This document shows, in pieces, positions 1 through 64,000 of a DNA stretch of 64,000 nt. The position numbers and the translations under genes are program-made. Source of the stretch: Verrucomicrobiia bacterium. Lineage in GTDB: Bacteria; Verrucomicrobiota; Verrucomicrobiia; Palsa-1439. Numbering within the stretch: the first letter of the stretch is position 1; each line of letters begins with the position of its first letter. The DNA lies in assembly GCA_052146795.1 (NCBI GenBank), contig JBKQMH010000188.1:2996-66995 (forward strand). Reading direction: 5' to 3'. Below the pieces are notes generated by a model. It did no database searches and was not told where the DNA came from. It worked only from the letters and a program-made list of their open reading frames with translations.

Positions 1-2
1 CG

Positions 3-983
3 GATGCCGGTATCGAGGTGGCGAAAAGCGACCCCAACCGCATTGGCGTGCTGATCGGTTCGGGCATCGGCGGCATGGAAACCATCGAAGACCAGGTGGG
101 CACCCTCATCCGAAAAGGCCCGGGCCGCGTCTCGCCGTTCATGATTCCCATGCTCATCGTCAACATGGCCAGCGGCTACGTGTCGATGTTGGTGGGGGCA
201 AAGGGCCCGAACCTGGCGGTCGTGTCCGCCTGTGCGACCGCGACCCATGCGCTGGGGGAAGCGGCGCGGGCGATTGTCCACAATGATGCCGACATCATGA
301 TCGCCGGCGGCACCGAAGCGGCGATTACCCAGATGGGCTATGCCGGCTTTTGCGCCATGAAAGCCCTGAGCACCCGCAATGACGAACCCGAACGCGCCAG
401 CCGCCCATTTGACGCGCAGCGCGATGGATTCGTCATGGGCGAAGGCGCCGGCGTTTGCATTCTCGAATCGCTCGAGCACGCCCGCAAGCGTCACGCGAAG
501 ATCTACGCCGAAGTCGCCGGCTATGGTATCACTGGCGACGCCTACCACATGAGCGCACCCGCTCCCGAAGGCGAAGGCGCGGCCCGGTCGATGGCGATGG
601 CCTTGAAACACGCCGGGCTCAACCCGGAAGAAGTCGATTACATCAACGCCCACGGCACCTCAACCCCGGTGGGGGACAAGTGTGAAACCCAGGCGATCAA
701 GACGGTGTTCGGCGCTCATGCGAAAAAACTCGCGGTCAGTTCCACCAAATCCATGACCGGCCATCTGCTCGGTGCTGCCGGCGCGGTCGAGACCGCTGTC
801 TGTGCGCTGGCGATCCGCGACGGCATGATTCCGCCGACCATTAACTACGAGAATCCCGATCCCGAATGTGATCTCGACTACGTGCCGAACAAGGCCCGCC
901 AGACAAACGTCCGCGCCTGTATGAACAACTCCCTCGGCTTTGGCGGCCACAACGCCACCCTCATCGTCAAACGCCACGAGTAA
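3..983 (+). CDS. fabF: 3-oxoacyl-ACP synthase II (KAS II), 5' truncated by window edge
   Basis: Motifs SACAT (catalytic Cys), [28 protein letters not shown]; frame is open back to position 3. Confidence 0.95.
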
Positions 984-1069
984 TCGTCGCGGCTTGGCGT
1001 TGGCGCCACTGGCTCATCCACCATAAAACGCTCGCGTCGCGGCGGTGATTTTGTTATGAGCGGCCCACC

Positions 1070-1840
1070 ATGAGCGCCAAGATCAATGTCACGATTTGGA
1101 ATGAATTCCGCCACGAGCGCAAGAATGAGGCGGTAAAGAAGATTTATCCCGACGGCATGCACGCCGCGATTGCCAAAGGGTTATCCGCGTCGAAAGACCT
1201 GGCGTGCCGGACGGCGACGCTGGATGAGCCGGAACATGGATTGCCCGAGAGCGTACTGAAGGAGACGGATGTCTTGATCTGGTGGGGCCACCTTGCCCAT
1301 GGCGATGTGATGGACGAAATCGTGAAGCGCGTCCAACAGCAGGTGCTTTCCGGTATGGGCCTGATCGTCCTGCATTCGGCCCATTACTCGAAGATTTTTC
1401 GTGCACTGATGGGCACGAATTGTTCCCTGAAATGGCGTGAGGCCGACGAGACGGAACGCCTCTGGAACCTCGCGCCCGGTCATCCCATTACGGAAGGTTT
1501 GGGGGAATACTTCGAGTTGCCGTATGAAGAAATGTACGGCGAACGCTTCGACATTCCCGAGCCGGACAGGCTCGTGTTCATTTCGTGGTTTGAAGGCGGT
1601 GAAGTGTTTCGCAGCGGCTGCTGCTGGGAACGCGGGAATGGCCGCGTGTTCTATTTCCGACCCGGCCACGAAGCGTATCCAACCTATCACGATGCGAACG
1701 TCATCCGCGTGATCGGCAACGCCTGCCGTTGGGCGCGCCGTCGCGTGACGCTGCCAACCGACAAGGCGCCAAATGCACCGGCCATCGAGTCGATCAAGAA
1801 AAAGAGCGCGCATTTCGGTCGCGCCGGAGTTCAACAGTGA
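1070..1840 (+). CDS. ThuA-like (trehalose utilisation, class I GATase-like) protein
   Basis: [39 protein letters not shown] are characteristic of ThuA. Confidence 0.88.
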
Positions 1841-2883
1841 CGAAACTTCGGGTCGGCGTCATCGGTTTGGGCATCGGACGATCGCACATCCGCGGCTATC
1901 AGTCGCATCCGGGCGCCGAGGTCGTGGCCATCGCCGATCTCGATGAGACGCGTCTGAAAGTGTCGGGCGACGAGTTCAAGGTGCCCCACCGGTATCGCGA
2001 CGCGCAGGAGATGCTCACGAAGGAGAAGCTCGACGTCGTGAGCGTGTGCACGCCGAACAAGTTCCACAAGCCGCTCACACTGGCGGCCCTGAAGGCCGGT
2101 TGCCACGTGCTCTGCGAAAAACCGATGGCAATGAACACCGCGGAAGCGCGCGAAATGTTGGCGGCGGCGAAGAACGTCAAAAAACGGTTGATGATCAATT
2201 TCTCGTATCGCTTCCTCCTGCAATCGTGGGCGCTCAAGGCACAGATTGATGCGGGTGCGCTCGGGGAGATTTACTACGCGCGCACGATTTGGCTTCGCCG
2301 TCGCGGCCTACCGGGATTTGGCGGTTGGTTCGGACAGAAGGAACTCTCCGGCGGCGGGCCGATCATCGATCTTGGCGTGCATCGGCTCGACCTCGCGTTG
2401 TGGTTGATGGGCTACCCGAAACCGGTCTGGGTGCTGGCGAGCACCTACAACGCCATTGGGTCGCGCGTCGCGGAAGAAAAGGGCGCGAAATTCGATGTGG
2501 AAGACTTCGGGGTGGCGCTGATCAAATTCCAGAACGGCGCGACGCTGGAACTCGAGGCCTCGTGGACGTCGTACATCGCCGAGCAGGAATTGATGGAGAC
2601 GCGGTTGTTCGGCACGCTCGGCGGCGCCGTGCAACGCAACGTCGGCGAAGGCTACAAATTTGAATCGGAACTCTTCGTCGAGCGCAATGGCGTGCACTAT
2701 GATATGAAACTGCATCATCCGCCTGGGCCGGACGTGCCGAACCAGTACCAGCACTTCATCGACAGCATCATGCACGACAAACCGCATATCGCCACGGGCG
2801 AAGAGGGGCTGGTTGTAATGGAATTGCTCGACGCGATCTACGAAAGCGCGGCCACCGGCAAGCCGGTACAAATCAAAGAGTAG
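1837..2883 (+). CDS. Gfo/Idh/MocA family oxidoreductase
   Basis: GVIGLGIG Rossmann fold, [18 protein letters not shown]; GTG start overlaps the upstream stop (GTGA). Confidence 0.92.
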
Positions 2884-4024
2884 CGGTCACGCGCCGCTGG
2901 GTCCAGACCACCATCATCTGCAGCCCGACGAGCGCGACTTGCATGACCGCACAGAAGAAATAGGGGACGCGCAGGCCGTGGCTGTTCCCGACCCAGCCGG
3001 CGAGCATCGGCCCGAAAAACATTCCGCTGCCGACGACGGCCTCGTGGAACCCGCTGCCCTTGCCCTTCTCGGACATTTCTTCCAGTGTGAAATAAATGCT
3101 CGCTTGGTACGTATATCCGGATGCCGCGCCGCCGATGATCCACGCCACGGCAAACATCCACGTCGCGTGGGCGAAGCCAATCCAGACGATGCTGGCTGCG
3201 CAACCCAGTTGCGCAATCCACAGCGGCCAGAGACGTGTCCGCCAGAACATGAGGAATTGCAATCCGGCGAAAGCCACCAACGCCGCCGCGCGTCCGGCCG
3301 CGAGCAACCCGCCATGCACGTCGGCGCCGATCCCGAGATGGGTCGCCAGTTGCGGGAACAGCGCCGCGGTGCCGGCGAGCGCAAAGTTTGTCGCAAAATT
3401 CGCCAGCCAGGCCGTCTTGCGAAACCCGCGGCCCTTGGGAATTTCCATGGTTTCATCCAGTTGTGAGCCGACGGTTGGGGCGACGGACGCTTGTTGTGCG
3501 GGTAACAACAGCAGAACCGCGATCAGCAGGATCACACCGGCCGAGCCATAGAATGGCAGCCTCGGCCCAAACTCGAACAGAATCCCTGAAAGGGAGTAGC
3601 CGAGCAACAGGCCGATGTTCCACGCCACACCGAAGGTCGTCAACCGCGCGGCAAGGGCGTGGCCGCTGAGTCCTTCCCCAAGCCACGCAATAATCGATGG
3701 CCAGAAACACGACAGGCCGGCGCCGAACATGGCGCTGAACACCAGTAGCAGGCCGATCTGCGTCGTCAGCGAACACGCCAGTGTCATGATCGCCGCGATG
3801 ACACATCCGACGAAAGCGAGCTTCCGTCGGCCGACCCGATCGGACACACGCCCCGTCACCAGCGCCAGCACCGCGTACAGGCCGATCCAGACCGCCCCCA
3901 ACCAACCAAGGTCCGACGCGCTCGCCCCCAGCTCAGCCGCCCGACGGCTGATTGCAAAGATCACCGCCGCCACGCTCATGTCCATCAGCAGTGAGACGAG
4001 ATACAGAATAGCAAGCTGGCTCAT
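2873..4024 (-). CDS. MFS transporter
   Basis: About 12 hydrophobic segments and motif A (GRVSDRVGRR). Confidence 0.9.
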   Translation of the reverse strand: MSQLAILYLVSLLMDMSVAAVIFAISRRAAELGASASDLGWLGAVWIGLYAVLALVTGRVSDRVGRRKLAFVGCVIAAIMTLACSLTTQIGLLLVFSAMFGAGLSCFWPSIIAWLGEGLSGHALAARLTTFGVAWNIGLLLGYSLSGILFEFGPRLPFYGSAGVILLIAVLLLLPAQQASVAPTVGSQLDETMEIPKGRGFRKTAWLANFATNFALAGTAALFPQLATHLGIGADVHGGLLAAGRAAALVAFAGLQFLMFWRTRLWPLWIAQLGCAASIVWIGFAHATWMFAVAWIIGGAASGYTYQASIYFTLEEMSEKGKGSGFHEAVVGSGMFFGPMLAGWVGNSHGLRVPYFFCAVMQVALVGLQMMVVWTQRRVTATL

Positions 4025-4166
4025 TTAAGAACGCGCACTATAGCGGCTTCCGGGACAGCTTGTCGACAAGAGGAATAGACGGCAGGAATGTCCTCTGCCG
4101 ATAGCGAAAATGCCAAAGTCCACTCTGTCATTCATTTTTTGGCGGCGGTCGGTATAATGGTCGGCC

Positions 4167-4814
4167 ATGCAACTACTTCTCGCGTCGCGCAACCGGGACA
4201 AGCTCAAGGAACTGACCGCCATGCTGCAGGATTTGCAGCTCGACGTACTCTCGTTGGCGGACTTGCCCAATCTGCCGGGAGTCGTCGAGGACGGTGCGAC
4301 GATCCGCGACAACGCGGTCAAGAAAGCGGTGCAGATAGCGCGGATGGCAAAAAAATTGACGCTGGCCGACGACACGGGGCTGGAAGTGGATATGTTGAAA
4401 GGCGAGCCAGGAGTGCGGTCGGCGCGGTTCGCCGGCGACGAGGCGACCTATCACGAGAACAACAAGAAGCTGCTTAAGATGCTCGAAGGCGTAGCCTACG
4501 AAAAACGGACAGCACGGTTTCGCTGCGTGGTCGCGATCGCGGACGAGAACGGGTTGTACGATTGCGCCGAGGGGATCTGCAACGGGACGATTCTGGAGGC
4601 CGAGCGCGGTGGCAGCGGGTTCGGGTATGATCCGCTCTTCCTTGCGGACGGCCAGACAAAGACGTTTGCGGAACTTTCGCTCGAGGTGAAAAACCGTATC
4701 AGCCATCGCGCCAAGGCGATGCAAAAAGCCTGGGCCTTATTGTCGCGGTACCTGAGGGAGAAGGGCGGGGGAACGAGTGATTCGCCGGTTCCGCCGCGCC
4801 GCGAGCGGGCATGA
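4167..4814 (+). CDS. rdgB: Non-canonical purine NTP pyrophosphatase (dITP/XTP; RdgB/HAM1)
   Basis: ASRNRDKLKE, LADDTGL, GFGYDP, KNRISHR motifs; TATAAT at 4153-4158. Confidence 0.93.
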   Translation: MQLLLASRNRDKLKELTAMLQDLQLDVLSLADLPNLPGVVEDGATIRDNAVKKAVQIARMAKKLTLADDTGLEVDMLKGEPGVRSARFAGDEATYHENNKKLLKMLEGVAYEKRTARFRCVVAIADENGLYDCAEGICNGTILEAERGGSGFGYDPLFLADGQTKTFAELSLEVKNRISHRAKAMQKAWALLSRYLREKGGGTSDSPVPPRRERA

Positions 4815-5527
4815 AGGCCTTTATCCTCGCCGCGGGCCTCGGCACGCGGCTGCGATCGCTGGGACTGGACGTGCCGAAGGTGATGGTGCCGATTGGCGGC
4901 AAACCCTTGCTGGAGCACCATCTGGAGTTGTTCAAGCGGCAGGGAATCCGCGAATTCATCGTCAATCTGCACTACCTTCCTGAGAAGATCACCGATTACT
5001 TCGGTGATGGCAGGAAGTTCGGCGTGTCCATCACCTACTCACATGAGCCGGAATTGCTGGGCACTGCCGGCGCGGTCAAGAAGATGGAGACGGATCTACG
5101 CGGCGGGTCATTCATTGTATTTTACGGCGACAATCTGGTGCGGGTCGATTTCGCACCGCTCGTAGAGTTCCATCGCGCGCGTCAGGCCGAGGTGACGGTG
5201 GCGTTGTTCGCCTCACCTGAACCGTGGACGGGCGGGGTGGTGGAAACGGATTCGAACGGCCGGGTGCTTCGATTTGTCGAAAAACCCGACCGAAAACAGG
5301 TTTCGACAAATCTGATCAGCGCTGGTATCTTGGTGCTTGAGCCGCGAGTTCTGGATGTGATTCCAGCCGGTCAGTTTTATGATTTCGGGCGGGATGTATT
5401 CCCGAAGTTGCTGGCGGAACGTCGGCCGGTATACGCGATGGAGCCCAAGGCGTACATCCAGGACGTGGGAACGCCCGAACGATTGGCCAAAGCACAGCGT
5501 GACTTTGAAAAGGGAGCGTTGAAGTGA
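4811..5527 (+). CDS. Sugar-phosphate nucleotidyltransferase, probably heptose-1-P guanylyltransferase (HddC-like)
   Basis: ILAAGLGTRL...PK, GTAGA, FVEKP, DVGTPE; adjacent to hddA and gmhA. Confidence 0.85.
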   Translation: MKAFILAAGLGTRLRSLGLDVPKVMVPIGGKPLLEHHLELFKRQGIREFIVNLHYLPEKITDYFGDGRKFGVSITYSHEPELLGTAGAVKKMETDLRGGSFIVFYGDNLVRVDFAPLVEFHRARQAEVTVALFASPEPWTGGVVETDSNGRVLRFVEKPDRKQVSTNLISAGILVLEPRVLDVIPAGQFYDFGRDVFPKLLAERRPVYAMEPKAYIQDVGTPERLAKAQRDFEKGALK

Positions 5528-6504
5528 TTATTACCCAGACACCGTTGCGCATCTCGCTTGCCGGCGGGGGAACGGATTTCGCCGAGTTCTATGAGAAGAA
5601 TGGCGGATGTGTGGTCAGCACGGCCATCGACAAGTACGTCTATTGCATCGTCAAGGAACGGTTCGACGACAAGATCTACGTGAACTGGACAAAGAAGGAG
5701 ATTGTCGAGTCCATCGATCAGATCGAGCACGAATTGGTGCGGGAGGCCCTGCGCAAGGTCGGGGTGGTCAAGGGCATCGAAATTTCCTTTCTTTCGGACA
5801 TCCCCGCGGAAGGGTCGGGCTTGGGATCATCGAGTACCGTGACCGTTGGCGTCCTCAACGCCCTGTACCACTACGTCGGGGCCATCCCGACGCCGGAACG
5901 GCTGGCTCGCGAGGCGTGTGACATCGAAATTCGGATTCTGGGCAAGCCCATTGGCGTACAGGACCAGTACATCGCAGCGTACGGGGGATTGCGCTGCTTC
6001 GAGTTTGGGCCGGGGCCGGCGGTGACCGTTTCATCGGTCGAGACGACGCGTACGGCGCTGGAGGATCTGGATAACATGCTTATGTTGTTCTACACCGGCA
6101 AGACCCGGCAGGCGTCCTCTATTCTGTCAGAGCAGAAATCCAATATCGATGGAAAGGTGGAAATCCTGAAACAGATGACCCGCCAGGCACATCAAGTGCG
6201 GCGTCTGGTGGAACTGGGGGACATTGATGGCTTGGGTGCCGTACTGCACCAAGGTTGGGAGGCGAAACGAAAGCTCGCCCAAGGCGTCAGTAGTGGCGAG
6301 TTGGACGAGATTTACGAGCGCGCGGTAAAGGCCGGCGCGATTGGCGGGAAGATTTCCGGTGCCGGCGGGGGCGGGTTTTTCCTGCTGTGCGTGCCCAGCG
6401 ACAAGCGCCAATCGGTCCGCCACGCGTTGGCCAACCTCCGCGAAATGCCGTTCCGACTGGAGCGGGGGGGGAGCCGGATCGTATTGAATTTGCAACGGTA
6501 CTAA
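5524..6504 (+). CDS. hddA: GHMP kinase, D-glycero-D-manno-heptose 7-phosphate kinase (HddA-like)
   Basis: TPLRISLAGGGTD, PAEGSGLGSSS, GVQDQY, GKISGAGGGG. Confidence 0.85.
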   Translation: MIITQTPLRISLAGGGTDFAEFYEKNGGCVVSTAIDKYVYCIVKERFDDKIYVNWTKKEIVESIDQIEHELVREALRKVGVVKGIEISFLSDIPAEGSGLGSSSTVTVGVLNALYHYVGAIPTPERLAREACDIEIRILGKPIGVQDQYIAAYGGLRCFEFGPGPAVTVSSVETTRTALEDLDNMLMLFYTGKTRQASSILSEQKSNIDGKVEILKQMTRQAHQVRRLVELGDIDGLGAVLHQGWEAKRKLAQGVSSGELDEIYERAVKAGAIGGKISGAGGGGFFLLCVPSDKRQSVRHALANLREMPFRLERGGSRIVLNLQRY

Positions 6505-6507
6505 ACC

Positions 6508-7104
6508 ATGAAAACAGCCAGCGACTTTGCGAAAGATTACCTCAGCGGATTGAAAGACGTCCTGGATCGCCTTCCACTCAAACCCATCGACGAGATCATC
6601 CGTGTGATCGAACAGGCGCGGGACGAGGGGCGGCAGATCTTCGTTATCGGCAACGGCGGCAGCGCAGCGACCGCATCGCACATGATGAACGATTTATGCA
6701 AGGGTACGCTCGGCCACAAGGGCGACGCACCCTGGCCGCGGTTGCGCGTGATTGCGTTGACCGACAACGTATCGTTGATGACCGCTTGGGCAAACGATAC
6801 TGACTTCAACCACATTTTCAGCGAGCCGCTCAAAAACCTGGCGCAACGCGGGGATGTTCTCGTGGCGATATCGGCGTCGGGGAACTCGCCCAATATCATC
6901 GCGGCCGTCGAAGCAGCGAAGCAAATCGGCGTGACCGTACTCGGTTTGGCGGGATTCACCGGTGGCAAACTTTCCAAGCTGGCGGATGTATCGCTGGTCG
7001 TTCCTTCCGATGGTTATGGCCCGGTGGAAGACATCCACATGATCCTCGACCATATCATCACCAGCTATCTCTACGAGAAATTGAAGGCCACGCACTCCCG
7101 GTAA
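6508..7104 (+). CDS. gmhA: Phosphoheptose isomerase (SIS domain)
   Basis: GNGGSAATASH, TAWAND, AISASGNSPN, VEDIH. Confidence 0.88.
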   Translation: MKTASDFAKDYLSGLKDVLDRLPLKPIDEIIRVIEQARDEGRQIFVIGNGGSAATASHMMNDLCKGTLGHKGDAPWPRLRVIALTDNVSLMTAWANDTDFNHIFSEPLKNLAQRGDVLVAISASGNSPNIIAAVEAAKQIGVTVLGLAGFTGGKLSKLADVSLVVPSDGYGPVEDIHMILDHIITSYLYEKLKATHSR

Positions 7105-7108
7105 GCGC

Positions 7109-8233
7109 ATGAGCAAAGGTCGAGCGCTGATTACGGGCGGGGCGGGGTTTATCGGGTCGCATACCGCGGTGGAACTGTTGAGTGCCGGCTATGACGTGCG
7201 CGCGCTCGACAGTCTGACACCGCCGGTGCATCTCGGCGACGGAACGTGGCCCGACTGGCTGTCCAAGGACGTCGAACGCGTCACGGGGGACGTGCGCAAC
7301 CGCGACGATTGGGCGAAGGCGCTACGCGGGGTGGACGTCGTGATCCATCTGGCGGCCTACCAGGATTTGTTGCCGAATTTCTCGCAATTCTTCCATGTGA
7401 ACTCGGTCGGGACGGCGCTGCTATATGAACTGATCGTCGCGAAGAAACTCCCGGTGCGCAAGGTGGTCGTGGCCAGCAGCCAGTTCGTCTACGGGGAAGG
7501 TCGATACCAGTGTCCGAAGGACGGCGAAGTGTTTCCGGATGGTCGCGAACCACAGCGGTTGGACAAGCGGTTGTGGGAACCGGTTTGTCCGAAATGCGGC
7601 GGCCTCATCAAGCCATTGCCGTTGCTCGAGACGCACGCCAACCCGGAAAATCAGTATTCCATCGCGAAATACTCTCAGGAACTGATGGCCATCGCGCTGG
7701 GTCGTAACTACGGCATCCCCAGCACAGCGCTACGCTACTCGATCGTGCAGGGACCCCACCAGTCATTCCGTAACGCCTACTCGGGCGTGCTGCGCATTTT
7801 CACCCTGCAGATGATGAGGGGGCAGCCGCCGTCGGTGTTTGAGGACGGCCAGCAGTTGCGGGACTACGTCAACGTGGGCGACGTGGCGCGGGCCAACCGA
7901 CTCGTGCTCGAGAGTGACGAGGCCAACGATCAGGTGTTCAACGTTGGCGGCGGACGCGGCTACACGGTTGTCGAATTTGCCGGCATCGTGGCGGAAGCGT
8001 TGGGCGCAAAGATCGAACCGAACGTGAGCGGCGAATACCGCGTCGGCGACACGCGCCACAGCGTTTCGGACATCACAAAGCTCCAACGACTCGGCTGGCA
8101 GCCGACGCGAACGCCGCGCGACAGCGTGCGCGATTATATCGAATGGATCCGACGCCAGAAGTTAGAGAAGGATTACGCCGCCGAAGCGCTCGCCACGCTC
8201 CGCGAAATGGGGGCGTTGCGGAAGGCCGGTTGA
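7109..8233 (+). CDS. NAD-dependent epimerase/dehydratase (extended SDR)
   Basis: TGGAGFIGSH, YSIAK (YxxxK), RDYVNV; Cys-containing insertion CPKD...CPKC. Confidence 0.9.
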   Translation: MSKGRALITGGAGFIGSHTAVELLSAGYDVRALDSLTPPVHLGDGTWPDWLSKDVERVTGDVRNRDDWAKALRGVDVVIHLAAYQDLLPNFSQFFHVNSVGTALLYELIVAKKLPVRKVVVASSQFVYGEGRYQCPKDGEVFPDGREPQRLDKRLWEPVCPKCGGLIKPLPLLETHANPENQYSIAKYSQELMAIALGRNYGIPSTALRYSIVQGPHQSFRNAYSGVLRIFTLQMMRGQPPSVFEDGQQLRDYVNVGDVARANRLVLESDEANDQVFNVGGGRGYTVVEFAGIVAEALGAKIEPNVSGEYRVGDTRHSVSDITKLQRLGWQPTRTPRDSVRDYIEWIRRQKLEKDYAAEALATLREMGALRKAG

Positions 8234-8240
8234 ACCGACC

Positions 8241-8993
8241 ATGGAAGCCCGCCCGTACCTCTCAGTCGTCATACCCGCGTACAACGAGGAGGAGAGACTC
8301 AATCGGTACGTGCCGGGAATGGTCGAGTTCTTGCAATCGAAGGGACGTCCATTCGAGATTGTCGTGGTCAATGATGGCAGCCGGGACCGCACGGCGCAGG
8401 TAGCGCGTGAGTTGTCCCAGACATTTCCAATGTTACGGTTGATCGAGCTGAATCCGAATCGCGGCAAGGGTGGGGCCGTGAAAGCCGGCATGCTCGACGC
8501 GCGGGGCGAGTACGTCCTGTTCACTGACGCCGACCAGAGCACGCCCATTTCCGAAGTGGACAAGCTGCTCCAGAAAATGGAAGTGGACGGATACGACATG
8601 GCGATTGGCTCCCGGTCGATGCCGGGTGCCCGCGTAGAACAACCGCAGGCATGGCACCGCGCGCTGGCCGGTAAACTGTTTGGCCTCGGGACCCGGTTAT
8701 TGTGTGTTCATGGAATCCGCGACACCCAGTGTGGCTTCAAGGCGATGAAACATGCAGTCGCGCAGAAAGTGTTCCCGCAGGTCACGTCGGACACGGCCAT
8801 CTTCGACATTGAAATGTTGGTGGTCGCGACCCGCGAGGGATACCGCATCGCCGAGGTCGCGGTACAGTGGGTGCACGATCCCGATACGCGTATCCCGTAC
8901 AACTTGCGCCGCGCGGCAAGAATCTGGATTGAGTTATGGCGAATTCATCGCGCGCAAAAGGTCGTTTGGTCACTGAAAGCGCGAACACAGTGA
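8241..8993 (+). CDS. GT2 polyprenyl/dolichyl-phosphate glycosyltransferase (ALG5-like)
   Basis: VVIPAYNEE, NDGSRD, NRGKGGAV, FTDAD, DTQCGFK. Confidence 0.9.
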   Translation: MEARPYLSVVIPAYNEEERLNRYVPGMVEFLQSKGRPFEIVVVNDGSRDRTAQVARELSQTFPMLRLIELNPNRGKGGAVKAGMLDARGEYVLFTDADQSTPISEVDKLLQKMEVDGYDMAIGSRSMPGARVEQPQAWHRALAGKLFGLGTRLLCVHGIRDTQCGFKAMKHAVAQKVFPQVTSDTAIFDIEMLVVATREGYRIAEVAVQWVHDPDTRIPYNLRRAARIWIELWRIHRAQKVVWSLKARTQ

Positions 8994-10645
8994 GCGCACA
9001 ACCTGCAAAGCGCGGCGGCCAACTCCCGTTGAGCATCGAATGGCTGATCCTGGCAGGGATTGTCGCGGTGGGTGCCTGGTTGCGGTTTCAGCACCCGGAA
9101 CTGCTTGAGTTCAAGAGTGACGAGGCGTTTGCGGCCAATCAGGCCTTGGAATTTGTCCGGGGCGGCAAATTACCGACCTCCGGCTTGATGTCGAGTGTGG
9201 GGGTATCGAATCCGCCACTGTTCGTATGGCTGTTGATCCCCATGTTTTTCCTGACCTCGAACATCGCCGTCGTCTGCGGCATGATTTCCGCGTTGGGACT
9301 GGCCGCGGTGGTCGCGACCTGGTGGATCGGGCGAAGGTACTACGGTTCTGTGAGCGGTCTGGTGGCGGCAGCGTTGTTCGCGTCGGGTCCGTGGGCGGTC
9401 GTGTATTCGCGGAAAATCTGGGCTCAGGACTTCGTACCGGTGCTTGCCACCGGGGCGATGTGGGCGGCGCACTCGCTGATTCTCGGCAAGAACCCGAAGG
9501 CGATTTTTTGGCTGCTGTGCCTGCCGCTGTGTGTGATCCAGATTCACTACAGCGGGTTTGCGCTGACGGCGAGCGCCATCGCCGTTGTCGTACTCCTTCG
9601 CCCAAGGATCAATTGGCGATTTGCGGTGGCCGGCGTCGCGCTGGCGGTTGTGTTGGCGATGCCCTACGTAATCGCGCAACAGAAGACCGGCTGGGCCGAG
9701 TGGAAGCGCATGTCCGAAGAAGGCAGCAGTCGCCACTGGGAGCAACTTCCGCGAGGGATGACGATCAATCCGCAAAGCGGGTATCCGTTTCCCCGTCGCC
9801 CGACCGAGGCGTGGCGTCACGCGCTGGCCATCATGAACAGCGGCGAAATCGAGGACATACTGGGCTTGAGCACGAGTGAGGCATTTGACCCAAATCGAAT
9901 CTGGTCCAGCAAAGGTTCGGGGCAGAACCGGTATTTCGATACCACGCTTACATTGGGAGACTGGCTGCCGGCGTTGCAACAACTGGCATTCTCCATTGCG
10001 CTGGTTTGGTTTGGCGTGAAGGCCTTGAAATCAGCGAAGACCTTGTTTCACCGCCAGGTGACAGCGGACGAGGAATCAAAGAAGGCGTGGATACTGGTCC
10101 TGTGGGTTGTGGTCCCACTCGCTGTATATCTTTTGGCCGGGCTCTGGACATATCTATCGTACTACGTCATTCTGTATCCCGTCTTTTTCGTGGCCCTTGG
10201 GGCGCTCGCTCAACGGGCTGTTCCGCCAAAGATTCTGGTTGCGGGAATCGCAGCCTTCATCGTCGGTAACATTGTGTCCATGCTCGATGTGAACCGGTAT
10301 TTGGTTCAGTACGGCGGGGCTCAAGGGACGTATGGATCGGGGCTCGGGTTCAAACAGGCGGCAGCGGAGTATGTCGCGGCGCGCGGAGACGCCCGGGAAT
10401 TTGTCAAGGAGAACCGATTGCTGCAAATGGACCGGTGGCAGCGCGTGGAACCAGCACAATTGGACCTGCCATTCCTTGCCACAATGCGCGGACAGGGGCA
10501 GGGGCAGGGGAACCAGTTGGCGACGAATTCGATCATGCTCGTGGTGGATGACAATCGGACCAGCTACGATGCCAGCCGGGTGAATTTTGGCGGGACGGGG
10601 ACGAACTTCGGCCCGGTGCGCGTTTACATTATCAACCGACAATGA
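8990..10645 (+). CDS. GT-C (ArnT/PMT-like) membrane glycosyltransferase
   Basis: DE motif after first TM (FKSDEA), NPPLFVWL, many TM helices; GTG overlaps upstream stop. Confidence 0.8.
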   Translation: MSAQPAKRGGQLPLSIEWLILAGIVAVGAWLRFQHPELLEFKSDEAFAANQALEFVRGGKLPTSGLMSSVGVSNPPLFVWLLIPMFFLTSNIAVVCGMISALGLAAVVATWWIGRRYYGSVSGLVAAALFASGPWAVVYSRKIWAQDFVPVLATGAMWAAHSLILGKNPKAIFWLLCLPLCVIQIHYSGFALTASAIAVVVLLRPRINWRFAVAGVALAVVLAMPYVIAQQKTGWAEWKRMSEEGSSRHWEQLPRGMTINPQSGYPFPRRPTEAWRHALAIMNSGEIEDILGLSTSEAFDPNRIWSSKGSGQNRYFDTTLTLGDWLPALQQLAFSIALVWFGVKALKSAKTLFHRQVTADEESKKAWILVLWVVVPLAVYLLAGLWTYLSYYVILYPVFFVALGALAQRAVPPKILVAGIAAFIVGNIVSMLDVNRYLVQYGGAQGTYGSGLGFKQAAAEYVAARGDAREFVKENRLLQMDRWQRVEPAQLDLPFLATMRGQGQGQGNQLATNSIMLVVDDNRTSYDASRVNFGGTGTNFGPVRVYIINRQ

Positions 10646-12294
10646 AATTGCCGTTCGAAACGAAGTGGGAACGTGTGTTTGCCATCGCATTAGTGGTGGC
10701 GTGGGCGGCGCTCTTCCTGCCGAACCTGCGCACGAACCCGAACTGGTACGGGGACGAAGGCGAGTGGATGGAGAAAAGTTGGACCTTCATTCATGGCACG
10801 CCGCGGGTCGGCCCAATCATCGACGACTTTGTCTTTCCGTATCCGTATCCACCGCTCTACATGGTGGTGACCGGCACGCTGCTGCGGGTATTTGGCAACG
10901 ATATTGTCGTGGCGCGTGCGTTGGGGGCGGTGACGGCGCTGGCGGCGGGGGCGATTCTGTTCTGGATCGGGACGCGTCTGCGCGACAAACGCTTTGGACT
11001 CCTTTGTGCCGCGGCGTTCCTGGCGTATTCCGAGACCAACGTCAATTTCCGTTGGGTGCGTTCTCATCCGATGGCCGGAACATTGGCGCTGGCATCGGTC
11101 GGATTCCTCATTCGCTACGTCCAGGAGAAGCGCCTCCGCGACGCCATGTGGGCGGGGCTGTTTTGTTCGTTGGCGACGGCCACGAATTATTTCACCTATC
11201 CGTTGATCGGTGCGGTTATCGTGACGGTGGCGGTGGTGAACGGGCGACAGTGGAAATCACCGCGCGTCTGGCGGGACGTCGCGGTGGCGGCAGCCGCAGC
11301 CGTCGCGTACGGCGGGTTGTTTCTGTTGTGGTACAGCGCGGCGCACGGTTGGGAGCAATTGATGACGCAGGTCGGGCGACTGACCAGTGTGGCCAGCAAC
11401 GAGGTTCGCCCGACGGTTGGCGGCGAGGTCGAACGGTTCATCGAGAACGTATGGACTCTTGGCTTCAAGACGCCGACGCAAGGCCCGCCGTTGCCGTGGT
11501 CGGGGCATGATTGGTGGCTCACGGTAGCGACCATCGGGTTTGTGTTCCTGCCGACTCGGGATTGGCGGTTGCGATTGTGGATGCCAGTGTGGTTGCTGGT
11601 GTTGATGTATGGCGTGTTCCAGAAGCTGAACAATGTGCCGCTGTTTTTCTACCCCGCGACGATCTTTCTTCCGCTGATGGCCGTCGGCTTTGCCGGCGTG
11701 CTCGTGTGGGCTGGTGAACTGACCAAACGACTGGCGGTCAAATCCGGTGGAGAGGCAGCGGCGACCATTGCGGTGGTTGTCCTGGCGGGGTTTGCCTGGG
11801 TGTCGGCGACGGGGGCGTGGGGGCATTTCCACACCCGAATCGACATGTGGACGCAGCAATCTGTACCGGACGCCGAAGCGGCGATGGCCTTCGTCAACGC
11901 GCACACGACGAAGGACGACTTTGTGATTGTGCCGAAGCAGATTTATTGGCTGGCGCATTGCGACCGGCGCAGCATGCTGACATTCTGTGCCCGATATGAG
12001 GGGGTGGACAACGATATGCCGGTGCCAGCCCACATTCCCCGCGAGTTGTTTTGGTTCGACTGCCGCCTGGAGCAGGCGAAGTATCTGGTGATGGAATATG
12101 GGGTGGAGCAGCAAATGTTTCCGGACGGACGGGAAGCACGGTTGCCAATTGGCATTGATGCAGTGTATACGTTGGCCCTACGTGGTGTGCGGGAGATTGT
12201 CCAACGCACCCAGGACGAGAAGTGGCCCGTCGTATTTCATCAGGGCGTGTACCTGGTCTTGGCGAACCCGCGGTTGGTGAAGGAGACGCAATAG
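10642..12294 (+). CDS. GT-C (ArnT/PMT-like) membrane glycosyltransferase
   Basis: WYGDEG, YPPLY, multiple TM helices, soluble C-terminal domain. Confidence 0.8.
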   Translation: MKLPFETKWERVFAIALVVAWAALFLPNLRTNPNWYGDEGEWMEKSWTFIHGTPRVGPIIDDFVFPYPYPPLYMVVTGTLLRVFGNDIVVARALGAVTALAAGAILFWIGTRLRDKRFGLLCAAAFLAYSETNVNFRWVRSHPMAGTLALASVGFLIRYVQEKRLRDAMWAGLFCSLATATNYFTYPLIGAVIVTVAVVNGRQWKSPRVWRDVAVAAAAAVAYGGLFLLWYSAAHGWEQLMTQVGRLTSVASNEVRPTVGGEVERFIENVWTLGFKTPTQGPPLPWSGHDWWLTVATIGFVFLPTRDWRLRLWMPVWLLVLMYGVFQKLNNVPLFFYPATIFLPLMAVGFAGVLVWAGELTKRLAVKSGGEAAATIAVVVLAGFAWVSATGAWGHFHTRIDMWTQQSVPDAEAAMAFVNAHTTKDDFVIVPKQIYWLAHCDRRSMLTFCARYEGVDNDMPVPAHIPRELFWFDCRLEQAKYLVMEYGVEQQMFPDGREARLPIGIDAVYTLALRGVREIVQRTQDEKWPVVFHQGVYLVLANPRLVKETQ

Positions 12295-12295
12295 C

Positions 12296-13048
12296 GTGGC
12301 ACAAACCGAACGAACGCTGGTCATTATTCCGACGTACAACGAGAAGGAGAATGTCCGGTCGGTGATCGAATTGGTGTTGGCACAGGCTCCCAGCCTCGAT
12401 GTACTGGTGGTGGATGATAATTCTCCGGATGGCACGGCGAGCATCGTCACCGAGATCGCCCGGGCCAATCCTCGGGTGCAGTTGATAAGCCGCGCCGGCA
12501 AGCTCGGATTGGGCACGGCGTACATTGCGGGGTTTAAATGGGGCCTGTCGCGAGGCTATGCCTGCCTGGTCGAGATGGACGCCGATTTCTCGCACGACCC
12601 GCGCGAGGTCCCCAATATGCAAAAGGCGATGGAGAATGCCGATCTCGTTTTGGGTTCGCGGTACATTGACGGCATACGCGTCGTGAACTGGCCATTGTCC
12701 CGTTTGTTCCTGAGCAAGGGTGCGTCCTATTACGTACGAATTATCACGGGATTGCCCGTGAACGATCCCACGGCCGGCTTCAAGTGTTTCCGTCGTTGCG
12801 TATTGGAAGCGATTGACCTCGACGCGGTCCGCAGCAACGGCTACGCTTTCCAAATCGAAATGACCTACGAGACGTGGATGAAAGGTTTCCGCGTTCGTGA
12901 GATACCGATTACATTTACGGACCGGTATGCCGGCCAGTCCAAAATGTCAGGACACATCGTTCGGGAGGCCCTGTGGATGGTCTGGGTGTTGGCGGTCAAA
13001 CATGGATTTCGGCGAAGGCCCCGTGTTTTACGGAAGTCCGATGGATGA
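12296..13048 (+). CDS. Polyprenol monophosphomannose synthase (DPM1-like GT2)
   Basis: IIPTYNE, VDDNSPDGT, GLGTAY, MDADFSHDP, GYAFQIEM. Confidence 0.92.
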   Translation: MAQTERTLVIIPTYNEKENVRSVIELVLAQAPSLDVLVVDDNSPDGTASIVTEIARANPRVQLISRAGKLGLGTAYIAGFKWGLSRGYACLVEMDADFSHDPREVPNMQKAMENADLVLGSRYIDGIRVVNWPLSRLFLSKGASYYVRIITGLPVNDPTAGFKCFRRCVLEAIDLDAVRSNGYAFQIEMTYETWMKGFRVREIPITFTDRYAGQSKMSGHIVREALWMVWVLAVKHGFRRRPRVLRKSDG

Positions 13049-13090
13049 TCCGGGCCGTCCCCGCACGCGCATAAGACAATCTCCGCAACC

Positions 13091-15652
13091 ATGAGCGATT
13101 CCCCAGTGCCGATCGGGACGACGGAATCCGCGCCATCAATTCCGCAGGCTCACGGGCGGTTCTTCAGTGCCCGCGACTCGATCGCATTCTTGCTGGCGAG
13201 TGTCGTGAGCTTTGCCGTGTATCTGTGCACGCTGGCTCCGGGTGTGACCTTGGAGAACGCGGGTGAGTTACTGACCGCATCGCATAGTCTTGGGGTGCCG
13301 AATCCGCCGGGATACGCGGCATGGACACTTCTCGCCGCGATTTGGCAGCGGATCGTTCCCCTCCACAACATCGCCTGGCGTGTCAACCTGATGTGCGCCC
13401 TCTTGGGGGCCCTGGCTGTCGGCCTGCTGGCGCTGCTCATCTCGAAGAGTGGACGTGTCATGGCGTCCCGCTGCGGATTCTTGCAAGGGCGCGAAACCGG
13501 CGCGGGGCTGGACTGGATCATTCTGGCAAGTTCCGTCTCGGCCGCATGGATGCTGGCGTTTTCCCCGGCGATGTGGTCCCAATCGGTGATCACCGAGGCG
13601 TGGACTCTAAACGTGTTCTTGCTCGTGGCGATCCTTGTGCTCCTCTATCGATGGAGTCTTGAGCCGGAACGTTGCTGGCAGCTGTATCTGGCGGGCTTCC
13701 TGTGGGGCGTCAGCCTCACGAACCACCAGACACTGGTGTTGCTGGCGGTGGCGTTTCCGACGTTCCTGTGGTTCGTCGACCGCGAGTTGGGTCGCGATGT
13801 ATTGGCCCCGATGTTGGCGGTCATCGTATTGGCTGTGGCAAAGATGATCGTGTCCCCCGGCAGCTTGTTCTGGCAGGGAGCGTTTGCCGCTGCCTGGGTC
13901 CTCGGACATGGAGTCGGCGCCGGTGTGTGGCTGCGCTATTTGTGGAAACAGGGCTCCGGGCTGATGAGAATGTGGCGACGGGCGCTCGCGATCTATGCGA
14001 CGGTCGTTCTCGGGATGTCGCTGTACGCCTATGTCCCCCTCTCATCGGCGACCAACCCGCCAATCAACGGGACTTACGGGCATGGTCTGATTACCACGGT
14101 TTACCAAGTTGCGATCAGCCAGTACGAAAGCGTTCATGCCGAACGCAGCCCGCTCCAGTTTTGGGGTCAGATCAATATGTTCTTTGACGACCTCAAATCC
14201 CAGTTCACCATCGTCTACGCGTTGATCGCGCTGCTGGCGATGTTGTTCTACCGGGATCTGGCCCGTGAAGATCGCCGCTGGTTGCTCTTTCTGCTGATCG
14301 CCTTTCTCTTCCTGGCGCTGGATTTGATCTTTTTCTCGAACCCGAGCTTCGAACGACGGAGACAATATCCCGAGCTTGTCAGTTTTCTGCCGTGCCATTG
14401 TTTGTACGCGCTGTGGATCGGCTACGGGTTGATTCTCGGATGCGGAAACCTTGTTTCGGAGAGGCCCTCACCGCGGAAAATAACGGTCCCGTTGGCGGCC
14501 CTCGTTGCGGCATTGCCATTGGCATCGCTCGCCCTCCACTGGGCTGGGTCCGAGCAACACGCCCACGATTTCGGATACCAGTTCGGTTATCTGGTCCTCG
14601 AACCCGGCGGTGGTTATCCCGACATGGACAAAGGCGCAATCCTGCTCGGGGGCGCGGACCAGGGCCGATTCCTGCCGACGTACATGACCGTTGTCGAGAG
14701 CCAGGTGCCGCCATCCGCAAAAACTCAACTGGCGAAGTATCCCGGGAGCGAATCGTTCGACCGCCATGATGTTTACATCATCACGCAAAACGCATTGGCC
14801 GACGGACGCTACCTGAGACGCGTCCGCGATCATTATGGGGCCGATCGCCCCGATTCACGGATTCCGAAAACCGTGAGCGATCTTGCCGTCTGGGAACGCG
14901 CGGTGTTCGAGTTTGGCTGGCGCCATCTGGGGCGCGACACAGCGTATCCGCGGGATCCGATTTGGTTGCCCAATGACGACGATGTCCAGGCCGCCATTCG
15001 TCAGTACGTGGACGAACTCCGAATCCGTCACCCTCTGCCCGGCGAGGAGGTGAAGATCGAAGGCGGCCGCGTCAGCCTCCAAGGCGTCACCAGTGTGATG
15101 GCCGTCAACGGTTATCTGGCGAAGGCGCTCTTTGATCACAATAAAGACCAGCACACGTTCTATGTGGAAGAGAGCTACACGATCCCCTGGATGTATCCGT
15201 ACCTGGAGCCATTCGGCCTCATCTTCCGAATCAACAGGGATCCCATCCCGAAGATTACGCCAAACATGATTGTCCGCGATCGTGCCTGGTGGGATGCTCT
15301 GTTCGAGGATCTCCACAACGATCCACGATTCCAACGCGACGAAGTCGCGCAACGGACCTTCTCCAAACTGCGGTCAACTGTCGGCGGGCTGTATGCCTTC
15401 CGTCTCATCTTTCCCGAGGCGGAGTACGCGTTTCGACAGGCAATCGCGCTTTGTCCGGAAAGTCCCGATGCCAACTTCCGTCTCGCCCAACTCTATGTGG
15501 AATTGGGCCGATTCGACGGTGCCCTCGCCGTCCTCAAGGACTTTGCGAAGCACGACCCGTATAACCCGCGGATTCCCGACTTCATCGATACCGTCCTCAC
15601 CCTCAAGCAACAGTCCATCAATCCGGCGCCGGACCACACGCTCGCGCCCTAA
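13091..15652 (+). CDS. DUF2723/TMEM260-like protein O-glycosyltransferase with C-terminal TPR
   Basis: YLCTLAPGVTLENAGEL...LGVPNPPGY, WSQSVITE, NHQT; C-terminal TPR (AEYAFRQAIALCP). Confidence 0.82.
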   Translation: MSDSPVPIGTTESAPSIPQAHGRFFSARDSIAFLLASVVSFAVYLCTLAPGVTLENAGELLTASHSLGVPNPPGYAAWTLLAAIWQRIVPLHNIAWRVNLMCALLGALAVGLLALLISKSGRVMASRCGFLQGRETGAGLDWIILASSVSAAWMLAFSPAMWSQSVITEAWTLNVFLLVAILVLLYRWSLEPERCWQLYLAGFLWGVSLTNHQTLVLLAVAFPTFLWFVDRELGRDVLAPMLAVIVLAVAKMIVSPGSLFWQGAFAAAWVLGHGVGAGVWLRYLWKQGSGLMRMWRRALAIYATVVLGMSLYAYVPLSSATNPPINGTYGHGLITTVYQVAISQYESVHAERSPLQFWGQINMFFDDLKSQFTIVYALIALLAMLFYRDLAREDRRWLLFLLIAFLFLALDLIFFSNPSFERRRQYPELVSFLPCHCLYALWIGYGLILGCGNLVSERPSPRKITVPLAALVAALPLASLALHWAGSEQHAHDFGYQFGYLVLEPGGGYPDMDKGAILLGGADQGRFLPTYMTVVESQVPPSAKTQLAKYPGSESFDRHDVYIITQNALADGRYLRRVRDHYGADRPDSRIPKTVSDLAVWERAVFEFGWRHLGRDTAYPRDPIWLPNDDDVQAAIRQYVDELRIRHPLPGEEVKIEGGRVSLQGVTSVMAVNGYLAKALFDHNKDQHTFYVEESYTIPWMYPYLEPFGLIFRINRDPIPKITPNMIVRDRAWWDALFEDLHNDPRFQRDEVAQRTFSKLRSTVGGLYAFRLIFPEAEYAFRQAIALCPESPDANFRLAQLYVELGRFDGALAVLKDFAKHDPYNPRIPDFIDTVLTLKQQSINPAPDHTLAP

Positions 15653-15690
15653 GAGCTTTCCATAGCCAGCACGGCACCCCTCGGAGGCAC

Positions 15691-15764
15691 AACGGCAATG
15701 TTCGCCAATCGTCCAAAGCGGGGACTCCTTTTTGCTTTCCTCGCGGCTCCATCAGGGGTTCAAT
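15691..15764 (+). repeat. Copy 1 of dispersed ~74 bp attI/promoter-like leader
   Basis: AACGGCAATG-TTCGCCAATCGTCCAAAGCGGGGACTCCTTTTTGCTTTCCTCGCGGCTCCATCAGGGGTTCAAT; homologous to 16736-16810 and 17788-17862. Confidence 0.9.
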
Positions 15765-15877
15765 GGGTCTCGCGGACTTGACCGGTGCGGAGGCACATCG
15801 TAGCTCTGGGAAGTCAGGTCGGGGAGCTTTCGGAGCTTCCAAGCGGAGTCCATTTTGCCGGCAGCCGTCGAAGGCAT

Positions 15878-16672
15878 ATGAAAAAATGCGCTTACTGCGG
15901 GTTCGATAACGATGACACGGCACGGTATTGCAGCGACTGCGCGTGCAGTCTGGATGGGGTCACCCCTTCGACTCCACCGGCCTCCACGCCCCCTTCAACC
16001 GTTGTTCCGCCCCAACCGCAGCGAATGGTGACATTCCGGAAATATCTGGTCTTGAGCCAGGCCGAGCGTGATAAATCGTTGCTGGAAGCCGCCGGCATTC
16101 CCGTGTTTCTTGCCGGGGAAAACAGTGCTGCTGCTGGTTATGGAACTGTTCTGGGCGAACTACGACTGCAAGTACAGGAAGCCGATGCCGACCGCGCCCG
16201 TCGAGTGCTGGACGAGCATGAAGGATTTGCCCCTCTCCCAGACGACTTCATTCCGCCAGCGGACCCGGCCCGAACAGGGGCTGGATTGGAGACCATGGAA
16301 ACGACCACCAATAGTACGGACGCAGGCAACAAGAACATCCTGATCAGCGTTGTGATCACTCTCTTGGTCGTGGCGGTGGCGATTGCTCTGTACAATCCAC
16401 CGCGGACTTCCAGTCGTGGGGTCAGCGACCGTGATCGCCAAGAATACGAGCAAAGGGTGCAGCGAGCCGAAGCGCTGATGACATCCCAGGAGCAGTCACA
16501 CCAACGGTACGTCGACTTTCTTGCGAAAGCGGAAGGGAACCAGCGGCGTTACGTCGAAGTGCTTACGAAATGGGAAGAGGATCAGCGACGGTTCGAGAAG
16601 ATTCTCGCGACGTGGGAGCAACAACAGCAAGCGTATCAGAAGTACCTGGACAGTCTTGGCAAGAAGCCATGA
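15878..16672 (+). CDS. Zinc-ribbon + DUF2007-like domain fused to a TM/coiled-coil protein (possible fusion of two cassette genes)
   Basis: CAYC..CSDC zinc ribbon; KSLLEAAGIPVFL (DUF2007-like); internal GGAG-ATG at 16295 precedes a TM and 14-aa coiled-coil repeats. Confidence 0.7.
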   Translation: MKKCAYCGFDNDDTARYCSDCACSLDGVTPSTPPASTPPSTVVPPQPQRMVTFRKYLVLSQAERDKSLLEAAGIPVFLAGENSAAAGYGTVLGELRLQVQEADADRARRVLDEHEGFAPLPDDFIPPADPARTGAGLETMETTTNSTDAGNKNILISVVITLLVVAVAIALYNPPRTSSRGVSDRDRQEYEQRVQRAEALMTSQEQSHQRYVDFLAKAEGNQRRYVEVLTKWEEDQRRFEKILATWEQQQQAYQKYLDSLGKKP

Positions 16673-16735
16673 TGTCCGTAGTAAGTGCTCGCTTCAGCCA
16701 GCGCGGCCCCCTGACCGGCAAGCGTGAGAAGTTCA

Positions 16736-16810
16736 AACCGCCAGATTCGCCAATCGTCCAAGTCGGCTACGCCTTTTCTGCTTTCCTCGCGGTTTTGTCC
16801 GAGGTGTAAT
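16736..16810 (+). repeat. Copy 2 of dispersed attI/promoter-like leader
   Basis: AACCGCCAGA-TTCGCCAATCGTCCAAGTCGGCTACGCCTTTTCTGCTTTCCTCGCGGTTTTGTCCGAGGTGTAAT. Confidence 0.88.
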
Positions 16811-16822
16811 GGGGTCGAACAC

Positions 16823-17107
16823 GTGAACTGGAACAGGATTCTTTCAGGGTTGCTGGCGGTGCTCTACGTCGGCGGAGCTTACATGGCCGTAGGCGGCGAA
16901 GGCGCGGCGAAAACTGCGATCTTTGCCATTTTCCCTCTCGCCTGCATCTGGTTTGGGGACGAGATGGGTGGTTACATTGGGCCGACATCAAGTGGGGCCA
17001 TTACAAGTCCGACGCCCGGCTGGCTGGTGTGCATCGGAGGTTGGCTGGTATTACTCTTGCCGGTTCTCATTGGGATTGTGTATGCACTCATGGGTACAGG
17101 AGCCTAA
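16823..17107 (+). CDS. Small membrane protein, cassette-borne
   Basis: GTG start, about 3 TM segments; TAA stop lies inside GCCTAAC (attC R''). Confidence 0.7.
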   Translation: MNWNRILSGLLAVLYVGGAYMAVGGEGAAKTAIFAIFPLACIWFGDEMGGYIGPTSSGAITSPTPGWLVCIGGWLVLLLPVLIGIVYALMGTGA

Positions 17108-17177
17108 CCATGTGCTCCAGCCAACCGCTGCCCGATGCGCGGCTCGCGGTCGCTCGGCTTGACTAAACGGTTCAGCG
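17102..17177 (+). other. attC-like site (degenerate)
   Basis: GCCTAAC-CATGTGCTCCAGCCAACCGC...GCGGTCGCTCGGCTTGACTAAACG-GTTCAGC: RYYYAAC start, imperfect palindrome, GTT end. Confidence 0.7.
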
Positions 17178-17182
17178 AGGGA

Positions 17183-17647
17183 ATGAAACGAGTCACTCAA
17201 ATTCTTATCTCACCGTCGCCGGCGTCTGCCATGCAGCCGACGCAAGAGGTTCGGGCCGTTCCCGGCAAGGGTCTGGTGGGAGACCGGTATTTTTCCGGTG
17301 CAGGGACCTTTTCCCCGCATCCGCAAAAGCCCGATTTCGAAATCACATTCATCGAACGCGAAAAGATCGAGGCGTTCGCTCGCGACTCGGGCCTCGCGTT
17401 TACAGCGGCGCACGCGAGACGGAACATTGTGACGGAAGGGGTCGACCTGAATGAACTGGCCGGCAGAGAGTTCTTGGTCGGGGAAGTGCGCATACGCGGC
17501 ATTCGCCTCTGTGAACCCTGTAATTATCTGGCCAAAGCTTCCTTTCCGGAAATCTTGAAAGGACTCGTCAATAAAGGCGGGTTACGAGCCCAAATCCTTT
17601 CGGAAGGCGTCATTCACGTGGGGGATTGCATCGAGGATATGGCGTGA
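17183..17647 (+). CDS. MOSC domain protein, cassette-borne
   Basis: GLVGDRY, RRNIVTEGVDLN, CEPC, GGLRAQIL..G.I..GD. Confidence 0.88.
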   Translation: MKRVTQILISPSPASAMQPTQEVRAVPGKGLVGDRYFSGAGTFSPHPQKPDFEITFIEREKIEAFARDSGLAFTAAHARRNIVTEGVDLNELAGREFLVGEVRIRGIRLCEPCNYLAKASFPEILKGLVNKGGLRAQILSEGVIHVGDCIEDMA

Positions 17648-17787
17648 ATGCCGTGACAAATCCACAGGTGACGCACAATGGCCGGCACTGGCAGGGGGCG
17701 AGTTTGTTCGGCAGATCCTTGCACGAGTGAAATCACATGGTCACAGTGCCGCCAGACCAGTGCGCTCTGGCGAACCGCCGCTAATCA

Positions 17788-17876
17788 AACCGCAATTTTC
17801 GCCAATCGTCCAGAGCGGGGACTCCTTTTGTGCTTTCCTCGCGGTTCCATCAGAGGTCTAATACATGTTAGGCGCA
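17788..17876 (+). repeat. Copy 3 of leader, ending in an attI-like core (CTAATACAT-GTTAGGC)
   Basis: Repeat 17788-17862 runs directly into GTTAGGCGCA (17867-17876), the GTTRRRY integron core. Confidence 0.85.
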
Positions 17877-17894
17877 AGAGCATCTTCCGCGAGA

Positions 17895-18626
17895 ATGAAC
17901 ACACAGACTCCTACACTGACGCCACAAGAAGCCGCCATCAGGCGCGGACGCTTCCTTGAGTATCTTAGCGTAGCCTGGATGGTAGTCGAGGCCGCGGTCG
18001 GCATTGCTTCGGGTATTCTCGCAGGCAGCATCGCGCTAGTCGGCTTCGGCGCTGATTCGGTTATCGAGGTTTTTTCTAGTGCTGTGCTCCTTTGGCGGTT
18101 GCGCGAAGGCTCGATGGGACAGGAGCGCGAGCATACAGCCCTCAAGCTCGTCGGCGTCAGCTTTTTCGCATTGGCGGCTTATGTCACGTTCGGCGCGATT
18201 CGCGACTTGGCTCTGCGTCACCACCCGGAAGTCAGCTATATCGGCATCACGCTTGCGGTCGTCGCTCTCGTGGCGATGCCCTTGCTGGCACGAGCCAAGC
18301 GCCGCGTGGCCGCGAGCTTGCAGAGTCGCGCAATGCACGCGGACTCACGTCAGTCTGATTTCTGTGCTTATCTATCCGGTATTCTTCTCGGTGGACTTAT
18401 CCTTAACGCCTTCTTTCGCTGGTGGTGGGCCGACCCCGCGGCAGCACTCGTCATGGTGGTACTCATGCTCCGAGAGGGTGTTCAGGCATTTCGCGGAGAG
18501 ACCTGTTGCAATTCAACGCATGCGCCTAACCATACGATGCCGCTAACCGACTCCGCGCCTCACGCCGACTGCTGCAAACCCGCAGACCCACCGGCAGCCG
18601 ACGCGCCGCGCTCCGCCGGTGGCTGA
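17895..18626 (+). CDS. Cation diffusion facilitator-like (TMEM163-like) transporter, cassette-borne; C-terminus reads through attC
   Basis: GSIALVGFGADSVIEV, AMHADSRQS, WWADP; bounded by GTTAGGCGCA (17867) and TGCGCCTAAC (18521). Confidence 0.85.
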   Translation: MNTQTPTLTPQEAAIRRGRFLEYLSVAWMVVEAAVGIASGILAGSIALVGFGADSVIEVFSSAVLLWRLREGSMGQEREHTALKLVGVSFFALAAYVTFGAIRDLALRHHPEVSYIGITLAVVALVAMPLLARAKRRVAASLQSRAMHADSRQSDFCAYLSGILLGGLILNAFFRWWWADPAAALVMVVLMLREGVQAFRGETCCNSTHAPNHTMPLTDSAPHADCCKPADPPAADAPRSAGG

Positions 18627-18734
18627 ACCTGTACTCGATGTTCAGGACGTCAACGCCGATTGCGCCTTCGGTTCCGCTTTCGTGGGCTTGCGTTTTGTTT
18701 CGGCGTGGCTGAGATTTGGTCGGTTGGGCGTCTC
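18521..18734 (+). other. Composite/degenerate attC region (left arm of one attC plus right arm of another)
   Basis: Starts TGCGCCTAAC; ends CGGCGTGGCTGAGATTTGGTCG-GTTGGGCGTCTC. Confidence 0.7.
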
Positions 18735-18748
18735 ACGTGCATCTTCGA

Positions 18749-19366
18749 ATGAACCGTCAGGAACATTGGAATCAGGTTTACCAGACCAAAGGGTCTCAGG
18801 ATGTGAGTTGGTATCAGCGCCGCCCAGACTTCTCGCTGGCGCTCATCGCAGCATCTGGCGTGAGCAAGAATACAGGCATAATTGACGTTGGCGGCGGCGC
18901 ATCCACCCTCGTTGATTTTCTGCTCGATGACGGTTACACGCGGCTTGCGGTGCTCGACCTGTCCGGTGTCGCACTGAGTCACAGTCGCTCACGGCTTGGG
19001 GAGCAAGCAGGCGCAGTCGAGTGGTTCGAGGCAGACGTGACATCATTCGAGCCGCGGCATCGTTTCGGCCTGTGGCATGACCGAGCCGTGTTTCATTTCC
19101 TGACGGCAGCAGACGACCGTCGCAGATACGTTGCGACGCTGCGGCGAACTTTGCAACCGGGCGGCACAGTTGTGATTTCCACTTTCGCGCCGGATGGCCC
19201 ACCGAAGTGCAGCGGTCTTGATGTCATGCGTTACGATGAGCAGACCATCCTCACGGAGTTGGGCGCGGAGTTTCAGCTTCAGGAGGTTCGCCGTGAAATC
19301 CACGTGACACCTTGGCAGTCCGAGCAGCGTTTTATTTACTTTCGGTTTCGGTTGCAGAGCACATGA
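18749..19366 (+). CDS. Class I SAM-dependent methyltransferase (TPMT-like), cassette-borne
   Basis: HWNQVY..K..VSWYQ, IIDVGGGAS, WHDRAVFHFL; bounded by GTTGGGCGTCTC (18723) and GAGACGCCTAAC (19369). Confidence 0.9.
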   Translation: MNRQEHWNQVYQTKGSQDVSWYQRRPDFSLALIAASGVSKNTGIIDVGGGASTLVDFLLDDGYTRLAVLDLSGVALSHSRSRLGEQAGAVEWFEADVTSFEPRHRFGLWHDRAVFHFLTAADDRRRYVATLRRTLQPGGTVVISTFAPDGPPKCSGLDVMRYDEQTILTELGAEFQLQEVRREIHVTPWQSEQRFIYFRFRLQST

Positions 19367-19368
19367 AA

Positions 19369-19437
19369 GAGACGCCTAACAAGTTTGCCCCAGCGCACTG
19401 CCGCCATGCCTCTCCGCCAAACGCTGTGCCGGAACTC
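19369..19437 (+). other. Truncated attC-like site
   Basis: GAGACGCCTAAC R'' followed by a partial arm, ending at the convergent gene. Confidence 0.6.
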
Positions 19438-21390
19438 CTAGCCTTTGTAATGCTGGAAGGCACTGGCCAGCAGGATCAGTTCGGGATGCGCGGCCTGCAG
19501 TTTGGGCAGCACCAGCCGAATCTGGGAACGATAGACCGCCAATTTCTCGGCGAGCGGTTTCAGGTTGTCCACCTTGTCCCAGTGGAGCTTGTTCAGATCC
19601 AGCACCAGCCGGCTCTTGCTCCGCGCCAGTGAATCATGGATGCGCTGGCCCAACTTCTCGGCCTGGGCGCCCGACAGGGCGCCGCTCAATCGCAGCCAGA
19701 CCTGTTTCTTGGCGTGTTGCAGTTCAACTTGAATCGACAGGTCGGGGATCGCGATTTTATCCGGGATTTCTTCCCAGAGATGGAATTCGCTCCAGCGCTT
19801 CGCCGGCATACGGTACGCCGTCCGGATTAGCTTGGGATGCTGGAACAGGTTGAACTTCAATGTCACCCACGTCCACAGCGCCGCCCCGACCGCGAGCGGG
19901 GACTGGAGCCGTTGGGCCAGCGTGGGACGGCCGAGTTCGGCGCAAATCTGTCGTCGCAAATCACCAATCCAGCGCCGCACCGTGGCGTTGGGACCGAGCA
20001 ACCGGCCCGCGAGGAAGATCGGGAGCGCGACGCGCAAATCGGCGGCGTAATGCGCGGCCTTCCGTCGCAGGATCGGATTCGGTGAGTTCTTGAGCGTCTG
20101 GTAGCCGAGAAACCGCGATTCGAGGACGCGGAAGATGCTCGGACCGAGTCGTTGGAAATCCTCGTCGAAACACCACTGTTGCAGGCCCTCGATCTCGGCC
20201 GCGGAAAGCGTCGGATGCTTCATCGTGGTGGTAAACCCGTCCGCCTGGTGGTAGAGCCGGTCGGGATGCTCGACGTACTCTTCGAGCATGAGGTTGTCGC
20301 GCACGACCCGCGCATTGAACGGCGTGCTGGGCACGGGACCATAAATCAGGTATTGCCCCAGCGACGGCTTGAGTTTCATCAACCCGTCCAGTTCCTCGGC
20401 GATCACCTCGGGCGTCTGGTAATCAAACCCGAGGATCATTGAGCTCAGGATCGTGATGCCATGTGCGCGAAACTCGTTGAAAATGTCCTCCACGGGACGG
20501 CCCTGCTGTTTGGCATAGCCCGACCGCGTGCCTTCGTAGCCGATCCAGAACCCATCGATCCCCATTTCGAGGATCTCTTCGACGGTGTACTGGCTGAGGG
20601 CCTTGATGCTGGAAAAGGCGAAGATCGAGAGTTGCTTGCCGCTCTTGATCACGCAATCGCGGAACTCCATTGCCCGCTTCTTGTTGAGCAGAAAATCCTC
20701 GTCGATAATCAGGAACACGAGGCTCGGGTCCATGTCGTGATAGCGCTGGGTGACGTCGAAGATGTCCTTGCCCGTGGGCAGCAGCTTGATGTGCTTGCGC
20801 TTGAAGAAATGCGACGTGCAGCAGAAATCGCAGCCGTTGGGACAGCCCAAGCCGGCGAAAATCTTGCCCGTGCCCGACACTTTCCAGCCAAACACTTTCA
20901 GCCAGCTCACGATCAGCGGCTGCTTGTAGGGCATCGGGATTTGGGGTTCGCCCAGCAGCCGGCGCATATAGCCGACACCTTCCTCGCGGCAAATGAAGTC
21001 GGCATACGGCGTGAGTTCTTCATCGGTCAACACCGTGCCGTAACCGCCGAGGATGATCTTGGTATCGGGCGCGTGTTCGCGGATCAAGGCGACCATGTCT
21101 TTGACCTTGTGGAAGATTGCCATCAGAAAGGAAATGCCGACGTAGTCGTAGCCCTTCTTGAGTTCCTTGATCAACTCGCGCTTCGACGGGTATTGCAGCA
21201 CGACCGTTGGCGTGTCGAGGTTCTCCGCGATGTATTCGATGGAAAACTGGACGTTCACCGTGCGCGGGCTGAAAATGCCCTGGGCCCGGGTCACCTGGCG
21301 GTAGAGCAATTCATAACCCACCGATGTCGCGTCCCCGCATTGGGGCCCCATCGGCCGACACACAGTGGTCAGCAGAACTTTCTTGTTCAC
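19438..21390 (-). CDS. B12-binding radical SAM protein with C-terminal STAS-like domain
   Basis: GCPNGCDFC (CxxxCxxC); N-terminal cobalamin-binding segment (YVGISF..IILGGYG); C-terminal LRLSGALS...LVLDLNKL. Confidence 0.85.
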   Translation of the reverse strand: MNKKVLLTTVCRPMGPQCGDATSVGYELLYRQVTRAQGIFSPRTVNVQFSIEYIAENLDTPTVVLQYPSKRELIKELKKGYDYVGISFLMAIFHKVKDMVALIREHAPDTKIILGGYGTVLTDEELTPYADFICREEGVGYMRRLLGEPQIPMPYKQPLIVSWLKVFGWKVSGTGKIFAGLGCPNGCDFCCTSHFFKRKHIKLLPTGKDIFDVTQRYHDMDPSLVFLIIDEDFLLNKKRAMEFRDCVIKSGKQLSIFAFSSIKALSQYTVEEILEMGIDGFWIGYEGTRSGYAKQQGRPVEDIFNEFRAHGITILSSMILGFDYQTPEVIAEELDGLMKLKPSLGQYLIYGPVPSTPFNARVVRDNLMLEEYVEHPDRLYHQADGFTTTMKHPTLSAAEIEGLQQWCFDEDFQRLGPSIFRVLESRFLGYQTLKNSPNPILRRKAAHYAADLRVALPIFLAGRLLGPNATVRRWIGDLRRQICAELGRPTLAQRLQSPLAVGAALWTWVTLKFNLFQHPKLIRTAYRMPAKRWSEFHLWEEIPDKIAIPDLSIQVELQHAKKQVWLRLSGALSGAQAEKLGQRIHDSLARSKSRLVLDLNKLHWDKVDNLKPLAEKLAVYRSQIRLVLPKLQAAHPELILLASAFQHYKG

Positions 21391-21425
21391 GGCTTTCGTT
21401 TACTCCTTCCCAAGATACGCTACGG

Positions 21426-21460
21426 CACGGACAAACCGTATGCCATAGGGCAAAACCCTA
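21426..21460. promoter_or_regulatory. Tandem inverted-repeat operator candidates
   Basis: CACGG-ACAAA-CCGTA and TAGGG-CAAAA-CCCTA, 20 bp apart, upstream of the radical SAM gene. Confidence 0.5.
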
Positions 21461-21668
21461 CCATGGCCCGGCCCCCTTGGCGGCTCAAAGGAGGCGTGTT
21501 CGGAGGGCAGTACCACTCATGGAAAACAGGCGCAAACCTGTATTTCCCCCATGACGCACGCCGCGACGATCGCGGTCAAGCAGAGGTAATCTATCTCCTT
21601 GTGAGAATATTCACAAGACGATTCTGAGCGTTCGCCGTCGCCCGCCAGCGCGTGGAATTGTCTCGTTG

Positions 21669-22433
21669 TCACGGCTGGAACGTCACGTACTGCGTCACGC
21701 CGTCGACAAACTGCGGCAGGTAATAAATCCCGTTGAATTGGTATGCCATGCCGCCGTTGTACGATACCTCGACCGCCCCGGGCGGCAGTTCGGGGACCGT
21801 CACGCCGATCGGGGTTGGGGCAACAACGTATCCGTCTCCCTGTTGCACATAAAAGGCGCCGCCGGCGTAATAGTAGGCGATATTCCCCGCGTCGATTTCA
21901 ATGGCCCCATCGGGCAGGTCCTGGACATCCGCGCCGACGGGCGCGTAAACCTCCTGATAGTCATCGCCCGCCTGTTGGTAAAAGATCCCGTCATCGTAGA
22001 AGTAGGGCGCTCCACCCACGTAGATCTGCAAGTATCCCGGCCGCAGGCCGTGTATCCGCGAGCCAAAACGAAAGCCGTGCCAGAACCGTTGGCGACCGAT
22101 GTCCGCCTCCACGTCGTGATGCGTGATGACATGCTGGTGTTGATCGATACCACCGCGCGGCGCTTCGACACTGCGCGGCACCACGGCAGCAGGTCGCTGA
22201 ACGACATGCGTGTCCACGTGGCGGATGCTTCCATGATTGGTGCGCTGCACGACTGCGGGCTGGCGTTGCACCGCCGGCCGAGGAGTTTCACGTGGAGGTT
22301 CCGATACTCGCGGAGCCGGGGCGCCCCGTGGTTCCTGCCGTTGAGCATAACTCGGTGTCACGGCGGCCAATAGCGCCAGAAGGCCGATCCCGGTTACCTT
22401 ACGCAAGGCAGTTGTCGCAAGGTTCATGGTCAT
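21669..22433 (-). CDS. Secreted DUF6515-like protein
   Basis: Signal peptide; repeated LPxGA..YYY.GG.FY...YVVAP.PIG motifs. Confidence 0.75.
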   Translation of the reverse strand: MTMNLATTALRKVTGIGLLALLAAVTPSYAQRQEPRGAPAPRVSEPPRETPRPAVQRQPAVVQRTNHGSIRHVDTHVVQRPAAVVPRSVEAPRGGIDQHQHVITHHDVEADIGRQRFWHGFRFGSRIHGLRPGYLQIYVGGAPYFYDDGIFYQQAGDDYQEVYAPVGADVQDLPDGAIEIDAGNIAYYYAGGAFYVQQGDGYVVAPTPIGVTVPELPPGAVEVSYNGGMAYQFNGIYYLPQFVDGVTQYVTFQP

Positions 22434-23263
22434 TTGCCCCCGCCTTTCTGCGTCTGGTTCTCGGCTTTAAACTCCGCCACGCTGATTTTCGCGGCTCCCG
22501 ACGGTGGCTCGAAGTTGAACAGGAAGTCCGGTAGTTTCGTTTCGAAATCCCAGTTGGAGAAAATTGCGGTGTACTGCGGGGCTCCGTCTTCGTCCTCGTA
22601 CGTAATGACGATCTTTCGCGGCACCGGCTTGGCGCCGGCTTCGATCCAAATCTGCCAATCCACCATCCCTAGCGAAAAGGCCAGGTGCTCGCACGGAACG
22701 CCGAGGACCGTTACCGGTCCAAGGTCTGTTCCGGAAACGGCCTTGTGAATTGCGTTCTGGTAGGGGTCGCTGACGATCAGGTCCTCCAGTGGCATCGTGA
22801 TGCCGAAGCGCTCACAGGCCACGTCCAACGCCTCATCGAGCGCGCCGGGCGCGGGAATACTGCCGTAGAAATTCTCGACGCGGTTGAGCAGGGTGATCGT
22901 TTTGCCGTCGTAATACAGCCCGCGATTACGGCGTGTGGAACGCACCTCCGCGTGAAAACGATTGGGGCGGCGTACCTGCAAGTCAACAGTCCGGCCGGCC
23001 TGGACCCATTGTCCCGAGGCCAGTTGCACGTCTTGCCAGATTTCGGCGTTGACCGAGAAAAACTGTGCTTGCGCCAGGTAATCACCCATGCGCCGCAGGA
23101 GTTCATCCGCATGCGCATCAATCGCCGGTTTCGCATCCGCTGCCGCCGGCTTCACGTCCGTCGCCGGCGCTGACGTAACCGCGAGGCCGAGCAGAGCGGC
23201 AGCGGTCAAAACCCGCCGCCCCCATGCGGTAGCGAGGCTACTAATTCGGCTGTGCTCCTTCAT
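22430..23263 (-). CDS. DUF2092 family periplasmic protein
   Basis: Signal peptide; VRRPNR, YDGKT, CEHLAF, DWQIWI..G..PVPRK; AAGGGGG RBS before ATG 23263. Confidence 0.85.
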   Translation of the reverse strand: MKEHSRISSLATAWGRRVLTAAALLGLAVTSAPATDVKPAAADAKPAIDAHADELLRRMGDYLAQAQFFSVNAEIWQDVQLASGQWVQAGRTVDLQVRRPNRFHAEVRSTRRNRGLYYDGKTITLLNRVENFYGSIPAPGALDEALDVACERFGITMPLEDLIVSDPYQNAIHKAVSGTDLGPVTVLGVPCEHLAFSLGMVDWQIWIEAGAKPVPRKIVITYEDEDGAPQYTAIFSNWDFETKLPDFLFNFEPPSGAAKISVAEFKAENQTQKGGGK

Positions 23264-23516
23264 GAAGTCCCCCTTTGCTGATGAACGAGAATTTGCCAGA
23301 ACCAATCCACAGTTTACCGGACCACGATTGCCGAGTCCAGTCCGCCTTTGACCAGTAATTGTATCACCATTTACAGGGCTGGCAAACCGATTCTGAGCCT
23401 TTGCCTTCTCTCCAAGGTCGGATTCCATGCCACCGGGAGAATCATCGTGGCCCGACCGCATTCTTTTCGCTTCGCCGCGCAAACTTGGCGCGGTCTTTGC
23501 TCTTGGCAAAAATGGA

Positions 23517-23768
23517 ATGAAAACAGCCAGGTGCAGCCAGCCCACCCAGTTGAGTCTGGCCTTGCGCGCGCTGAAAGAAGCCATCCTCAAGGGTGCCACT
23601 TGGCAGTACGAGAAGTTGGTCACACTGGCCATAAATGCTGGGGCAACCGACGAGCAGATCGATCTGGTGGCGCACGAAGCCATTGAGGCGCTGTTCGCTC
23701 GAGCCGAACGACCGATTACCCCGCGGAGCCTCACCCAAATGATCGGCCTGAATCACTTTCGTCGCTAA
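23517..23768 (+). CDS. Small hypothetical protein (AhpD/CMD-like helical fragment)
   Basis: AINAGATDEQI resembles the CMD motif; start inferred. Confidence 0.5.
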   Translation: MKTARCSQPTQLSLALRALKEAILKGATWQYEKLVTLAINAGATDEQIDLVAHEAIEALFARAERPITPRSLTQMIGLNHFRR

Positions 23769-23850
23769 GCTTGTCCATTTTTGAGCGGACCTCCGCCTGA
23801 AAACCTCATATTTGTGCCGTTTTCTGCGTTTTCGTCTCCCCGAATGGTAC

Positions 23851-23879
23851 TTGACGCGGTAGGAACCGCGTGGTAGCGT
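23851..23879 (+). promoter_or_regulatory. sigma70-type promoter
   Basis: TTGACG-17-TAGCGT upstream of the PPIase gene. Confidence 0.5.
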
Positions 23880-23927
23880 CGCCCGCACTTTGCTCGAAAG
23901 ACAATCACATCACCCAAGAAGGAACTC

Positions 23928-25034
23928 ATGAAGATTCGTGTCGTTCTCACCGTTTTCGCCGTTGCCGCAACGTATGCGGGTCCGGCATTTTCTGCCGACT
24001 CGACGGCAGCGCCTGCTGCTTCCACCAATAAATCCGCCTCGATTGCGGCCTCTGCCGCCGCAGGCGACGAAGTCGTGGCACGGGTGAACGGGGTGACCAT
24101 TACCCGCAAGGAGTTCGACGCCGAGGTTCAGGGATATAGCGACCAGATGGCGCGTCAGGGCCGTCGCATTCCCCCCGGACAAACTGCGGCGCTCCAGCAA
24201 ACGGTGTTGGAGCGGATGATTGGTCGCCAACTCATCCTCCAGCAGGGCCTCAAGAACATCCCCGCGGACGTCGACAAAAAGGTCCAGGAACAAATCGACC
24301 AGGCGAAAGCGAGCAAGGGTGGCGACGCTGAGTTCATGAAGGCGCTCGCCGACAACGGCGTGACTCTCGAACTGTTTACCCGCGACATTCGCGACGGGAT
24401 CATCATCCGCGAGACGATTCAGTCCGTCGTTGACAAACAGGTCAAGATTTCGCCGGAGGACGCCCGGGCATTCTACGAGGGCAATCCCGACCAATTCAAG
24501 CAGCCCGAACTCGTTCGCGCCAGTCACATCCTGATCCGGTGCTCGCCGGATGCGCCCGACGAGGTGAAGAAGGAAAAACGGGCGCAGATCGACGCGGCGC
24601 TCTCGCTGGTCAAGGGCGGCTCAAAATTCGCCGACGTGGCCAAGAAGGTTTCCGAAGATCCTGGCAGCGCCGAGAACGGTGGCGACCTCGGGTACTTCCC
24701 GCGCGGTCGCATGGTGCCGGAGTTTGACACCGTCGCGTTTTCATTGAAGACGAACGAAATCAGCGGCGTCATCACCACCCAGTTTGGCTACCATATCCTG
24801 CAGGTCACGGGCCGGAAACCGGCGCAAGTTATGCCGTTTGATGAGGTCAAGGATAAACTCGCCGATTATCTCAAGCAACGCAAGACCAGCGAGGTCACCC
24901 GCACGTATGTGGCTGACCTGCGCAAGTCGGCCAAGGTCGAGGTGCTCTTGCCCGCGCTCGCTCCGTCTCCGTCGGCCGTGACCGACCCGACCGTCCAGAC
25001 GGCCCCCGTTCAGGCGCCGAGCCCGAGCAAGTAA
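23928..25034 (+). CDS. Parvulin-type peptidylprolyl isomerase (SurA/PrsA-like)
   Basis: Signal peptide, VVARVNG, VRASHILI, SEDPGSAENGGDLG, TQFGYHI. Confidence 0.92.
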   Translation: MKIRVVLTVFAVAATYAGPAFSADSTAAPAASTNKSASIAASAAAGDEVVARVNGVTITRKEFDAEVQGYSDQMARQGRRIPPGQTAALQQTVLERMIGRQLILQQGLKNIPADVDKKVQEQIDQAKASKGGDAEFMKALADNGVTLELFTRDIRDGIIIRETIQSVVDKQVKISPEDARAFYEGNPDQFKQPELVRASHILIRCSPDAPDEVKKEKRAQIDAALSLVKGGSKFADVAKKVSEDPGSAENGGDLGYFPRGRMVPEFDTVAFSLKTNEISGVITTQFGYHILQVTGRKPAQVMPFDEVKDKLADYLKQRKTSEVTRTYVADLRKSAKVEVLLPALAPSPSAVTDPTVQTAPVQAPSPSK

Positions 25035-25117
25035 CACGGGTTGGCTGGCCCGGATTTGTCGCGTCGTCGTGTCATTGACGCGGCCTGCGGAAGTTTCATA
25101 GACTTGCCGCGGCGCTC

Positions 25118-26398
25118 ATGTTGACCATCACGCTGATTCTGGAACTGCTCGCGCTGGGAGGGCTGCTGGTTCTGTCGGCCTTTTTCTCGGGGACGGAAAT
25201 CGCACTGTTCTCGTTGAGCAAGCTGCAGCTCCGCCGTCTTCGGCAGGAACACCCGACCCGGGGCCAGATCATCAGCGAGCTGCTCGACCAACCCCACCGG
25301 CTCCTGTCGACCATTCTCTTCGGCAACACCGCCGTCAACGTCACCGCCGCCATCCTCGGCTACACGATTCTGCAGACGCTCATTCCGCAGCGGGCGGAAA
25401 CGTTCGCGGTGCCCGTGATGACGGTCCTCATTCTGTTGTGCGGCGAGGTCGTGCCGAAGACACTGGTGATTCGCAGCGCCGAATTCTTTGCGATGCACCT
25501 CGCCCGGCCCATCCAATGGACGGTCGCCTCCACGTCCCAATTGCGCCGCGCCGCCGAGGCGTTGTCGGCGGTGGTCGTGCGGGGCTTCGACCAGTTGCCG
25601 TACTTCGCCGACCAGAAAGTACGGTCGGCGGCCCCGACCGAAGACGAATACCGCACGTTGCTCACCGTCAGCGAGCGGGCCGGCGTGGTCCGCAAAGAGG
25701 AGCGCTACATGGTCAACCAGATCCTCGCGCTGGAAAAAATGCAGGTCAAGGAGGTCATGACCCCGCGCGTGGACATGCAGTGCGTGGACGACTCGTTGAG
25801 CCCGCCGGAGATGGTCGAGGTGTTGCGGCGCATCAAGCACCGCCGCGTGCCCATCATCCACGACTCACCGGACACCGTCGAAGGCATTCTCAAGGTCAAA
25901 GATTTCCTCGTCAACCCCGCCCGCGACCTCGATGAGGTTGTGGAATTGCCGAATTTCGTTCCCGAGACGATGTCCGTGGCCAGGTTGTTGAAGAGCTTTC
26001 GCAAACAGGAGCATCCCGTCGCCATCGTGGTCGACGAATACGGCGGGACCCAGGGGATGGTCACGCTCGAAGATATCCTCGAGGAGATCGTGGGCGAAAT
26101 CGAAGACGAGTTCGACAAGAGCGAGATCATGGTGCAGAAACTCGACGAGCGCCGGTACCTCATCAACGGCAAAGCGCGGCTGGAACTCGTCAACGAGCAG
26201 TGCGGTCTCACGCTGCACGCGCCGGACGTCGAAACCATCGCGGGATGGGTGATTGCCCAGCTCGGCGCGCTCCCCAAGGAGGGCGAACAGGTGTGCGTCG
26301 GTAACATCGGCGCCACGGCACGCAAGGTCGTAAAGAATCGCGTTGGCGAGGTCTTGTTGGAAGTTGGTCCGGAAGCGTTCGCCGAGGGAGAGAACTGA
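25118..26398 (+). CDS. CNNM/HlyC-CorC family transporter (DUF21+CBS+CorC_HlyC)
   Basis: SAFFSGTEIA, GEVVPK, VMTPR, VVDEYGGTQG.VTLEDILEEIVGEI. Confidence 0.92.
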   Translation: MLTITLILELLALGGLLVLSAFFSGTEIALFSLSKLQLRRLRQEHPTRGQIISELLDQPHRLLSTILFGNTAVNVTAAILGYTILQTLIPQRAETFAVPVMTVLILLCGEVVPKTLVIRSAEFFAMHLARPIQWTVASTSQLRRAAEALSAVVVRGFDQLPYFADQKVRSAAPTEDEYRTLLTVSERAGVVRKEERYMVNQILALEKMQVKEVMTPRVDMQCVDDSLSPPEMVEVLRRIKHRRVPIIHDSPDTVEGILKVKDFLVNPARDLDEVVELPNFVPETMSVARLLKSFRKQEHPVAIVVDEYGGTQGMVTLEDILEEIVGEIEDEFDKSEIMVQKLDERRYLINGKARLELVNEQCGLTLHAPDVETIAGWVIAQLGALPKEGEQVCVGNIGATARKVVKNRVGEVLLEVGPEAFAEGEN

Positions 26399-26399
26399 C

Positions 26400-27383
26400 G
26401 TGGACGCCTTCCATTATCTTCTCATTATCCTGATCGGCGTGTTGGCGTCGGCCTTCTTCGCGGGGGCGGAGACCGGCCTGATTTCGCTGAACCGCGTCCG
26501 CCTGCGCCATGAGGTGGAACGCAAGAACCGCCGCGCAATCATTTTGAACGGGTTCGTCGAGAACTCGGAGCGGCTGCTGGGCACGACGCTGTTCGGCACG
26601 AACCTCGCCAACGTGCTGGTGGGCGTGTACGCGTCCGCGCTCGCGACACTCGTGTTTCACACCGATAATTTCTGGGTCGAGTTTGGCGCGGCATTTGTTG
26701 GCTCGGGATTGTTGCTGGTGTTTGGCGAAATCGTTCCCAAGTCGCTGTTCCGCCATTACGCGCACCGGCTGTGCATGACCATCGCCGACGCGCTGAACGC
26801 GATGGCTTGGTTGTGCGCCCCGGTGGTGTTGTTCGTGGGGTTTGTCATGCGGATGTTCGTACGCCTGAGCGGCGACGCGGAGGCGCCGAAGAGTTTCTTC
26901 GTCACCCGCGAGGAACTCAAGCATCTGGCAAAGGAGGGCGAAGCCGGCGGGGCGCTCACCGCCGAGGAACGCGAGATGATTGATGGCGTGTTCGATTTCC
27001 CCTACAAAACGGTCTACGACGTCATGTTGCCGATGTCGCGCGTGGTTGCGGTCACGCGCGATATCCTCGTGGCGGAACTCTTCGTGTTGTCGCAGCGGAC
27101 CGGCTTCGCCCGCTTTCCCGTGCAAGAGGGCGAGAAGATCGTCGGGGTCGTCAACGTATACGAAATCCTGTTTGAAAACACCGGTCGCGCCGGCACGACA
27201 GCGGGACAACTCATGCAGAAACCGCAGTTCGTGGCGTCGACGGAACGCATCAACCGCGTGCTGCCGGTCCTGCGCGCGGGCCGTCATCCCATCAGCATTG
27301 TCGTCAGCCCCGAAGGCAAGCACGTCGGCATCCTGACCATCGAGGACATCGTCGAGGAAATCGTCGGCGACGTGGAAGGGTAA
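26400..27383 (+). CDS. CNNM family protein (DUF21+CBS, no C-terminal CorC domain)
   Basis: [28 protein letters not shown] followed by a stop. Confidence 0.9.
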
Positions 27384-27442
27384 CGTTTGTGGTGAGGTTC
27401 CGACTGGATTCTGAGGTTTTGCTGTCGTATTGTTGCCGTCCC

Positions 27443-28222
27443 ATGCTTGCCAAACGCATCATACCGTGTCTGGACGTGGACCGCGGGCGCGTGGTGAAGG
27501 GAACGAAGTTCCTGAACCTGCGCGACGCGGGCGATCCCGTCGAGTGCGCGAAGGAATACGACCGTCAGGGCGCGGATGAGCTGGTGTTCCTTGATATCAC
27601 GGCCAGTTCCGACAACCGCGCGACAATGATCGACGTGGTGGAGCGGACGGCGAACGAATGTTTCATGCCGTTGACGGTCGGCGGCGGCATTCGGACGGTG
27701 GACGATATTCGCGCGATGCTCAAGGCGGGCGCGGATAAGACGAGCTTGAACACGGCGGCGGTGCAGAAGCCCGACGTGGTGCGCGCGGGCGCGGAGCGGT
27801 TCGGGTCGCAATGTATCGTGGTAGCGATCGACGCGAAGCGGAGCGTGGGACGCGGCGCGGGAAGCCATGGGCCGCGTTGGGAGGTGTACACGCACGGCGG
27901 CCGCAACCCGGCGGGCATCGACGCGGTCAAATGGGCGCGTCAAGTGGAGGCGCTCGGGGCCGGCGAAATCCTGTTGACCAGCATGGATGCCGATGGGACA
28001 AAGACAGGCTACGATGTGGAGTTGACGCGGGCGATCAGCGAGGCGGTGCACATTCCCGTCATCGCCAGCGGCGGCGCCGGCAACCTCAAGCATATGGCCG
28101 AAGTGTTGACTGACGGGAAGGCCGATGCGGTGTTGGCGGCGTCGATTTTCCATTTTGGCGAATACAAGGTGGCCGACGTGAAGAAGTTTTTGAGAGAGAA
28201 AGGCATTTGCGTGCGATTATGA
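27443..28222 (+). CDS. hisF: Imidazole glycerol phosphate synthase cyclase subunit
   Basis: [40 protein letters not shown]. Confidence 0.97.
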
Positions 28223-28602
28223 GCATACTCGATGAACTGAAATATGATGCGAACGGGTTGATCCCCGCCATTGTCCAGGAACAATCCTCGGGCCGCGTGT
28301 TGATGGTGGCGTGGATGAACAAGGAGTCGCTGAAACGAACGCTGGACATCGGGGAGACGGTGTTTTGGAGCCGGTCGCGCAAGGAATACTGGCACAAGGG
28401 TGCGACGAGCGGACACACGCAGAAGGTGAAGGACGTGGCGTTCGATTGCGACAAGGATGCGCTGCTGATCCAGGTCGAACAGAGCGGCGCGGCCTGTCAC
28501 GAAGGCTACCAATCGTGCTTTTTCCGCAGCATCGTCAAGGGCGAAGTCAAGGTGACCGAGCCGCGACTGGTGGATCCGGAAAAAGTTTACGGCAAGAAGT
28601 AG
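28219..28602 (+). CDS. hisI: Phosphoribosyl-AMP cyclohydrolase
   Basis: [36 protein letters not shown]. Confidence 0.95.
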
Positions 28603-28607
28603 GGACG

Positions 28608-30044
28608 ATGTTCACGCCGACGAAAACCGAGTTTTTGGAATTGGCCAAGCACGGCAACCTGATACCCGTGTATCGGGAGATCATCGCCGATGCGGAGACG
28701 CCGGTCTCGGCCTACCAGAAGATGGCCAAGAGCGGCGGTTCGTTCCTGTTCGAATCGGTCGAGGGCGGCGAGCACATCGGCCGGTATTCATTCATCGGGT
28801 CGCATCCGCGCAAGATGATTCGGGTCGATAAGGCGGACCACAGCGACCCGCTGCAGGCGGTCGAAAAGGAGATGGCGCAGTACACGCCGGTGGCGGTACC
28901 CGGCCTGCCACGATTTACCGGCGGAGCGGTCGGGTTTCTCGGGTACGAATACATTCATCAGATTGAGCCGAGCGTTCCCAAACCCGAACACGACGATCTG
29001 CACACGCCCGTGCTGTGTTTCATGATCACGGACACGATCCTGATCTTCGATCGCGTCAGCCAGACCCTCAAAGTCGTGGCGAACGCGCACATCGACGGCA
29101 AACCAGATATCGCCTACGGAGCCGCCTGTGCGCGCATCGACGAGATCATCCGCGAATTGCAGGAACCGCTGGCCGCGCATGCGGTGGAATTTCGCAAGGA
29201 AGCCCCCGAGGTCCACGTCGATTCGAATATGACGCCGGAACGCCACGCGGAGATGGTCACCGCGGCCAAGGAATACATCCGGGCCGGCGATATCATTCAG
29301 GTCGTGCTGGCGCAGCGGTTCCGGACGAAGACGCATCGGGCGGCATTGGATATCTATCGCGCGTTGCGTTCCGTGAACCCGTCGCCGTACATGTTCCTGC
29401 TGGATTTCGGCGGGTTTCAACTCGTGGGGGCGTCGCCCGAGGTGCACGTGCGTTGCGAAGAGGGGAGGGTCGAGATTCGGCCGATTGCCGGGACGCGATG
29501 GAGGGGCAAGACGCCCGAGGAAGATGTCCGACTCGAAAAGGAGTTGTTGGCCGACGAAAAAGAGCGGGCCGAACACCTGATGCTCGTAGACCTCGCGCGC
29601 AACGACATCGGACGCGTGTGCGACTTCGGCAGCGTGCGCGTGCCGGAATTCATGGTGATCGAGAAGTACTCGCACGTGATGCACATCGTCAGCGGCGTCG
29701 AGGGCACGTTGCAGCAGGGGCGGTCGGCGTACGATCTCATGCGCGCGACGTTCCCGGCGGGGACGGTGAGCGGCGCGCCGAAGATTCGGGCGATGCAGGT
29801 CATCAGCGAATTGGAGCAAAGCCAGCGCGGGCCGTATGCCGGGGCGGTGGGTTATTTTAGCTTCAATGGAAACGTCGATAGCTGCATCACGTTGCGCACG
29901 GCGTTGTTGAAAGATGGGTTCGCCTACGTCCAGGCCGGCGGCGGCATCGTGGCCGATAGCGATCCTCAGTACGAGTTTCAAGAGACCGTCAACAAGGCGA
30001 AGGCGATGCTCAAAGCCATCGCGTTGGCGGAGACGTTTCGGTAA
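28608..30044 (+). CDS. trpE: Anthranilate synthase component I
   Basis: LFESVEGG, NPSPYM, PIAGTR, EHLMLVDLARND, FPAGTVSGAPK. Confidence 0.95.
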   Translation: MFTPTKTEFLELAKHGNLIPVYREIIADAETPVSAYQKMAKSGGSFLFESVEGGEHIGRYSFIGSHPRKMIRVDKADHSDPLQAVEKEMAQYTPVAVPGLPRFTGGAVGFLGYEYIHQIEPSVPKPEHDDLHTPVLCFMITDTILIFDRVSQTLKVVANAHIDGKPDIAYGAACARIDEIIRELQEPLAAHAVEFRKEAPEVHVDSNMTPERHAEMVTAAKEYIRAGDIIQVVLAQRFRTKTHRAALDIYRALRSVNPSPYMFLLDFGGFQLVGASPEVHVRCEEGRVEIRPIAGTRWRGKTPEEDVRLEKELLADEKERAEHLMLVDLARNDIGRVCDFGSVRVPEFMVIEKYSHVMHIVSGVEGTLQQGRSAYDLMRATFPAGTVSGAPKIRAMQVISELEQSQRGPYAGAVGYFSFNGNVDSCITLRTALLKDGFAYVQAGGGIVADSDPQYEFQETVNKAKAMLKAIALAETFR

Positions 30045-30101
30045 GCGTGGCGGCTGTATTTCAATCATGAAGCCCTGATTCAATCGGCTAAAAGAAAGTT
30101 G

Positions 30102-30135
30102 TTGACATACTGTATATATCGTATATATACAGTAT
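30102..30135 (+). promoter_or_regulatory. Promoter with perfect 13-3-13 inverted-repeat operator (YtrA-type)
   Basis: TTGACA at 30102-30107; ATACTGTATATAT-CGT-ATATATACAGTAT at 30107-30135, just before the ATG at 30140. Confidence 0.85.
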
Positions 30136-30139
30136 ATAC

Positions 30140-30541
30140 ATGGCGAACGAGCTCAGACCGTTGTTGATCGGACCGATCTCGCCGGCGGCGGACGGCGCGC
30201 TGTATCAGCAGATTGTCGACCGGCTCAAACGGGAGGTCAGCGAAGGTCGCCTCAAACCCGGTACGCCGTTGCCATCCTTCCGCCAACTCGCCGAGGACGT
30301 CCTCGTAAGCGTCATCACAGTCAAGCGCGCGTACGAAGAACTGGAGCGCGAGGGTATCATCTACCGGCGGCAGGGACTGGGCACATTCGTTTCCGAACAC
30401 GGCCACAACCGCAGCCGTGAAGCCAAGTTGAAAGCCGCGGAGGATTTGCTACGCGCCGGGTTCCGTGAAGCGACGGAAGCCGGACTCAAGCCACAGGAGA
30501 TTCTCGAACTCGCCCGCGAAATCGCGAAAGGGAAAAAATAG
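30140..30541 (+). CDS. GntR family regulator, YtrA subfamily
   Basis: LYQQI..LPSFRQLA..TVKRAYEELEREG...GLGTFV; short C-terminus; precedes ABC genes. Confidence 0.92.
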   Translation: MANELRPLLIGPISPAADGALYQQIVDRLKREVSEGRLKPGTPLPSFRQLAEDVLVSVITVKRAYEELEREGIIYRRQGLGTFVSEHGHNRSREAKLKAAEDLLRAGFREATEAGLKPQEILELAREIAKGKK

Positions 30542-30542
30542 C

Positions 30543-31427
30543 ATGAATGCCAATGCCATCGAAATTCGTGGACTGACAAAACATTTTCCGACGTTCGCGC
30601 TGGGGCCGCTCGACTTGACCGTGCCACGGGGCGCGATATACGGCTTCATTGGTCCGAACGGCGCCGGCAAGACGACGACGATTGACCTGATCTTCGGCAT
30701 GGGACGCAACGACGGTGGTGAAATTCGGGTGCTCGGTTATGACCACCGCACGAGCGAAGTGGAGGTCAAACGGCGTGCGGCTTATGTCGGCCCGGATTTA
30801 AATTTCCAGGTTTGGCGTACGGTCGGACGCACCGTTCGATTCGTGCGCGGTTTTTATCCCGATTGGGACAACGACTATTGCGAGCGGCTGATGAAAGCCT
30901 TCCATTTGAGCGACACGGACAAGATCACCACGTTGTCATTCGGCGCCCGAACCAAACTGAGCTTGCTGCTGGCGCTGGCACGTCGGCCACAAGTCCTTAT
31001 CCTCGATGAACCGACGACCGGATTGGATGCCATATCCAAACAGGAAGTGTTCGGCGAATTGCTCAAGGCGGTGGAAGACGGCGAGCGTACCGTGCTGATT
31101 TCGTCACACGGCCTGAGCGACATTGAACGCTTCGCGGACCACGTCGGCATCATCAAGAATGGAAAACTATTGCTCGAAGGACGGATGGACGAGGTTGTGG
31201 ACCGGTTTCGCATGGCGGAATTCTTCACCGACAATGGCGTGGAACTACCCAGCCATGAGGGCCTGATCATTGTGCGACGCGAACAGAACCGCTGGCACGC
31301 GCTGCTCGACCAGAAACACGGCGTGCAGGACTGGCTGCAGGGGCATGGCGCGAAGCAAATCTCCCTGACGCGCGTAACGCTGGAGGATATGTTCGTCGCG
31401 CTGGTCAAGGACGGGGAGGCCACATGA
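30543..31427 (+). CDS. ABC transporter ATP-binding protein (YtrB-like)
   Basis: GPNGAGKTT, LSFG signature, ILDEPT, ISSH. Confidence 0.93.
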   Translation: MNANAIEIRGLTKHFPTFALGPLDLTVPRGAIYGFIGPNGAGKTTTIDLIFGMGRNDGGEIRVLGYDHRTSEVEVKRRAAYVGPDLNFQVWRTVGRTVRFVRGFYPDWDNDYCERLMKAFHLSDTDKITTLSFGARTKLSLLLALARRPQVLILDEPTTGLDAISKQEVFGELLKAVEDGERTVLISSHGLSDIERFADHVGIIKNGKLLLEGRMDEVVDRFRMAEFFTDNGVELPSHEGLIIVRREQNRWHALLDQKHGVQDWLQGHGAKQISLTRVTLEDMFVALVKDGEAT

Positions 31428-32710
31428 ACCGAATCGTCCTCGATCATTTGTGGCGGAAGTCGTGGATCATCGCGCCTCTTCTGCTGATGGAGATTTTCTT
31501 CGTGCACCTGCTTGGGGTCAAGCTGCGACAACAGGACTTCATGTTCGTTCTGGTGCCGGTGTATCTTGGTCCGGTGCTGTTGGACTATGACCTGCGCCGG
31601 GGCCTCACCCGCGCGCTCCGGATGCTGCCGGTGACAGCCCGGCAGATTGGCCGCGCCTGGTGGGTGGCGACGGTCGGCGTGCCCGCGTTATTGCTCGCGG
31701 CGACGACCGCATTCTCCGCGATTGTGCTGTTTGATGTTCCGCCATGGAGATTGCTGTCCTTGAATTGTCTGATGCAGATTCTCTTGCTGGGCTCCTTTTT
31801 CTGCTCGTCATCGTTTGCGCCGGCTGGCGACCGAATCAGCCGGCATAAAAAAGCCCGGGGGTGGTTTTTTGTCGCGCTCTGGGTTGGTGGGCCTCTTCTA
31901 TTCTTAGAAAACTATTCGTCGTCAAATCCCGTCACAGCAACCATCTGTATTGGCGCGGGTGCAATTTTGACGATCACCGGGTGGGTTCGCGCCGAGCGAG
32001 TGGTTTGGCAAGGCGGCGCGCGCGGGTCGGACGTTCGGGCCGTCCGGTCCAAACCGGTGCGGTACGAAGTTCCCACGGGCTTTGGCGGCCTGCTGTTTTT
32101 GTTGCAAAAGATGCTCGACCCACTCGTCTGGTGCGGATTGGTATTCGTTGGCTGGATGATTCTGACGCGGATCTTCCACGGCCAATCTTCGGAGCCTCCC
32201 TGGCAGGATTCGGGGATCGGGATGATTCTGTTTTGCGTCACCTCCCTTACGCTTGCGTATGTTTTCGCAGTGATCCCCGTCCTGACTCATCTCCGTTTCC
32301 TGCGCGCGTTGCCGATTTCAGCATCGATCCTTGCCGCCACGCTGGTGTTTGTGCCCAGCGGTTTACTGGTTTTTCTCGCTGTTGTCTTCGCCGCGATCGG
32401 TGAAAACAGCTTGGTTCTGGGAAGCGTTCTGGCCGCGGCAGCGGTGGCAGTATTTATCCCGATATTCGTTTGGCGGGGGTTCGGCACGGCGACATTTTCT
32501 CCGGCGTTTATTCTGGTCGTGCAGATTGCCGTCATGGTTCCGATATTCTTCCGATTGGGGAACGCCCCACTGATGTTTGCCGTAGTTTTTGCCATCGTTG
32601 CTATTTTCCTGAGCTGGCAAATCACTCGAAGCGTGATTCGACATAGCAGCCAAGCGTACCATGCGCATCCCTCCGTGATTAGCGACCTGGGCTGGATGGG
32701 CTGGTCGTAG
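31424..32710 (+). CDS. Putative ABC transporter permease (about 12 TM, internally duplicated)
   Basis: Hydrophobic; LRMLPVT and LRALPIS halves; operonic with the ATPase. Confidence 0.75.
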   Translation: MNRIVLDHLWRKSWIIAPLLLMEIFFVHLLGVKLRQQDFMFVLVPVYLGPVLLDYDLRRGLTRALRMLPVTARQIGRAWWVATVGVPALLLAATTAFSAIVLFDVPPWRLLSLNCLMQILLLGSFFCSSSFAPAGDRISRHKKARGWFFVALWVGGPLLFLENYSSSNPVTATICIGAGAILTITGWVRAERVVWQGGARGSDVRAVRSKPVRYEVPTGFGGLLFLLQKMLDPLVWCGLVFVGWMILTRIFHGQSSEPPWQDSGIGMILFCVTSLTLAYVFAVIPVLTHLRFLRALPISASILAATLVFVPSGLLVFLAVVFAAIGENSLVLGSVLAAAAVAVFIPIFVWRGFGTATFSPAFILVVQIAVMVPIFFRLGNAPLMFAVVFAIVAIFLSWQITRSVIRHSSQAYHAHPSVISDLGWMGWS

Positions 32711-32745
32711 CCATTTGCGCGGCAGCATTTGTGGCGAATTTGGGT

Positions 32746-32808
32746 TTGACACGGGTATCGGAAGTACGATATTGTACGCGGAGTTCTAGGTGTTAATGCT
32801 CTTTGACA
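32746..32808 (+). promoter_or_regulatory. sigma70-like promoter followed by a boxA-like antitermination element
   Basis: TTGACA(32746)-18-TATTGT(32770); TGCTCTTTGACA at 32797-32808 versus E. coli boxA TGCTCTTTAACA. Confidence 0.55.
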
Positions 32809-32860
32809 TAAGGGAAAGCGGTCAGCAGTCGGCTCTCGGCGGTCAGCTCACAACCGGGAG

Positions 32861-33197
32861 CGCCGCGTGGGGGCACGCGGCCTACAAACGACAAGACATT
32901 TCGCCTGGGACAGGCGACGCTACAGGTCGACCACACTGCTCAGGGTAAACCCTTCGACTGCGCTCAGGGCGGGCGGGGGGGGGCCGAGAGGGGAAATTGC
33001 GACCGGGGATACGACGTGGTCGCTTCCCCACACGACGGGGGATTACCAAACGAACCCAATTCTGTGCACGCCGGGTTGGTTTTCTGTAATTGGCTTTGGG
33101 AAAACGAAGCCAATTGGCGGATAGGACAGCGACGACGGCGACCGGGCCGGTCGCCCTACAACCGGATAGGCGGCGCGGTGAGCCAGCACGCCCTACC
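32861..33197 (-). repeat. Cluster of GTAG-family REP hairpins
   Basis: Four hairpins ending in CTAC on + (GTAG on -): 32861-32887, 32901-32924, 33136-33160, 33172-33197; also CCCTTCGACTGCGCTCAGGGC at 32950-32970. Confidence 0.8.
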
Positions 33198-33344
33198 CGA
33201 GCCGTACAAATGTTAAATCAGTAAAACAAAGCCAATTTTTCCGGGTGTTAGCGGTTTTGGATTGGCTTGGTGGGTAAGGTGTTAGGACTCCAAGTGTGCC
33301 ATTTTGTCGCTTGGCTTTGTTTTGCTAAAACTGGCTTTGTTTTG
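33044..33344. repeat. AAAC(G/A)AA(G/C)CCAATT motif repeated in direct and inverted orientation
   Basis: CAAACGAACCCAATT (~33047), AAAACGAAGCCAATT (33101), AAAACAAAGCCAATT (33223), inverted TTGGCTTTGTTTTG (33311), CTGGCTTTGTTTTG (33331). Confidence 0.75.
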
Positions 33345-33386
33345 GGGGTCCGGGAGCGAATTGGGGCGAGGAAATGGGGCAGACGG

Positions 33387-34838
33387 TCAGGGGTTTTGGT
33401 CGAGCCAGCGGTGGATGTCGCGGGCGAGGGGCGAGTTGGGCGCCAGTTTCAGGAAGGATTGATAGTGGTCGCGGGCTTCGGGGTAAGTGGCGCGGTCGCG
33501 GGCGTACAGGGTGCCGAGCGACAGGTGCGTGGAAGCGTCGGTCGGATTGGCGGCGAGGATTTTCTTGAATTGCGCGATGGCGTCGTCGGTGAACCCTTGC
33601 GATTGGAGCAGGAGGGCGTAGTTGAATCGGGCGTCCGCGTAGATGGGATCAGCCATGAGGGCGAGTTCGTAGTTGTCTAGGGCGCGCTCGGTCTGACCGA
33701 TGCTGCCATAGGCGATGGCCAGATTGTAGTACGCCTTGGGAAACGACGGATCGGCGGCGATGACTTTTGTGTACTCGGCGATCGCATCGGCGGCCTTGTT
33801 CTGGTGTTGCAAATCGGCGGCGTTCCTGAACAGAACCAGCGCTTTGCTTCGATTGCCCGGCTTCAGCGTCCGAGCGGCGACGGGCGTGCGCACCTTTTTG
33901 GGCGGTGGCGGCGGCGGAGGTGGCGCGGACGTTGTCGCGGAAACCACGGTCGCGGTGACAATCGTTGCCGGAGGCGGCGGGGCTGCCGGCTTTGGCGCGG
34001 CGACTTCCGGAGGCGGCGCGACTGGTTTGGGCGCAGGCGGGGCCGGAGGTGGCGCGGCCGGAGGTGGTTCGGGCGCGCGCGCGGCTTGTTTTCCGGTCGC
34101 GGCCAATTCCTGGCGGACCTGGAGCATGGCGAGGTGGACGTCCTCGCGCGGTTCGGTCTTGGAAACCAGGTCGATATACTTCTCGTAATTTGCGAGCGCT
34201 TCCTTCTTCAGGCCGAGCTGCTGGTTTTCGAGGTTGGCGAGGTTGAGATAGGCCGTGGCGAATCCCGGCTCGGCCGTGATGCACTGCTCGAACCAATGTT
34301 TGGCCGCGACGAAATCATGTTTGCGGGCGGCGACGATGCCGAGGCAGTTGAGCGTCTCGGCGGGATTCGTGTTGCCCGGCAAATGATGCTTGAAAGCTTC
34401 CTCCGCCTGACCCCACGCGGAGACGCGCATGTAGGCCAGGCCGAGTTGGTAGTAGGAATCGGCCGGAGCGGCGCCGTTCTGGACGACCTGTCGAAGGTTG
34501 GCCACGGCGTCCGGCCCTTGTCCCCGCTCGAGTTGCGCGAGGGCGAGATTGTAACGGGCGGGGATGTAACCGGGGTCAAGGCGCACCGCGTCCTGAAGGT
34601 TTCGGAGTCCGGCGTCGGTTTCGCCCTGCTGGAGGCGACACACGCCGAGGAAATTGAGGGCGAGGGCGTTGGTTTGCATGGACGACAGAGCGCGCTCGAA
34701 GTCGGCCGCCGCTTTGTCGTATTTGCCGTCTTTGTATTCGGCGAGGCCCCGGGCAAACTCGTGTTCACCCGTGGCTTTGCGGCCGCAGCCAAAGGCCAGC
34801 GCGGCGAGCAACGCGAACCAGAAAAATACCCTCCTCAT
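33387..34838 (-). CDS. TPR-repeat lipoprotein with Pro-rich linker
   Basis: Lipobox LAFGC, many TPR repeats (YNLA...), PPPAAPPP linker. Confidence 0.88.
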   Translation of the reverse strand: MRRVFFWFALLAALAFGCGRKATGEHEFARGLAEYKDGKYDKAAADFERALSSMQTNALALNFLGVCRLQQGETDAGLRNLQDAVRLDPGYIPARYNLALAQLERGQGPDAVANLRQVVQNGAAPADSYYQLGLAYMRVSAWGQAEEAFKHHLPGNTNPAETLNCLGIVAARKHDFVAAKHWFEQCITAEPGFATAYLNLANLENQQLGLKKEALANYEKYIDLVSKTEPREDVHLAMLQVRQELAATGKQAARAPEPPPAAPPPAPPAPKPVAPPPEVAAPKPAAPPPPATIVTATVVSATTSAPPPPPPPPKKVRTPVAARTLKPGNRSKALVLFRNAADLQHQNKAADAIAEYTKVIAADPSFPKAYYNLAIAYGSIGQTERALDNYELALMADPIYADARFNYALLLQSQGFTDDAIAQFKKILAANPTDASTHLSLGTLYARDRATYPEARDHYQSFLKLAPNSPLARDIHRWLDQNP

Positions 34839-34909
34839 TAAGAAATCCATCCGACACGTGACAAACAATCCCGTGCATCTTATAATCACGGGCAGATTAC
34901 GCAACAAAA

Positions 34910-35449
34910 ATGACGGAATGGGACATCCAATCTCGCGGGGACGCGTGCACCGCCTGTCAACGGCCGTTCGCGGACAAGGAGGCGTACCACACGCTGTTGA
35001 GCATGGACGCGGCCGGCTACGCGCGGCGTGATTTGTGCGCCACGTGCTTTGCGGGCGCGGGGCGGGACGGCGTCATTTCGTACTGGCAGGGAGAATACAA
35101 GGTGCCGCCGCCACCTCCGCCCGAAGCAATTCAGAAGGAGACGGCGGAAACCCTGTTGAGGAAACTGGTCGAGTCCACCGATCCATCCCACGCGTCGGCC
35201 CGGTATATCCTGGCGGTGATGCTGGAGCGAAAGCGGATTTTGAAACACCGCGACACGATGCATGAAGACAGCGGCGTGGAGGTGCTCGTGTACGAGCACG
35301 CGCGCACGGGCGAATCGTTCACCATTCCCGATCCGAAACTGCGGTTGGATCAGCTCGCTCAGGTGCAGGAAGAAGTGTCCGCGTTGCTCCATCCGTCCGC
35401 CGAAAGCGCAAAGGCTGAGCCCGTCAACGGGCCTGACCCGCAACCTTGA
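34910..35449 (+). CDS. Conserved hypothetical protein with two CxxC pairs
   Basis: CTAC...RRDLCATC; YILAVMLERKRILK; TATAAT at 34881. Confidence 0.75.
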   Translation: MTEWDIQSRGDACTACQRPFADKEAYHTLLSMDAAGYARRDLCATCFAGAGRDGVISYWQGEYKVPPPPPPEAIQKETAETLLRKLVESTDPSHASARYILAVMLERKRILKHRDTMHEDSGVEVLVYEHARTGESFTIPDPKLRLDQLAQVQEEVSALLHPSAESAKAEPVNGPDPQP

Positions 35450-35474
35450 CACTCTTTCGCGTGTACGATAGACA
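35446..35474 (+). promoter_or_regulatory. Probable native tRNA-Phe promoter, now upstream of the tRNA 5' fragment
   Basis: TTGACA-17-TAGACA ending about 30 bp before the tRNA fragment. Confidence 0.55.
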
Positions 35475-35502
35475 TAAAGGCCGCTTCGGCCAGAAAAATT
35501 CC

Positions 35503-35544
35503 GGTGGCTAGGTAGCTCAGTTGGTAGAGCACTGCACTGAAAAT
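35503..35544 (+). repeat. Left att junction: 42 bp direct repeat = 5' half of tRNA-Phe
   Basis: GGTGGCTAGGTAGCTCAGTTGGTAGAGCACTGCACTGAAAAT is identical to 43858-43899; the tRNA sequence stops just after the anticodon loop. Confidence 0.95.
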
Positions 35545-35662
35545 TCAACCAAGCCCATTGCCTTGGAAGCCTGAAAAACAGGGTAATGCGCGGCAGGTGA
35601 GCGAATTCCGCTCAGAGTCGAGTTGACTGGTTTCGACTGCCCCCGACCGCTTCCAACTGCCG

Positions 35663-35685
35663 AGTTACTGCAAAAGTTACGACAG
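35663..35685 (+). repeat. Integrase arm-type site candidate (left)
   Basis: AGTTACTGCAAAAGTTACGACAG is 22/23 identical to 43784-43806. Confidence 0.8.
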
Positions 35686-36153
35686 CACTTCGGCATGTTT
35701 CGAGGGGGTAGAGGGGGAGCAGTTTTCGGCCCCCAAGCGTTGCAGCACCCACGCCCTTCCGTGCTTATAAAAAAAAAACAAAAAGGGCAGGTCGATTTTT
35801 ATCAAACATTACAAATGGGCCGACTGCCCGCTACACTAGCGGCAGGGAGTCCGACCACCATTTCCGCCCCGTTTGAGGGCGTATCAGCCCGTTTGGCGCG
35901 GAGTGTGGGCGACTTCTTGCAAAAGGCTTGTTGCAGGGAAATAGCAAGCCGTATCCCACTACTGGCCAACAGCTGGCAAAATGGGCCGCAGAATTTTAGC
36001 AAGACGTAAGTTGTTGGTGTCCAATCTCCCAAAAACCTGCTTGGGGTGGATAAGTCGTTGTGGTGTTCGGGCAGGTCAGTGGTGGGACAGTCTCGCCGAA
36101 AGGCAACCCCATTGCCGCATAAGCGCACAGTTTGGGTGCTGGATGCAGGAGAG

Positions 36154-36621
36154 TCACTTACGCCACACCGCGACAAGTCCCGTTAGCGCGCCTAATATTC
36201 CAATGATCAGAGTTAACCACGCTATTAAAGCCTCCCTCTGTTCTTTTCTCTCGGCGCGTATTAGTGCCTTTATCTTGGAATGGCCTTCGGGTTTAAGAAG
36301 CCACCTCCCCGAATCCGTCCGTCTCCAATTGGCGTCCTCGTCCTCACCAGCAGGAATCTCAGGAATTGGTAGGTGTAGCCGCTGCGCTTTATCCCGCCGC
36401 CATGTCGTTTCAAGCCACTCAAGCTCCTCCTCAATCGGCCCAGATTCATGTTCCATCTCCTCATAAACCTGTTGAAGTGGGTAGGGCTTCATTGTCGTTC
36501 GTGCAGCCGCGATTTTTTCTCTATAGAACTGGTTTATGTAATCTCGTTGGAGTCTAAGACGCCACTTGCGAGGGCACAGTGTCATCACGAAAGCCCGCAG
36601 TTTTCGCGTCGTAACTGTCAC
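36154..36621 (-). CDS. Hypothetical protein with C-terminal TM helix (element cargo)
   Basis: Open frame abutting the upstream stop; C-terminal IAWLTLIIGILGALTGLVAVW. Confidence 0.6.
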   Translation of the reverse strand: MTVTTRKLRAFVMTLCPRKWRLRLQRDYINQFYREKIAAARTTMKPYPLQQVYEEMEHESGPIEEELEWLETTWRRDKAQRLHLPIPEIPAGEDEDANWRRTDSGRWLLKPEGHSKIKALIRAERKEQREALIAWLTLIIGILGALTGLVAVWRK

Positions 36622-37257
36622 TTAGTAACCTGCGCCCCCCGCTGGTGGTCTCAGGGAGAGTTGATCTGTCTGCATCTTGACCTCTAGGTATGCGAGTTCA
36701 TCCGACTTGGCAGGTGACAACACAACCTCGACTGTGTTCCAAGTGGCGGGTTTGAGTTCATCCGTAAAGTTCACCTGTTTGTAGTGCAGCGAGTTCTGCC
36801 AAGCAACGTTCTCCTTAGCTGCATAACTTGCTTCAGGTGGCTTAGCGCGTGCCCATTTCAAGTCCAGCTTGCACCCGTGGTAGGTTGCCGATGATGGATT
36901 TCCGATACTAAGCCGCACCCTGAATCCGTCTAGGTACGGTAGCGCTTCTACAACGGAAATGAAAAAGCTACCAGTATCCGAGTCGATCCGCTGGAAGGCT
37001 TTATCAGTTGTATCAAGGAATACCGTCCTGTGGAGGTCGCCTTCCAAGAAGCCGACACGTGTATTAAGAAAGTCAAGCAACTTCATTGCGATGTCAACTC
37101 GCGCCTTCACGTTATCGACATGGACTTGGTTGCTCAGCGCGGCGACTTGATTACTCAGGGCAGCAATTTGGTTGTCCTGCCGTCGCCCCTTTTCGTCTGA
37201 GCATCCGCAGACCGCGACAGCCCCGAAAACCAAACAGAGAAGTGTCAGCCGTTTCAT
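36622..37257 (-). CDS. DUF3251 (YajI-like) lipoprotein (element cargo)
   Basis: Lipobox VCGC, coiled coil, PYLDGFRVRLSIGNP, LSPAKSDELAYLEV. Confidence 0.7.
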   Translation of the reverse strand: MKRLTLLCLVFGAVAVCGCSDEKGRRQDNQIAALSNQVAALSNQVHVDNVKARVDIAMKLLDFLNTRVGFLEGDLHRTVFLDTTDKAFQRIDSDTGSFFISVVEALPYLDGFRVRLSIGNPSSATYHGCKLDLKWARAKPPEASYAAKENVAWQNSLHYKQVNFTDELKPATWNTVEVVLSPAKSDELAYLEVKMQTDQLSLRPPAGGAGY

Positions 37258-37312
37258 TTTAACTTTCCTCAGAACCCCGATTTGGAAGTTTTCTTCGCGA
37301 CAGGAACATCCT

Positions 37313-37717
37313 CTAACCTGCGCTCTCCCTTGGCGGAAAGAGCCGCCCGTTAAGCATAGAGCTTGCGAACTGGTTGAGGAACTGAACACCAACGAGGGCG
37401 GGGAGAATAGCGAGTGTGAACATCCACAGCCCGCCGTTGTCTGCGAGCCAATTCACGGACTGGCACATAAGCCAATAGCCAACTGGCTTGCAGAGGTGAC
37501 GAATGGCGCGAGGTGAATATCGGAACCAGACCAGAAAGACAATATAGAGCAAGTACAACCCTGACAGCAGACAAAGGGTCACGAACCATTCCCAATGCGT
37601 TCCCTCTCGGAACATCTCCCATACCGAATAACCTGCCCCGCAGAGCAGTACGACCCCAAGCAAACCGTACAAGATGGCGATTACTCTTATCACGTTTCTG
37701 CCGACGGTGCGTTTCAT
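37313..37717 (-). CDS. Small multi-pass membrane protein (element cargo)
   Basis: 3-4 hydrophobic segments; start uncertain (37717 or 37738). Confidence 0.55.
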   Translation of the reverse strand: MKRTVGRNVIRVIAILYGLLGVVLLCGAGYSVWEMFREGTHWEWFVTLCLLSGLYLLYIVFLVWFRYSPRAIRHLCKPVGYWLMCQSVNWLADNGGLWMFTLAILPALVGVQFLNQFASSMLNGRLFPPRESAG

Positions 37718-37759
37718 TTGCCTTTCCGTGTGTTGCATCGCAACGACGCTCGGCCACAG

Positions 37760-38062
37760 TCATTGTCGCGGAGTATCGCGTTCATGTTCTTCTGCTTCGA
37801 CACGCCTTCTTTGCCAGGTGGCAACAAGGGGTACACTTAGAAAAAGCAGGATTAGCCAAACCCAATTCGGCCATTCCTTGAATGGCGGGGTCTTTGTGAG
37901 AAAGCTGGAGCTGAGCACTAGCCCGAAATAATACACCCACGATCTACGGGGTTTTGTCATCTTCGCGCCACGCTGATCTTCGCGCTGCGCTGCCGCGCCA
38001 CGTTGATACGCTGCGGCAATGGCCTTCCACCGTCTACGGGCCTTTTTTTCAGGGGTTGTCAT
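37760..38062 (-). CDS. Hypothetical small membrane protein (element cargo)
   Basis: Two hydrophobic segments; weak support. Confidence 0.4.
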   Translation of the reverse strand: MTTPEKKARRRWKAIAAAYQRGAAAQREDQRGAKMTKPRRSWVYYFGLVLSSSFLTKTPPFKEWPNWVWLILLFLSVPLVATWQRRRVEAEEHERDTPRQ

Positions 38063-38104
38063 GCTGAATCTTCTTTACCAACCTTTCGCTAGCGGGAATC
38101 GTTT

Positions 38105-38986
38105 TCATTGCAGATGCAGGACGACCTCGCTTCCGTTGAAGTTCAATCTCACCGCGTCACGCTCAATGGAAGTAATTCGTGCGCCCTCGATGGCGTCACC
38201 CGCCCGAAGGCTCATGCCATTTATCATCGCTTCGCTGCCGTCACGGGCGTATATGATTCCTTGTAGAACAAACTGCGGGTATTCAGTGGGAGGGCGGGTT
38301 GTTTGCGCCTGCTTCGCTTGGCTTGCTTCGGCTATAGTGGCCGCCGTCGGCGTCTGACGGCTGGTCTGATACGGCAACGCACTGGGTGTGTAATTCAAGT
38401 CGCTATAGGTCGTTTGTCCCGCCACGTCACTGTCAGGGTGTTCGTCGTCGTCGCGCTGCTCATCAGTTGGTGTTACTGCAAACGGCCTTTGGTTGGGCGT
38501 CCCATCATTACCACGATAGTCAGAGGAATTCCAAGTGGGAGTCATGCTGAAACTCGTGCCGAATCTTGTGCGTCCAGCAGAGTACGTCAGATTGTTGAAT
38601 ACCGTGTTGCCAATTCTCTGACTCGTGCCATAACCGAACCCGCCGCGAGAGTCTGAGAAGTTGTGAAAAGTTGTGTTGCCGATTTGACCACTTGTGCCGA
38701 ACAAGTCATTACCAGAGTTATCTGAGAAATTGTGAAAGGCAGTGTTGCCGATCTGTTGGCTGGTGCCAAAGGTGTAATTGCCAGAGCTATCGGAGAGGTT
38801 GTGGAAGGTTGTGCCGCCGATCTGTTGACTGGAACCAAAGTGGTAATTCCCATCGGAGTCGGTAAAGTTATAGAAGGTCGTGTTGCCTATCTCTTGAGAG
38901 GTTCCTGACAAAAACGCGTCTTGTGCCAGAATAGATCGGTGCGTCGTCGCGATCAAAAGGAGGGCTGCAAGGAACGGGAGTCTCAT
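38105..38986 (-). CDS. Secreted protein with five 23-aa repeats and a C-terminal GspB/MshK-like domain
   Basis: Signal peptide; G(T/S)SQxIGNTTFHNFSDSxGNxxF x5; LQGIIY...AMING..LRAGDAIEGARITSIERDAV. Confidence 0.75.
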   Translation of the reverse strand: MRLPFLAALLLIATTHRSILAQDAFLSGTSQEIGNTTFYNFTDSDGNYHFGSSQQIGGTTFHNLSDSSGNYTFGTSQQIGNTAFHNFSDNSGNDLFGTSGQIGNTTFHNFSDSRGGFGYGTSQRIGNTVFNNLTYSAGRTRFGTSFSMTPTWNSSDYRGNDGTPNQRPFAVTPTDEQRDDDEHPDSDVAGQTTYSDLNYTPSALPYQTSRQTPTAATIAEASQAKQAQTTRPPTEYPQFVLQGIIYARDGSEAMINGMSLRAGDAIEGARITSIERDAVRLNFNGSEVVLHLQ

Positions 38987-39214
38987 TGAATATGTCCTTA
39001 TCCTGCTTGGTGAGCAGTAGTTGTGCCAGTAACGATAACCGTCTGGGTGTACCCGCGCCAACCGCGTGTGCGGCAGGAGCGCACCCGTAGCTGATTCTGG
39101 GGCATTGCCACGGCCCGCAACGCGGCGGTAGAATTCACAGCAAACCACGCGAACTTGCGTCGGGGGGTGTCGGCTGACTACGCCCCGCCCCGCCCCGCAA
39201 CGGAGTCGGACGTT

Positions 39215-40258
39215 GTGAACGAAGACAAAGAATCGCGGTTTCACGAATTGGCGACATTTCTCCATGTTGCCAAGCGCGGGACTCTGCCAGAGGAATCGGA
39301 GCGGGCACGTGCGAATCTGCGGGCGTTTGTCGAAGCCAATCCCGAATATCGGGACAAGGCGAAGCAGGTAGAGGCACTGCCCGCTGACGCCGACTTAGAC
39401 GCGATTGATCGGGTGATGGGTTACAAGCCGCTGCTCTTGTCGGTTGAGGATGTCGAAGCGTTTGCTGACAGGTTGGAGAAAAACCGCGAGACGTTTCGGC
39501 TCGTGCAACCGAAAGGCAAGCGAGGCAGCAACGCGAGGATCGTGAAGCGACTGCGGAGCAACATCTCTTTCCGCGACAAGTACCGCAAAGACTTTCTCGC
39601 CAAGTGGGAGCAGGCGATGCCGAAGAACCCCGAAACTCGAAAAAAATACTTTGCGGAATTGTTGAAGCGAGAGGGCATCACCGAACAACAGGCGCGGACG
39701 CAATCGGGTTTGCGGCATGATGCCTATAAGCACCTACATGCCTTGGATACCTACGACACACTGCTGATCGGCTTGGCTGAGAAGTACAATGTGAACCTGT
39801 GCGACTTGGAAGCCGCGCTAATCAGTCCTCGCGGTCTGAAGGAAGCGCAAGAGAAGCTGGCGCAGGACTCGCCACAGGAGGCCGAAATGCGCGGCAAGGT
39901 GAGGCGACTGAATCTGCGGCGTGGAGCGAGCTTGCCGACGCCGGACGAAATGCGGCGCGTGAAGGCGATGCAGAAAATCAGGCATGTGCCGTCACGCAAG
40001 GTCAAGCGGGTCGAAGCCAAGGCTGTCGGTATCGAGTTGGGAGAGCACGAGCATACGCACCAGCCCTACGCAACGAAAATGATGCTGAAGCTGAAACAGA
40101 TTTTGGGAAGATCACGGCTTCCGAAGCGTCTCCATAACCACACGATCTCCAATGTCCTAAGTCAGTTCTGGCGGGCCTATTCACCTGACGGCATTAGCTT
40201 CAGCTTAACTGCCGACATCGTGCGCTTCCACCTACGCAAGGCGAAGATTCACCGTTAG
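39215..40258 (+). CDS. Hypothetical basic helical protein of the element
   Basis: Long ORF, GGAG before GTG 39215; no recognised family. Confidence 0.7.
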   Translation: MNEDKESRFHELATFLHVAKRGTLPEESERARANLRAFVEANPEYRDKAKQVEALPADADLDAIDRVMGYKPLLLSVEDVEAFADRLEKNRETFRLVQPKGKRGSNARIVKRLRSNISFRDKYRKDFLAKWEQAMPKNPETRKKYFAELLKREGITEQQARTQSGLRHDAYKHLHALDTYDTLLIGLAEKYNVNLCDLEAALISPRGLKEAQEKLAQDSPQEAEMRGKVRRLNLRRGASLPTPDEMRRVKAMQKIRHVPSRKVKRVEAKAVGIELGEHEHTHQPYATKMMLKLKQILGRSRLPKRLHNHTISNVLSQFWRAYSPDGISFSLTADIVRFHLRKAKIHR

Positions 40259-40363
40259 AAAGCGGCTTTCCTTAGCAATCCCCGAAGTCCATTTGGGCAC
40301 GGATGCGCCCTTTACTATCCTGTCTTAAATTACAGTACATATGATTGTATCCATAAACAGTCA

Positions 40364-40400
40364 GAAGGCCGTGAGTTTGACAGGAGACGGTCTTTTTTTC
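40364..40400 (+). terminator. Possible intrinsic terminator
   Basis: AGGCCGT...ACGGTCT stem followed by a T-run. Confidence 0.35.
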
Positions 40401-40426
40401 TTGTCCAGAACCCAAGGAGTCCAGTT

Positions 40427-40636
40427 ATGACCTCAGACACAAACCCCGAATACTTCACGCCACAGGATGCCGCCTCTTTTTGCGGTTGCTCCACGGCAAC
40501 AGTGAAGCGAATCGCCGACGAGCTTCGACTGCCAGTCATCCGCACAGTCGGAGGCGTGAGGCTATTCAGCCGCGAGCAAGTCGAGCGCATCAAAGCAGAG
40601 CGAGAACGGCGGGCAGCGGAGGCGCTCAGACGATGA
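40427..40636 (+). CDS. MerR/excisionase-like HTH protein
   Basis: FTPQDAASFCGCSTATVKR...RTVGGVRLFSREQV; AAGGAG RBS. Confidence 0.85.
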   Translation: MTSDTNPEYFTPQDAASFCGCSTATVKRIADELRLPVIRTVGGVRLFSREQVERIKAERERRAAEALRR

Positions 40637-42021
40637 ATACACCACCTGTGAGCGCCCTTGCCAACTCCGCATTCGCGACAGAAGGTAACAATAAGCCCGT
40701 CGAAACCCTAGAGACTCCACCTGCTTCTTGCCTTTCTCCCAAGCCCGACACGGGTTCTGCGGTTGGGTTTGCGGAGCGGTCGCCAGCCGTGGACGTGTTG
40801 ACCGAGCCGACCAAGACCGTGAGCTACGGCTTGCCCAAGCGATTCTGTGACGACCTAGGCGGTTGGATTGGCGACTATTTCGCCTTGTTTGAGCCGCGCA
40901 CTGAGCCGAGCTATGCCTTCCACTTGGCGGGGGCGCTGGCGTGCATGGACACGATTTTAGGGCGGGACGTTTACTGGCCCTACGGGAACACAACGACGTA
41001 TCCGCAGAACTACTATCTGCTTGCGGGTCGTGTTGCGGCGGCGCGTAAGTCCACGGCATTGAGTTGCGCGGCGCGGGTGATCCAGTGTCTTGAAACGGAA
41101 GCCACACCTTATCGCATGGCCGAAGGCTTTTCGTTTGAGGCGCTGCCCGATGAGTTTCAAGAGTGGCCGTTGCGGTTGCTACTGTTGGACGAGTTTTCAA
41201 GCCTACTAGTGTTGGCTGCGAAAGAATACGGAAGCGGAATCTCGCAAGCCCTCAATTCCATGTGGCAAGGCGCGGACAGAATCAAGTTGCGTTTTCGTGG
41301 ACGCAACGGCGGCAAGGCCGTGACGATAGACAAGCCCACGCTGACGATACTAGGGGCAACGACTTTGGAGTTGCTGCAAGGGAATCTGCGGACGGGCGAT
41401 TATGGGGGCTTCACGTCGCGGATTCTACCCTTCTACGCGGAAGGCGATTCAAAGGACTTACCCGAACCGCTGCCGATTGAGCAACCCGAAGTCGCGGCAC
41501 TGGCCGACAGCCTGCGGAAGCTGGCCGAAGGCGCTAAGGGAGCGGCTCACTGGACGCCCGAAGCGTTGGTGTTGTGGGACAAATGGTATCGGCAGCAAAA
41601 ACGCGAAGCGGCGGCTAACGGCTGCGGCTTTGCATCACGCAAGCCCGACCATGTGCGAAAGATTGCGTTGAAGCTGCAAGTCTCACGCAACGGCACTGCA
41701 AACGTGAGCGAGTGGGCGCTGGCCCATGCAATCGAGATTGCCGACTGCGCGGAAAAATCTTGGCGCAAGGTGTTCGGCGGTGGCCCGCTGACGAGTGGGT
41801 TCATCGCGTCGAAGGCGATGGAGCTTTTGGCCTACATTCAAACCCATGCCTGTCTAGAGGGAGTTCCATACTGGCGGGCGAGCCGCGAGTTGAAGATGGA
41901 CAAGAACACCTTTGACAAGGCGCTGCAAACTCTGCGGGTGTGGGAGCAAATTCACGTTGCCGAGCACGGCACCAGTGGACGGCCCGCAACGCTTTTGTGG
42001 CCCAAGAAGGGGGCGCAATGA
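40633..42021 (+). CDS. DUF3987/YfjI-like P-loop protein (replication/helicase-associated)
   Basis: LAGRVAAARKST (Walker A-like), LLLDEFS (Walker B), PTLTILGATT, GGFTSR; C-terminal wHTH-like region. Confidence 0.75.
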   Translation: MNTPPVSALANSAFATEGNNKPVETLETPPASCLSPKPDTGSAVGFAERSPAVDVLTEPTKTVSYGLPKRFCDDLGGWIGDYFALFEPRTEPSYAFHLAGALACMDTILGRDVYWPYGNTTTYPQNYYLLAGRVAAARKSTALSCAARVIQCLETEATPYRMAEGFSFEALPDEFQEWPLRLLLLDEFSSLLVLAAKEYGSGISQALNSMWQGADRIKLRFRGRNGGKAVTIDKPTLTILGATTLELLQGNLRTGDYGGFTSRILPFYAEGDSKDLPEPLPIEQPEVAALADSLRKLAEGAKGAAHWTPEALVLWDKWYRQQKREAAANGCGFASRKPDHVRKIALKLQVSRNGTANVSEWALAHAIEIADCAEKSWRKVFGGGPLTSGFIASKAMELLAYIQTHACLEGVPYWRASRELKMDKNTFDKALQTLRVWEQIHVAEHGTSGRPATLLWPKKGAQ

Positions 42022-42109
42022 CCGCAACCCGCCGAGGCAAAAAGCAAGAAGCCCCTGAAATCCCGAAGAAATCCACACCCTTCTTGCCTTTTGCTTCTCG
42101 CACACGAGC

Positions 42110-42433
42110 ATGATCGCCCCGATTGCCACAGCGACCGTACCGCGCTCCCCGCGTGGCGGGCAATCCCTCTCCACAGCCACGGAAACACGTCCGTTGCCCC
42201 TTGGTGTGCGTTATCTGACCGTGAAGGGCGCGGCGGAGTATCTGGGCATGACTGAGGGGGCGGTGTATGCGGCAGTGGCACGGCGACAGATTCCGTTTCG
42301 ACGGCAGGGGCGCAAGTTGGTGTTTGACGCGGTGGAACTGGATGCCTATATGCACGGGCTAGAAGGCGTGGACGTTGCGGAAGCCGTTGCGCGGCGATTG
42401 CATAACGGCACGGTGAACACTCTGGCGAATTGA
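42110..42433 (+). CDS. Excisionase-family HTH (HTH_17)
   Basis: YLTVKGAAEYLGMTEGAVYAAVARRQIPFRRQGRKLVFD..ELDAYM. Confidence 0.85.
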   Translation: MIAPIATATVPRSPRGGQSLSTATETRPLPLGVRYLTVKGAAEYLGMTEGAVYAAVARRQIPFRRQGRKLVFDAVELDAYMHGLEGVDVAEAVARRLHNGTVNTLAN

Positions 42434-42437
42434 GGGC

Positions 42438-42465
42438 TTGACTTGAATAGTATCTGTGATACCAT
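42438..42465 (+). promoter_or_regulatory. Promoter with overlapping palindromic operator ahead of xre-int
   Basis: TTGACT-16-TACCAT; GTATC-TGT-GATAC inverted repeat at 42450-42462; GTG start 7 nt downstream (leaderless). Confidence 0.65.
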
Positions 42466-42472
42466 ATGGCTT

Positions 42473-42748
42473 GTGAAGGTTTGGACACCGAACAAGATTC
42501 GCCAGCTTCGGGCAGCAGCGGGTCTGAATCAGGCGCAGTTGGCCGAGTGGTTGGGAGTTGACCAGAAGCATGTCAGCCATCTGGAAACAGGCTTTCGGCC
42601 CGCTGGCCCGCAAACGGTGCGGTTGCTGACGATGTTGGAGAAGATGCACAAGGGCGAGCTAAAAGCCGTCCAGTCTCAGGGGAGAAAGGGCAGACATGAA
42701 CGAAGCTCAAGACGTAGCAGCGCAAGCACCAAAGCAGGAAAAGCGTAG
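42473..42748 (+). CDS. XRE-family HTH transcriptional regulator
   Basis: IRQLRAAAGLNQAQLAEWLGVDQKHVSHLETG. Confidence 0.85.
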   Translation: MKVWTPNKIRQLRAAAGLNQAQLAEWLGVDQKHVSHLETGFRPAGPQTVRLLTMLEKMHKGELKAVQSQGRKGRHERSSRRSSASTKAGKA

Positions 42749-43853
42749 GCCGCGAGGCTCACACCATATCTATCCGCGTGGCAAGAGTTGGTATTATCAA
42801 TTTACGGTCAAAGGCAAACGGTACCAAGGTGCGATTGGCGAGGTGAGCAAAGCCGTAGCGCGTGAGGTTGCCGAAAAGAAGCGCGTTGAGGCATTGGAAG
42901 GCAAGCTTGTCGAGCGACCGCTGAAAGCCCCGTTATTCGGGCATTACGACGCGGAGAAGGGGCAATTCACCAATGCTGTCGGTGAGTACCACAAATACTA
43001 TCGGGAGAATCACAAGGCGCGGTCAGCGGAGCGTATGACGTATGCGCTGCAAGCGTTGTGCGACGTGTTCGGCTCAAAGCGTCTGGATGAGATCAGTCCC
43101 TTTGGCGTCGAGCAGTACAAGGCACAGCGCAAGGCGGCAGGTTATGCGGACGCCACGACTAACCGCGAATTGGCGTGCCTGAAGAATCTTTTCAACATGG
43201 CAATCAAATGGGGTTGGACGGTGGACAATCCAGTGCGACAGGTGCGATTTTACCGCGAGAACAATGCTCGGTTGCGGTGGTTGACATTGGAGGAAGAAAC
43301 CGAGTTGCTAAAGCATTGTGACCAGCGGTTGAAAACCTTGGTGTTGGCGGCGGTGGACACTGGCTTTCGGGCGGGTGAGCTTCGGTCGTTGCGCTGGCAG
43401 GCCGTGGACTTCGCACGCGGCACGGTGTCCGTAGCCAGTTACTACACCAAGAACGGCGACCCGCGATGCAATCCGATGACCAAGCGGCTAGAGCAGGCAT
43501 TGCGAGAGTACAAGAGCGCGGCAGGGGACAGGGCGGACGGGCTGGTGTTCGGGCCGCAGCAGTGGCGCAAGGCGTTTGAGAGCGCGAAAAAACTTGCGGG
43601 ATTAGGCAAGGACGTTGTATTTCATTCCCTGCGGCACACGTATATTAGCCGTCTGGTGATGGCGGGAGTGGACATTCGCACCGTGCAAGAGTTGGCAGGA
43701 CACAGGACGATCACAATGACGATGCGTTACGCGCACCTTGGGCCGGAGCAAAAGAAGCGGGCGGTGGCCAGATTGGACGCCGAAGTTACTGCAAATGTTA
43801 CGACAGTGGACTTTGGCGCTGTACGGGTGGCCGCTGTAAGTCCCTCACTTTGA
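42696..43853 (+). CDS. int: Tyrosine recombinase/phage integrase
   Basis: N-terminal arm-binding beta domain; catalytic R (TGFRAGEL), K (TKNG), HSLR, LAGH, Y (MRYAH). Confidence 0.96.
   Translation: MNEAQDVAAQAPKQEKRRPRGSHHIYPRGKSWYYQFTVKGKRYQGAIGEVSKAVAREVAEKKRVEALEGKLVERPLKAPLFGHYDAEKGQFTNAVGEYHKYYRENHKARSAERMTYALQALCDVFGSKRLDEISPFGVEQYKAQRKAAGYADATTNRELACLKNLFNMAIKWGWTVDNPVRQVRFYRENNARLRWLTLEEETELLKHCDQRLKTLVLAAVDTGFRAGELRSLRWQAVDFARGTVSVASYYTKNGDPRCNPMTKRLEQALREYKSAAGDRADGLVFGPQQWRKAFESAKKLAGLGKDVVFHSLRHTYISRLVMAGVDIRTVQELAGHRTITMTMRYAHLGPEQKKRAVARLDAEVTANVTTVDFGAVRVAAVSPSL
43784..43806 (+). repeat. Integrase arm-type site candidate (right, inside the int 3' end)
   Basis: AGTTACTGCAAATGTTACGACAG. 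Confidence 0.8.
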
Positions 43854-43860
43854 ACATGGT

Positions 43861-43936
43861 GGCTAGGTAGCTCAGTTGGTAGAGCACTGCACTGAAAATG
43901 CAGGTGTCGTCAGTTCGATTCTGACCCTAGCCACCA
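43861..43936 (+). tRNA. tRNA-Phe(GAA)
   Basis: GGCTAGG/CCTAGCC acceptor stem, CTGCA-CTGAAAA-TGCAG anticodon arm, GTTCGATTC T-loop, encoded CCA. Confidence 0.97.
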
Positions 43937-43979
43937 GATTTACCTCACCGGGCTGGCGCGACGGAGGAGGCAACGGGAT

Positions 43980-45605
43980 TTGTTGAGCTACTTTAATTTC
44001 CTCGCGGGAATTGCGTTGATGCTATTCGGCATCCGCAGTTTGCGCAAGGGCACGGATCGGGTGTTTGGCGCCCGGTTTCGCAAGCTCGTCCAAACATCCA
44101 CCCGGGGAAGTGTTCGCGCGATGTTGGCCGGCTTTCTCATTTCCATCCTGGCCCCGAGCAGCACCGCCATGGCGTTGCTGTCGGTCGACGCGGTCAACGG
44201 CGGCTACGCGACCTTGCGGCAGATTCTGGCATTGATGCTGGGCGCGAACGTGGGGTTTACGGTCACGGTGCAGCTTCTGGCGTTCAAGTTCTACCTCTAC
44301 AACGCCATTTTTATCGCCATCGGGGTTCCGCTCTACCTGTTCAGCAAACGGCAGAATGTTCTGGGGGCGGGGCAGGCGATCTTCGGGATTGGGTTCCTGT
44401 TGTTGGCGATTCAGGTGCTGTCCATGGCGGTGGCTCCGATCAAGAATAGCGCGGACGTGCTCGAATTGATCCGGGTTCTGGAAAACCATCCGGTCTGGCT
44501 GGTGTTGCTGGGAATCCTTCTGCAGGTGGCCACGCAAAGTTCCACCACGACCATCGGCATTGGAATCGCGCTGTGCTCGCAACAGGTGATTCATCTCGGA
44601 GCCGCGTTGGCGATCGTCATTGGGGCCAACATTGGCATTGGCGTCACCTCTCTTCTCGCGGGACTTGCCCAGGGCGATACGCGGCGCATGGCGGTGGGGA
44701 TTCTGTTCGTGAAGTTGGTGGGCACGGCGGTGGTCGCGCCTTGGCTGCCGGAAGTCATTCGATGGCTGGAGCCGCTCAGTTTTGCCGGGGAGACACACGA
44801 CACGCAATTGATCGCCAATTTCCACACCGCGTTTAACATCGGTCTTGCGCTGGTATTCCTGCCGCTCGTCCCCCTGCTATCGAGTGTCTTGGAGAGGATG
44901 ATCCCGGCGGGACCCTCCACCGAGGACAAAGCCGGGGCCCGTTATCTCGACCTGACGGCACTGGAAAGCCCGCCGCTCGCATTGGGGCAGGCAACGCGGG
45001 AAATCCTGCACATGGCGGACATCGTGCGGGAAATGTTGCGGAGCGTCTATCGCTGTTTTCAGGGGGGAAGTGAGGCGCTGTGCGAGCAGGTCCGGAAAGA
45101 GGATGACAAGGTCGACTCGCTTAACAACGAGATCAAAGCCTACGTCACGCGGATTTCCGAGCAGGCCCTGAACACCGAGGATTCGCGCCGTGAAATCGCG
45201 TTGCTCACGTTTGCGACCGAGTTGGAAACCATCGGCGATATCATCGACGAGTACCTGGTGGAATTGGCCGAAAAGAAGATTACGTTGCACGTCGGTTTCT
45301 CGAAGGAAGGGTGGGGGGAACTGGATGGCTACTTCCAGAAGGTGCTGGGGAACTTCGAGATTGCCGTCTCGGCGTTTGCGAGTCAGGACAAGAACCTCGC
45401 GGAGCAGTTGCTTCGGCACAAGCAACACATCAACGAACTTGAGCGCGATCTGCGCAACCGCCATTTCCACCGTTTGCGGGAGGGCCTCCAGGAGTCATTT
45501 GAGACGAGCGCGATCCATCTGGATGTGTTGACCAATCTGAAGGCGATTAATTCCCATCTCACCGCCGTGGCCTACCCGATTTTGGAGAATGGGCGGGCGA
45601 CCTGA
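43980..45605 (+). CDS. Na/Pi cotransporter family protein with PhoU domains
   Basis: SSTA, LGANVG, QSST, IGANIG, NFHTAFN; C-terminal PhoU-like helices; ETSAIHLD. Confidence 0.92.
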   Translation: MLSYFNFLAGIALMLFGIRSLRKGTDRVFGARFRKLVQTSTRGSVRAMLAGFLISILAPSSTAMALLSVDAVNGGYATLRQILALMLGANVGFTVTVQLLAFKFYLYNAIFIAIGVPLYLFSKRQNVLGAGQAIFGIGFLLLAIQVLSMAVAPIKNSADVLELIRVLENHPVWLVLLGILLQVATQSSTTTIGIGIALCSQQVIHLGAALAIVIGANIGIGVTSLLAGLAQGDTRRMAVGILFVKLVGTAVVAPWLPEVIRWLEPLSFAGETHDTQLIANFHTAFNIGLALVFLPLVPLLSSVLERMIPAGPSTEDKAGARYLDLTALESPPLALGQATREILHMADIVREMLRSVYRCFQGGSEALCEQVRKEDDKVDSLNNEIKAYVTRISEQALNTEDSRREIALLTFATELETIGDIIDEYLVELAEKKITLHVGFSKEGWGELDGYFQKVLGNFEIAVSAFASQDKNLAEQLLRHKQHINELERDLRNRHFHRLREGLQESFETSAIHLDVLTNLKAINSHLTAVAYPILENGRAT

Positions 45606-45681
45606 GCGGATCGCTTCGGGTTCGTCGAGGGGAAACGAGCCGCTTGTCACGCGGGCGTTCGGCCAATAAACTGAGGTCGCG

Positions 45682-46338
45682 ATGAAACCCACGGGCCAAA
45701 CTTTCGGCGCGGCAGAGCCCGCGTCGTCAAGCCGCCCCGTCCGGGGCAATGCCAGCTCCTCGGTCATTTACAAGCCCGCCAATTGGTTTGAACCACTCGA
45801 TTGGCGGGCGGTGTTTGAGCGGGACCAGCCCATTGAGATCGACCTGGGCTGTGGCAAGGGTTCGTTTCTGCTCTGGGCGGCGACGACGGATCCGACGCGG
45901 AATTTTCTGGGAGTGGAACGGCTGCTTCGTCGGGTGCGTCGAGTGGATCGGAAAGCGGTGCGGGGCGGCTTGAACAACGTGCGGCTCGTTCGCTTGGAAG
46001 CGACGTACCTCGTGTCGAAGCTCATCCCCGAGGCGTCGGTTTCGACCTACCATATTTTGTTCCCTGATCCCTGGCCGAAGCGACGCCATCATGCGCGGCG
46101 GCTGATTTCTGCGGACTTCCTGGCCGATCTGCATCGCACGATGACACCCGACAGCGCAGTCAATTGCGCCACCGACCACGAGGAGTATTTCGAGTGGATT
46201 CAACGAGCGTTCGAGGGAAGCGCCCGGTTCACGGAAGCGGACCCCGTCGTCTTGCCACCGGAAGCGCGGACAGATTTCGAGAAGGAGTTTGTGGCGGCGG
46301 GGAAACAGGTGTATCGGTGCCGGTGGCTGAAGCGGTGA
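45682..46338 (+). CDS. trmB: tRNA (guanine-N7)-methyltransferase
   Basis: EIDLGCGKG, NFLGVE, FPDPWPKRRH, ATD, TDFE. Confidence 0.93.
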   Translation: MKPTGQTFGAAEPASSSRPVRGNASSSVIYKPANWFEPLDWRAVFERDQPIEIDLGCGKGSFLLWAATTDPTRNFLGVERLLRRVRRVDRKAVRGGLNNVRLVRLEATYLVSKLIPEASVSTYHILFPDPWPKRRHHARRLISADFLADLHRTMTPDSAVNCATDHEEYFEWIQRAFEGSARFTEADPVVLPPEARTDFEKEFVAAGKQVYRCRWLKR

Positions 46339-46581
46339 CGGACTGAGAATGTTTCGCCGGAATGATAGGGATTCTTGCGGGTTTGCAACACCGGAGTTGT
46401 TCAGCGGGGTTTACAATATTTGGTCATATCTGTTCAGCGGTTGGACAGACGAGCGGCTTTCGGACCGGGGCAAGTCGTTGGGGCGGGAGTAGTAGTATCG
46501 ACGGCTTTCTCAGCTAGGTCTTGGCATGCAGGGTGGCAGCACTTGCTGGTAGATGGCAAGTCTCTCGGTATCAAGGTGAAC

Positions 46582-46597
46582 GGGCACGAAAAATGCA
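46582..46597 (+). promoter_or_regulatory. sigma54 (-24/-12) promoter candidate for the tad operon
   Basis: GGGCACGAAAAATGCA: GG-N10-GC. Confidence 0.6.
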
Positions 46598-46669
46598 TAA
46601 AATCGACGGTGGACATTGGCAACAGGCGTGATATGGTCAAACGAGGTCGCACTATCAAGGAGAAGAGTT

Positions 46670-47167
46670 GTGAAACTGCTTAGCATGATCGCCGTCAAGT
46701 TCGGCAGGCTGGTTCGCGCCCGAAGCGGAAACTCGATGGTGGAGTTTGCGCTGATTCTGCCACTCTTCTTATTGCTCACCCTCGGAGTCTTGGATTTCGG
46801 AAGGCTTTTCTGGACACAAGAGACGTTGTCGTACGCGCTTCGCGAGGCCGGTCGATACGCGGTGACCGGTCAGCACATGAGCAGCACCAACGGCGCGCTG
46901 TCGCGGGTGCAATCAATCATCAACGTCGCCAGGCAATACTCGGCTGGAATTGACGTTTCACAGATTACCGTGAGTACCCTTCCATGCCCCACCTGCGCCG
47001 TGGTCAGCAACTCTGCCGGCGGTAAAGACCAGACGGTGGTTATCTCTTTAACGACCGCGCTGAAACTGCTGACACCGGTGGGTGCGTTCTTCCCGAACAA
47101 CACGTACACGTTCACGACCAGTACGGCATTCCGAAACGAACCGTTCAACCCCGCCATGGATAATTAG
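46670..47167 (+). CDS. tadE: TadE/TadG-like minor pseudopilin
   Basis: GNSMVEFALILP, REAGRYA, FRNEPF; AAGGAG RBS. Confidence 0.88.
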   Translation: MKLLSMIAVKFGRLVRARSGNSMVEFALILPLFLLLTLGVLDFGRLFWTQETLSYALREAGRYAVTGQHMSSTNGALSRVQSIINVARQYSAGIDVSQITVSTLPCPTCAVVSNSAGGKDQTVVISLTTALKLLTPVGAFFPNNTYTFTTSTAFRNEPFNPAMDN

Positions 47168-47176
47168 GTTCCGGCG

Positions 47177-47749
47177 ATGAGATTGACACACAAATGGATG
47201 TCGATGGGACGAAACCAGTCCGGCCAGGCATTGGTTGAGTTCATGTTCGTTGCGTTCATTGTTCTATTCCTGTTGTTTGGGATGATCGATTTCTGTCGAT
47301 CGATCTCCACGGATCAGGTGATCATCAACCTGTCTCGCGAGGGAGCCAATCTCGCGGCCCGTGGTTCGGTTGCGAGTAGCACGGACGCCGCGATCTCGAA
47401 TGCTATCGCGGGCGTCATCGCCGAGGCGAGTCCCCTCAGCATTACGTCGAACGGGGAAGTGATCATCTCGGCGGTAGTCAACACCGGCAATAGCTATGTG
47501 ATCTCAAATCAGGTTTCGGAGGGAAAGCTAACGCTCCCCAGCAAGATCGGGGTCCTGAATGGCACCGCCAAGCTGCCCAATGTTAGCGCGGCGAGTAGTG
47601 CTTCAGCCATCCCGCAATCCAATCAAACCACGTTTGTGGCCGAAGTGTTCTACAACTTTACGCCGGTGACTTCTCTGGGCAACGTTCTGGTTGGCAATCT
47701 CCACGGCTTCGCGGTGACGAACCAGCTGTACGATGCCGCGTATTTTTAG
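47177..47749 (+). CDS. TadE/TadF-like minor pseudopilin
   Basis: GQALVEF, REGANLAAR, VAEVFY. Confidence 0.85.
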   Translation: MRLTHKWMSMGRNQSGQALVEFMFVAFIVLFLLFGMIDFCRSISTDQVIINLSREGANLAARGSVASSTDAAISNAIAGVIAEASPLSITSNGEVIISAVVNTGNSYVISNQVSEGKLTLPSKIGVLNGTAKLPNVSAASSASAIPQSNQTTFVAEVFYNFTPVTSLGNVLVGNLHGFAVTNQLYDAAYF

Positions 47750-47758
47750 GGTGTTATC

Positions 47759-49084
47759 ATGCGTGCTATGCGAAGAATAACGGATCGTTTCCGACAGCGC
47801 GAACACGGACAGACGTTGATTATGTTCGTTCTCATGCTGGTCGTAATGCTGGGCTTTGTTGGATTGGGAGTTGACCTTGGTTTTGCCTACATCACCAGGG
47901 CCCGGCTGTCCAAAGCGGTGGATTCCGCCTGTCTGAACGGCATGCGCAACTATTGGCAGGGAACGACCCAGGCCAGCCTGATCGCCAGCAACACATTCGC
48001 CCTCAATTACGGCACCTCCGGACGCGATGTCGCCCCGCCGTCGCTCGCCGTCAGTTTCGTCACTTCCAATAACAACACGGTTCTCAATGTCCAGGCCAGC
48101 GTTGTCATCAACACCTTTTTCATTGGCGTGTTGCCGGCGATTGGCGGGAATTCGTGGAAGACGCTGACGGTGGGCGAGAGCGCCCAGGCCACGCGCACGA
48201 AGGTGATTCTGGCGCTAGCGCTGGATCATTCCGGGTCGATGAATCCAGATGGCGGTTCGACCGGGGGCGGCGCCGCTCTTCCCGGTGCCGTTACGAGTTT
48301 CATCAATTACTTTAGCGACACCATCGACGAGGCGTCCATGGCGAGTTTTGGTTCCACGGCCACAAACGACGTCATCATGGAACAACCCTTCAAATCGGCC
48401 ATCACAACGGCAGCCAACAATCTGCAGTGGTGCGGTGGCACCTACTCCGTGGGCGGCCTGACCAACGCTCTCATTCAGGAAAACAGCGTCACCATTCCTT
48501 CGAGCGAAGTCGCCCTCAAGGTCGTTGTCTTTTTCACCGATGGTCTGGCCAATATGGTCGGGCAACCGTTCGTTTGCGGCGGGACGACAAATACGCTCAT
48601 CTTTGGCGGTATAGATCCTCCGGGGAGTGGCGTATATTTTTTCAGCACAAATACGCCCTACACGTGTAGCGCGCAAAGCGGGAGCGACAACGCCTACGGG
48701 TGCTACATCTCCGACGATGGCAGTGTTAGCGATCCAAGCGGTTCCAGCGGTTGCACACCGTGGTGCGGCATCAGCCAGTTTTATGCGACCGGGAACACCA
48801 ACATGGAAAGTTTCACCCGCGCCAACGTCACGGCCGAGGCGCTGGCTCAGTGCATCCAGGCTGCCAATCTCATGCGAGCCAATGGCATCCTCGTCTATTC
48901 GATTGGGCTGGGGGGTGCCGATGTCAACATAGATTTCCTTGCACAAGTGGCGAATGCGACCAATAGTGTGAATTACAATTCGCAACAGCCAACTGGTTTG
49001 GCCCTCCTCGCCGACACTCCAAGCCAGCTCCAGCCATACTTCACAGCTGTAGCCAACGACATTCTCTTCCGGCTCACCCAGTAG
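47759..49084 (+). CDS. tadG: TadG-like pilin with vWA domain
   Basis: GQTLIMF, GLGVDLG, AVDSACL; vWA DHSGSM, FFTDG, VYSIGLG. Confidence 0.88.
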   Translation: MRAMRRITDRFRQREHGQTLIMFVLMLVVMLGFVGLGVDLGFAYITRARLSKAVDSACLNGMRNYWQGTTQASLIASNTFALNYGTSGRDVAPPSLAVSFVTSNNNTVLNVQASVVINTFFIGVLPAIGGNSWKTLTVGESAQATRTKVILALALDHSGSMNPDGGSTGGGAALPGAVTSFINYFSDTIDEASMASFGSTATNDVIMEQPFKSAITTAANNLQWCGGTYSVGGLTNALIQENSVTIPSSEVALKVVVFFTDGLANMVGQPFVCGGTTNTLIFGGIDPPGSGVYFFSTNTPYTCSAQSGSDNAYGCYISDDGSVSDPSGSSGCTPWCGISQFYATGNTNMESFTRANVTAEALAQCIQAANLMRANGILVYSIGLGGADVNIDFLAQVANATNSVNYNSQQPTGLALLADTPSQLQPYFTAVANDILFRLTQ

Positions 49085-49255
49085 AGCCACATCGGTTATT
49101 CACAACGTGTTCCTTAGATCAAGATAGAGTCTGCGGCGTGCACCCCCAACCACAGACGTTTCGCGTCGTCAGCCTGCCAAAGGGACGCACGTCAAGTTTT
49201 GGGTGGCCCCTCGCGAGAACAGAATTCTCATACGAGTTGACGGTCAAGAGGGGGT

Positions 49256-49417
49256 GGCATTCCAGCCCTTCGGCTGCGCTCAGGATAAACTCCGCGAAAT
49301 CATCGCGGACTGTTCGTCGTGTGACAGCAAATCCCTCATGTTCCCTGGTTTGCCAAACGACCGCGGTCCTTCCCCTTCGCGGACTCAGGGCTTCGGCTCA
49401 CTGCGCTCCGGGAGACA
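49256..49417. repeat. Degenerate REP/REPIN-like element
   Basis: CCCTTCGGCTGCGCTCAGGATAAACTCCGCGAA ... CTCAGGGCTTCGGCTCACTGCGCTC; related to 32950-32970. Confidence 0.55.
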
Positions 49418-49751
49418 GTCTGGTTGGACGGATCTGGTTCATTTCCTCATCTTCTGAGATGACCGGGCGTTCCAGCCGAAACGTGCGGGGAAGAAAGACC
49501 CGGGTGTACGCCCCGTCTTGTCGCCGTAAATTTCTTCCTGGAGTCGGCCTTGAACCTAGTGCGCAATCAGCGCAGTTTTTTGATAGGGGAGAGGGGTCGC
49601 ATTTTTTGCGAAACGAACACAGATCGTACGCCGTGTGGTATACACATCAATCTGCCTAAGCGACAGATACTTGGCGAGCGCCATTAGAAAGTTATCGGGC
49701 CGAACAAGGAATGAACTCGAAGCGGAAACGTGGACTCGTTTTTGCCCGCCG

Positions 49752-50240
49752 CTACGAGCGCAGCGAGGGATCGTGGAACACGTCCCGGAGGCCGCTGGTG
49801 ACTTCGTGGCCGAGATCGATGGGAATCCGGGACTCGCCCCGCGCCCGATCTAGGATCGTGGCGACTTGCTTCACCGCCCGGGCCGAATAGAAACGCACCA
49901 ACCCCAGCGTCGTTTTCGGACCGAAGACGGTCAGCAACATCGCTTCGTCCTGGATGGAGCAAATGAGAATCTGGGAATTCTTGCCCTGCTGGTGCAATGC
50001 GGAAAACTCGGCTTCTCCCACGCGCAAGGCCAGCTCACGCGTCGCCGCAAAGCTTCCCGCCGCCAACGCGGAAAGGGTCGTCACGTCCACCGACGGAGGA
50101 ATCTCCCCGAGCTGGCTGAGGATGGCGCCGCCGCGATCGATGATCAGCGCATAGGACGCCTCGGAATGGTCGAGGTATTCTTCAAGCGCTTTGAGGAGGC
50201 GCTCAGCCGATTCAACCGTCAGGATTGCCAGTGCCTGCAT
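49752..50240 (-). CDS. mglB: Roadblock/LC7 protein, MglB (GAP)
   Basis: LIIDRGG, ALAAGSFAATRELA..VGE.EF..L.QQG, LGLVR. Confidence 0.88.
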   Translation of the reverse strand: MQALAILTVESAERLLKALEEYLDHSEASYALIIDRGGAILSQLGEIPPSVDVTTLSALAAGSFAATRELALRVGEAEFSALHQQGKNSQILICSIQDEAMLLTVFGPKTTLGLVRFYSARAVKQVATILDRARGESRIPIDLGHEVTSGLRDVFHDPSLRS

Positions 50241-50278
50241 ATGTGTCGCCTACGAACTGATCGCGTTGGTCGCGTGGT

Positions 50279-50965
50279 TCAACGGCGCGCCGCGGCGGCC
50301 GCAATCCCCGACAGCGCGGTCGATGCCGGTGCGGTCGCGGTCTGGGATGACTGCTGCTTCGCGGACGCGGTTTCGTTCTCATGCGCGAACTTCTGCAACA
50401 AGAGCCGCGAGATGGCGTTGAGCGTGGCGAACACGCCCTGACCCGAAGTGGCGATGCCCACGAAGCTCGGCACGCGCACGCTGCGGTTGTTCAGCACGAA
50501 ATCAAGGTAATGCACGGGCGCGGGATTCGACAGGTCGCGCTTGTTGTACTGGAGCACGTACGGAATTTGATCGAGGCTCGTGCCCTGGCGCACAAGGTTT
50601 TCCTCGAGGTTCTTGAAGCTCTCGATGTTCTCTTCCATCTTGTCCCACTGCGAATCGGCGACAAACACGACGCCATCGACGCTGCGCAGCACGAGTTGGC
50701 GCGTGGCATTGTAGATGACCTGGCCAGGTACCGTGTATAGTTGGAATTTCGTTTTGAACCCCCTGACGACGACCGCGTTCAGCGGCAGGAAATCAAAGAA
50801 CAGCGTGCGGTCCGCCGCGGTGGCCAGTGACACCAGTTCGCCTTTGTGCGCTTCCGCCACCTGGCTGTGGATGTAGGTCAGGTTGGTCGTCTTGCCGCAC
50901 AACGCGGGACCGTAATAGACGATCTTGAATTGGATTTCTTTGTTGACGTAGTTGATGATCGACAT
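50279..50965 (-). CDS. mglA: MglA small GTPase
   Basis: KIVYYGPALCGKTTNL, DRTLFFDFLP, TVPGQV, QYNKRDL. Confidence 0.95.
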   Translation of the reverse strand: MSIINYVNKEIQFKIVYYGPALCGKTTNLTYIHSQVAEAHKGELVSLATAADRTLFFDFLPLNAVVVRGFKTKFQLYTVPGQVIYNATRQLVLRSVDGVVFVADSQWDKMEENIESFKNLEENLVRQGTSLDQIPYVLQYNKRDLSNPAPVHYLDFVLNNRSVRVPSFVGIATSGQGVFATLNAISRLLLQKFAHENETASAKQQSSQTATAPASTALSGIAAAAARR

Positions 50966-50977
50966 GATGTGGCTCCC

Positions 50978-53473
50978 TTACTCGGCGGTCCGCTGCCGGC
51001 ACAGCCGGGCGAGTTCCTGGCTGATGCGTTCGCAACGTCGCAGCAACGCTTTGCTGAAGTGACGGTTATCGTGCAGGACGATGAGGAAGATATCGCCCGC
51101 GCGCAGAATGCTGATCGGTTGCTGGTCGGTGAACACGGACAACCGCGTGACCTGTCCGGCGCGCAGTTCTTTCATGTAGCGCCCGACCTTGCGGAACAAT
51201 TGGGGCGCGAACACGCTGATCGTTTCGCGATCCAGGTGCGGCGGCAATTCACCGGTCAGGAACACGCCATCGGACATGGCCAGAATGCAGCCGGCCACAC
51301 CCTTGAGCTGGCTGGTGAGCCGCACGATTTCCTGCAGCGTAAGCTCTTCGTTGTGCTCGACCCCGAGCAGCCGGTTGAGGCCACGGCGCGACGGGCTGGC
51401 CAACGTCCGAAACAGCCGGCGACCGACACCGGGAATCTGGTGCAAGTCTTCGATGGACTTGAATCCACCGTGGGTATTGCGAAATTCGATGATCCGCTGG
51501 GCGAGGACAGGACCGATCCCTTCGATCCGCGCGAGATCGGCAAGACTCCAGCGGTTGAGGTTCGCGAGGACTTGATCGGGAGTCGACCCAACAGTCGACG
51601 CGGGCGCTGCTGGCTCTGAGATCTGGGCTTCCTGCCCGGCTTCGGTCGTCGTCGCCTCGGCCGGCTGGGACGGTGCCGCAGCCTGCTCGGTCGTCTGCTG
51701 CGTTTCGGCAGTTGTCGGTTGTTCGGCGGCGACAGGTGCAGGCGTGGCGACCTCCGCCGCAGCTTCCGCCAATTCTGCTTCAGCCTGTGTGGCCGGTTCC
51801 GTTATGGTCGGCGTCGGCGAAACGACTTCGGCAATCGGTTCGGAGAACGCTTGCTCAACGACAGGCTGCTCGGTGGACGCGGGTTCGCCGGCCTCGGTCT
51901 CTGCGGTGGTCGCGGTCGTTTCGACTGCCTGCGGGGCTTCGGCGAATATTGGTTCTTCCGTCGCCTCGACGAGAGGAGCAGCAGGCTCGGCAACGGGTTC
52001 GACGGTCGTCGGTTCCACCGATGTCGGCGATTCGACATTCGCTTCCACGGTGGCAGATGGTTGCTCAATCACCGGCTCGGCGGCGGCCGATTTCTCCGCG
52101 AAAATTGATACAGCCTCGTCTTCCAGCGCGCCGGAAGACACTTCGACAGTCTCCGCTGGTCGTTCGGGTTGGACGGGCGCATGAGGGGGCGGCAGTAGTA
52201 CGGACTCGGGAGCGCGAATTTCGACGGTGGCTGGCGTGAAGTTCTTCTCGGCGAAGGGGGTTGGAATCTCACTGTCGCTGAAATCGATCTCGTGGAGGTC
52301 CGACTGCTTCGTTTGACTGGCAAAGAGATTCAACGGCAATTGCGGCACGATCTCCTGCAACGCAATCGGGATGGTCTCATCGGAGATGGACGGTAGCGGC
52401 GAAGCGAGGATCGAGCGCGGTATCAGGCCGACGGCAACCGCCAGCGGAAGGCGTACGCGCGCAATCTTCAATTGCGGCACGACCAGGTCCGCCGGGAGCG
52501 CGATGCGGGTATCCAAATCGATGCGCCGCCACAGGTCGGTGCGTGGGCAGATGAAATATTGGTCCGGCATGACGGCGACAAGACTTCGCAGGCTGACGGT
52601 GATCCCCTCGATACCATCGGACGAGGGCTGCGCCGCGGCGGATCGTGCCGGAGCTTCGTTGGCAGCGGGAATGGGCTTGGCCATGTTCCAAGCCAGAACG
52701 CGCGGGGCTGGTTGCTCTTCTTGGTCGGGGGCAGGAGCCGGTGCCTCGGGCACCAGTGTCTCTTCCGGTGACCGTGCACTGACGTCTGGCGCGGGAGTCT
52801 GCAACTCCTCAGCAGCGGCGGAGTCTTGAATGGCGGGCTTCTCCTCAGTGGCAGTTTTGTCGGCGACATCGTCGATGAGATTTGGGAATTGCGCAAATTC
52901 GGGAGTGTCGAGGTCAACCTCGGTCTGGTTCTGAGGCTGCATCAGGTCAACCGGCAGCGCGCTCACGATGTCCGCCAGAGGCAGTACGATGGCATGTTGG
53001 CTGTTGCCCGCAGGAAACGGTCGGCGCTGGAGGTCCTCGGGCAGCAACGGCATCAGGTCGGCCAACGTAATGGTAACGCGGCCCCTTGCCAACTGCGGTA
53101 ACACCCAGTCAGCGGGTATATTCACGACGACGCGGCGGAGGTTCTCCGTTCCCACCGTGGCAAGGAAATTTCCGGGCAATTGCTGAGAAATGGAGTTCAG
53201 CGACAGGGCAATCGTCTGTCCGTTTGTCGAAGCTGCAGGCCGACTCTCACCGGTGGGGGTCACCAGCGACTCCGAATCTGCTTTCGTCGCATTCACATTC
53301 ACTGGATGTCTCATCAATTGAGTCTCGGCCAAGTGAAGGTTTGTACGTGACGTCGGAGTCGGTGGCGGATTGGGGTTCGGCGGCGTAAAACGCGGCGTCG
53401 AGGGACGCGGCGGGGCGGCCACGGTTACCTTGGTAGTCTCGACCTTCGAACTGCGAAAAAACGGCAATCTCAT
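50978..53473 (-). CDS. Large cytoplasmic protein: duplicated unknown domain, acidic linker, ComEA-like HhH, C-terminal roadblock
   Basis: NLNRWSLADLARIEGIGPVLAQRIIEFR..GGFKSIEDLHQIPGVG; C-terminal LKGVAGCILAMSDG; no signal peptide; start inferred. Confidence 0.8.
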   Translation of the reverse strand: MRLPFFRSSKVETTKVTVAAPPRPSTPRFTPPNPNPPPTPTSRTNLHLAETQLMRHPVNVNATKADSESLVTPTGESRPAASTNGQTIALSLNSISQQLPGNFLATVGTENLRRVVVNIPADWVLPQLARGRVTITLADLMPLLPEDLQRRPFPAGNSQHAIVLPLADIVSALPVDLMQPQNQTEVDLDTPEFAQFPNLIDDVADKTATEEKPAIQDSAAAEELQTPAPDVSARSPEETLVPEAPAPAPDQEEQPAPRVLAWNMAKPIPAANEAPARSAAAQPSSDGIEGITVSLRSLVAVMPDQYFICPRTDLWRRIDLDTRIALPADLVVPQLKIARVRLPLAVAVGLIPRSILASPLPSISDETIPIALQEIVPQLPLNLFASQTKQSDLHEIDFSDSEIPTPFAEKNFTPATVEIRAPESVLLPPPHAPVQPERPAETVEVSSGALEDEAVSIFAEKSAAAEPVIEQPSATVEANVESPTSVEPTTVEPVAEPAAPLVEATEEPIFAEAPQAVETTATTAETEAGEPASTEQPVVEQAFSEPIAEVVSPTPTITEPATQAEAELAEAAAEVATPAPVAAEQPTTAETQQTTEQAAAPSQPAEATTTEAGQEAQISEPAAPASTVGSTPDQVLANLNRWSLADLARIEGIGPVLAQRIIEFRNTHGGFKSIEDLHQIPGVGRRLFRTLASPSRRGLNRLLGVEHNEELTLQEIVRLTSQLKGVAGCILAMSDGVFLTGELPPHLDRETISVFAPQLFRKVGRYMKELRAGQVTRLSVFTDQQPISILRAGDIFLIVLHDNRHFSKALLRRCERISQELARLCRQRTAE

Positions 53474-53521
53474 GTTGGCTAATCCCTGTTTGTTACCCAA
53501 ACGTCTTTCGCTAAGTTACTG

Positions 53522-53537
53522 AGCAGCCGGTATGCCA
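53522..53537 (-). promoter_or_regulatory. sigma54 promoter candidate for the HhH-roadblock/mglA/mglB operon
   Basis: Minus strand TGGCATACCGGCTGCT: GG-N10-GC. Confidence 0.65.
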
Positions 53538-53640
53538 CGGCCAACTTTTCGGGCTGAAAAGCACAATCCTGTTATCGGAGACGCCAAAATCTCAGGTTTG
53601 CGACGGGATGGCCGGCGGGGAACGTCACGGCGCATGGTTT

Positions 53641-55353
53641 CTAGACCTCGCTGCCTGAAACCCGGAGCACTTCGTCCAAGGACGTTAGGCCCGCTTTGGC
53701 CTTTTCCAGTCCCGCCAAGCGAAGCGTCTTCAGGCCTTCCTTAAGTGCCAGGTCCTTAAGGACTTTGGCACTGGTGTCGTGAAGGATTTGCTCGCGGATG
53801 GCGTTGGTAATGGCGAGAACCTCCAGAATCGCCAGACGTCCCAGGAAGCCGGTTTCTTTGCAGCGTGAGCAGCCGCAGCCACGATAATAGGTGTTGGCAG
53901 ACACGTCTTCATTGCTGAGGCCGAGCCGGGAGGTCACGTCCGTCGGGACTTTGAAAGCCTCCTTGCAATGCGGACAAATCTTACGGAGCAGACGCTGGGC
54001 GCATATCATGAGCAGGGAGGAACTGACCAGAAACGGCTCGATTCCCATGTCCACCAGCCGCGCGATGGCACCGGGCGAGTCGTTGGTATGCAAGGTGGAC
54101 AATACCAAATGTCCCGTGAGCGCGGCCTTCACCGCGATGTCGGCGGTCTCCGAGTCGCGGATTTCGCCGACCATGACGATATCCGGGTCCTGGCGCAGGA
54201 TCGAACGCAGCCCGCTGGCAAACGTCAGTCCGATCTCGGGCTTTACCTGCACCTGGTTGACCCCGACCATTTGGTATTCAACCGGGTCCTCGACGGTCAC
54301 GATGTTCACGTCACTGGTGTTCAACTGCGTCAGCACGGCGTACAGTGTGGACGTTTTTCCGGAGCCGGTGGGGCCGGTCATCAGGATCATCCCGTGCGGC
54401 GCGTCGATGGCGTTCTTGAATTTCTCAAGGTTGTCAGGGGGAAGCCCCAAGCCGTCGAGATTGAGGCTGAGGGTGCCCTTGTCGAGCACGCGCATGACGA
54501 TCTTTTCGCCGTGGACGGTCGGCAGCACCGAGACGCGCAAATCGACTTCGCGCCCGGCCAGTTTGATGCGGAAGCGGCCATCTTGCGGCAGACGGCGCTC
54601 GGCAATGTCGAGATTCGCCATGATCTTGATGCGTGACGCGATGGCGGACTGTAATCCCTTCGGCGGTGCGGTCGAGTCATACAGCACGCCGTCCACGCGG
54701 TAGCGGAGACGAAGTTGTTTCTCGAATGGTTCGATGTGAATGTCGCTGGCCCGGTCTTTGATGGCTTGGACGAGCATGAGGTTGACCAGTTTGATGACCG
54801 GGCCTTCCTCGCCGCTTTCCACGAGTTGGTCGAGGTTGATTTCGTCCTGTTTATCCTTTGCCAACTCGATCTCGGAGTCATCGACTTCTTTGAGGATCGC
54901 GTCGATCCCCCCGCCGACTTGTGTTTGGGCGTTGTTGAGGAAATCGGTGACCGCTTTCTCGGTGCTGATCAGCGGGACGATCTGTACGTTCGGCCGAACA
55001 CGGCGCAGATCGTCCAATGCGAGCACGTTCAACGGGTCGGCCATGGCCACGAACAGCCTCCGCCCCAGGCGGGCGACGGCGACCATCTTGTAGGTTTGGC
55101 CAAGATCTTTCGGGATGAGGTCAATGACGTCCTGGGGAACGCGCATCTTGGCGAGTGTGACCGGGTGCGCGCCGAGACAGCGGCCCATGCTGACCATCAT
55201 GTCCTGCTCGGTGACCAGTTGCTTTTCCAACAGCAACTTCAGCAGCCGACCGCCCTGTTTCTTCTGAACGTCGAGGACTTCGTTGAGTTGCTCTTCGGTA
55301 AGCAACCCATCCGCCAGCAATGTGTCGGCGATTCTTTCTCCGAATGATTTCAT
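53641..55353 (-). CDS. pilB: Type IV pilus/T2SS assembly ATPase PilB/GspE
   Basis: MshEN-like N-terminus, ASDIHIEP, GPTGSGKT, LRQDPDIVMVGEIRD, CPHC..CSRC. Confidence 0.95.
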   Translation of the reverse strand: MKSFGERIADTLLADGLLTEEQLNEVLDVQKKQGGRLLKLLLEKQLVTEQDMMVSMGRCLGAHPVTLAKMRVPQDVIDLIPKDLGQTYKMVAVARLGRRLFVAMADPLNVLALDDLRRVRPNVQIVPLISTEKAVTDFLNNAQTQVGGGIDAILKEVDDSEIELAKDKQDEINLDQLVESGEEGPVIKLVNLMLVQAIKDRASDIHIEPFEKQLRLRYRVDGVLYDSTAPPKGLQSAIASRIKIMANLDIAERRLPQDGRFRIKLAGREVDLRVSVLPTVHGEKIVMRVLDKGTLSLNLDGLGLPPDNLEKFKNAIDAPHGMILMTGPTGSGKTSTLYAVLTQLNTSDVNIVTVEDPVEYQMVGVNQVQVKPEIGLTFASGLRSILRQDPDIVMVGEIRDSETADIAVKAALTGHLVLSTLHTNDSPGAIARLVDMGIEPFLVSSSLLMICAQRLLRKICPHCKEAFKVPTDVTSRLGLSNEDVSANTYYRGCGCSRCKETGFLGRLAILEVLAITNAIREQILHDTSAKVLKDLALKEGLKTLRLAGLEKAKAGLTSLDEVLRVSGSEV

Positions 55354-56276
55354 GGTTTACCAGGAGCGCGGGCGCCCGCGGGATGTTTGGAATCGAGCCC
55401 ATGGGCGCGCCGCAGTGCCGCATGGATTTCCTCGGGCGAGGTCACGTACCAGAACACGTTATAGGCCAACATGACCTCCGCCTGGCTGCGCGCCGCCGTG
55501 TCGAGCGGGTTCGCGGTGGCAATCAATACCGAGCGGCTGATCAGGTCGAACGGGACGATGCACTTTTCGAAGCAGATGTCCCGTGGCAGCAGGCAGACGG
55601 CGTCACGATCCACGTCGTAAGTCGACAACGGCAGGTACGGCAAACCACTACGGTCGACCAGTACCGTCAGGATATCGTCCTGCTTCACCAGTTGTTCTTC
55701 GATCAGCAACTGGGCAAGCACGAAAGGCGTCGGACTCTCGCCGGAGTTGGCGGGACCTGATGTGAGGCGTTTCACCAGCGGTTCGACCGCCTGTGGCGTG
55801 AGCAGTTTCTCCGCGATCAACACATCAATCAGCGCCTTGTTGCCATCTTCGTGTGTGAGCGGTGGCGGAGGAGAAGGGGGGGGCGCCGCTGTCCCGGCGG
55901 CCAGCGCCGGGGCAAGTGGTGTCGGCTTGGAGTCCTCACGCAGTGACGGCGCCCCAGAGGGTTGTCGATTTGCAGCCAGTTGGGAAGTCTTCGCCTCGAG
56001 TTCCTTCAGGGCTTTGAGCACCTCCGGATCGTTCGGGTGCTCTTGAAGGATACCCTCGTACTCGAGGATGGCTTGAGAGATTTGACCGAGAGAGATGTGG
56101 GCTTTGGCCAGCTTCTTGGAGGCGGCCAGGCTTTCGTCGAGGCGGCCCAATTTGGCGTACGCCTCCTTCAGAATCTCCCAGGATTGATAATCCTCGGGCT
56201 GAGATTCCGTAATCGCTTCGAACATCTCCACGGTTCGGAGCAACTGCTGGATTTCGTCTTCTGAAATACTGGCCAT
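55350..56276 (-). CDS. TPR + T2SSE_N (GSPII_E N-terminal) domain protein
   Basis: N-terminal TPR-like helices; C-terminal SGLPYL...VPFD...IATANPLD without an ATPase domain. Confidence 0.75.
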   Translation of the reverse strand: MASISEDEIQQLLRTVEMFEAITESQPEDYQSWEILKEAYAKLGRLDESLAASKKLAKAHISLGQISQAILEYEGILQEHPNDPEVLKALKELEAKTSQLAANRQPSGAPSLREDSKPTPLAPALAAGTAAPPPSPPPPLTHEDGNKALIDVLIAEKLLTPQAVEPLVKRLTSGPANSGESPTPFVLAQLLIEEQLVKQDDILTVLVDRSGLPYLPLSTYDVDRDAVCLLPRDICFEKCIVPFDLISRSVLIATANPLDTAARSQAEVMLAYNVFWYVTSPEEIHAALRRAHGLDSKHPAGARAPGKP

Positions 56277-56310
56277 GCTTTACGAGCACTCCAAGCTCCA
56301 GAACCATGGA

Positions 56311-56326
56311 AGCACTCAACATGCCA
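56311..56326 (-). promoter_or_regulatory. sigma54 promoter candidate for the TPR-pilB operon
   Basis: Minus strand TGGCATGTTGAGTGCT: GG-N10-GC, about 35 nt before the ATG. Confidence 0.65.
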
Positions 56327-56354
56327 TGCCAGAAGGCGGCGGTCAGGTGAGGAT

Positions 56355-56429
56355 TGGCTGCCCGGCCTGGACTCGAACCAGGAAATACGGCTCCAAAGGC
56401 CGCTGTGTTACCAATTACACTACCGGGCA
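56355..56429 (-). tRNA. tRNA-Gln(TTG)
   Basis: Minus strand TGCCCGGTAGTGTAATTGGTAACACAGCGGCCTTTGGAGCCGT...GGTTCGAGTCC...GGGCAGCCA; conserved ispE-tRNA-Gln linkage. Confidence 0.96.
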
Positions 56430-56458
56430 GACCGAACGACGCTGCTCAGGGCTTGCTG

Positions 56459-57379
56459 TTAACGGTTGCACGCGGATGCGAACCGCGTCACCTTTGTCCA
56501 CATGCTTGGCCCAAATTGTTCACGGACTCTTAGAGCTGATTTTTCCGCAGCTTTCGGGTCGGCAAACAAACCGAAAACCGTGGCGCCGCTGCCGCTCATG
56601 AGCGCGCCGCTGGCCCCGTTGTCGCGCATTGCGTTCTTGATCAATTCCAGAACGGGGAACTTGCGGATCGACGGCGCCTCCAACGAGTTGAAGAGGCATC
56701 GTGAAACCCCGGCCAGGTCGTCCTCCGCCAAAGCGCGCAGCAGCAGACTAACTTGTGGCGGGGACACTGTCAACCGTGACTCGGCCGCCGCTTTGGCCCA
56801 GGTCTCATAAGCCCATTTGGTCGAGATGCCGAACCCCGGATTGACCAGCAAGACGGACGCCGAAAGCTTGCAGGGGATTGCCTCGATTCGTTCGCCACGA
56901 CCGCGACACAGCCCGGCTCCACCCGCCATAAAGAAATTAATGTCCGACCCCATGCCAGCGGCCAGTTCGTGGAGAATCGAGTCGTCGGCTTGCAGTCCCC
57001 ACAATTGCTTGAGACCGAGCAACACAGCTGCGGCATTACTGCTCCCGCCACCGAGCCCGGCCGCCAGCGGTGTGCGTTTCGTCAAGGCGATCTTCGCTCC
57101 CCGCTTCACGCCGCATCGCTCCGCCAATTGTCTTGCTGCGCGCAACGCCAGATTCGAATCGTCCGTCGGCAGGCTCGGGTTGTCGCACTCGAGCATCAGA
57201 CCGTCTTTGTGGGGTCGCAACGTGATCTCGTCGCCGAAACCAAGAGGCAGCATCAGGGTTTCGATCTCGTGATAGCCATCCGGTCGCTTTCCCAGGATGC
57301 GCAGATACAAATTGATTTTTGCGGGAGAGAACACCGTCAACGGAGCTGTCCCTTGCCGTGGTTGCGCGTGTGCGGTCAC
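56459..57379 (-). CDS. ispE: 4-diphosphocytidyl-2-C-methyl-D-erythritol kinase
   Basis: PAKINLYL, RPDGYH, AGLGGGSSNAA, MSGSGATVF. Confidence 0.95.
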   Translation of the reverse strand: MTAHAQPRQGTAPLTVFSPAKINLYLRILGKRPDGYHEIETLMLPLGFGDEITLRPHKDGLMLECDNPSLPTDDSNLALRAARQLAERCGVKRGAKIALTKRTPLAAGLGGGSSNAAAVLLGLKQLWGLQADDSILHELAAGMGSDINFFMAGGAGLCRGRGERIEAIPCKLSASVLLVNPGFGISTKWAYETWAKAAAESRLTVSPPQVSLLLRALAEDDLAGVSRCLFNSLEAPSIRKFPVLELIKNAMRDNGASGALMSGSGATVFGLFADPKAAEKSALRVREQFGPSMWTKVTRFASACNR

Positions 57380-57405
57380 GAAGTTTTCCCTACCATGCGG
57401 GTTGG

Positions 57406-57767
57406 ATGAAATCAAAGCTTATCGTGGCGCTGGTTTACGTCACGCGCGACGTCGTGGATGTGTTCAAGGTCGGGAGGCAGTTGTTCACGCGTGTCGGGCC
57501 GCAAATCGTCGAATCCTTCCATGGAACGGGGCAAGGAATGTTTTCTCAATTTGAAGTTCCGTGACATTCTCAGCACGGTGGAGCTCCCCTCAGCGTCCCG
57601 CGAAGACCGAGTTGGGTGATCAACGACGCGCGATAACGCCCGCCGAAGCCATCATCGCGGGCGCCGACTACGTTGTTGTGGGAAGGCCTATTATTGCGGC
57701 AAAGAATCCCGCCCACGCAGCGCGGAGAATCGCTAAGGAAATCGTATTCGCGGCGGGCGCGGGCTAG
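57406..57767 (+). pseudogene. pyrF: Orotidine-5'-phosphate decarboxylase remnant (frameshifted, large internal deletions)
   Basis: KLIVAL..FKVG.QLF, then frameshifted FLNLKFRDI (from DLKxHDI); C-terminal [21 protein letters not shown]; only about half of normal length. Confidence 0.85.
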
Positions 57768-58009
57768 CTTGTGCGGACACGCAACTGAAACACGCCTTTC
57801 TTGATTTCAGTGATGTCGTTCATCATCTGGTCTTGATTCTTCAGGATTTGGTCCTGGTTCTTCAGGATCTGATCGTTCGAGTCCAGAAGTTTCTGGATGC
57901 GCGAGTCGGGTGGCAGTGGTTTGTTGTCGGGTTGCGCCTGGACCATGAGAAGACTACCTGCGACAAGTCCCACCGCGAGAGCCAGGATGGCGACGAATTT
58001 TGTATTCAT
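57764..58009 (-). CDS. Small secreted coiled-coil protein
   Basis: Signal peptide, tandem DQILKN(Q) heptads; GGAGG RBS. Confidence 0.65.
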
Positions 58010-58042
58010 CGGTGACGTTCCTCCGCTGTTTGTTTCGTTCGG

Positions 58043-58273
58043 TTACTGCAACAGTTCCAACAACTTGTGTTCCCGTACAAAATGGCGGGCAATCTGCTTG
58101 CCGTCAAGCAGGATGACGGGGATATCATTGCGGTAGCGCTCGAAAAGTTCTGGATTCTGTGAAATGTCGATTACCTCCAATGCGAAATCGACCTTCTTCC
58201 GACAACGCTCGACGACGTCCTTGGCGAGGTCACACAGATGGCAATCGGGTTTGGAATAAATGGTGATGGTCAT
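58043..58273 (-). CDS. Glutaredoxin-like protein (DUF836)
   Basis: YSKPDCHLC, RYRNDIPV. Confidence 0.88.
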   Translation of the reverse strand: MTITIYSKPDCHLCDLAKDVVERCRKKVDFALEVIDISQNPELFERYRNDIPVILLDGKQIARHFVREHKLLELLQ

Positions 58274-58363
58274 GAAGTTCTGCGCAAGAGCCCACGTGAC
58301 TGCCCTGCCCGGCCGGCCTCACAACGACAATCACCCTTTGCGGACGGGGGAACCCGGAACGAT

Positions 58364-59830
58364 TCAGTACCGGTAATGTTCCGGCTTGTAGGGTCCTTCG
58401 ACCGGCACGCCGAGGTACTCAGCCTGCTTCTTCGTGAGTTTCGTGAGCTTGACGCCAATTTTTTCCAGATGCAGACGAGCGACTTCCTCGTCGAGTTTCT
58501 TCGGGAGACGGTAGACGCCAACTTTGTTCGTGTCCTTTTTCTTCCACAAATCCAACTGGGCCAGGCACTGATTGGTAAAACTGTTGGACATCACGAAACT
58601 GGGATGGCCGGTGGCGCAACCGAGGTTCACGAGACGGCCTTCGGCCAGCAGGTAGATGCTATGGCCGTCGGCGAAGGTGTACTTGTCCACCTGTGGTTTG
58701 ATGTTGAGCTTCGTGACATCCTTCGCGGTGCTGAGGCGGTTCACCTGAATCTCGTTGTCGAAGTGGCCGATGTTGCAAACGATGGCTTGGTCTTTCATCT
58801 TCGCCATGTGTTCGAAGGTGATGATGTCGCAGTTGCCGGTTGTCGTGACGTAAATATCACCCTCGCCGAGCGTGTCCTCGACGGTCGTAATTTGAAATCC
58901 CTCCATTGCCGCCTGCAAGGCGTTGATCGGGTCGATCTCGGTGACAATCACGCGGGCGCCAAAACCCCGCAATGAATGCGCGCTGCCCTTGCCCACGTCG
59001 CCGTAACCGCACACCACGGCGACCTTGCCGGCGACCATCACGTCAGTCGCGCGTTTGATGCCATCGGCCAGTGATTCGCGGCAGCCGTAGAGGTTGTCGA
59101 ACTTCGACTTCGTGACCGAATCATTGACGTTGATCGCCGGCACAAGCAGTTTGCCGGCTTCGAGCATCTGGTAGAGACGATGCACGCCGGTGGTGGTCTC
59201 TTCGGAGACACCCTTCCAATCCTTCACAATCGTATGCCAGAAACCCGGTCGCTGCTTGTGCACGCGCTTGAGGAGGTTTTTGATGACCTGCTCCTCGTGG
59301 CTCGCGCTGGTGGTGTTGACCCAATCGCTGCCGTCTTCCAGTTCGTAGCCTTTATGAATCAACAAGGTCGCATCGCCGCCATCGTCCACGACGAGTTGCG
59401 GGCCGAGATTGCCGGGATGCGTGAGCGCGTCAAGCGTGCAATCCCAATATTGCTCGAGTGTCTCGCCCTTCCACGCGAAGACGGGAATCCCCGCTTTCGC
59501 AATTGCGGCGGCAGCGTGGTCTTGGGTGGAGAAGATGTTGCAGCTGGCCCAGCGCACCGACGCGCCGAGTTCGCCCAGCGTTTCAATGAGGATCGCCGTC
59601 TCGATGGTCATGTGCAACGAGCCGGTGATGCGCACGCCGTTGAGCGGCTTCGACGGGCCGTATTTGGCGCGGATGGCCATGAGGCCGGGCATCTCGTGTT
59701 CGGAGACCTGAATGGTCTTCCGTCCCCACTCGGCCAGCGAGAGATCGCGCACCTTGAAGTCGCCTTTGGTGCCGTTGCCGGTGGCCTTGGTGAGTTTCGT
59801 ACGCGAGGGAGGAAGTTTGATGGTTGCCAT
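58364..59830 (-). CDS. ahcY: Adenosylhomocysteinase
   Basis: [44 protein letters not shown]. Confidence 0.98.
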
Positions 59831-59905
59831 GGCTGCTTTGTCGTCGCAATTGCTAGTTCACGTACCTCTGAGAGTCAGGAAACATACAGGCCGAAGGGCA
59901 CCAAA

Positions 59906-61237
59906 TCAACGAAATACCCGTCGATTTTGTTGATCGATTGGTGTGCCAAAATAACCCTCCCACGCCATGGCCAGGATGTCGTCGGTCAACGTAAGGTCTT
60001 GATGCTCAAAGCGACACAAGTCCGCTGCCCGAAGGATCAAATCGCGCGGATCGCAGGCGTTTGGCGAACGTCCCTCAGCTTTGTATCGCTTCACAAGCTG
60101 CTCGATGGATCGCTCCTCCACAGACAACGCGAAGTCGGCGGCGGTGCGGCGGAAGATCTCCGTATAGACTGGCCAAGTCGGACGGGAAATTGTCATCCGA
60201 TACCCCATGCGTCGCATAAATGCTTCGTCCACCAAATCGGCATCCGCCAGGTTGGTAGCGAACACGATGATCTGCTCGAAGGGAATGTCGATTTTCTTGC
60301 CGGTGGTCAGGGTCAGCGAATCGACCCGATTCTCCAGTGGAATGATCCAGCGGTTCAACAATTGTTGCGCGGAGCAACGTTGCCGCCCGAAATCATCGAC
60401 CAACAGCACGCCGCCATTGGCCTTGAGCTGGAATGGCGCTTCATAAAACCGCGGGGTCTCCGTTGCCGTCAGGTCCAGGCTCTCGATGGTCAGCTCGCCG
60501 CCCACGACCAGCAACGGCGGTCGAATTTTCACCCAGCGGCGGTCAAAACTGTCTTCCCCATGTTGGATTGCATGGTGCACAAGCTTGTCGAACACGCGGA
60601 TGACCTGCCCGTCCACTTCGATGGCGTAGGGGATCCAGAGCGGTTCGGCGATTGCATCGACCAACGCACGGGCCATGGCGGTTTTCCCGTTGCCCGGCGG
60701 TCCGCTCAGAAACAGGCTGCGCCCGGAGCTAACCACGACGCCAAGCGTCCGTTTGACCTGGTTGGGTAACACCAAGTGCGACAACGTTTTTTCCAGCGCC
60801 TCCTTGGCGACTGGGGCGCGGCTGCGCATCTGATCCACGATCATCTTGCTGTACAGTTCCAGCGTGACGGGAGACGGGCCGACATAGCTGCAAATGGCCA
60901 TCAATTGGGAAACCCTGGCCCAGCCTCGTTCCAACATCGCATACCGATTGTTGTGCAGCGCGATGCTGCCCTTCACCTCGATCAGGTGTTCGCGATACAA
61001 TTGCTGAAGAACGGTGTCGGTGATCAGTAATCCAAGTTTGATGCGCTCGCTGACGCTGGCGGTCGTCCCGGTTGCGTCGATTGACAAGGCCTTCAATGCC
61101 AGATCGGTTACAAACCGAAGACTCAAATCCAATTGGTCGGGCGTCTCGGGAAACGGCAGGGTGATCCGCCGGCCCAATGGCGCGACTTCTGTAACACCCG
61201 ACAATCCGGCGTGCGTTTGTTCCCGTATGTTCGGCAC
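59906..61237 (-). CDS. AAA+ ATPase of unknown function
   Basis: GPPGNGKT, KANGGVLLVDDFGRQ, LLNRWIIPLE, FATNL, DEAFMRR. Confidence 0.85.
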   Translation of the reverse strand: MPNIREQTHAGLSGVTEVAPLGRRITLPFPETPDQLDLSLRFVTDLALKALSIDATGTTASVSERIKLGLLITDTVLQQLYREHLIEVKGSIALHNNRYAMLERGWARVSQLMAICSYVGPSPVTLELYSKMIVDQMRSRAPVAKEALEKTLSHLVLPNQVKRTLGVVVSSGRSLFLSGPPGNGKTAMARALVDAIAEPLWIPYAIEVDGQVIRVFDKLVHHAIQHGEDSFDRRWVKIRPPLLVVGGELTIESLDLTATETPRFYEAPFQLKANGGVLLVDDFGRQRCSAQQLLNRWIIPLENRVDSLTLTTGKKIDIPFEQIIVFATNLADADLVDEAFMRRMGYRMTISRPTWPVYTEIFRRTAADFALSVEERSIEQLVKRYKAEGRSPNACDPRDLILRAADLCRFEHQDLTLTDDILAMAWEGYFGTPIDQQNRRVFR

Positions 61238-61305
61238 CAGCCCTTCTTATCACAGGGCTAGCTCGCGTGCGAGTAGTTTTGCGGTGGGTGGAGCGGTCTG
61301 GAACG

Positions 61306-64000
61306 CTACGGCACCAACCACACCCGGTAAAAGAGGAGGGGATTGTTGGTGGCAGCGCCGTAATCGGTCTGGTTCGTGGGTGAGCCGGTGCCGAGGGTGA
61401 TGGAACCGACATTGTTCCAGGTACTGTTGGTGCCAGGAGCGCCACTGCTCTGGAGTTGATTGGTCTTGTTCGGCTCCGTCGTCCACGTGATCTGGACGTC
61501 ACTGCCGACGATGCTGATGTTCGTGATGCGGAAGGCGGTGCTCGGATCGAGCGGGTCGGTGCCCGCCAGATAGTCCTGCAAATTGGAAAAGCCAGACCCA
61601 TCCGCGTCATCGCTGGCCAGCGAATTGTCGTTGGACTGGCCGGTGGGGTGATTGAAGTAGCCGAGCATCCACCAATCCGGGATGCCGTCGCCATCGCTGT
61701 CGAGATCGCCAATCTTGCGAACCTGGATACCGGAGGCGCGAGCATTGTCGGCGGCGCCGGGCACAAAGTCCATATCAACTTGCGCGTTGTTGACGGCGGC
61801 GGTGAACACGAGAGTGATGGGGATATTCATGCCACCGGCAGCGGCAAAGATATCGAAGTTGGTGAGCACCTGTTGGCCTTGGATGAACAAATTAAACTCA
61901 CGCTTGCCGTTGGTGCTCCAGTACGTCTCGGCTTCGAGCAACTGGATTTCATACATGCCTTCGGGACAATCGAAGAGATAACTGAAGCTGCCGCCGGAGC
62001 TGTAGCGTTCCCATTGATACAGACGGTACGCATTTGAACAAATGCCCGTGATCGCATTGTTGACGAAGCCGGTGAGGCTGTCGCCCGTATAACCAAAGGA
62101 ATTGAAGTTGTAGGTCTGATCTTTCACCCACACGTTGGCGGTGCAGTCGGTGACCGTGTACGGGTCGCCGGGGCTGATGCGGGTGAGGTAAGCACCCGGC
62201 ACATTGAAGACGTTGACCGTGACCGACGGGATGGTCGACACGTTGCCCGACGTGTCGGTCGCCTGAGCATAAATGGTGTGCAGACCGTTGAGCATGTTCT
62301 GTGTGTTGAGTGAGAAGGACCAACTGGTGGTGCCCGAGGCGGTGATCCAAGCGCCATTGTCGATACTGAACTGCACGCTGGCGACAGCGACATTGTCGGA
62401 CGCAGTGCCCGAAATCACGAGTGTCCCCACGACCGTGGCACCATTCGTGGGGGTGTCAATTGACACCGTCGGTGGCGTCAGATCCACCGCCGTGTTGGTA
62501 GAGGTCACGAAATAGGTATCGAACGCCCCATACAGCGAGTTGCTGGTAACAGAGTCCATCGCGTTCGTGCCCAGATGGACCAGGTTTGTCGTCGAAGGTG
62601 ACCAGCCGCCGCTGGGTGTGAACGTCATGGTGTCCTGCAACGCGTCCCACGTGAACGAGCCGTCTATCGGCGGTGTGCTCGGGGAGGCTTGCGCCGAGCA
62701 TACGGTGAGCGACCCAGCGCTGATGCACACACACGTCGCGGGCGTGACCGAGAACGCCGCCTGCACTGAGTTAGTATTCATCGGTTTGCTGAAGCGCAGC
62801 ACGAAGGACGCCGCGATGGACACGTTGGTCGCCGCATGTGACGGGATCTGATTGGTGATCACGGGATCAAGCGGCAGCACCAGCGACTGGGCGATATAGA
62901 TCTTGGCGGTCATGCTCGGCACGGTGATCGGTGGCGTGGCGTTGGTGCCAGCGGAAGTTGTCACGACAATGGTGTCGTTGGTGTTGAGCAGGTTGACGAG
63001 CACGGTGCCGGGAGCATAGGTGGTGGGGCGATTCGTCAACGTCTGGCTGGAGCTGGCAGTGTTGAAGCAGACAAAAACCTCCTCGTTGCTCAGGACGCGA
63101 GAGTAGGCAAACAGACCTGGACCGCTGGGGTTGTTCCACAGATTGTTGTGCACGCCTGTGCACAATGCGGGATAGAGACGTCGGAAGTTGTTGAGTTTGG
63201 CCACCTGCTGAAACAGCGGCTGGGTCTCGTTGAAGTTGTCGCCCACGGAGGGAGAATCTGGTTGCCATCCCCCCGCGAACATGTCTTCGCGGTCATCGTT
63301 GTTGTTGCCGTCGCCTTCGAATCCCTGCTCGGTGCCGTAGTACAGGCACGGAATCCCGCGCGACGTATACAGGAACTGCAACGCGACGGTGAGGCGGTTG
63401 GTGGTAGCGCCACTGTTGCTAAGGAAGCGCGGCTGGTCGTGATTGTCGAGGAACGTGACCAGGCGATACCAGGAGTTGGAATCGTAATACGTGGCGATGT
63501 TATCGTAGTGGGACTCGATCTGCTGCGTGTTTCCCGACGCTGTGGCAAAGACCGAGTTGATGCAGTTGTAATACAACGCGTAGTCCAGTGTCGCATCGAA
63601 TTTGAAAGCCCCGCCGCCTTCGGTCCCTGTGTAGGAACCGATCTGCTGTTCGTTGCCGCTGTCGGCCTCGCAAAACATGAAGAAATTGGACTTGCCCATC
63701 GAGGTGCCGGACTGGTGAAGCTGCGGGCACCAGTACTGCCAGAAGCCGTAGTCCACTTCGATCGCCGTGTCCACGCGGAACGCATCGAAGTCGGCGATCC
63801 CAACCCAGTTGGTATAAATGTTCATCAGGTTCGTTTGGACGTAGGTGGTCTCAGTCCGCAAATCGTCCAGGCCGTCGAGTTCCCCTAACACGTCCTCATT
63901 GGTGTCTGTGGGATAATTGAAACACGTACCGCAGATATCGCCATTCGTGTGAAAAATGGTTGAGAGCTGCGGCGGGGAAACATTTGTGGGGTTAAATGGG
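61306..64000 (-). CDS. Secreted GH13 alpha-amylase-family enzyme with Ig-like, malectin and C-terminal surface module; N-terminus outside window
   Basis: DAFRVDT, FLDNHD, GIPCLYYGTEQ; Ig-like LRFSKPMN; malectin (REFNLFIQG..FDIFAAAGG); DSDGDGIPDWW...YLAGTDP...FYRV. Confidence 0.9.
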   Translation of the reverse strand, partial: PFNPTNVSPPQLSTIFHTNGDICGTCFNYPTDTNEDVLGELDGLDDLRTETTYVQTNLMNIYTNWVGIADFDAFRVDTAIEVDYGFWQYWCPQLHQSGTSMGKSNFFMFCEADSGNEQQIGSYTGTEGGGAFKFDATLDYALYYNCINSVFATASGNTQQIESHYDNIATYYDSNSWYRLVTFLDNHDQPRFLSNSGATTNRLTVALQFLYTSRGIPCLYYGTEQGFEGDGNNNDDREDMFAGGWQPDSPSVGDNFNETQPLFQQVAKLNNFRRLYPALCTGVHNNLWNNPSGPGLFAYSRVLSNEEVFVCFNTASSSQTLTNRPTTYAPGTVLVNLLNTNDTIVVTTSAGTNATPPITVPSMTAKIYIAQSLVLPLDPVITNQIPSHAATNVSIAASFVLRFSKPMNTNSVQAAFSVTPATCVCISAGSLTVCSAQASPSTPPIDGSFTWDALQDTMTFTPSGGWSPSTTNLVHLGTNAMDSVTSNSLYGAFDTYFVTSTNTAVDLTPPTVSIDTPTNGATVVGTLVISGTASDNVAVASVQFSIDNGAWITASGTTSWSFSLNTQNMLNGLHTIYAQATDTSGNVSTIPSVTVNVFNVPGAYLTRISPGDPYTVTDCTANVWVKDQTYNFNSFGYTGDSLTGFVNNAITGICSNAYRLYQWERYSSGGSFSYLFDCPEGMYEIQLLEAETYWSTNGKREFNLFIQGQQVLTNFDIFAAAGGMNIPITLVFTAAVNNAQVDMDFVPGAADNARASGIQVRKIGDLDSDGDGIPDWWMLGYFNHPTGQSNDNSLASDDADGSGFSNLQDYLAGTDPLDPSTAFRITNISIVGSDVQITWTTEPNKTNQLQSSGAPGTNSTWNNVGSITLGTGSPTNQTDYGAATNNPLLFYRVWLVP

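Follow-up and report, generated by a model that had tools for sequence, protein, structure and literature searches.

Cury et al. (2016, PMC4889954) proposed that a CALIN whose attC sites are degenerate may be a step towards fixation; whether the cassettes of CALINs are expressed, and how they end as ordinary genes, is a question treated there as open. In what they report on attG sites, Loot et al. (bioRxiv 10.1101/2022.09.11.507474) showed that the integrase can insert cassettes outside att sites and that these are expressed if near a resident promoter. The locus described here is a concrete and testable case. It belongs to a 64,000-nt stretch of the genome of a Verrucomicrobiia bacterium (the whole stretch analysed, called the window below), and it holds three copies of a repeat, each of which joins two genus-wide modules, E and V.

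As in CALIN/SALIN and attG insertion, attC cassettes are found with no integrase near them or in the genome, some attC sites being degenerate; as in attG insertion, one cassette lies at a GWT-type site, where its expression would hinge on the adjacent resident promoter. Unlike the CALIN and attG cases covered by these two sources, the resident promoter-leader is here multicopy, genus-wide and placed ahead of cassette groups in several genomes, and IntI was found in none of 18 genomes of the genus, yet in most sampled sister genera.

The association of Pc with attI is a second term of comparison. The likeness resides in the position upstream of the first cassette, in the same orientation, in the motif G|TTRRRY at copy 3, and in the transcription and possibly the start codon that the module would supply. 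The differences are that no link with intI was found, that each genome has many copies, most of them without cassettes, that there is no inverted core-site pair, and that copies 1 and 2 continue into ordinary leaders. A third term is provided by the Correia or intergenic mosaic elements of Neisseria which, in the features given in PMC2649163, are likewise short, multicopy, promoter-capable, mosaic and next to variable genes; E and V differ from what is described there in having no terminal inverted repeats, in being always co-oriented with genes and in belonging to one Verrucomicrobia genus.

Our best explanation, to which we give an even chance, is that each repeat is a resident composite expression module—an ECF-type promoter (E) followed by a leader (V)—which drives accessory genes and a decayed CALIN, and is not attI. 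Two genus-wide regulatory modules are defined in this way for an uncultured soil/peat lineage, together with a likely ECF-type regulon whose members are TMEM260-like glycosyltransferase paralogs; a limited literature search, at the level of listings, returned no promoter motif for this lineage.

The repeat and its two modules

A previous sequence-only reading had noticed three copies of a leader spaced by about 1.05 kb, and this was borne out: the core TTCGCCAATCGTCCA is found exactly on the + strand at 15701, 16746 and 17798. A fourth match, with 2 mismatches, lies at 63855. These 4 matches in the window compare with 0.32 expected from dinucleotide shuffles (0 of 100 shuffles reach 4), and the second block of the repeat has 3 matches vs 0.02 expected. 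The repeat search of the window places the copies at 15691-15764, 16736-16810 and 17788-17862, all co-oriented, with spacings of 1045 and 1052 nt. Compared with copy 1 across two blocks, the identity is 93% and 86% for copy 3, and 79% and 75% for copy 2; the differences between copies 1 and 3 amount to about 8, not about 6 as first counted. The similarity is wider than the core: upstream it covers ~20 nt more, in E, and downstream copies 1 and 2 share a further ~30 nt of V; the copies measure ~75-120 nt (Table 1).

Table 1. Features of the locus, with their positions in the window.
Feature	Positions	Strand	Basis or remark
GT2 gene, left border of the variable locus	12296-13048		
TMEM260-like protein O-mannosyltransferase with C-terminal TPR repeats, 853 aa	13091..15652	+	Pfam PF11028 (4.6e-27) and TPR families
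Copy 1 of the composite module	15672..15793	+	repeat search, E and V model matches
Copy 1, E part	15672-15728	+	AAC 15691-15693, 16-nt spacer, CGTC 15710-15713
Copy 1, V part	15717-15793	+	full length, GGAGG at end
Zinc-ribbon/DUF2007 gene behind copy 1	15878..16672	+	Pfam; in 2/8 congener loci compared (G003, G008)
Copy 2 of the composite module	16716..16838	+	repeat search, sequence comparison
Copy 2, E part	16716-16773	+	AAC 16736-16738, CGTC 16755-16758
Copy 2, V part	16763-16838	+	3' part diverged
Small membrane-protein ORF behind copy 2, 94 aa, no Pfam family	16823..17107	+	stop codon within GCCTAAC
Decayed attC-like site	17102..17177	+	GCCTAAC start; 5' half like G021 attC sites (by eye)
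MOSC-domain gene	17183..17647	+	89-91% identity in 4/8 congener loci compared, neighbours differ
Copy 3 of the composite module	17768..17862	+	repeat search, sequence comparison
Copy 3, E part	17768-17825	+	AAC 17788-17790, CGTC 17807-17810
Copy 3, V part	17814 to 17862	+	cut off after TCTAAT (17857-17862)
Cation-efflux (CDF) gene cassette, 770 nt	17868..18637	+	TTAGGC start; own attC from GCCTAAC (18524) to G at 18637
Remnant attC without 5' core site	18649..18729	+	GTTGGGC end (18723-18729); attC-profile E 0.012-0.048
SAM-dependent methyltransferase cassette gene	18749..19366	+	Pfam
Truncated attC 5' half	19374..19427	+	GCCTAAC start
B12-binding radical SAM gene, conserved, convergent, right border	19438..21390	-	Pfam, congener comparison

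A sequence-only model of E (R1) and a model of V (R2) were each searched in this genome, in congeners, in other genera of the family and in genomes outside the family. E (~55 nt) has 34 copies in this genome and is present in all 17 congeners, with 2-53 copies each; in other genera of the family 5 of 19 genomes contain it, and of 24 genomes from outside the family 2 show a single weak match each. V (~50-80 nt, ~75-80 nt when complete) has 7 copies here and 1-20 in each of the 17 congeners; elsewhere in the family one of the 6 genomes searched has it, and outside the family 0 of 15.

Most copies of E are neighbours of ordinary TMEM260-like/TPR paralogs, on one side or the other, without any attC near, and the 853-aa gene preceding copy 1 is of the kind that E usually follows. 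In one set E begins 3 nt past the stop codon of the TPR paralog ahead of it, where the conservation may come in part from tandem duplication. Besides, among 32 E copies of this genome, 5 lie behind a co-oriented gene and ahead of a convergent one, so that they would be promoters with nothing to drive. V is pyrimidine-rich and its 3' end is GGAGG or GGAAGG; from our reading of the sequences, a plausible start codon follows within ~20 nt in roughly half of 38 distinct copies. It is found behind several different upstream modules and ahead of unrelated genes.

Could these modules act at the RNA level (processing, stability, a small RNA or protein target in the UTR), or represent a selfish miniature mobile element? 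In favour, the element is strand-specific and lies between co-oriented genes, and the copy number of E varies from 2 to 53 among congeners. On the other hand, RNAalifold yields 0 consensus pairs for 30 E sequences and 0 for 41 V sequences (a weak 9-pair fold of 7 V copies vanished with 41), and Rfam 15 detects only 2 tRNAs in the window at the gathering threshold, with 0 matches at E<=1 in five loci that include all three copies. Neither a terminator-like hairpin at the copies nor terminal inverted repeats at or around them were found, and no target duplication was seen by eye around 32 copies. By these searches the repeat is neither a known ncRNA nor a MITE or IS end, the possibilities that had been named as refuting, and we regard this whole alternative as highly improbable. 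That the repeat is not palindromic was confirmed: when the three copies are folded as single-strand DNA, on either strand, z runs from +0.19 to +2.36, no better than for shuffles. An upstream ORF in V, starting at the ATG in TAATGGGG, was also considered and rejected: indels of 1-2 nt break the frame, which speaks against translation of V, and substitutions fall on all codon positions.

Promoter class

The most conserved bases of E are AAC-N16-CGTC. Over 71 distinct copies the conservation is 0.99 for A21, 1.00 for C40, 0.94 for G41 and 0.97 for T42, and only 0.52 at the preceding position 39; the gap between AAC and CGT is 16 nt in all three window copies. According to the promoter description in PMC3426412, ECF promoters carry 'AAC' at -35 and 'CGT' at -10 with a spacer of 16 +/- 1, which is the sequence geometry of E. 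This resemblance suggests that E is a promoter for an ECF-type alternative sigma factor, with ..TCAAAC.. as -35, CGTC as -10 and 16 nt between, and transcription would start ~6-9 nt past CGTC, at the GCGGGG which closes E. V would then be a 5' untranslated leader with no conserved fold and with GGAGG as ribosome-binding site at its end. Jointly the two modules would equip accessory genes lacking a promoter of the sigma-70 type with signals for both transcription and translation; between 15600 and 19500, 0 sigma-70-like promoters were found vs 0.9 expected. The genes so served in the window would be DUF2007, the small membrane-protein and MOSC genes, and the cassette pair (cation efflux, methyltransferase).

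E is nevertheless unlike the ECF promoters treated in that paper, in that the spacer and ~15 nt on each side are equally conserved and in that no cognate sigma gene was found. An autoregulated ECF sigma gene was sought: the genome has 21 genes of the sigma-70 family and roughly 17 sigma factors of ECF size, but E precedes none of the 21, so that neither a cognate nor an autoregulated gene emerged. In the 71 copies the spacer GGTTCGCAAA is as strongly conserved as the -35 and -10 elements, which is unusual for a plain promoter and suggests a recognition along the whole element.

This feature brings in another reading, in which E is no promoter but is bound by a DNA-binding regulator that activates or represses envelope and glycosylation genes, and in which the core promoter sits in the leader, for V the motif TTTCCT-N17-TnTAAT. 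The unbroken conservation of E over ~37 nt including the spacer, and its CGCAA direct repeat with a 10-nt period, would agree with such a site. So would at least four E+V composites of congeners (two in L116, one in L102, one in L103) which have lost AAC and retain only the 3' half of E, and which also count against the ECF-type promoter. Moreover 3 of the 7 V copies of this genome, and many of those in relatives, have no E, so that V must work with other upstream sequences; TTTCCT and TAAT are among its most conserved blocks, and the geometry TTTCCT-N17-TnnAAT pointed out at first as a possible promoter is indeed kept without exception in the copies and almost always among the 41 aligned relatives. 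However, the second position of TnTAAT in V is never A, contrary to the housekeeping sigma-70 pattern (TTGACA-N16-18-TATAAT-like, with A at position 2 and T at position 6 of the -10), and TTTCCT matches TTGACA at 3 of 6 positions, whereas the tRNA genes of the same genome have the canonical TTGACA-N17-TAnnnT upstream. No palindrome was found and no candidate regulator appeared. We judge this reading unlikely, and retain the ECF-type promoter.

Other origins of E were examined. A sigma-54 promoter is rejected by the spacing of GG..GC, which is 11 and not 10 as read off the alignment. The ops/JUMPStart element is an antitermination signal; the genome has a NusG paralog, and no link between it and E was found, so that a signal of this type was not retained. 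A GCGCAAC-like motif upstream made a derivation from the 5' half of an attC plausible by eye, but it has no statistical support: local alignments of E with attC gave z from -1.2 to +1.35, and E has no match to the attC profile.

attI and attC

The repeat had been taken for an attI deposited several times with its promoter. Its abundance, 34 copies of E and 7 of V in this genome, mostly next to ordinary TMEM260-like/TPR paralogs without attC, contradicts this, and the expected vicinity of an intI was not encountered: in sister genera, neither E nor V was detected in the surroundings of intI genes and cassette arrays (12 loci, 50.8 kb). An attC, with its inverted core sites (RYYYAAC ... GTTRRRY) and imperfect bottom-strand hairpin, is no better candidate, since the attC profile, built from the sites of G021 (a genome of another genus), matches no E or V copy, and neither module forms consensus pairs. 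The best reading is that the module is neither attI nor attC.

The edge of copy 3 deserves attention, as an attI-type 3' end, G|TTRRRY, is seen there and not at copies 1 and 2. As the sequence-only reading had it, copy 3 runs through ..TCTAATACATG into GTTAGGC (17867-17873), with the partner GCCTAAC at 18524, and no such site is found downstream of copies 1 and 2. These two had been interpreted as fixed by loss of the core; the comparison reverses this view, because V in relatives normally runs into the ribosome-binding site and copy 3 is the truncated one.

It might be argued that the 3' edge of V is a dedicated integration site, a Pc and attI without linked intI, whose integrase was lost or acts in trans. 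The CATG|TTAG edge recurs after V in two other genomes: the 8-mer CATGTTAG stands there in three genomes in all, at copy 3 of the window, in G014:C27 (L096) and in G004:C5 (L108), for ~0.1 expected by chance in the stretches examined according to our estimate. In G002:C18, ACATG followed by TCAGGC is found 85 nt past V, ahead of two attC-bearing cassettes (attC E 8.7e-17 and 3.2e-10). Canonical left flanks derived from attC are ..CG|TT and not CATG|TT; matches to the attC profile lie downstream in 5 of 30 V-centred loci vs 1 of 30 E-centred ones; and both in the window and in L096 the cassette ORF shares the reading frame of the ATG at the junction. In the window the CDF ORF (17865-18626) begins at this ATG, which the left flank provides and which keeps the frame of the native ATG at 17895. 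Against a dedicated site stand the failure to find IntI in 18 of 18 genomes of the genus, the absence of V from the 12 loci of sister genera, and the many V copies, a majority, that precede ordinary genes without attC. The right junction of the CDF cassette, G|AT, fits the non-att GWT site of Loot et al., as they present it, and not attI, and the four junctions may be related by common ancestry. A dedicated site therefore appears improbable to us, in the same measure as the regulator site discussed above.

A variant of this idea, which we put forward as a speculation with a slightly better though still low chance, is that a genus with no detected integrase keeps capturing or retaining cassettes behind a multicopy, portable promoter-leader, the ..CATG|TTAG.. 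edge being a recurrent entry point. If true, the genus would have an analogue of Pc-attI present in many copies and not linked to an integrase, by which mobile cassettes become fixed genes with separate expression.

The cassettes and the integrase

The integron integrase was searched with TIGR02249 (E<=1e-30) in 18 genomes of the genus and 19 of other genera in the family. None was found in this genome or its 17 congeners, in agreement with the claim that the modules lie here without an integrase gene, vs 13 of the 19 genomes of other genera. The best TIGR02249 score in this genome is 88.8 bits vs a cut-off of 265.

The CDF protein was not found in any of the 17 congeners searched, and is 93% identical to a protein of G021. 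At the nucleotide level the cassette is 93.5% identical to that of G021 over 17879-18637, the similarity ending at the G of G021's GTTAGGC. There the cassette closes with a full GCCTAAC...GTTAGGC attC, whose two core sites pair in the fold and which resembles the textbook attC sites next to the intI of G021. The G|TTAGGC after copy 3 is thus a true cassette boundary, and its partner GCCTAAC closes the cassette, as had been supposed. A dated cassette, close to one of another genus, stands in this way right behind a resident promoter-leader of the type that also heads cassette groups of congeners.

A CALIN consists of two or more attC sites with no integron integrase nearby. Only one attC of the window is complete, by comparison with G021 (18524-18637 plus TTAGGC); a second is a remnant matched by the profile, of which a ~70-nt stretch recurs in the congeners G004 and G011, and two are 5' halves recognised by eye only. 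The site following the small membrane-protein ORF is missed by the attC profile, and the folds of the attC candidates of the window, this one included, are no better than those of shuffles. We consider that cassettes and attC remnants together (17102-19427) are best read as a decayed CALIN.

Returning to the E+V expression module, the cation-efflux cassette would have entered at the G|AT site right behind the truncated V by the known integrase-mediated non-att insertion, and would be read from the resident module. Two results count against this account of the insertion: in congeners, the search for the empty target site gave only chance-like matches with 3 mismatches, and no integrase that could explain the insertion was found in this MAG (93.75% complete). 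The route from cassette to resident gene had been presented as not known to be described; it is largely in print already, in the CALIN part of PMC4889954 and in the attG insertions of bioRxiv 10.1101/2022.09.11.507474.

The variable locus

Between the conserved GT2 and radical-SAM genes the gene content varies across 8 congeners, and the conserved synteny resumes at 19427-19436. That each copy heads a group is supported, in that each heads a gene group in this locus variable among congeners: copy 1 the DUF2007 gene, copy 2 the small membrane-protein and MOSC genes, and copy 3 the cassette pair.

This variability could mean that E and V are boundary repeats, used as homology handles by a recombination that duplicates, deletes and swaps gene units between copies. 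Single genes do lie between two E copies, e.g. in C151 (8413/10442 and 13361/13800), arrays begin and finish with E, and the gene content between modules differs among congeners, with breaks inside V or at its end. In G014 the orthologous E+V shares 86.7% identity with copy 1, next to a gene that is 96% identical, and the V part of this E+V is nearer to copy 3 (89.7%); many copies are also found at contig ends. On the other hand, the strict co-orientation with genes and the fixed place ahead of start codons favour a role in expression, and segments of 55-130 nt with ~80-90% identity are poor substrates for homologous recombination. No joined forms appear in the DNA contigs, which are short and from which rare variants are dropped: the runs X1, X4, X5 and X6 give short pieces only, with no joints and no piles of beginnings or ends, and weigh neither way on rearrangement. 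We grant little chance to this reading.

The loose contig ends at 16728/16761 and 17826/17862 correspond to other copies of the repeat. As to codon usage, the score per residue is 0.05-0.12 for genes of the variable part vs 0.21-0.31 for the flanking genes.

Three co-oriented repeats and their flanking genes

The three repeats are likely, judging from their sequence, a resident expression module specific to the genus, made of a candidate ECF-type promoter (module E, the first half) and of a leader carrying a ribosome-binding site (module V, the second half). They head three accessory gene groups, the last one a decayed cassette array. The 15-nt core has three exact matches (0.32 expected from shuffles) and the second block occurs three times in the window (0.02 expected); with the alignment of the copies by repeat search, spaced by 1045 and 1052 nt, this upholds the three co-oriented repeats about 1.05 kb apart of the sequence-only reading. 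Their non-palindromic nature is confirmed as well, since single-stranded DNA folds of all copies, on both strands, are no better than those of shuffled sequence. Behind copy 3 come ACATG and GTTAGGC, as had been noticed; copies 1 and 2 have no such continuation, and the proposal that these had lost a core site was judged wrong.

Features of the window, and tRNA upstream modules of its genome
Feature	Position	Remark
15-nt core	15701, 16746, 17798	+ strand, exact
Aligned repeat copies	15691-15764, 16736-16810, 17788-17862	copies 1, 2, 3
Weaker match to the core of E	63855-63869	fourth, 2 mismatches, near window end
GTTAGGC	17867-17873	after copy 3
GCCTAAC	17102, 18524, 19374	+ strand
Decayed attC-like site	17102-17177	precedes MOSC
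Efflux cassette	17868-18637	TTAGGC to G
attC remnant	18649-18729	downstream of efflux cassette; profile E 0.012-0.048
Methyltransferase cassette		after this attC remnant
Truncated attC 5' half	19374-19427	
GT2 gene	12296-13048	
TPR gene	13091-15652	
B12/radical-SAM gene	19438-21390	convergent
Tyrosine-recombinase ORF	43044-43754	+ strand, 396 aa open frame
tRNA-Phe	43861-43933	
tRNA upstream modules	C34:4868, C51:24791, C87:5073, C140:6716, C173:7808, C175:43163, C198:39830	own genome

The locus of the repeats is hypervariable. By BLAST, the GT2 and B12/radical-SAM genes are conserved in eight loci of congeners, and the gene content between them differs among the loci compared. In G014, where a flanking gene is 96% identical, the order is TPR gene, one E+V, MOSC, while copy 2 is missing together with the DUF2007, small membrane, efflux and methyltransferase genes; the TPR gene is absent from G003, the DUF2007 gene is present in G008, and no MOSC match was seen in G009. 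Breakpoints fall within V, at its 3' end or at attC-like sequence. The codon-usage score per residue is lower in the variable part (0.05-0.12) than in flanking genes (0.21-0.31). A 2.2-kb contig from a related population (run X6, record 29) covers window 14071-15651, up to the end of the TPR gene, and continues past its stop codon with about 645 nt unlike the window, which agrees with variable content there.

Module E, a candidate promoter

Searched with a profile of the three copies, the genome of the window (a MAG of 4.05 Mb in 215 contigs, 93.75% complete) shows numerous partial matches, and both halves of the repeat also occur apart from each other. For E, a second-round profile found 32 copies there at E<1e-6, and R1, a sequence-only covariance model (E alignments A1 and A2), found 34. 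With R1, E is present in 17 of 17 congeners, at 2-53 copies per genome; among other genera of the family, 5 of 19 genomes have it; outside the family, 24 genomes yielded two weak single matches only.

Over 71 distinct copies of the genus, conservation is high across positions 18-54 of the 58-nt alignment. It peaks at A21 (0.99) in ..TCAAAC.. and at C40, G41 and T42 (1.00, 0.94 and 0.97) in CGTC, and is only 0.52 at position 39, directly before CGTC. The distance from AAC to CGT is 16 nt in all three window copies. ECF-sigma promoters are described with 'AAC' at -35, 'CGT' at -10 and a spacer of 16 +/- 1 (PMC3426412), a signature that E matches in both motifs and in spacing. E is likely an ECF-type promoter, whose activity and sigma factor we infer, and the sequence-only reading was right that the repeat resembles a promoter. 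The reading of E as a simple promoter is nevertheless weakened, because its spacer GGTTCGCAAA is conserved as strongly as the hexamers, none of the 21 sigma-70-family genes of the genome has E upstream, and some E+V composites of relatives retain only the 3' half of E. The consensus secondary structure of 30 E sequences contains no pair, and E has no match in Rfam, neither at the gathering threshold nor at E<=1.

Most E copies separate tandem paralogs, some 630-850 aa long and ending in TPR repeats, of which the window's representative is a TMEM260-like O-mannosyltransferase; one set of copies begins 3 nt past a stop codon. When the neighbours of 32 copies were sorted with a home-made codon-usage gene finder, both were co-oriented with E for 20 copies, the upstream one only for 5, the downstream one only for 4 and neither for 1, the last 2 copies being at contig ends, so that position alone does not decide between a 5' and a 3' role.

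Module V, a candidate leader

V, defined by alignment A3 and model R2, has 7 copies in the own genome, 4 fused to E and 3 without it. R2 detects V in 17 of 17 congeners (1-20 copies each), in 1 of 6 genomes from other genera of the family and in none of 15 outside the family. Two blocks are conserved among the 41 aligned copies (38 distinct), ..TGCTTTCCTCGCGGTT.. and ..TAATGGG.., and the 3' end is GGAGG or GGAAGG; reading the sequences by eye, a plausible start codon lies at most about 20 nt further in about half of them. The genes that follow are mutually unrelated (small membrane proteins, DUF2007, MOSC, GT-C transferases, secreted proteins, acetyl-/methyltransferases), and V is found behind several different upstream modules. 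No consensus structure was found for V, and a conserved upstream ORF is excluded by its 1-2-nt indels. Taken together, these features make V look like a 5' leader that carries a ribosome-binding site.

The promoter geometry TTTCCT-N17-TnTAAT, pointed out earlier, is indeed conserved in V, but its '-10' never has A at the second position; tRNA-gene promoters of the same genome are of the canonical sigma-70 type, TTGACA-N17-TAnnnT. Consensus scans of 15600-19500 gave no sigma-70-like site, and the repeats showed no terminator. An upstream module of about 60 nt, adjoining a divergent gene start, is common to at least seven tRNA genes of this genome; in it a doubled ..TTGCCAA.. precedes ..GTCAAGC.., and this in turn ..TTGTAAGT.., which would be another multicopy, promoter-like module.

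Cassettes behind copy 3

GCCTAAC has 34 and 36 occurrences genome-wide on the two strands, yet three of them lie on the + strand within 2.3 kb of this locus, alongside GTTAGGC at 17867. The cation-efflux protein (Pfam Cation_efflux) was found in none of the 17 congeners and is 93% identical in G021, which belongs to another genus of this family; the DNA identity with G021:C25 is 93.5% over 17879-18637. The G021 block stops precisely at the G that opens GTTAGGC, 120 nt past a GCCTAAC, and in the fold of this stretch (-29.6 kcal/mol, z -1.5) the two core sites pair. This site resembles the textbook attC sites adjoining the G021 intI. The presence of cassettes behind the repeat, claimed earlier, is thus real. 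In G021:C25 (locus L128/L139, 900-2300) the 5' junction of the efflux cassette is not a canonical GTT site, and its two flanking genes resemble, by their sequence, paralogous Nramp-type metal transporters.

If the two ends of the window's efflux cassette were joined, they would restore GTTAGGC, which is complementary to the cassette's own GCCTAAC, and as AT follows 18637, the target would have been G|AT. This fits the GWT consensus that Loot et al. describe for insertions made by the integrase outside att sites, with expression of those cassettes that come to lie near a resident promoter; such a mechanism may have operated here. The window's own attC-like sites fold no better than shuffles and appear decayed for this reason. 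About 70 nt of the efflux-methyltransferase interval (18649-18721), aligning with attC sites over their middle and 3' portions, recur at two places in G004 and three in G011 (81-89% identity), with flanking genes not shared with the window. These cassettes and attC remnants compare with a small CALIN as presented by Cury et al. (PMC4889954).

Absence from intI loci, and V ahead of cassettes elsewhere

The lack of an integrase, noticed earlier, holds in all the genomes of the genus that were searched: the integron-integrase model TIGR02249 (E<=1e-30) has no match in these 18 genomes, 59%-95% complete, and matches 13 of 19 genomes from other genera of the family, G021 included, 12 of them above the curated cut-off. 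That the repeat is an attI was judged wrong. In 12 loci of these other genera, 50.8 kb that surround intI genes and arrays, neither E nor V occurs, no similarity was found between E and attC, and the attC profile gives only two sites at E<0.05 in the window's genome, so that most copies of E and V are unrelated to cassettes.

The expected recurrence beside intI was thus not found, but that ahead of cassettes was. In G014:C27, ..CATG and TTAGGC come after a full V, and then two small cassettes whose ends resemble attC; in G002:C18, ACATG and TCAGGC lie 85 nt past half an E plus V, and behind these are two cassettes, the first followed by a canonical attC (E 8.7e-17) and the second by a truncated one. 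The attC profile, of low sensitivity as it was built from five sites only, matches downstream in 5 of 30 V-centred loci versus 1 of 30 E-centred ones. This recurrence keeps alive an attI-like or hot-spot role for the 3' edge of V; it is however equally explained by selection for expression near a resident promoter, or by common descent of the V-cassette junction. Fixation and expression of cassettes from a nearby promoter are in general already published, a route that the sequence-only reading did not know to be described; what is new is a multicopy modular promoter-leader recurring ahead of cassette groups in a genus with no IntI detected in 18 genomes.

On both sides of the G002:C18 unit (locus L103, reverse view, 1381-2570) lie direct repeats some 70 nt long, which encode the C-terminal end of a gene, perhaps of glyoxalase/VOC type; this suggests that the unit was inserted or rearranged inside a duplicated gene end. 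Elsewhere in the window, the tyrosine-recombinase ORF directly upstream of tRNA-Phe has weak partial matches to the IntI model, far under cut-off, and could with this tRNA gene mark the edge of a genomic island. The genome also has a second NusG-family gene (G000:C196:18973-19254), paralog of the canonical one on C95, with a XerC/D-like recombinase gene (C196:22844-23653) about 4 kb away.

Follow-up and report, generated by a model that had tools for sequence, protein, structure and literature searches.

By textbook reasoning, elements that integrate into tRNA genes use the 3′ part of the gene, so that the host promoter stays working. The integrases concerned are reportedly grouped into sublocation classes, a scheme that citing papers trace to work by Williams from 2002. 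In lambda, int is retroregulated by sib, the RNA context downstream of int differing between the integrated and the excised state. Use of the other half of the gene is already known from archaea: section 18 of one review (PMC8371274) describes pTN3-like elements in which the 5′ half is used and the integrase promoter is said to drive the tRNA. In the sections cited here the layout is called 'seldom' for bacteria, and bacterial recombinant tRNA genes are said to retain their original promoter with very few exceptions (PMC8371274). Two further cases come from passages on the systems concerned: in Klebsiella pneumoniae, islands with clade I.d integrases insert on the upstream side of the tRNA gene arg2, which sets them, in the words of that study, 'in contrast to all other GIs' (10.1101/2020.11.02.365908), and dusA-specific integrases replace the 5′ end of their target and must supply expression signals (PMC4482086).

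Target tRNA and insertion geometry

We analysed a window of 64,000 nucleotides (contig JBKQMH010000188.1, positions 2,996 to 66,995) from a soil Verrucomicrobiota genome, denoted G000; other G numbers denote compared genomes. Just one tRNA-Phe(GAA) was located by ARAGORN, at 43861-43936 on the + strand (Rfam tRNA 74.5 bits). An exact 42-bp direct repeat, 35503-35544 and 43858-43899, covers tRNA positions -3 to +39, i.e. 3 nt upstream of the gene and its positions 1-39, through the anticodon loop; it has two matches in the window, with 0 expected (100 shuffles). With one mismatch the repeat extends to 45 nt (35503-35547 and 43858-43902). Its two copies, one in the target gene and one in the displaced piece, point the same way and bound an element of 8,355 bp from repeat start to repeat start. 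The displaced fragment (35506-35556) scores a weak 27.4 bits against Rfam tRNA, below gathering. The junction features are as follows.

35446-35474, + strand: native tRNA-Phe promoter, TTGACA (35446-35451), 17-nt spacer, TAGACA (35469-35474); from the sequence and nine congeners.
35503-35544, + strand: attL identity block, made of the host's displaced 5′ half (tRNA 1-39 at 35506-35544) plus 3 nt upstream; from repeat comparison.
43858-43899, + strand: attR identity block, element-borne 5′ half; from repeat comparison.
43861-43936, + strand: intact hybrid tRNA-Phe(GAA), element 5′ half plus host 3′ half; from ARAGORN, Rfam and congeners.

The sequence-only reading had described this repeat over the tRNA 5′ half, which was recovered exactly, and a complete tRNA-Phe 7 nt behind the integrase stop, which the coordinates confirm (TGA at 43851-43853). 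The anticodon stem arms CTGCA and TGCAG are readable in the tRNA, and the identity block ends at the anticodon loop, with the stem dyad, not only in G000 (+39) but also in G066 (+35) and in the Leu (+40) and Met (+39) elements. A crossover in the loop, as had been proposed, fits the blocks of all ten complete related elements, which end between +35 and +40 in three tRNA species. Recombination at or beside the anticodon loop rebuilds tRNA-Phe from the element 5′ half and the host 3′ half, because attP has the tRNA 5′ half directly after the int stop; the host 5′ half is left with the native promoter, 8.4 kb away on the upstream side. Comparison with other genomes shows these structural steps.

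Element genes and candidate attachment arms

The genes between the two junctions, with the evidence for each, are listed below.

36154-39265, - strand: cargo ORFs of 155, 256, 141, 100 and 386 aa without assigned function; ORF and family searches.
39155-40258, + strand: 367-aa ORF, no match in family searches.
40480-42021, + strand: DUF3987/primase-like replication protein; PF13148, E 9.6e-13, and phrog_14296 'DNA primase', E 9.3e-24.
42110-42433, + strand: HTH_17 protein, candidate excisionase or directionality factor; PF12728, E 5.3e-10, and matches of about 2e-4 to excisionase and RDF families in PHROG.
42473-42748, + strand: xre-type HTH repressor gene; PF13560/PF01381, translation and start alignment.
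42696-43853, + strand: tyrosine integrase, 385 aa, intact frame; PF00589, E 1.4e-31.

The minus-strand cargo has a GC content of 52-53%, against 59% for the genome, and its ORFs have no counterparts in the compared sister elements; the C-terminus of the 386-aa ORF weakly resembles T2SS-B, and the ORF contains a 69-nt sequence repeated three times in tandem. Homologues of the primase-like gene occur in the G022, G038 and G014b elements. Among distant loci having a small ORF upstream of int, the gene immediately before int belongs to the HTH_17 family in 17 of 22 5′-type and 11 of 22 3′-type loci. The xre start is likely the GTG at 42473 (mechanical ORF start, 42443). The integrase has the R-K-HxxR-H/W-Y catalytic set of tyrosine recombinases, its R225, K252, H310-x-x-R313, H336 and Y345 being invariant in 28 aligned homologues.

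A repeat search and an alignment of left ends revealed three further features.

35545-35687, + strand: conserved left end of the element and P′ arm of its inferred attP; six left ends aligned.
35663-35685, + strand: candidate arm-type integrase site, P′ copy, a 23-mer with two GTTAC words; repeat search.
43784-43806, + strand: candidate arm-type site, P copy, within the int C-terminal coding region; repeat search.

The 23-mer occurs twice in the window, with 0 copies expected by chance. One copy lies 55-77 nt before the tRNA and is kept in Phe- and Leu-targeting elements; the P′ copy is kept in 6/6 Phe elements and marks the exact end of the conserved left arm. Conservation among sister elements stops at 35687, and the sequence past the 23-mer is unrelated. 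Distant 5′-type loci have analogous tandem words. Arm-type sites repeated to either side of the attP core mark heterobivalent (lambda-type) integrases.

Empty sites, sister elements and the integrase clade

The native TTGACA-17-TAGACA promoter stands directly on an intact tRNA, 100% identical to the hybrid gene, in 9 of the 15 congeners fetched, and five of these nine (G003, G007, G009, G008 and G015) also have the downstream Na/Pi-cotransporter gene, so that both flanks of the uninterrupted site are shared. Four other congeners (G014, G010, G006 and G005) have related elements with the same two junctions, different cargo and integrases 87-91% identical; the junctions recur in a sixth genome, from another genus. 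These empty sites and sister elements back the 5′-replacement orientation that had been read from the window.

The close loci are the 12 int loci with E<=1e-60 among 401 genomes of the class. At ten of these, an intact tRNA gene in the orientation of int comes next (Phe at six, Leu-TAG at two, Met at two), with a 5′-half repeat 5.6-13.7 kb upstream, and all ten complete elements are 5′-half replacers. A set of 80 distant relatives, drawn from many phyla, has a co-oriented tRNA right after int in 30 and a convergent one in 25. Mapped onto a 62-integrase tree, the orientation has to change 11 times, and well-supported branches force at least six of these changes (mean of shuffles 19.8; 0/500 shuffles as low); the integrase of the window falls in a supported 11-row clade that is all 5′-type. 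The earlier description of 5′ replacement as uncommon thus agrees with the literature cited above but does not hold in this integrase's own family; the check for 5′ fragments in its clade came out positive. The clade as a whole runs opposite to the 3′-part rule, and the layout called rare in bacteria is, judged from these loci, the rule for its lineage. The anticodon stem-loop offers a dyad nearly mid-gene, and the attP core lies about 45 nt past the int stop, so either orientation would be usable, which would explain the repeated switching between 5′ and 3′ replacement in the family.

Transcription of the rebuilt tRNA

The native promoter now precedes the displaced 5′ fragment only. Its PWM score is 8.0, where shuffles average 2.0 (p=0.013), and the native promoters across the compared sites score 8-14 (p<=0.03); the PWM covers sigma-70-type sites alone, and promoter prediction is weak evidence. 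By the same measure, no site in the 110 nt ahead of the rebuilt gene in G000 scores above 1.6 (shuffle mean 3.6; p=0.79), and in 8/9 other clade elements the region before the tRNA is no better than shuffles. On the + strand, a consensus scan found no promoter from 42465 up to the tRNA gene, nor a terminator within 42100-43936. The scan did find a promoter ahead of xre.

42438-42465, + strand: P_xre, TTGACT-16-TACCAT with TG before the -10; promoter scan.

The palindrome GTATC-TGT-GATAC lies across its spacer and -10 and is a candidate Xre operator. Hexamers and palindrome, in the form TTGAC(A/T/G)-16/17-TA..(A/C)T, are kept in 9 of 10 aligned elements and also in G005 (10/11), even where Xre is just 48-57% identical. 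The promoter proposed at 42438 is near-consensus and looks real, and it has no sigma-70-like competitor nearer the tRNA. The GTG at 42473 is only 7 nt past the -10, and the xre transcript would thus be leaderless-like. An autorepressed promoter may seem a poor supply for an abundant tRNA, which counts against expression from P_xre.

Since no sigma-70-like site is found in the last 110 nt and P_xre is conserved, co-transcription of xre, int and tRNA from P_xre is the best model on these sequence data. The rebuilt tRNA-Phe would be the last cistron of a transcript that starts at P_xre (42438-42465), probably under Xre autoregulation, and spans xre and int; RNase P, cutting 7 nt past the int stop, would release it. 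We give the whole account, an element in tRNA-Phe, a rebuilt gene and expression of the tRNA from P_xre as last cistron, a probability of roughly 0.6. In the single RNA run (n=1), relatives are represented only by short contigs, from which neither starts nor read-through can be read.

Possible, if doubtful, is a promoter of the rebuilt tRNA's own inside the C-terminal coding end of int, which would make its supply independent of xre-int transcription. The candidates are a non-consensus site or TTGGCG-18-TAAGTC, weak but positionally conserved, 18 nt before tRNA-Phe. The words TTGGC(G/A) and TAAGT are position-matched in several Phe and Leu elements, with varying spacer and encoded tail, and the counterpart in the G014b Leu element, TCGACA-17-TAAGGT, scores 8.1 (p=0.04). 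In the Met elements, however, the two words are just 5 nt apart, so there is no -35/-10 pair there, and in G000 the best site falls below the shuffle mean, as given above. Sites that are promoter-like at p<0.05 in the last 100 nt before the tRNA are enriched in distant 5′-type loci (6/30) relative to 3′-type controls (0/25; Mann-Whitney p=0.005), and some family members therefore probably have a tRNA promoter of its own within the 3′ end of int.

The decayed copies bear on the same question. In G002 and in the G005 left copy, a stretch of only about 360 nt, with traces of int, separates a divergent gene from the tRNA; from this remnant the only tRNA-Phe, or a displaced tRNA-Phe context, would be expressed, which must happen without P_xre. 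Such remnants upstream of tRNA-Phe in two congeners show that escape from dependence is possible. The better -10 of the remnant (CAGAAT) aligns by eye with non-promoter sequence in G000, however, which suggests that it arose after decay. Elsewhere int DNA is full-length but frameshifted (G005 and G066), and in G005 xre is frameshifted too, with the promoter and full-length DNA to the tRNA kept. Support for the proposal that the xre-int-att end is protected from decay is thus mixed: these frameshifted copies speak for it, and G002 and the left copy of G005, where int is almost wholly lost and the tRNA survives, speak against it.

Copy number and assembly

It is quite improbable that the insertion is real yet leaves tRNA supply unharmed, through another tRNA-Phe gene that is unassembled or on another element. 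The genome-wide count bears out the single copy that the sequence-only reading had made a condition of dependence: tRNA-Phe is 1 of the 44 tRNAs of the G000 assembly, where one full copy and the fragment were all that was found. That assembly is 93.75% complete and lacks several expected tRNAs, e.g. Tyr and Ile, so a second gene could have gone unassembled. Element-bearing G005 and G006 each have a second, divergent tRNA-Phe(GAA), 80-82% identical to the main one. Against this, no second copy was found in 12 other matching genomes of the genus, including G009 and G017 (about 10 and 20 contigs), and one full copy lies at the same locus in 17 of 18 genus genomes.

An assembly or binning artefact of the metagenome-assembled genome, the element not truly being in tRNA-Phe, would suit an assembly of 215 contigs and short-read contigs that stop at the 42-bp repeat, but it is already close to refuted, as both junctions recur in the four other genus assemblies and the sixth genome, and in three soil-metagenome runs single contigs bridge host flank to fragment and int to tRNA, with even depth over element and flanks (the runs may include the source sample, so this support is not independent). 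Excision would join 35544 to 43900 (restored attB) and 43899 to 35545 (attP circle); none of the contigs in these three DNA runs has either join, though such contigs lose rare variants.

Implications

If the tRNA rides the integrase transcript, the sole assembled tRNA-Phe gene would depend on mobile-element regulation, and the Na/Pi-cotransporter gene behind it possibly too; element remnants would then become a permanent part of the DNA upstream of tRNA genes, for which the int traces of G002 and G005 speak. With the odds clearly against so broad a statement, a widespread bacterial integrase lineage may habitually make the host tRNA the last cistron of an autoregulated xre/xis-int operon. Silencing or deleting the recombination module would then cost the host its tRNA, an addiction-like anchoring. 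Because attP holds just half a tRNA, RNase P cleavage just past the int stop would occur in the integrated state alone, so that the 3′ end and stability of int mRNA would differ before and after integration; this would be a tRNA-based counterpart, by analogy, of lambda sib retroregulation. The layout is relevant to island-finding software and to the choice of integrases for genome engineering, because a 5′-type attP must bring its own expression signals.

Comparison with known systems

The locus shares with the classical anticodon-loop class a tyrosine recombinase, a block end flanked by the stem dyad, exact regeneration of the tRNA, int beside attP and candidate arm-type sites on both sides of the core. 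It differs in that the identity block runs to the tRNA 5′ end (3 nt beyond) instead of the 3′ end, which costs the gene its host promoter. [quoted passage not shown] The K. pneumoniae clade I.d islands, as described in the passage cited, are likewise bacterial and inserted at the tRNA 5′ side, with a D-loop sublocation, in contrast to the anticodon loop here, and in another phylum; the dusA integrases, in the text cited, have a protein-coding target, whereas the target here is a tRNA. The analogy with lambda sib would be functional, the downstream element here being a complete tRNA, an RNase P substrate, when integrated.

The pTN3- and TKV4-type integrated elements of Thermococcales, going by the section cited, likewise have the 5′ half of a tRNA gene as attB and the rebuilt tRNA next after the integrase gene. 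Domain, host and accessory genes (xre, HTH_17) differ. The 'suicidal' SSV-type integrases of pTN3 are described there as having attP inside int, which is split on integration; such an integrase is ruled out here, int being an intact 385-aa frame with attP past its stop.

Structure of the insertion

The integrated element measures 8,355 bp. Its host is a soil Verrucomicrobiota genome, to judge from the names borne by homologous proteins and from the run labels. The features of the element and of its site are listed below by window position.

35446-35451 and 35469-35474: native promoter before the truncated tRNA copy (TTGACA, 17-nt spacer, TAGACA)
35503-35547 and 43858-43902: direct repeat, exact over 42 bp (35503-35544 = 43858-43899)
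35545-35687: conserved left arm, ending exactly with a 23-mer
35663-35685 and 43784-43806: the two copies of the 23-mer, the second inside the C-terminal coding region of int
36154-39265, minus strand: ORFs without assignable function
Between the minus-strand ORFs and the primase-like gene: 367-aa ORF, no family match
40480-42021: DUF3987/primase-like protein
42110-42433: HTH_17 excisionase-like protein
Right end of the element: xre, then int
42696-43853: tyrosine recombinase int, 385 aa (PF00589, E = 1.4e-31)
43861-43936, plus strand: intact tRNA-Phe(GAA) (ARAGORN; Rfam, 74.5 bits)

The repeat, int, promoter and tRNA are all present in the sequence where the sequence-only reading had placed them. 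The exact 42-bp repeat, which consists of 3 nt of upstream sequence and tRNA positions 1-39, to just past the anticodon loop, was found twice in the window and in none of 100 shuffles. The TGA of int ends at 43853, 7 nt upstream of the tRNA, and the rebuilt tRNA-Phe matches the tRNA of empty-site genomes at 76 of 76 nt.

The left-flank search covered 40 relatives; tRNA-Phe loci were fetched from 15 congeners as well as from two genomes outside the genus, and the junctions were aligned. A comparison with empty-site relatives had been proposed, and in nine congeners the same native promoter stands directly before an intact tRNA. Five of these (G003, G007, G009, G008 and G015) also have the Na/Pi-cotransporter gene after the tRNA, as in the window; the other four are G001, G011, G013 and G017. 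In G014, G010, G006 and G005 the native promoter stands before a tRNA 5' half, after which foreign DNA begins, with int and the intact tRNA 7.6-9.8 kb further on. The int genes of these sister elements are 87-91% identical to that of the window. What the elements have in common is limited to the HTH_17-xre-int module and some 140 nt of the left end, their cargo being different. The empty-site and sister-element loci bear out the 5'-replacement orientation, in which the host promoter keeps the fragment: as read from the sequence, this promoter has been left with a fragment only, and the working tRNA-Phe gene starts in element DNA. The proposed crossover at the anticodon loop is likewise well supported by the identity blocks.

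Misassembly is very unlikely in view of the congener junctions, the identical rebuilt tRNA and the contigs from three soil-metagenome runs (the source sample possibly among them), which bridge both junctions and have equal depth over element and flanks. No contig with an attB or attP joint was found in the three DNA runs; contigs being prone to drop rare forms, this does not speak for an immobile element. The insertion structure is certain for practical purposes.

The 23-mer has two copies in the window, with none expected by chance. In the circular form the two would lie on either side of the core, about -77 and +180 nt from where the tRNA starts, and they are candidate arm-type integrase sites; similar tandem words occur 60-100 nt upstream of the tRNA in distant relatives. 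The catalytic set of int (R225, K252, H310-x-x-R313, H336 and Y345) is invariant in 28 homologues. Its closest match among phage records is 31% identical, so that int has no named close relative, and among solved structures its best matches are generic integrases or Xer proteins. Of the nine cargo-region ORFs scanned against all of Pfam, PHROGs and NCBIfam, seven could not be given a function. A 386-aa minus-strand cargo ORF contains three tandem 69-nt repeats (38652-38858; 65-75% identical), corresponding to 23-residue repeats, and its C-terminus shows a weak likeness to T2SS protein B (E = 2e-6, just under the Pfam cut-off).

Other arrangements at the tRNA-Phe locus

In G012 a distance of about 29.5 kb separates the tRNA from the conserved upstream gene, and the upstream region is a different one, with a good promoter-like site (TTGTCA-17-TATCCT, p = 0.003); no int was found at this locus with the window int as query. 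G001 (locus L022), G013 (L027) and G012 (L017) have in common a different sequence right after tRNA-Phe, which replaces the leader of the Na/Pi-cotransporter gene. This is probably the mark of a classical island on the 3' side of that tRNA gene, in which case both sides of tRNA-Phe would be in use in the genus.

Between tRNA-Phe and the Na/Pi-cotransporter/PhoU gene of the window, which starts 43 nt after the tRNA, there is no terminator-like site (43937-45605). The gene may natively be on the tRNA-Phe transcript; if so, it would also have been deprived of its promoter by the insertion.

tRNA-Phe copy number

The genome-wide count that the sequence-only reading had called for gave one tRNA-Phe among 44 tRNAs (ARAGORN; 215-contig assembly, 93.75% complete). 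A search with the complete tRNA found a single full copy (92-100% identical) in 17 of the 18 genomes of the genus, in every case at this locus; the 18th (59% complete) gave no tRNA-Phe match. G005 (L129, contig C1:180400-181000) and G006 (L130, contig C45:2700-3200) each have an extra match elsewhere, 80-82% identical to the main copy, which ARAGORN reads as tRNA-Phe(GAA). Both are among the five genomes of the genus that carry an element, and none of the 12 other matching genomes has such a copy. This second tRNA could serve as a backup, belong to a phage or an element, or stem from a misbinned contig (C45 is 4.2 kb long). No second copy was found in the window's own genome, which supports a single-copy tRNA-Phe as far as a draft genome can. 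On contig C141 of the same assembly (7305-7383), ARAGORN called a 'tRNA-Stop'. Its anticodon, TTA, would read UAA; the call may be false, or the tRNA may be of a suppressor-like kind.

Orientation across integrase relatives

The close search covered 401 genomes of the class and gave int matches at E <= 1e-60 for 12 loci in ten genomes. At ten of the 12, int is followed within a few nucleotides by a co-oriented intact tRNA (Phe at six, Leu-TAG at two, Met at two), and a repeat of the tRNA 5' half, ending at +35 to +40, lies 5.6-13.7 kb upstream. The remaining loci are a 3.6-kb locus in G093, with a truncated int and no tRNA, and contig C2 of the window's own genome, where int is followed only by the 5' half of tRNA-Leu(TAA). 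Both Leu(TAG) elements (L125, G022, 18324-18586; L126, G014 contig C13, reversed, 10265-10488) have a tRNA-Gly(GCC) about 65-100 nt after tRNA-Leu, so that a two-tRNA cluster has been placed behind int by 5' replacement.

Contig C2 (12,909 bp) carries a second element of the same family, with HTH_17, xre and int 89, 87 and 71% identical to those of the window element; int (about 10275-11399) has one internal stop. The 5' halves of tRNA-Leu(TAA) are at 1727 and 11419, the one after int lacks a tRNA 3' half, and an intact tRNA-Leu(TAA) is found on contig C30 (13751-13837, minus strand) behind an AT-rich stretch with TATAAT. Contig C2 has the look of a tandem array that the assembly has broken up, or of a form resembling attP.

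Distant relatives (29-47% identical, from many phyla) were represented by 80 loci kept of 579 found. ARAGORN placed a co-oriented tRNA right after int (5'-type) at 30 of these and a convergent one (the classical 3'-type) at 25; of the other 25, three have one upstream and 22 are loci that lack a tRNA, in some cases with less than 150 nt of room. The stop of the long int frame falls in a range from 47 nt upstream of the tRNA to 23 nt inside it at 28 of the 30 co-oriented loci. As to whether this integrase clade consistently gives 5' fragments, ten of the 12 close loci do so; the wider family has 30 co-oriented and 25 convergent tRNAs at its 80 loci.

An integrase tree was built with 62 rows, leaving out L041 (no long frame) and the frameshifted int genes of G005 and G066. 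Orientation requires 11 changes on this tree against 19.8 in shuffles (0 of 500 as low), a figure that speaks for clustering only, since relatives are not independent. At least six changes are forced by well-supported branches. The window int belongs to a supported clade whose 11 rows are without exception 5'-type. Among loci with a small co-oriented ORF just upstream of int, this ORF is an HTH_17 gene at 17 of 22 5'-type and 11 of 22 3'-type loci. Easy flips could follow from the anticodon stem-loop being a dyad near mid-gene, as a core about 45 nt past the int stop would fit either half of a tRNA.

Transcription of the rebuilt tRNA

A consensus scan of 35300-44100 gave four promoter-like sites against 4.1 expected from shuffles. 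The only one on the plus strand upstream of int is the TTGACT-16-TACCAT that the sequence-only reading had picked out (42438-42465), and the scan gave no plus-strand terminator-like site between it and the tRNA. Upstream of xre, nine of ten aligned elements have TTGAC(A/T/G), 16 nt and a TG-extended TAATAT, TACCAT, TATACT or TAACAT. The spacer is 17-18 nt in G005, and G038 is the sole deviating element. A palindrome of the type ATTATC-N3-GATAAT (GTATC-TGT-GATAC in the window) spans the -10, and the promoter is kept despite Xre identities down to 48-57%. The probable xre start, GTG at 42473, is only 7 nt past the -10, from which we infer a nearly leaderless xre transcript.

Co-transcription of xre, int and the tRNA is the best model for the rebuilt gene, with a rough probability of 0.6; a single transcript would be made from the xre promoter and then cut by RNase P. 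The main rival, a promoter inside int that drives the tRNA, is possible but clearly less probable. Position-weight scores, calculated from assumed base frequencies, were 8.0 for native promoters of this genus and 14.2 for those of two other genera (p = 0.000-0.03 versus shuffles). The 110 nt before the rebuilt tRNA scored 1.6 against a shuffle mean of 3.6 (p = 0.79), and the corresponding stretch was no better than shuffles in eight of nine other clade elements, the exception being the Leu element of G014 (TCGACA-17-TAAGGT, p = 0.04). In the wider family, the last 100 nt before the tRNA hold promoter-like sites at p < 0.05 in six of 30 5'-type and none of 25 3'-type loci (Mann-Whitney p = 0.005); this enrichment suggests that some members probably do have a tRNA promoter inside the 3' end of int.

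The conserved words TTGGCR and GTAAGT before the tRNA were rejected as a general -35/-10 pair because the Met elements have them just 5 nt apart; for the Phe and Leu elements they are a weak promoter candidate.

A run search identified four DNA soil metagenomes with the region and one metatranscriptome with 5% of its words. The RNA run gave just short contigs over the region, with 3-10 differences and therefore from relatives, and contigs cannot show transcription starts. Under co-transcription, host translation would be coupled to transcription of the integrase, an attractive regulatory idea that lends itself to testing.

Decay and escape from dependence

In G005 xre and int are frameshifted, yet the promoter and the full DNA up to the tRNA are retained; in G066 a frameshifted int still adjoins tRNA-Phe. 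In G002 (L025, 2780-3139) and at the displaced left copy of G005 (L016, reversed, about 3070-3426), about 360 nt separate the tRNA from a divergent gene. The only int trace in these is a 40-nt stretch, 85-90% identical to int (blastn E = 1e-5 to 1e-11), which is missing from six native upstream regions used as controls. On these grounds an older element of this kind has decayed almost wholly at both loci; its tRNA 5' half and upstream DNA have taken the place of the native ones, and the upstream region of the surviving tRNA is int-derived. The G002 sequence was also considered as a second kind of int and rejected: tblastn gave nothing significant, and the 40-nt blastn trace marks it as a decayed remnant. 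The best promoter-like site in the remnant, TCGACT-17-CAGAAT (p = 0.07), aligns with a non-promoter stretch of intact int and may therefore have arisen after decay.

G038 has an int remnant beside a displaced fragment. Together, the remnants in G002, G005-left and G038 show serial 5' replacement and a dependence on the int operon that can be escaped. The protection from decay once proposed for the xre-int-att end finds mixed support: the frameshifted int DNA kept in G005 and G066 agrees with it, but G002 and G005-left have nearly lost int while the tRNA survives.

Comparison with known systems

Our literature search found no bacterial clade described as replacing tRNA 5' halves in a systematic way, although supplementary tables of the Islander/TIGER papers may contain such counts; the regularity of the 5' orientation in this lineage and the wider family was likewise not found described in print. 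The arrangement itself is already known as a kind. According to section 18 of a review (PMC8371274), pTN3-like integrases are the only archaeal ones to use the 5' half, the tRNA then being expressed from the promoter of the integrase, and comparable bacterial cases are seldom met (citing Williams 2002). This agrees with the sequence-only view that 5' replacement is uncommon, a view that does not hold for the integrase family of the window element. The Islander method accepts islands with an upstream 5' fragment (PMC4383910), and one Klebsiella integrase clade inserts on the upstream side of a tRNA-Arg gene, with the D-loop as its site (10.1101/2020.11.02.365908). Unlike that of pTN3, the int of the window element is not split by integration, which places the element outside the pTN3 type. 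It represents a new bacterial lineage of the known kind, and offers a clear and well-replicated case of an arrangement that has rarely been described.
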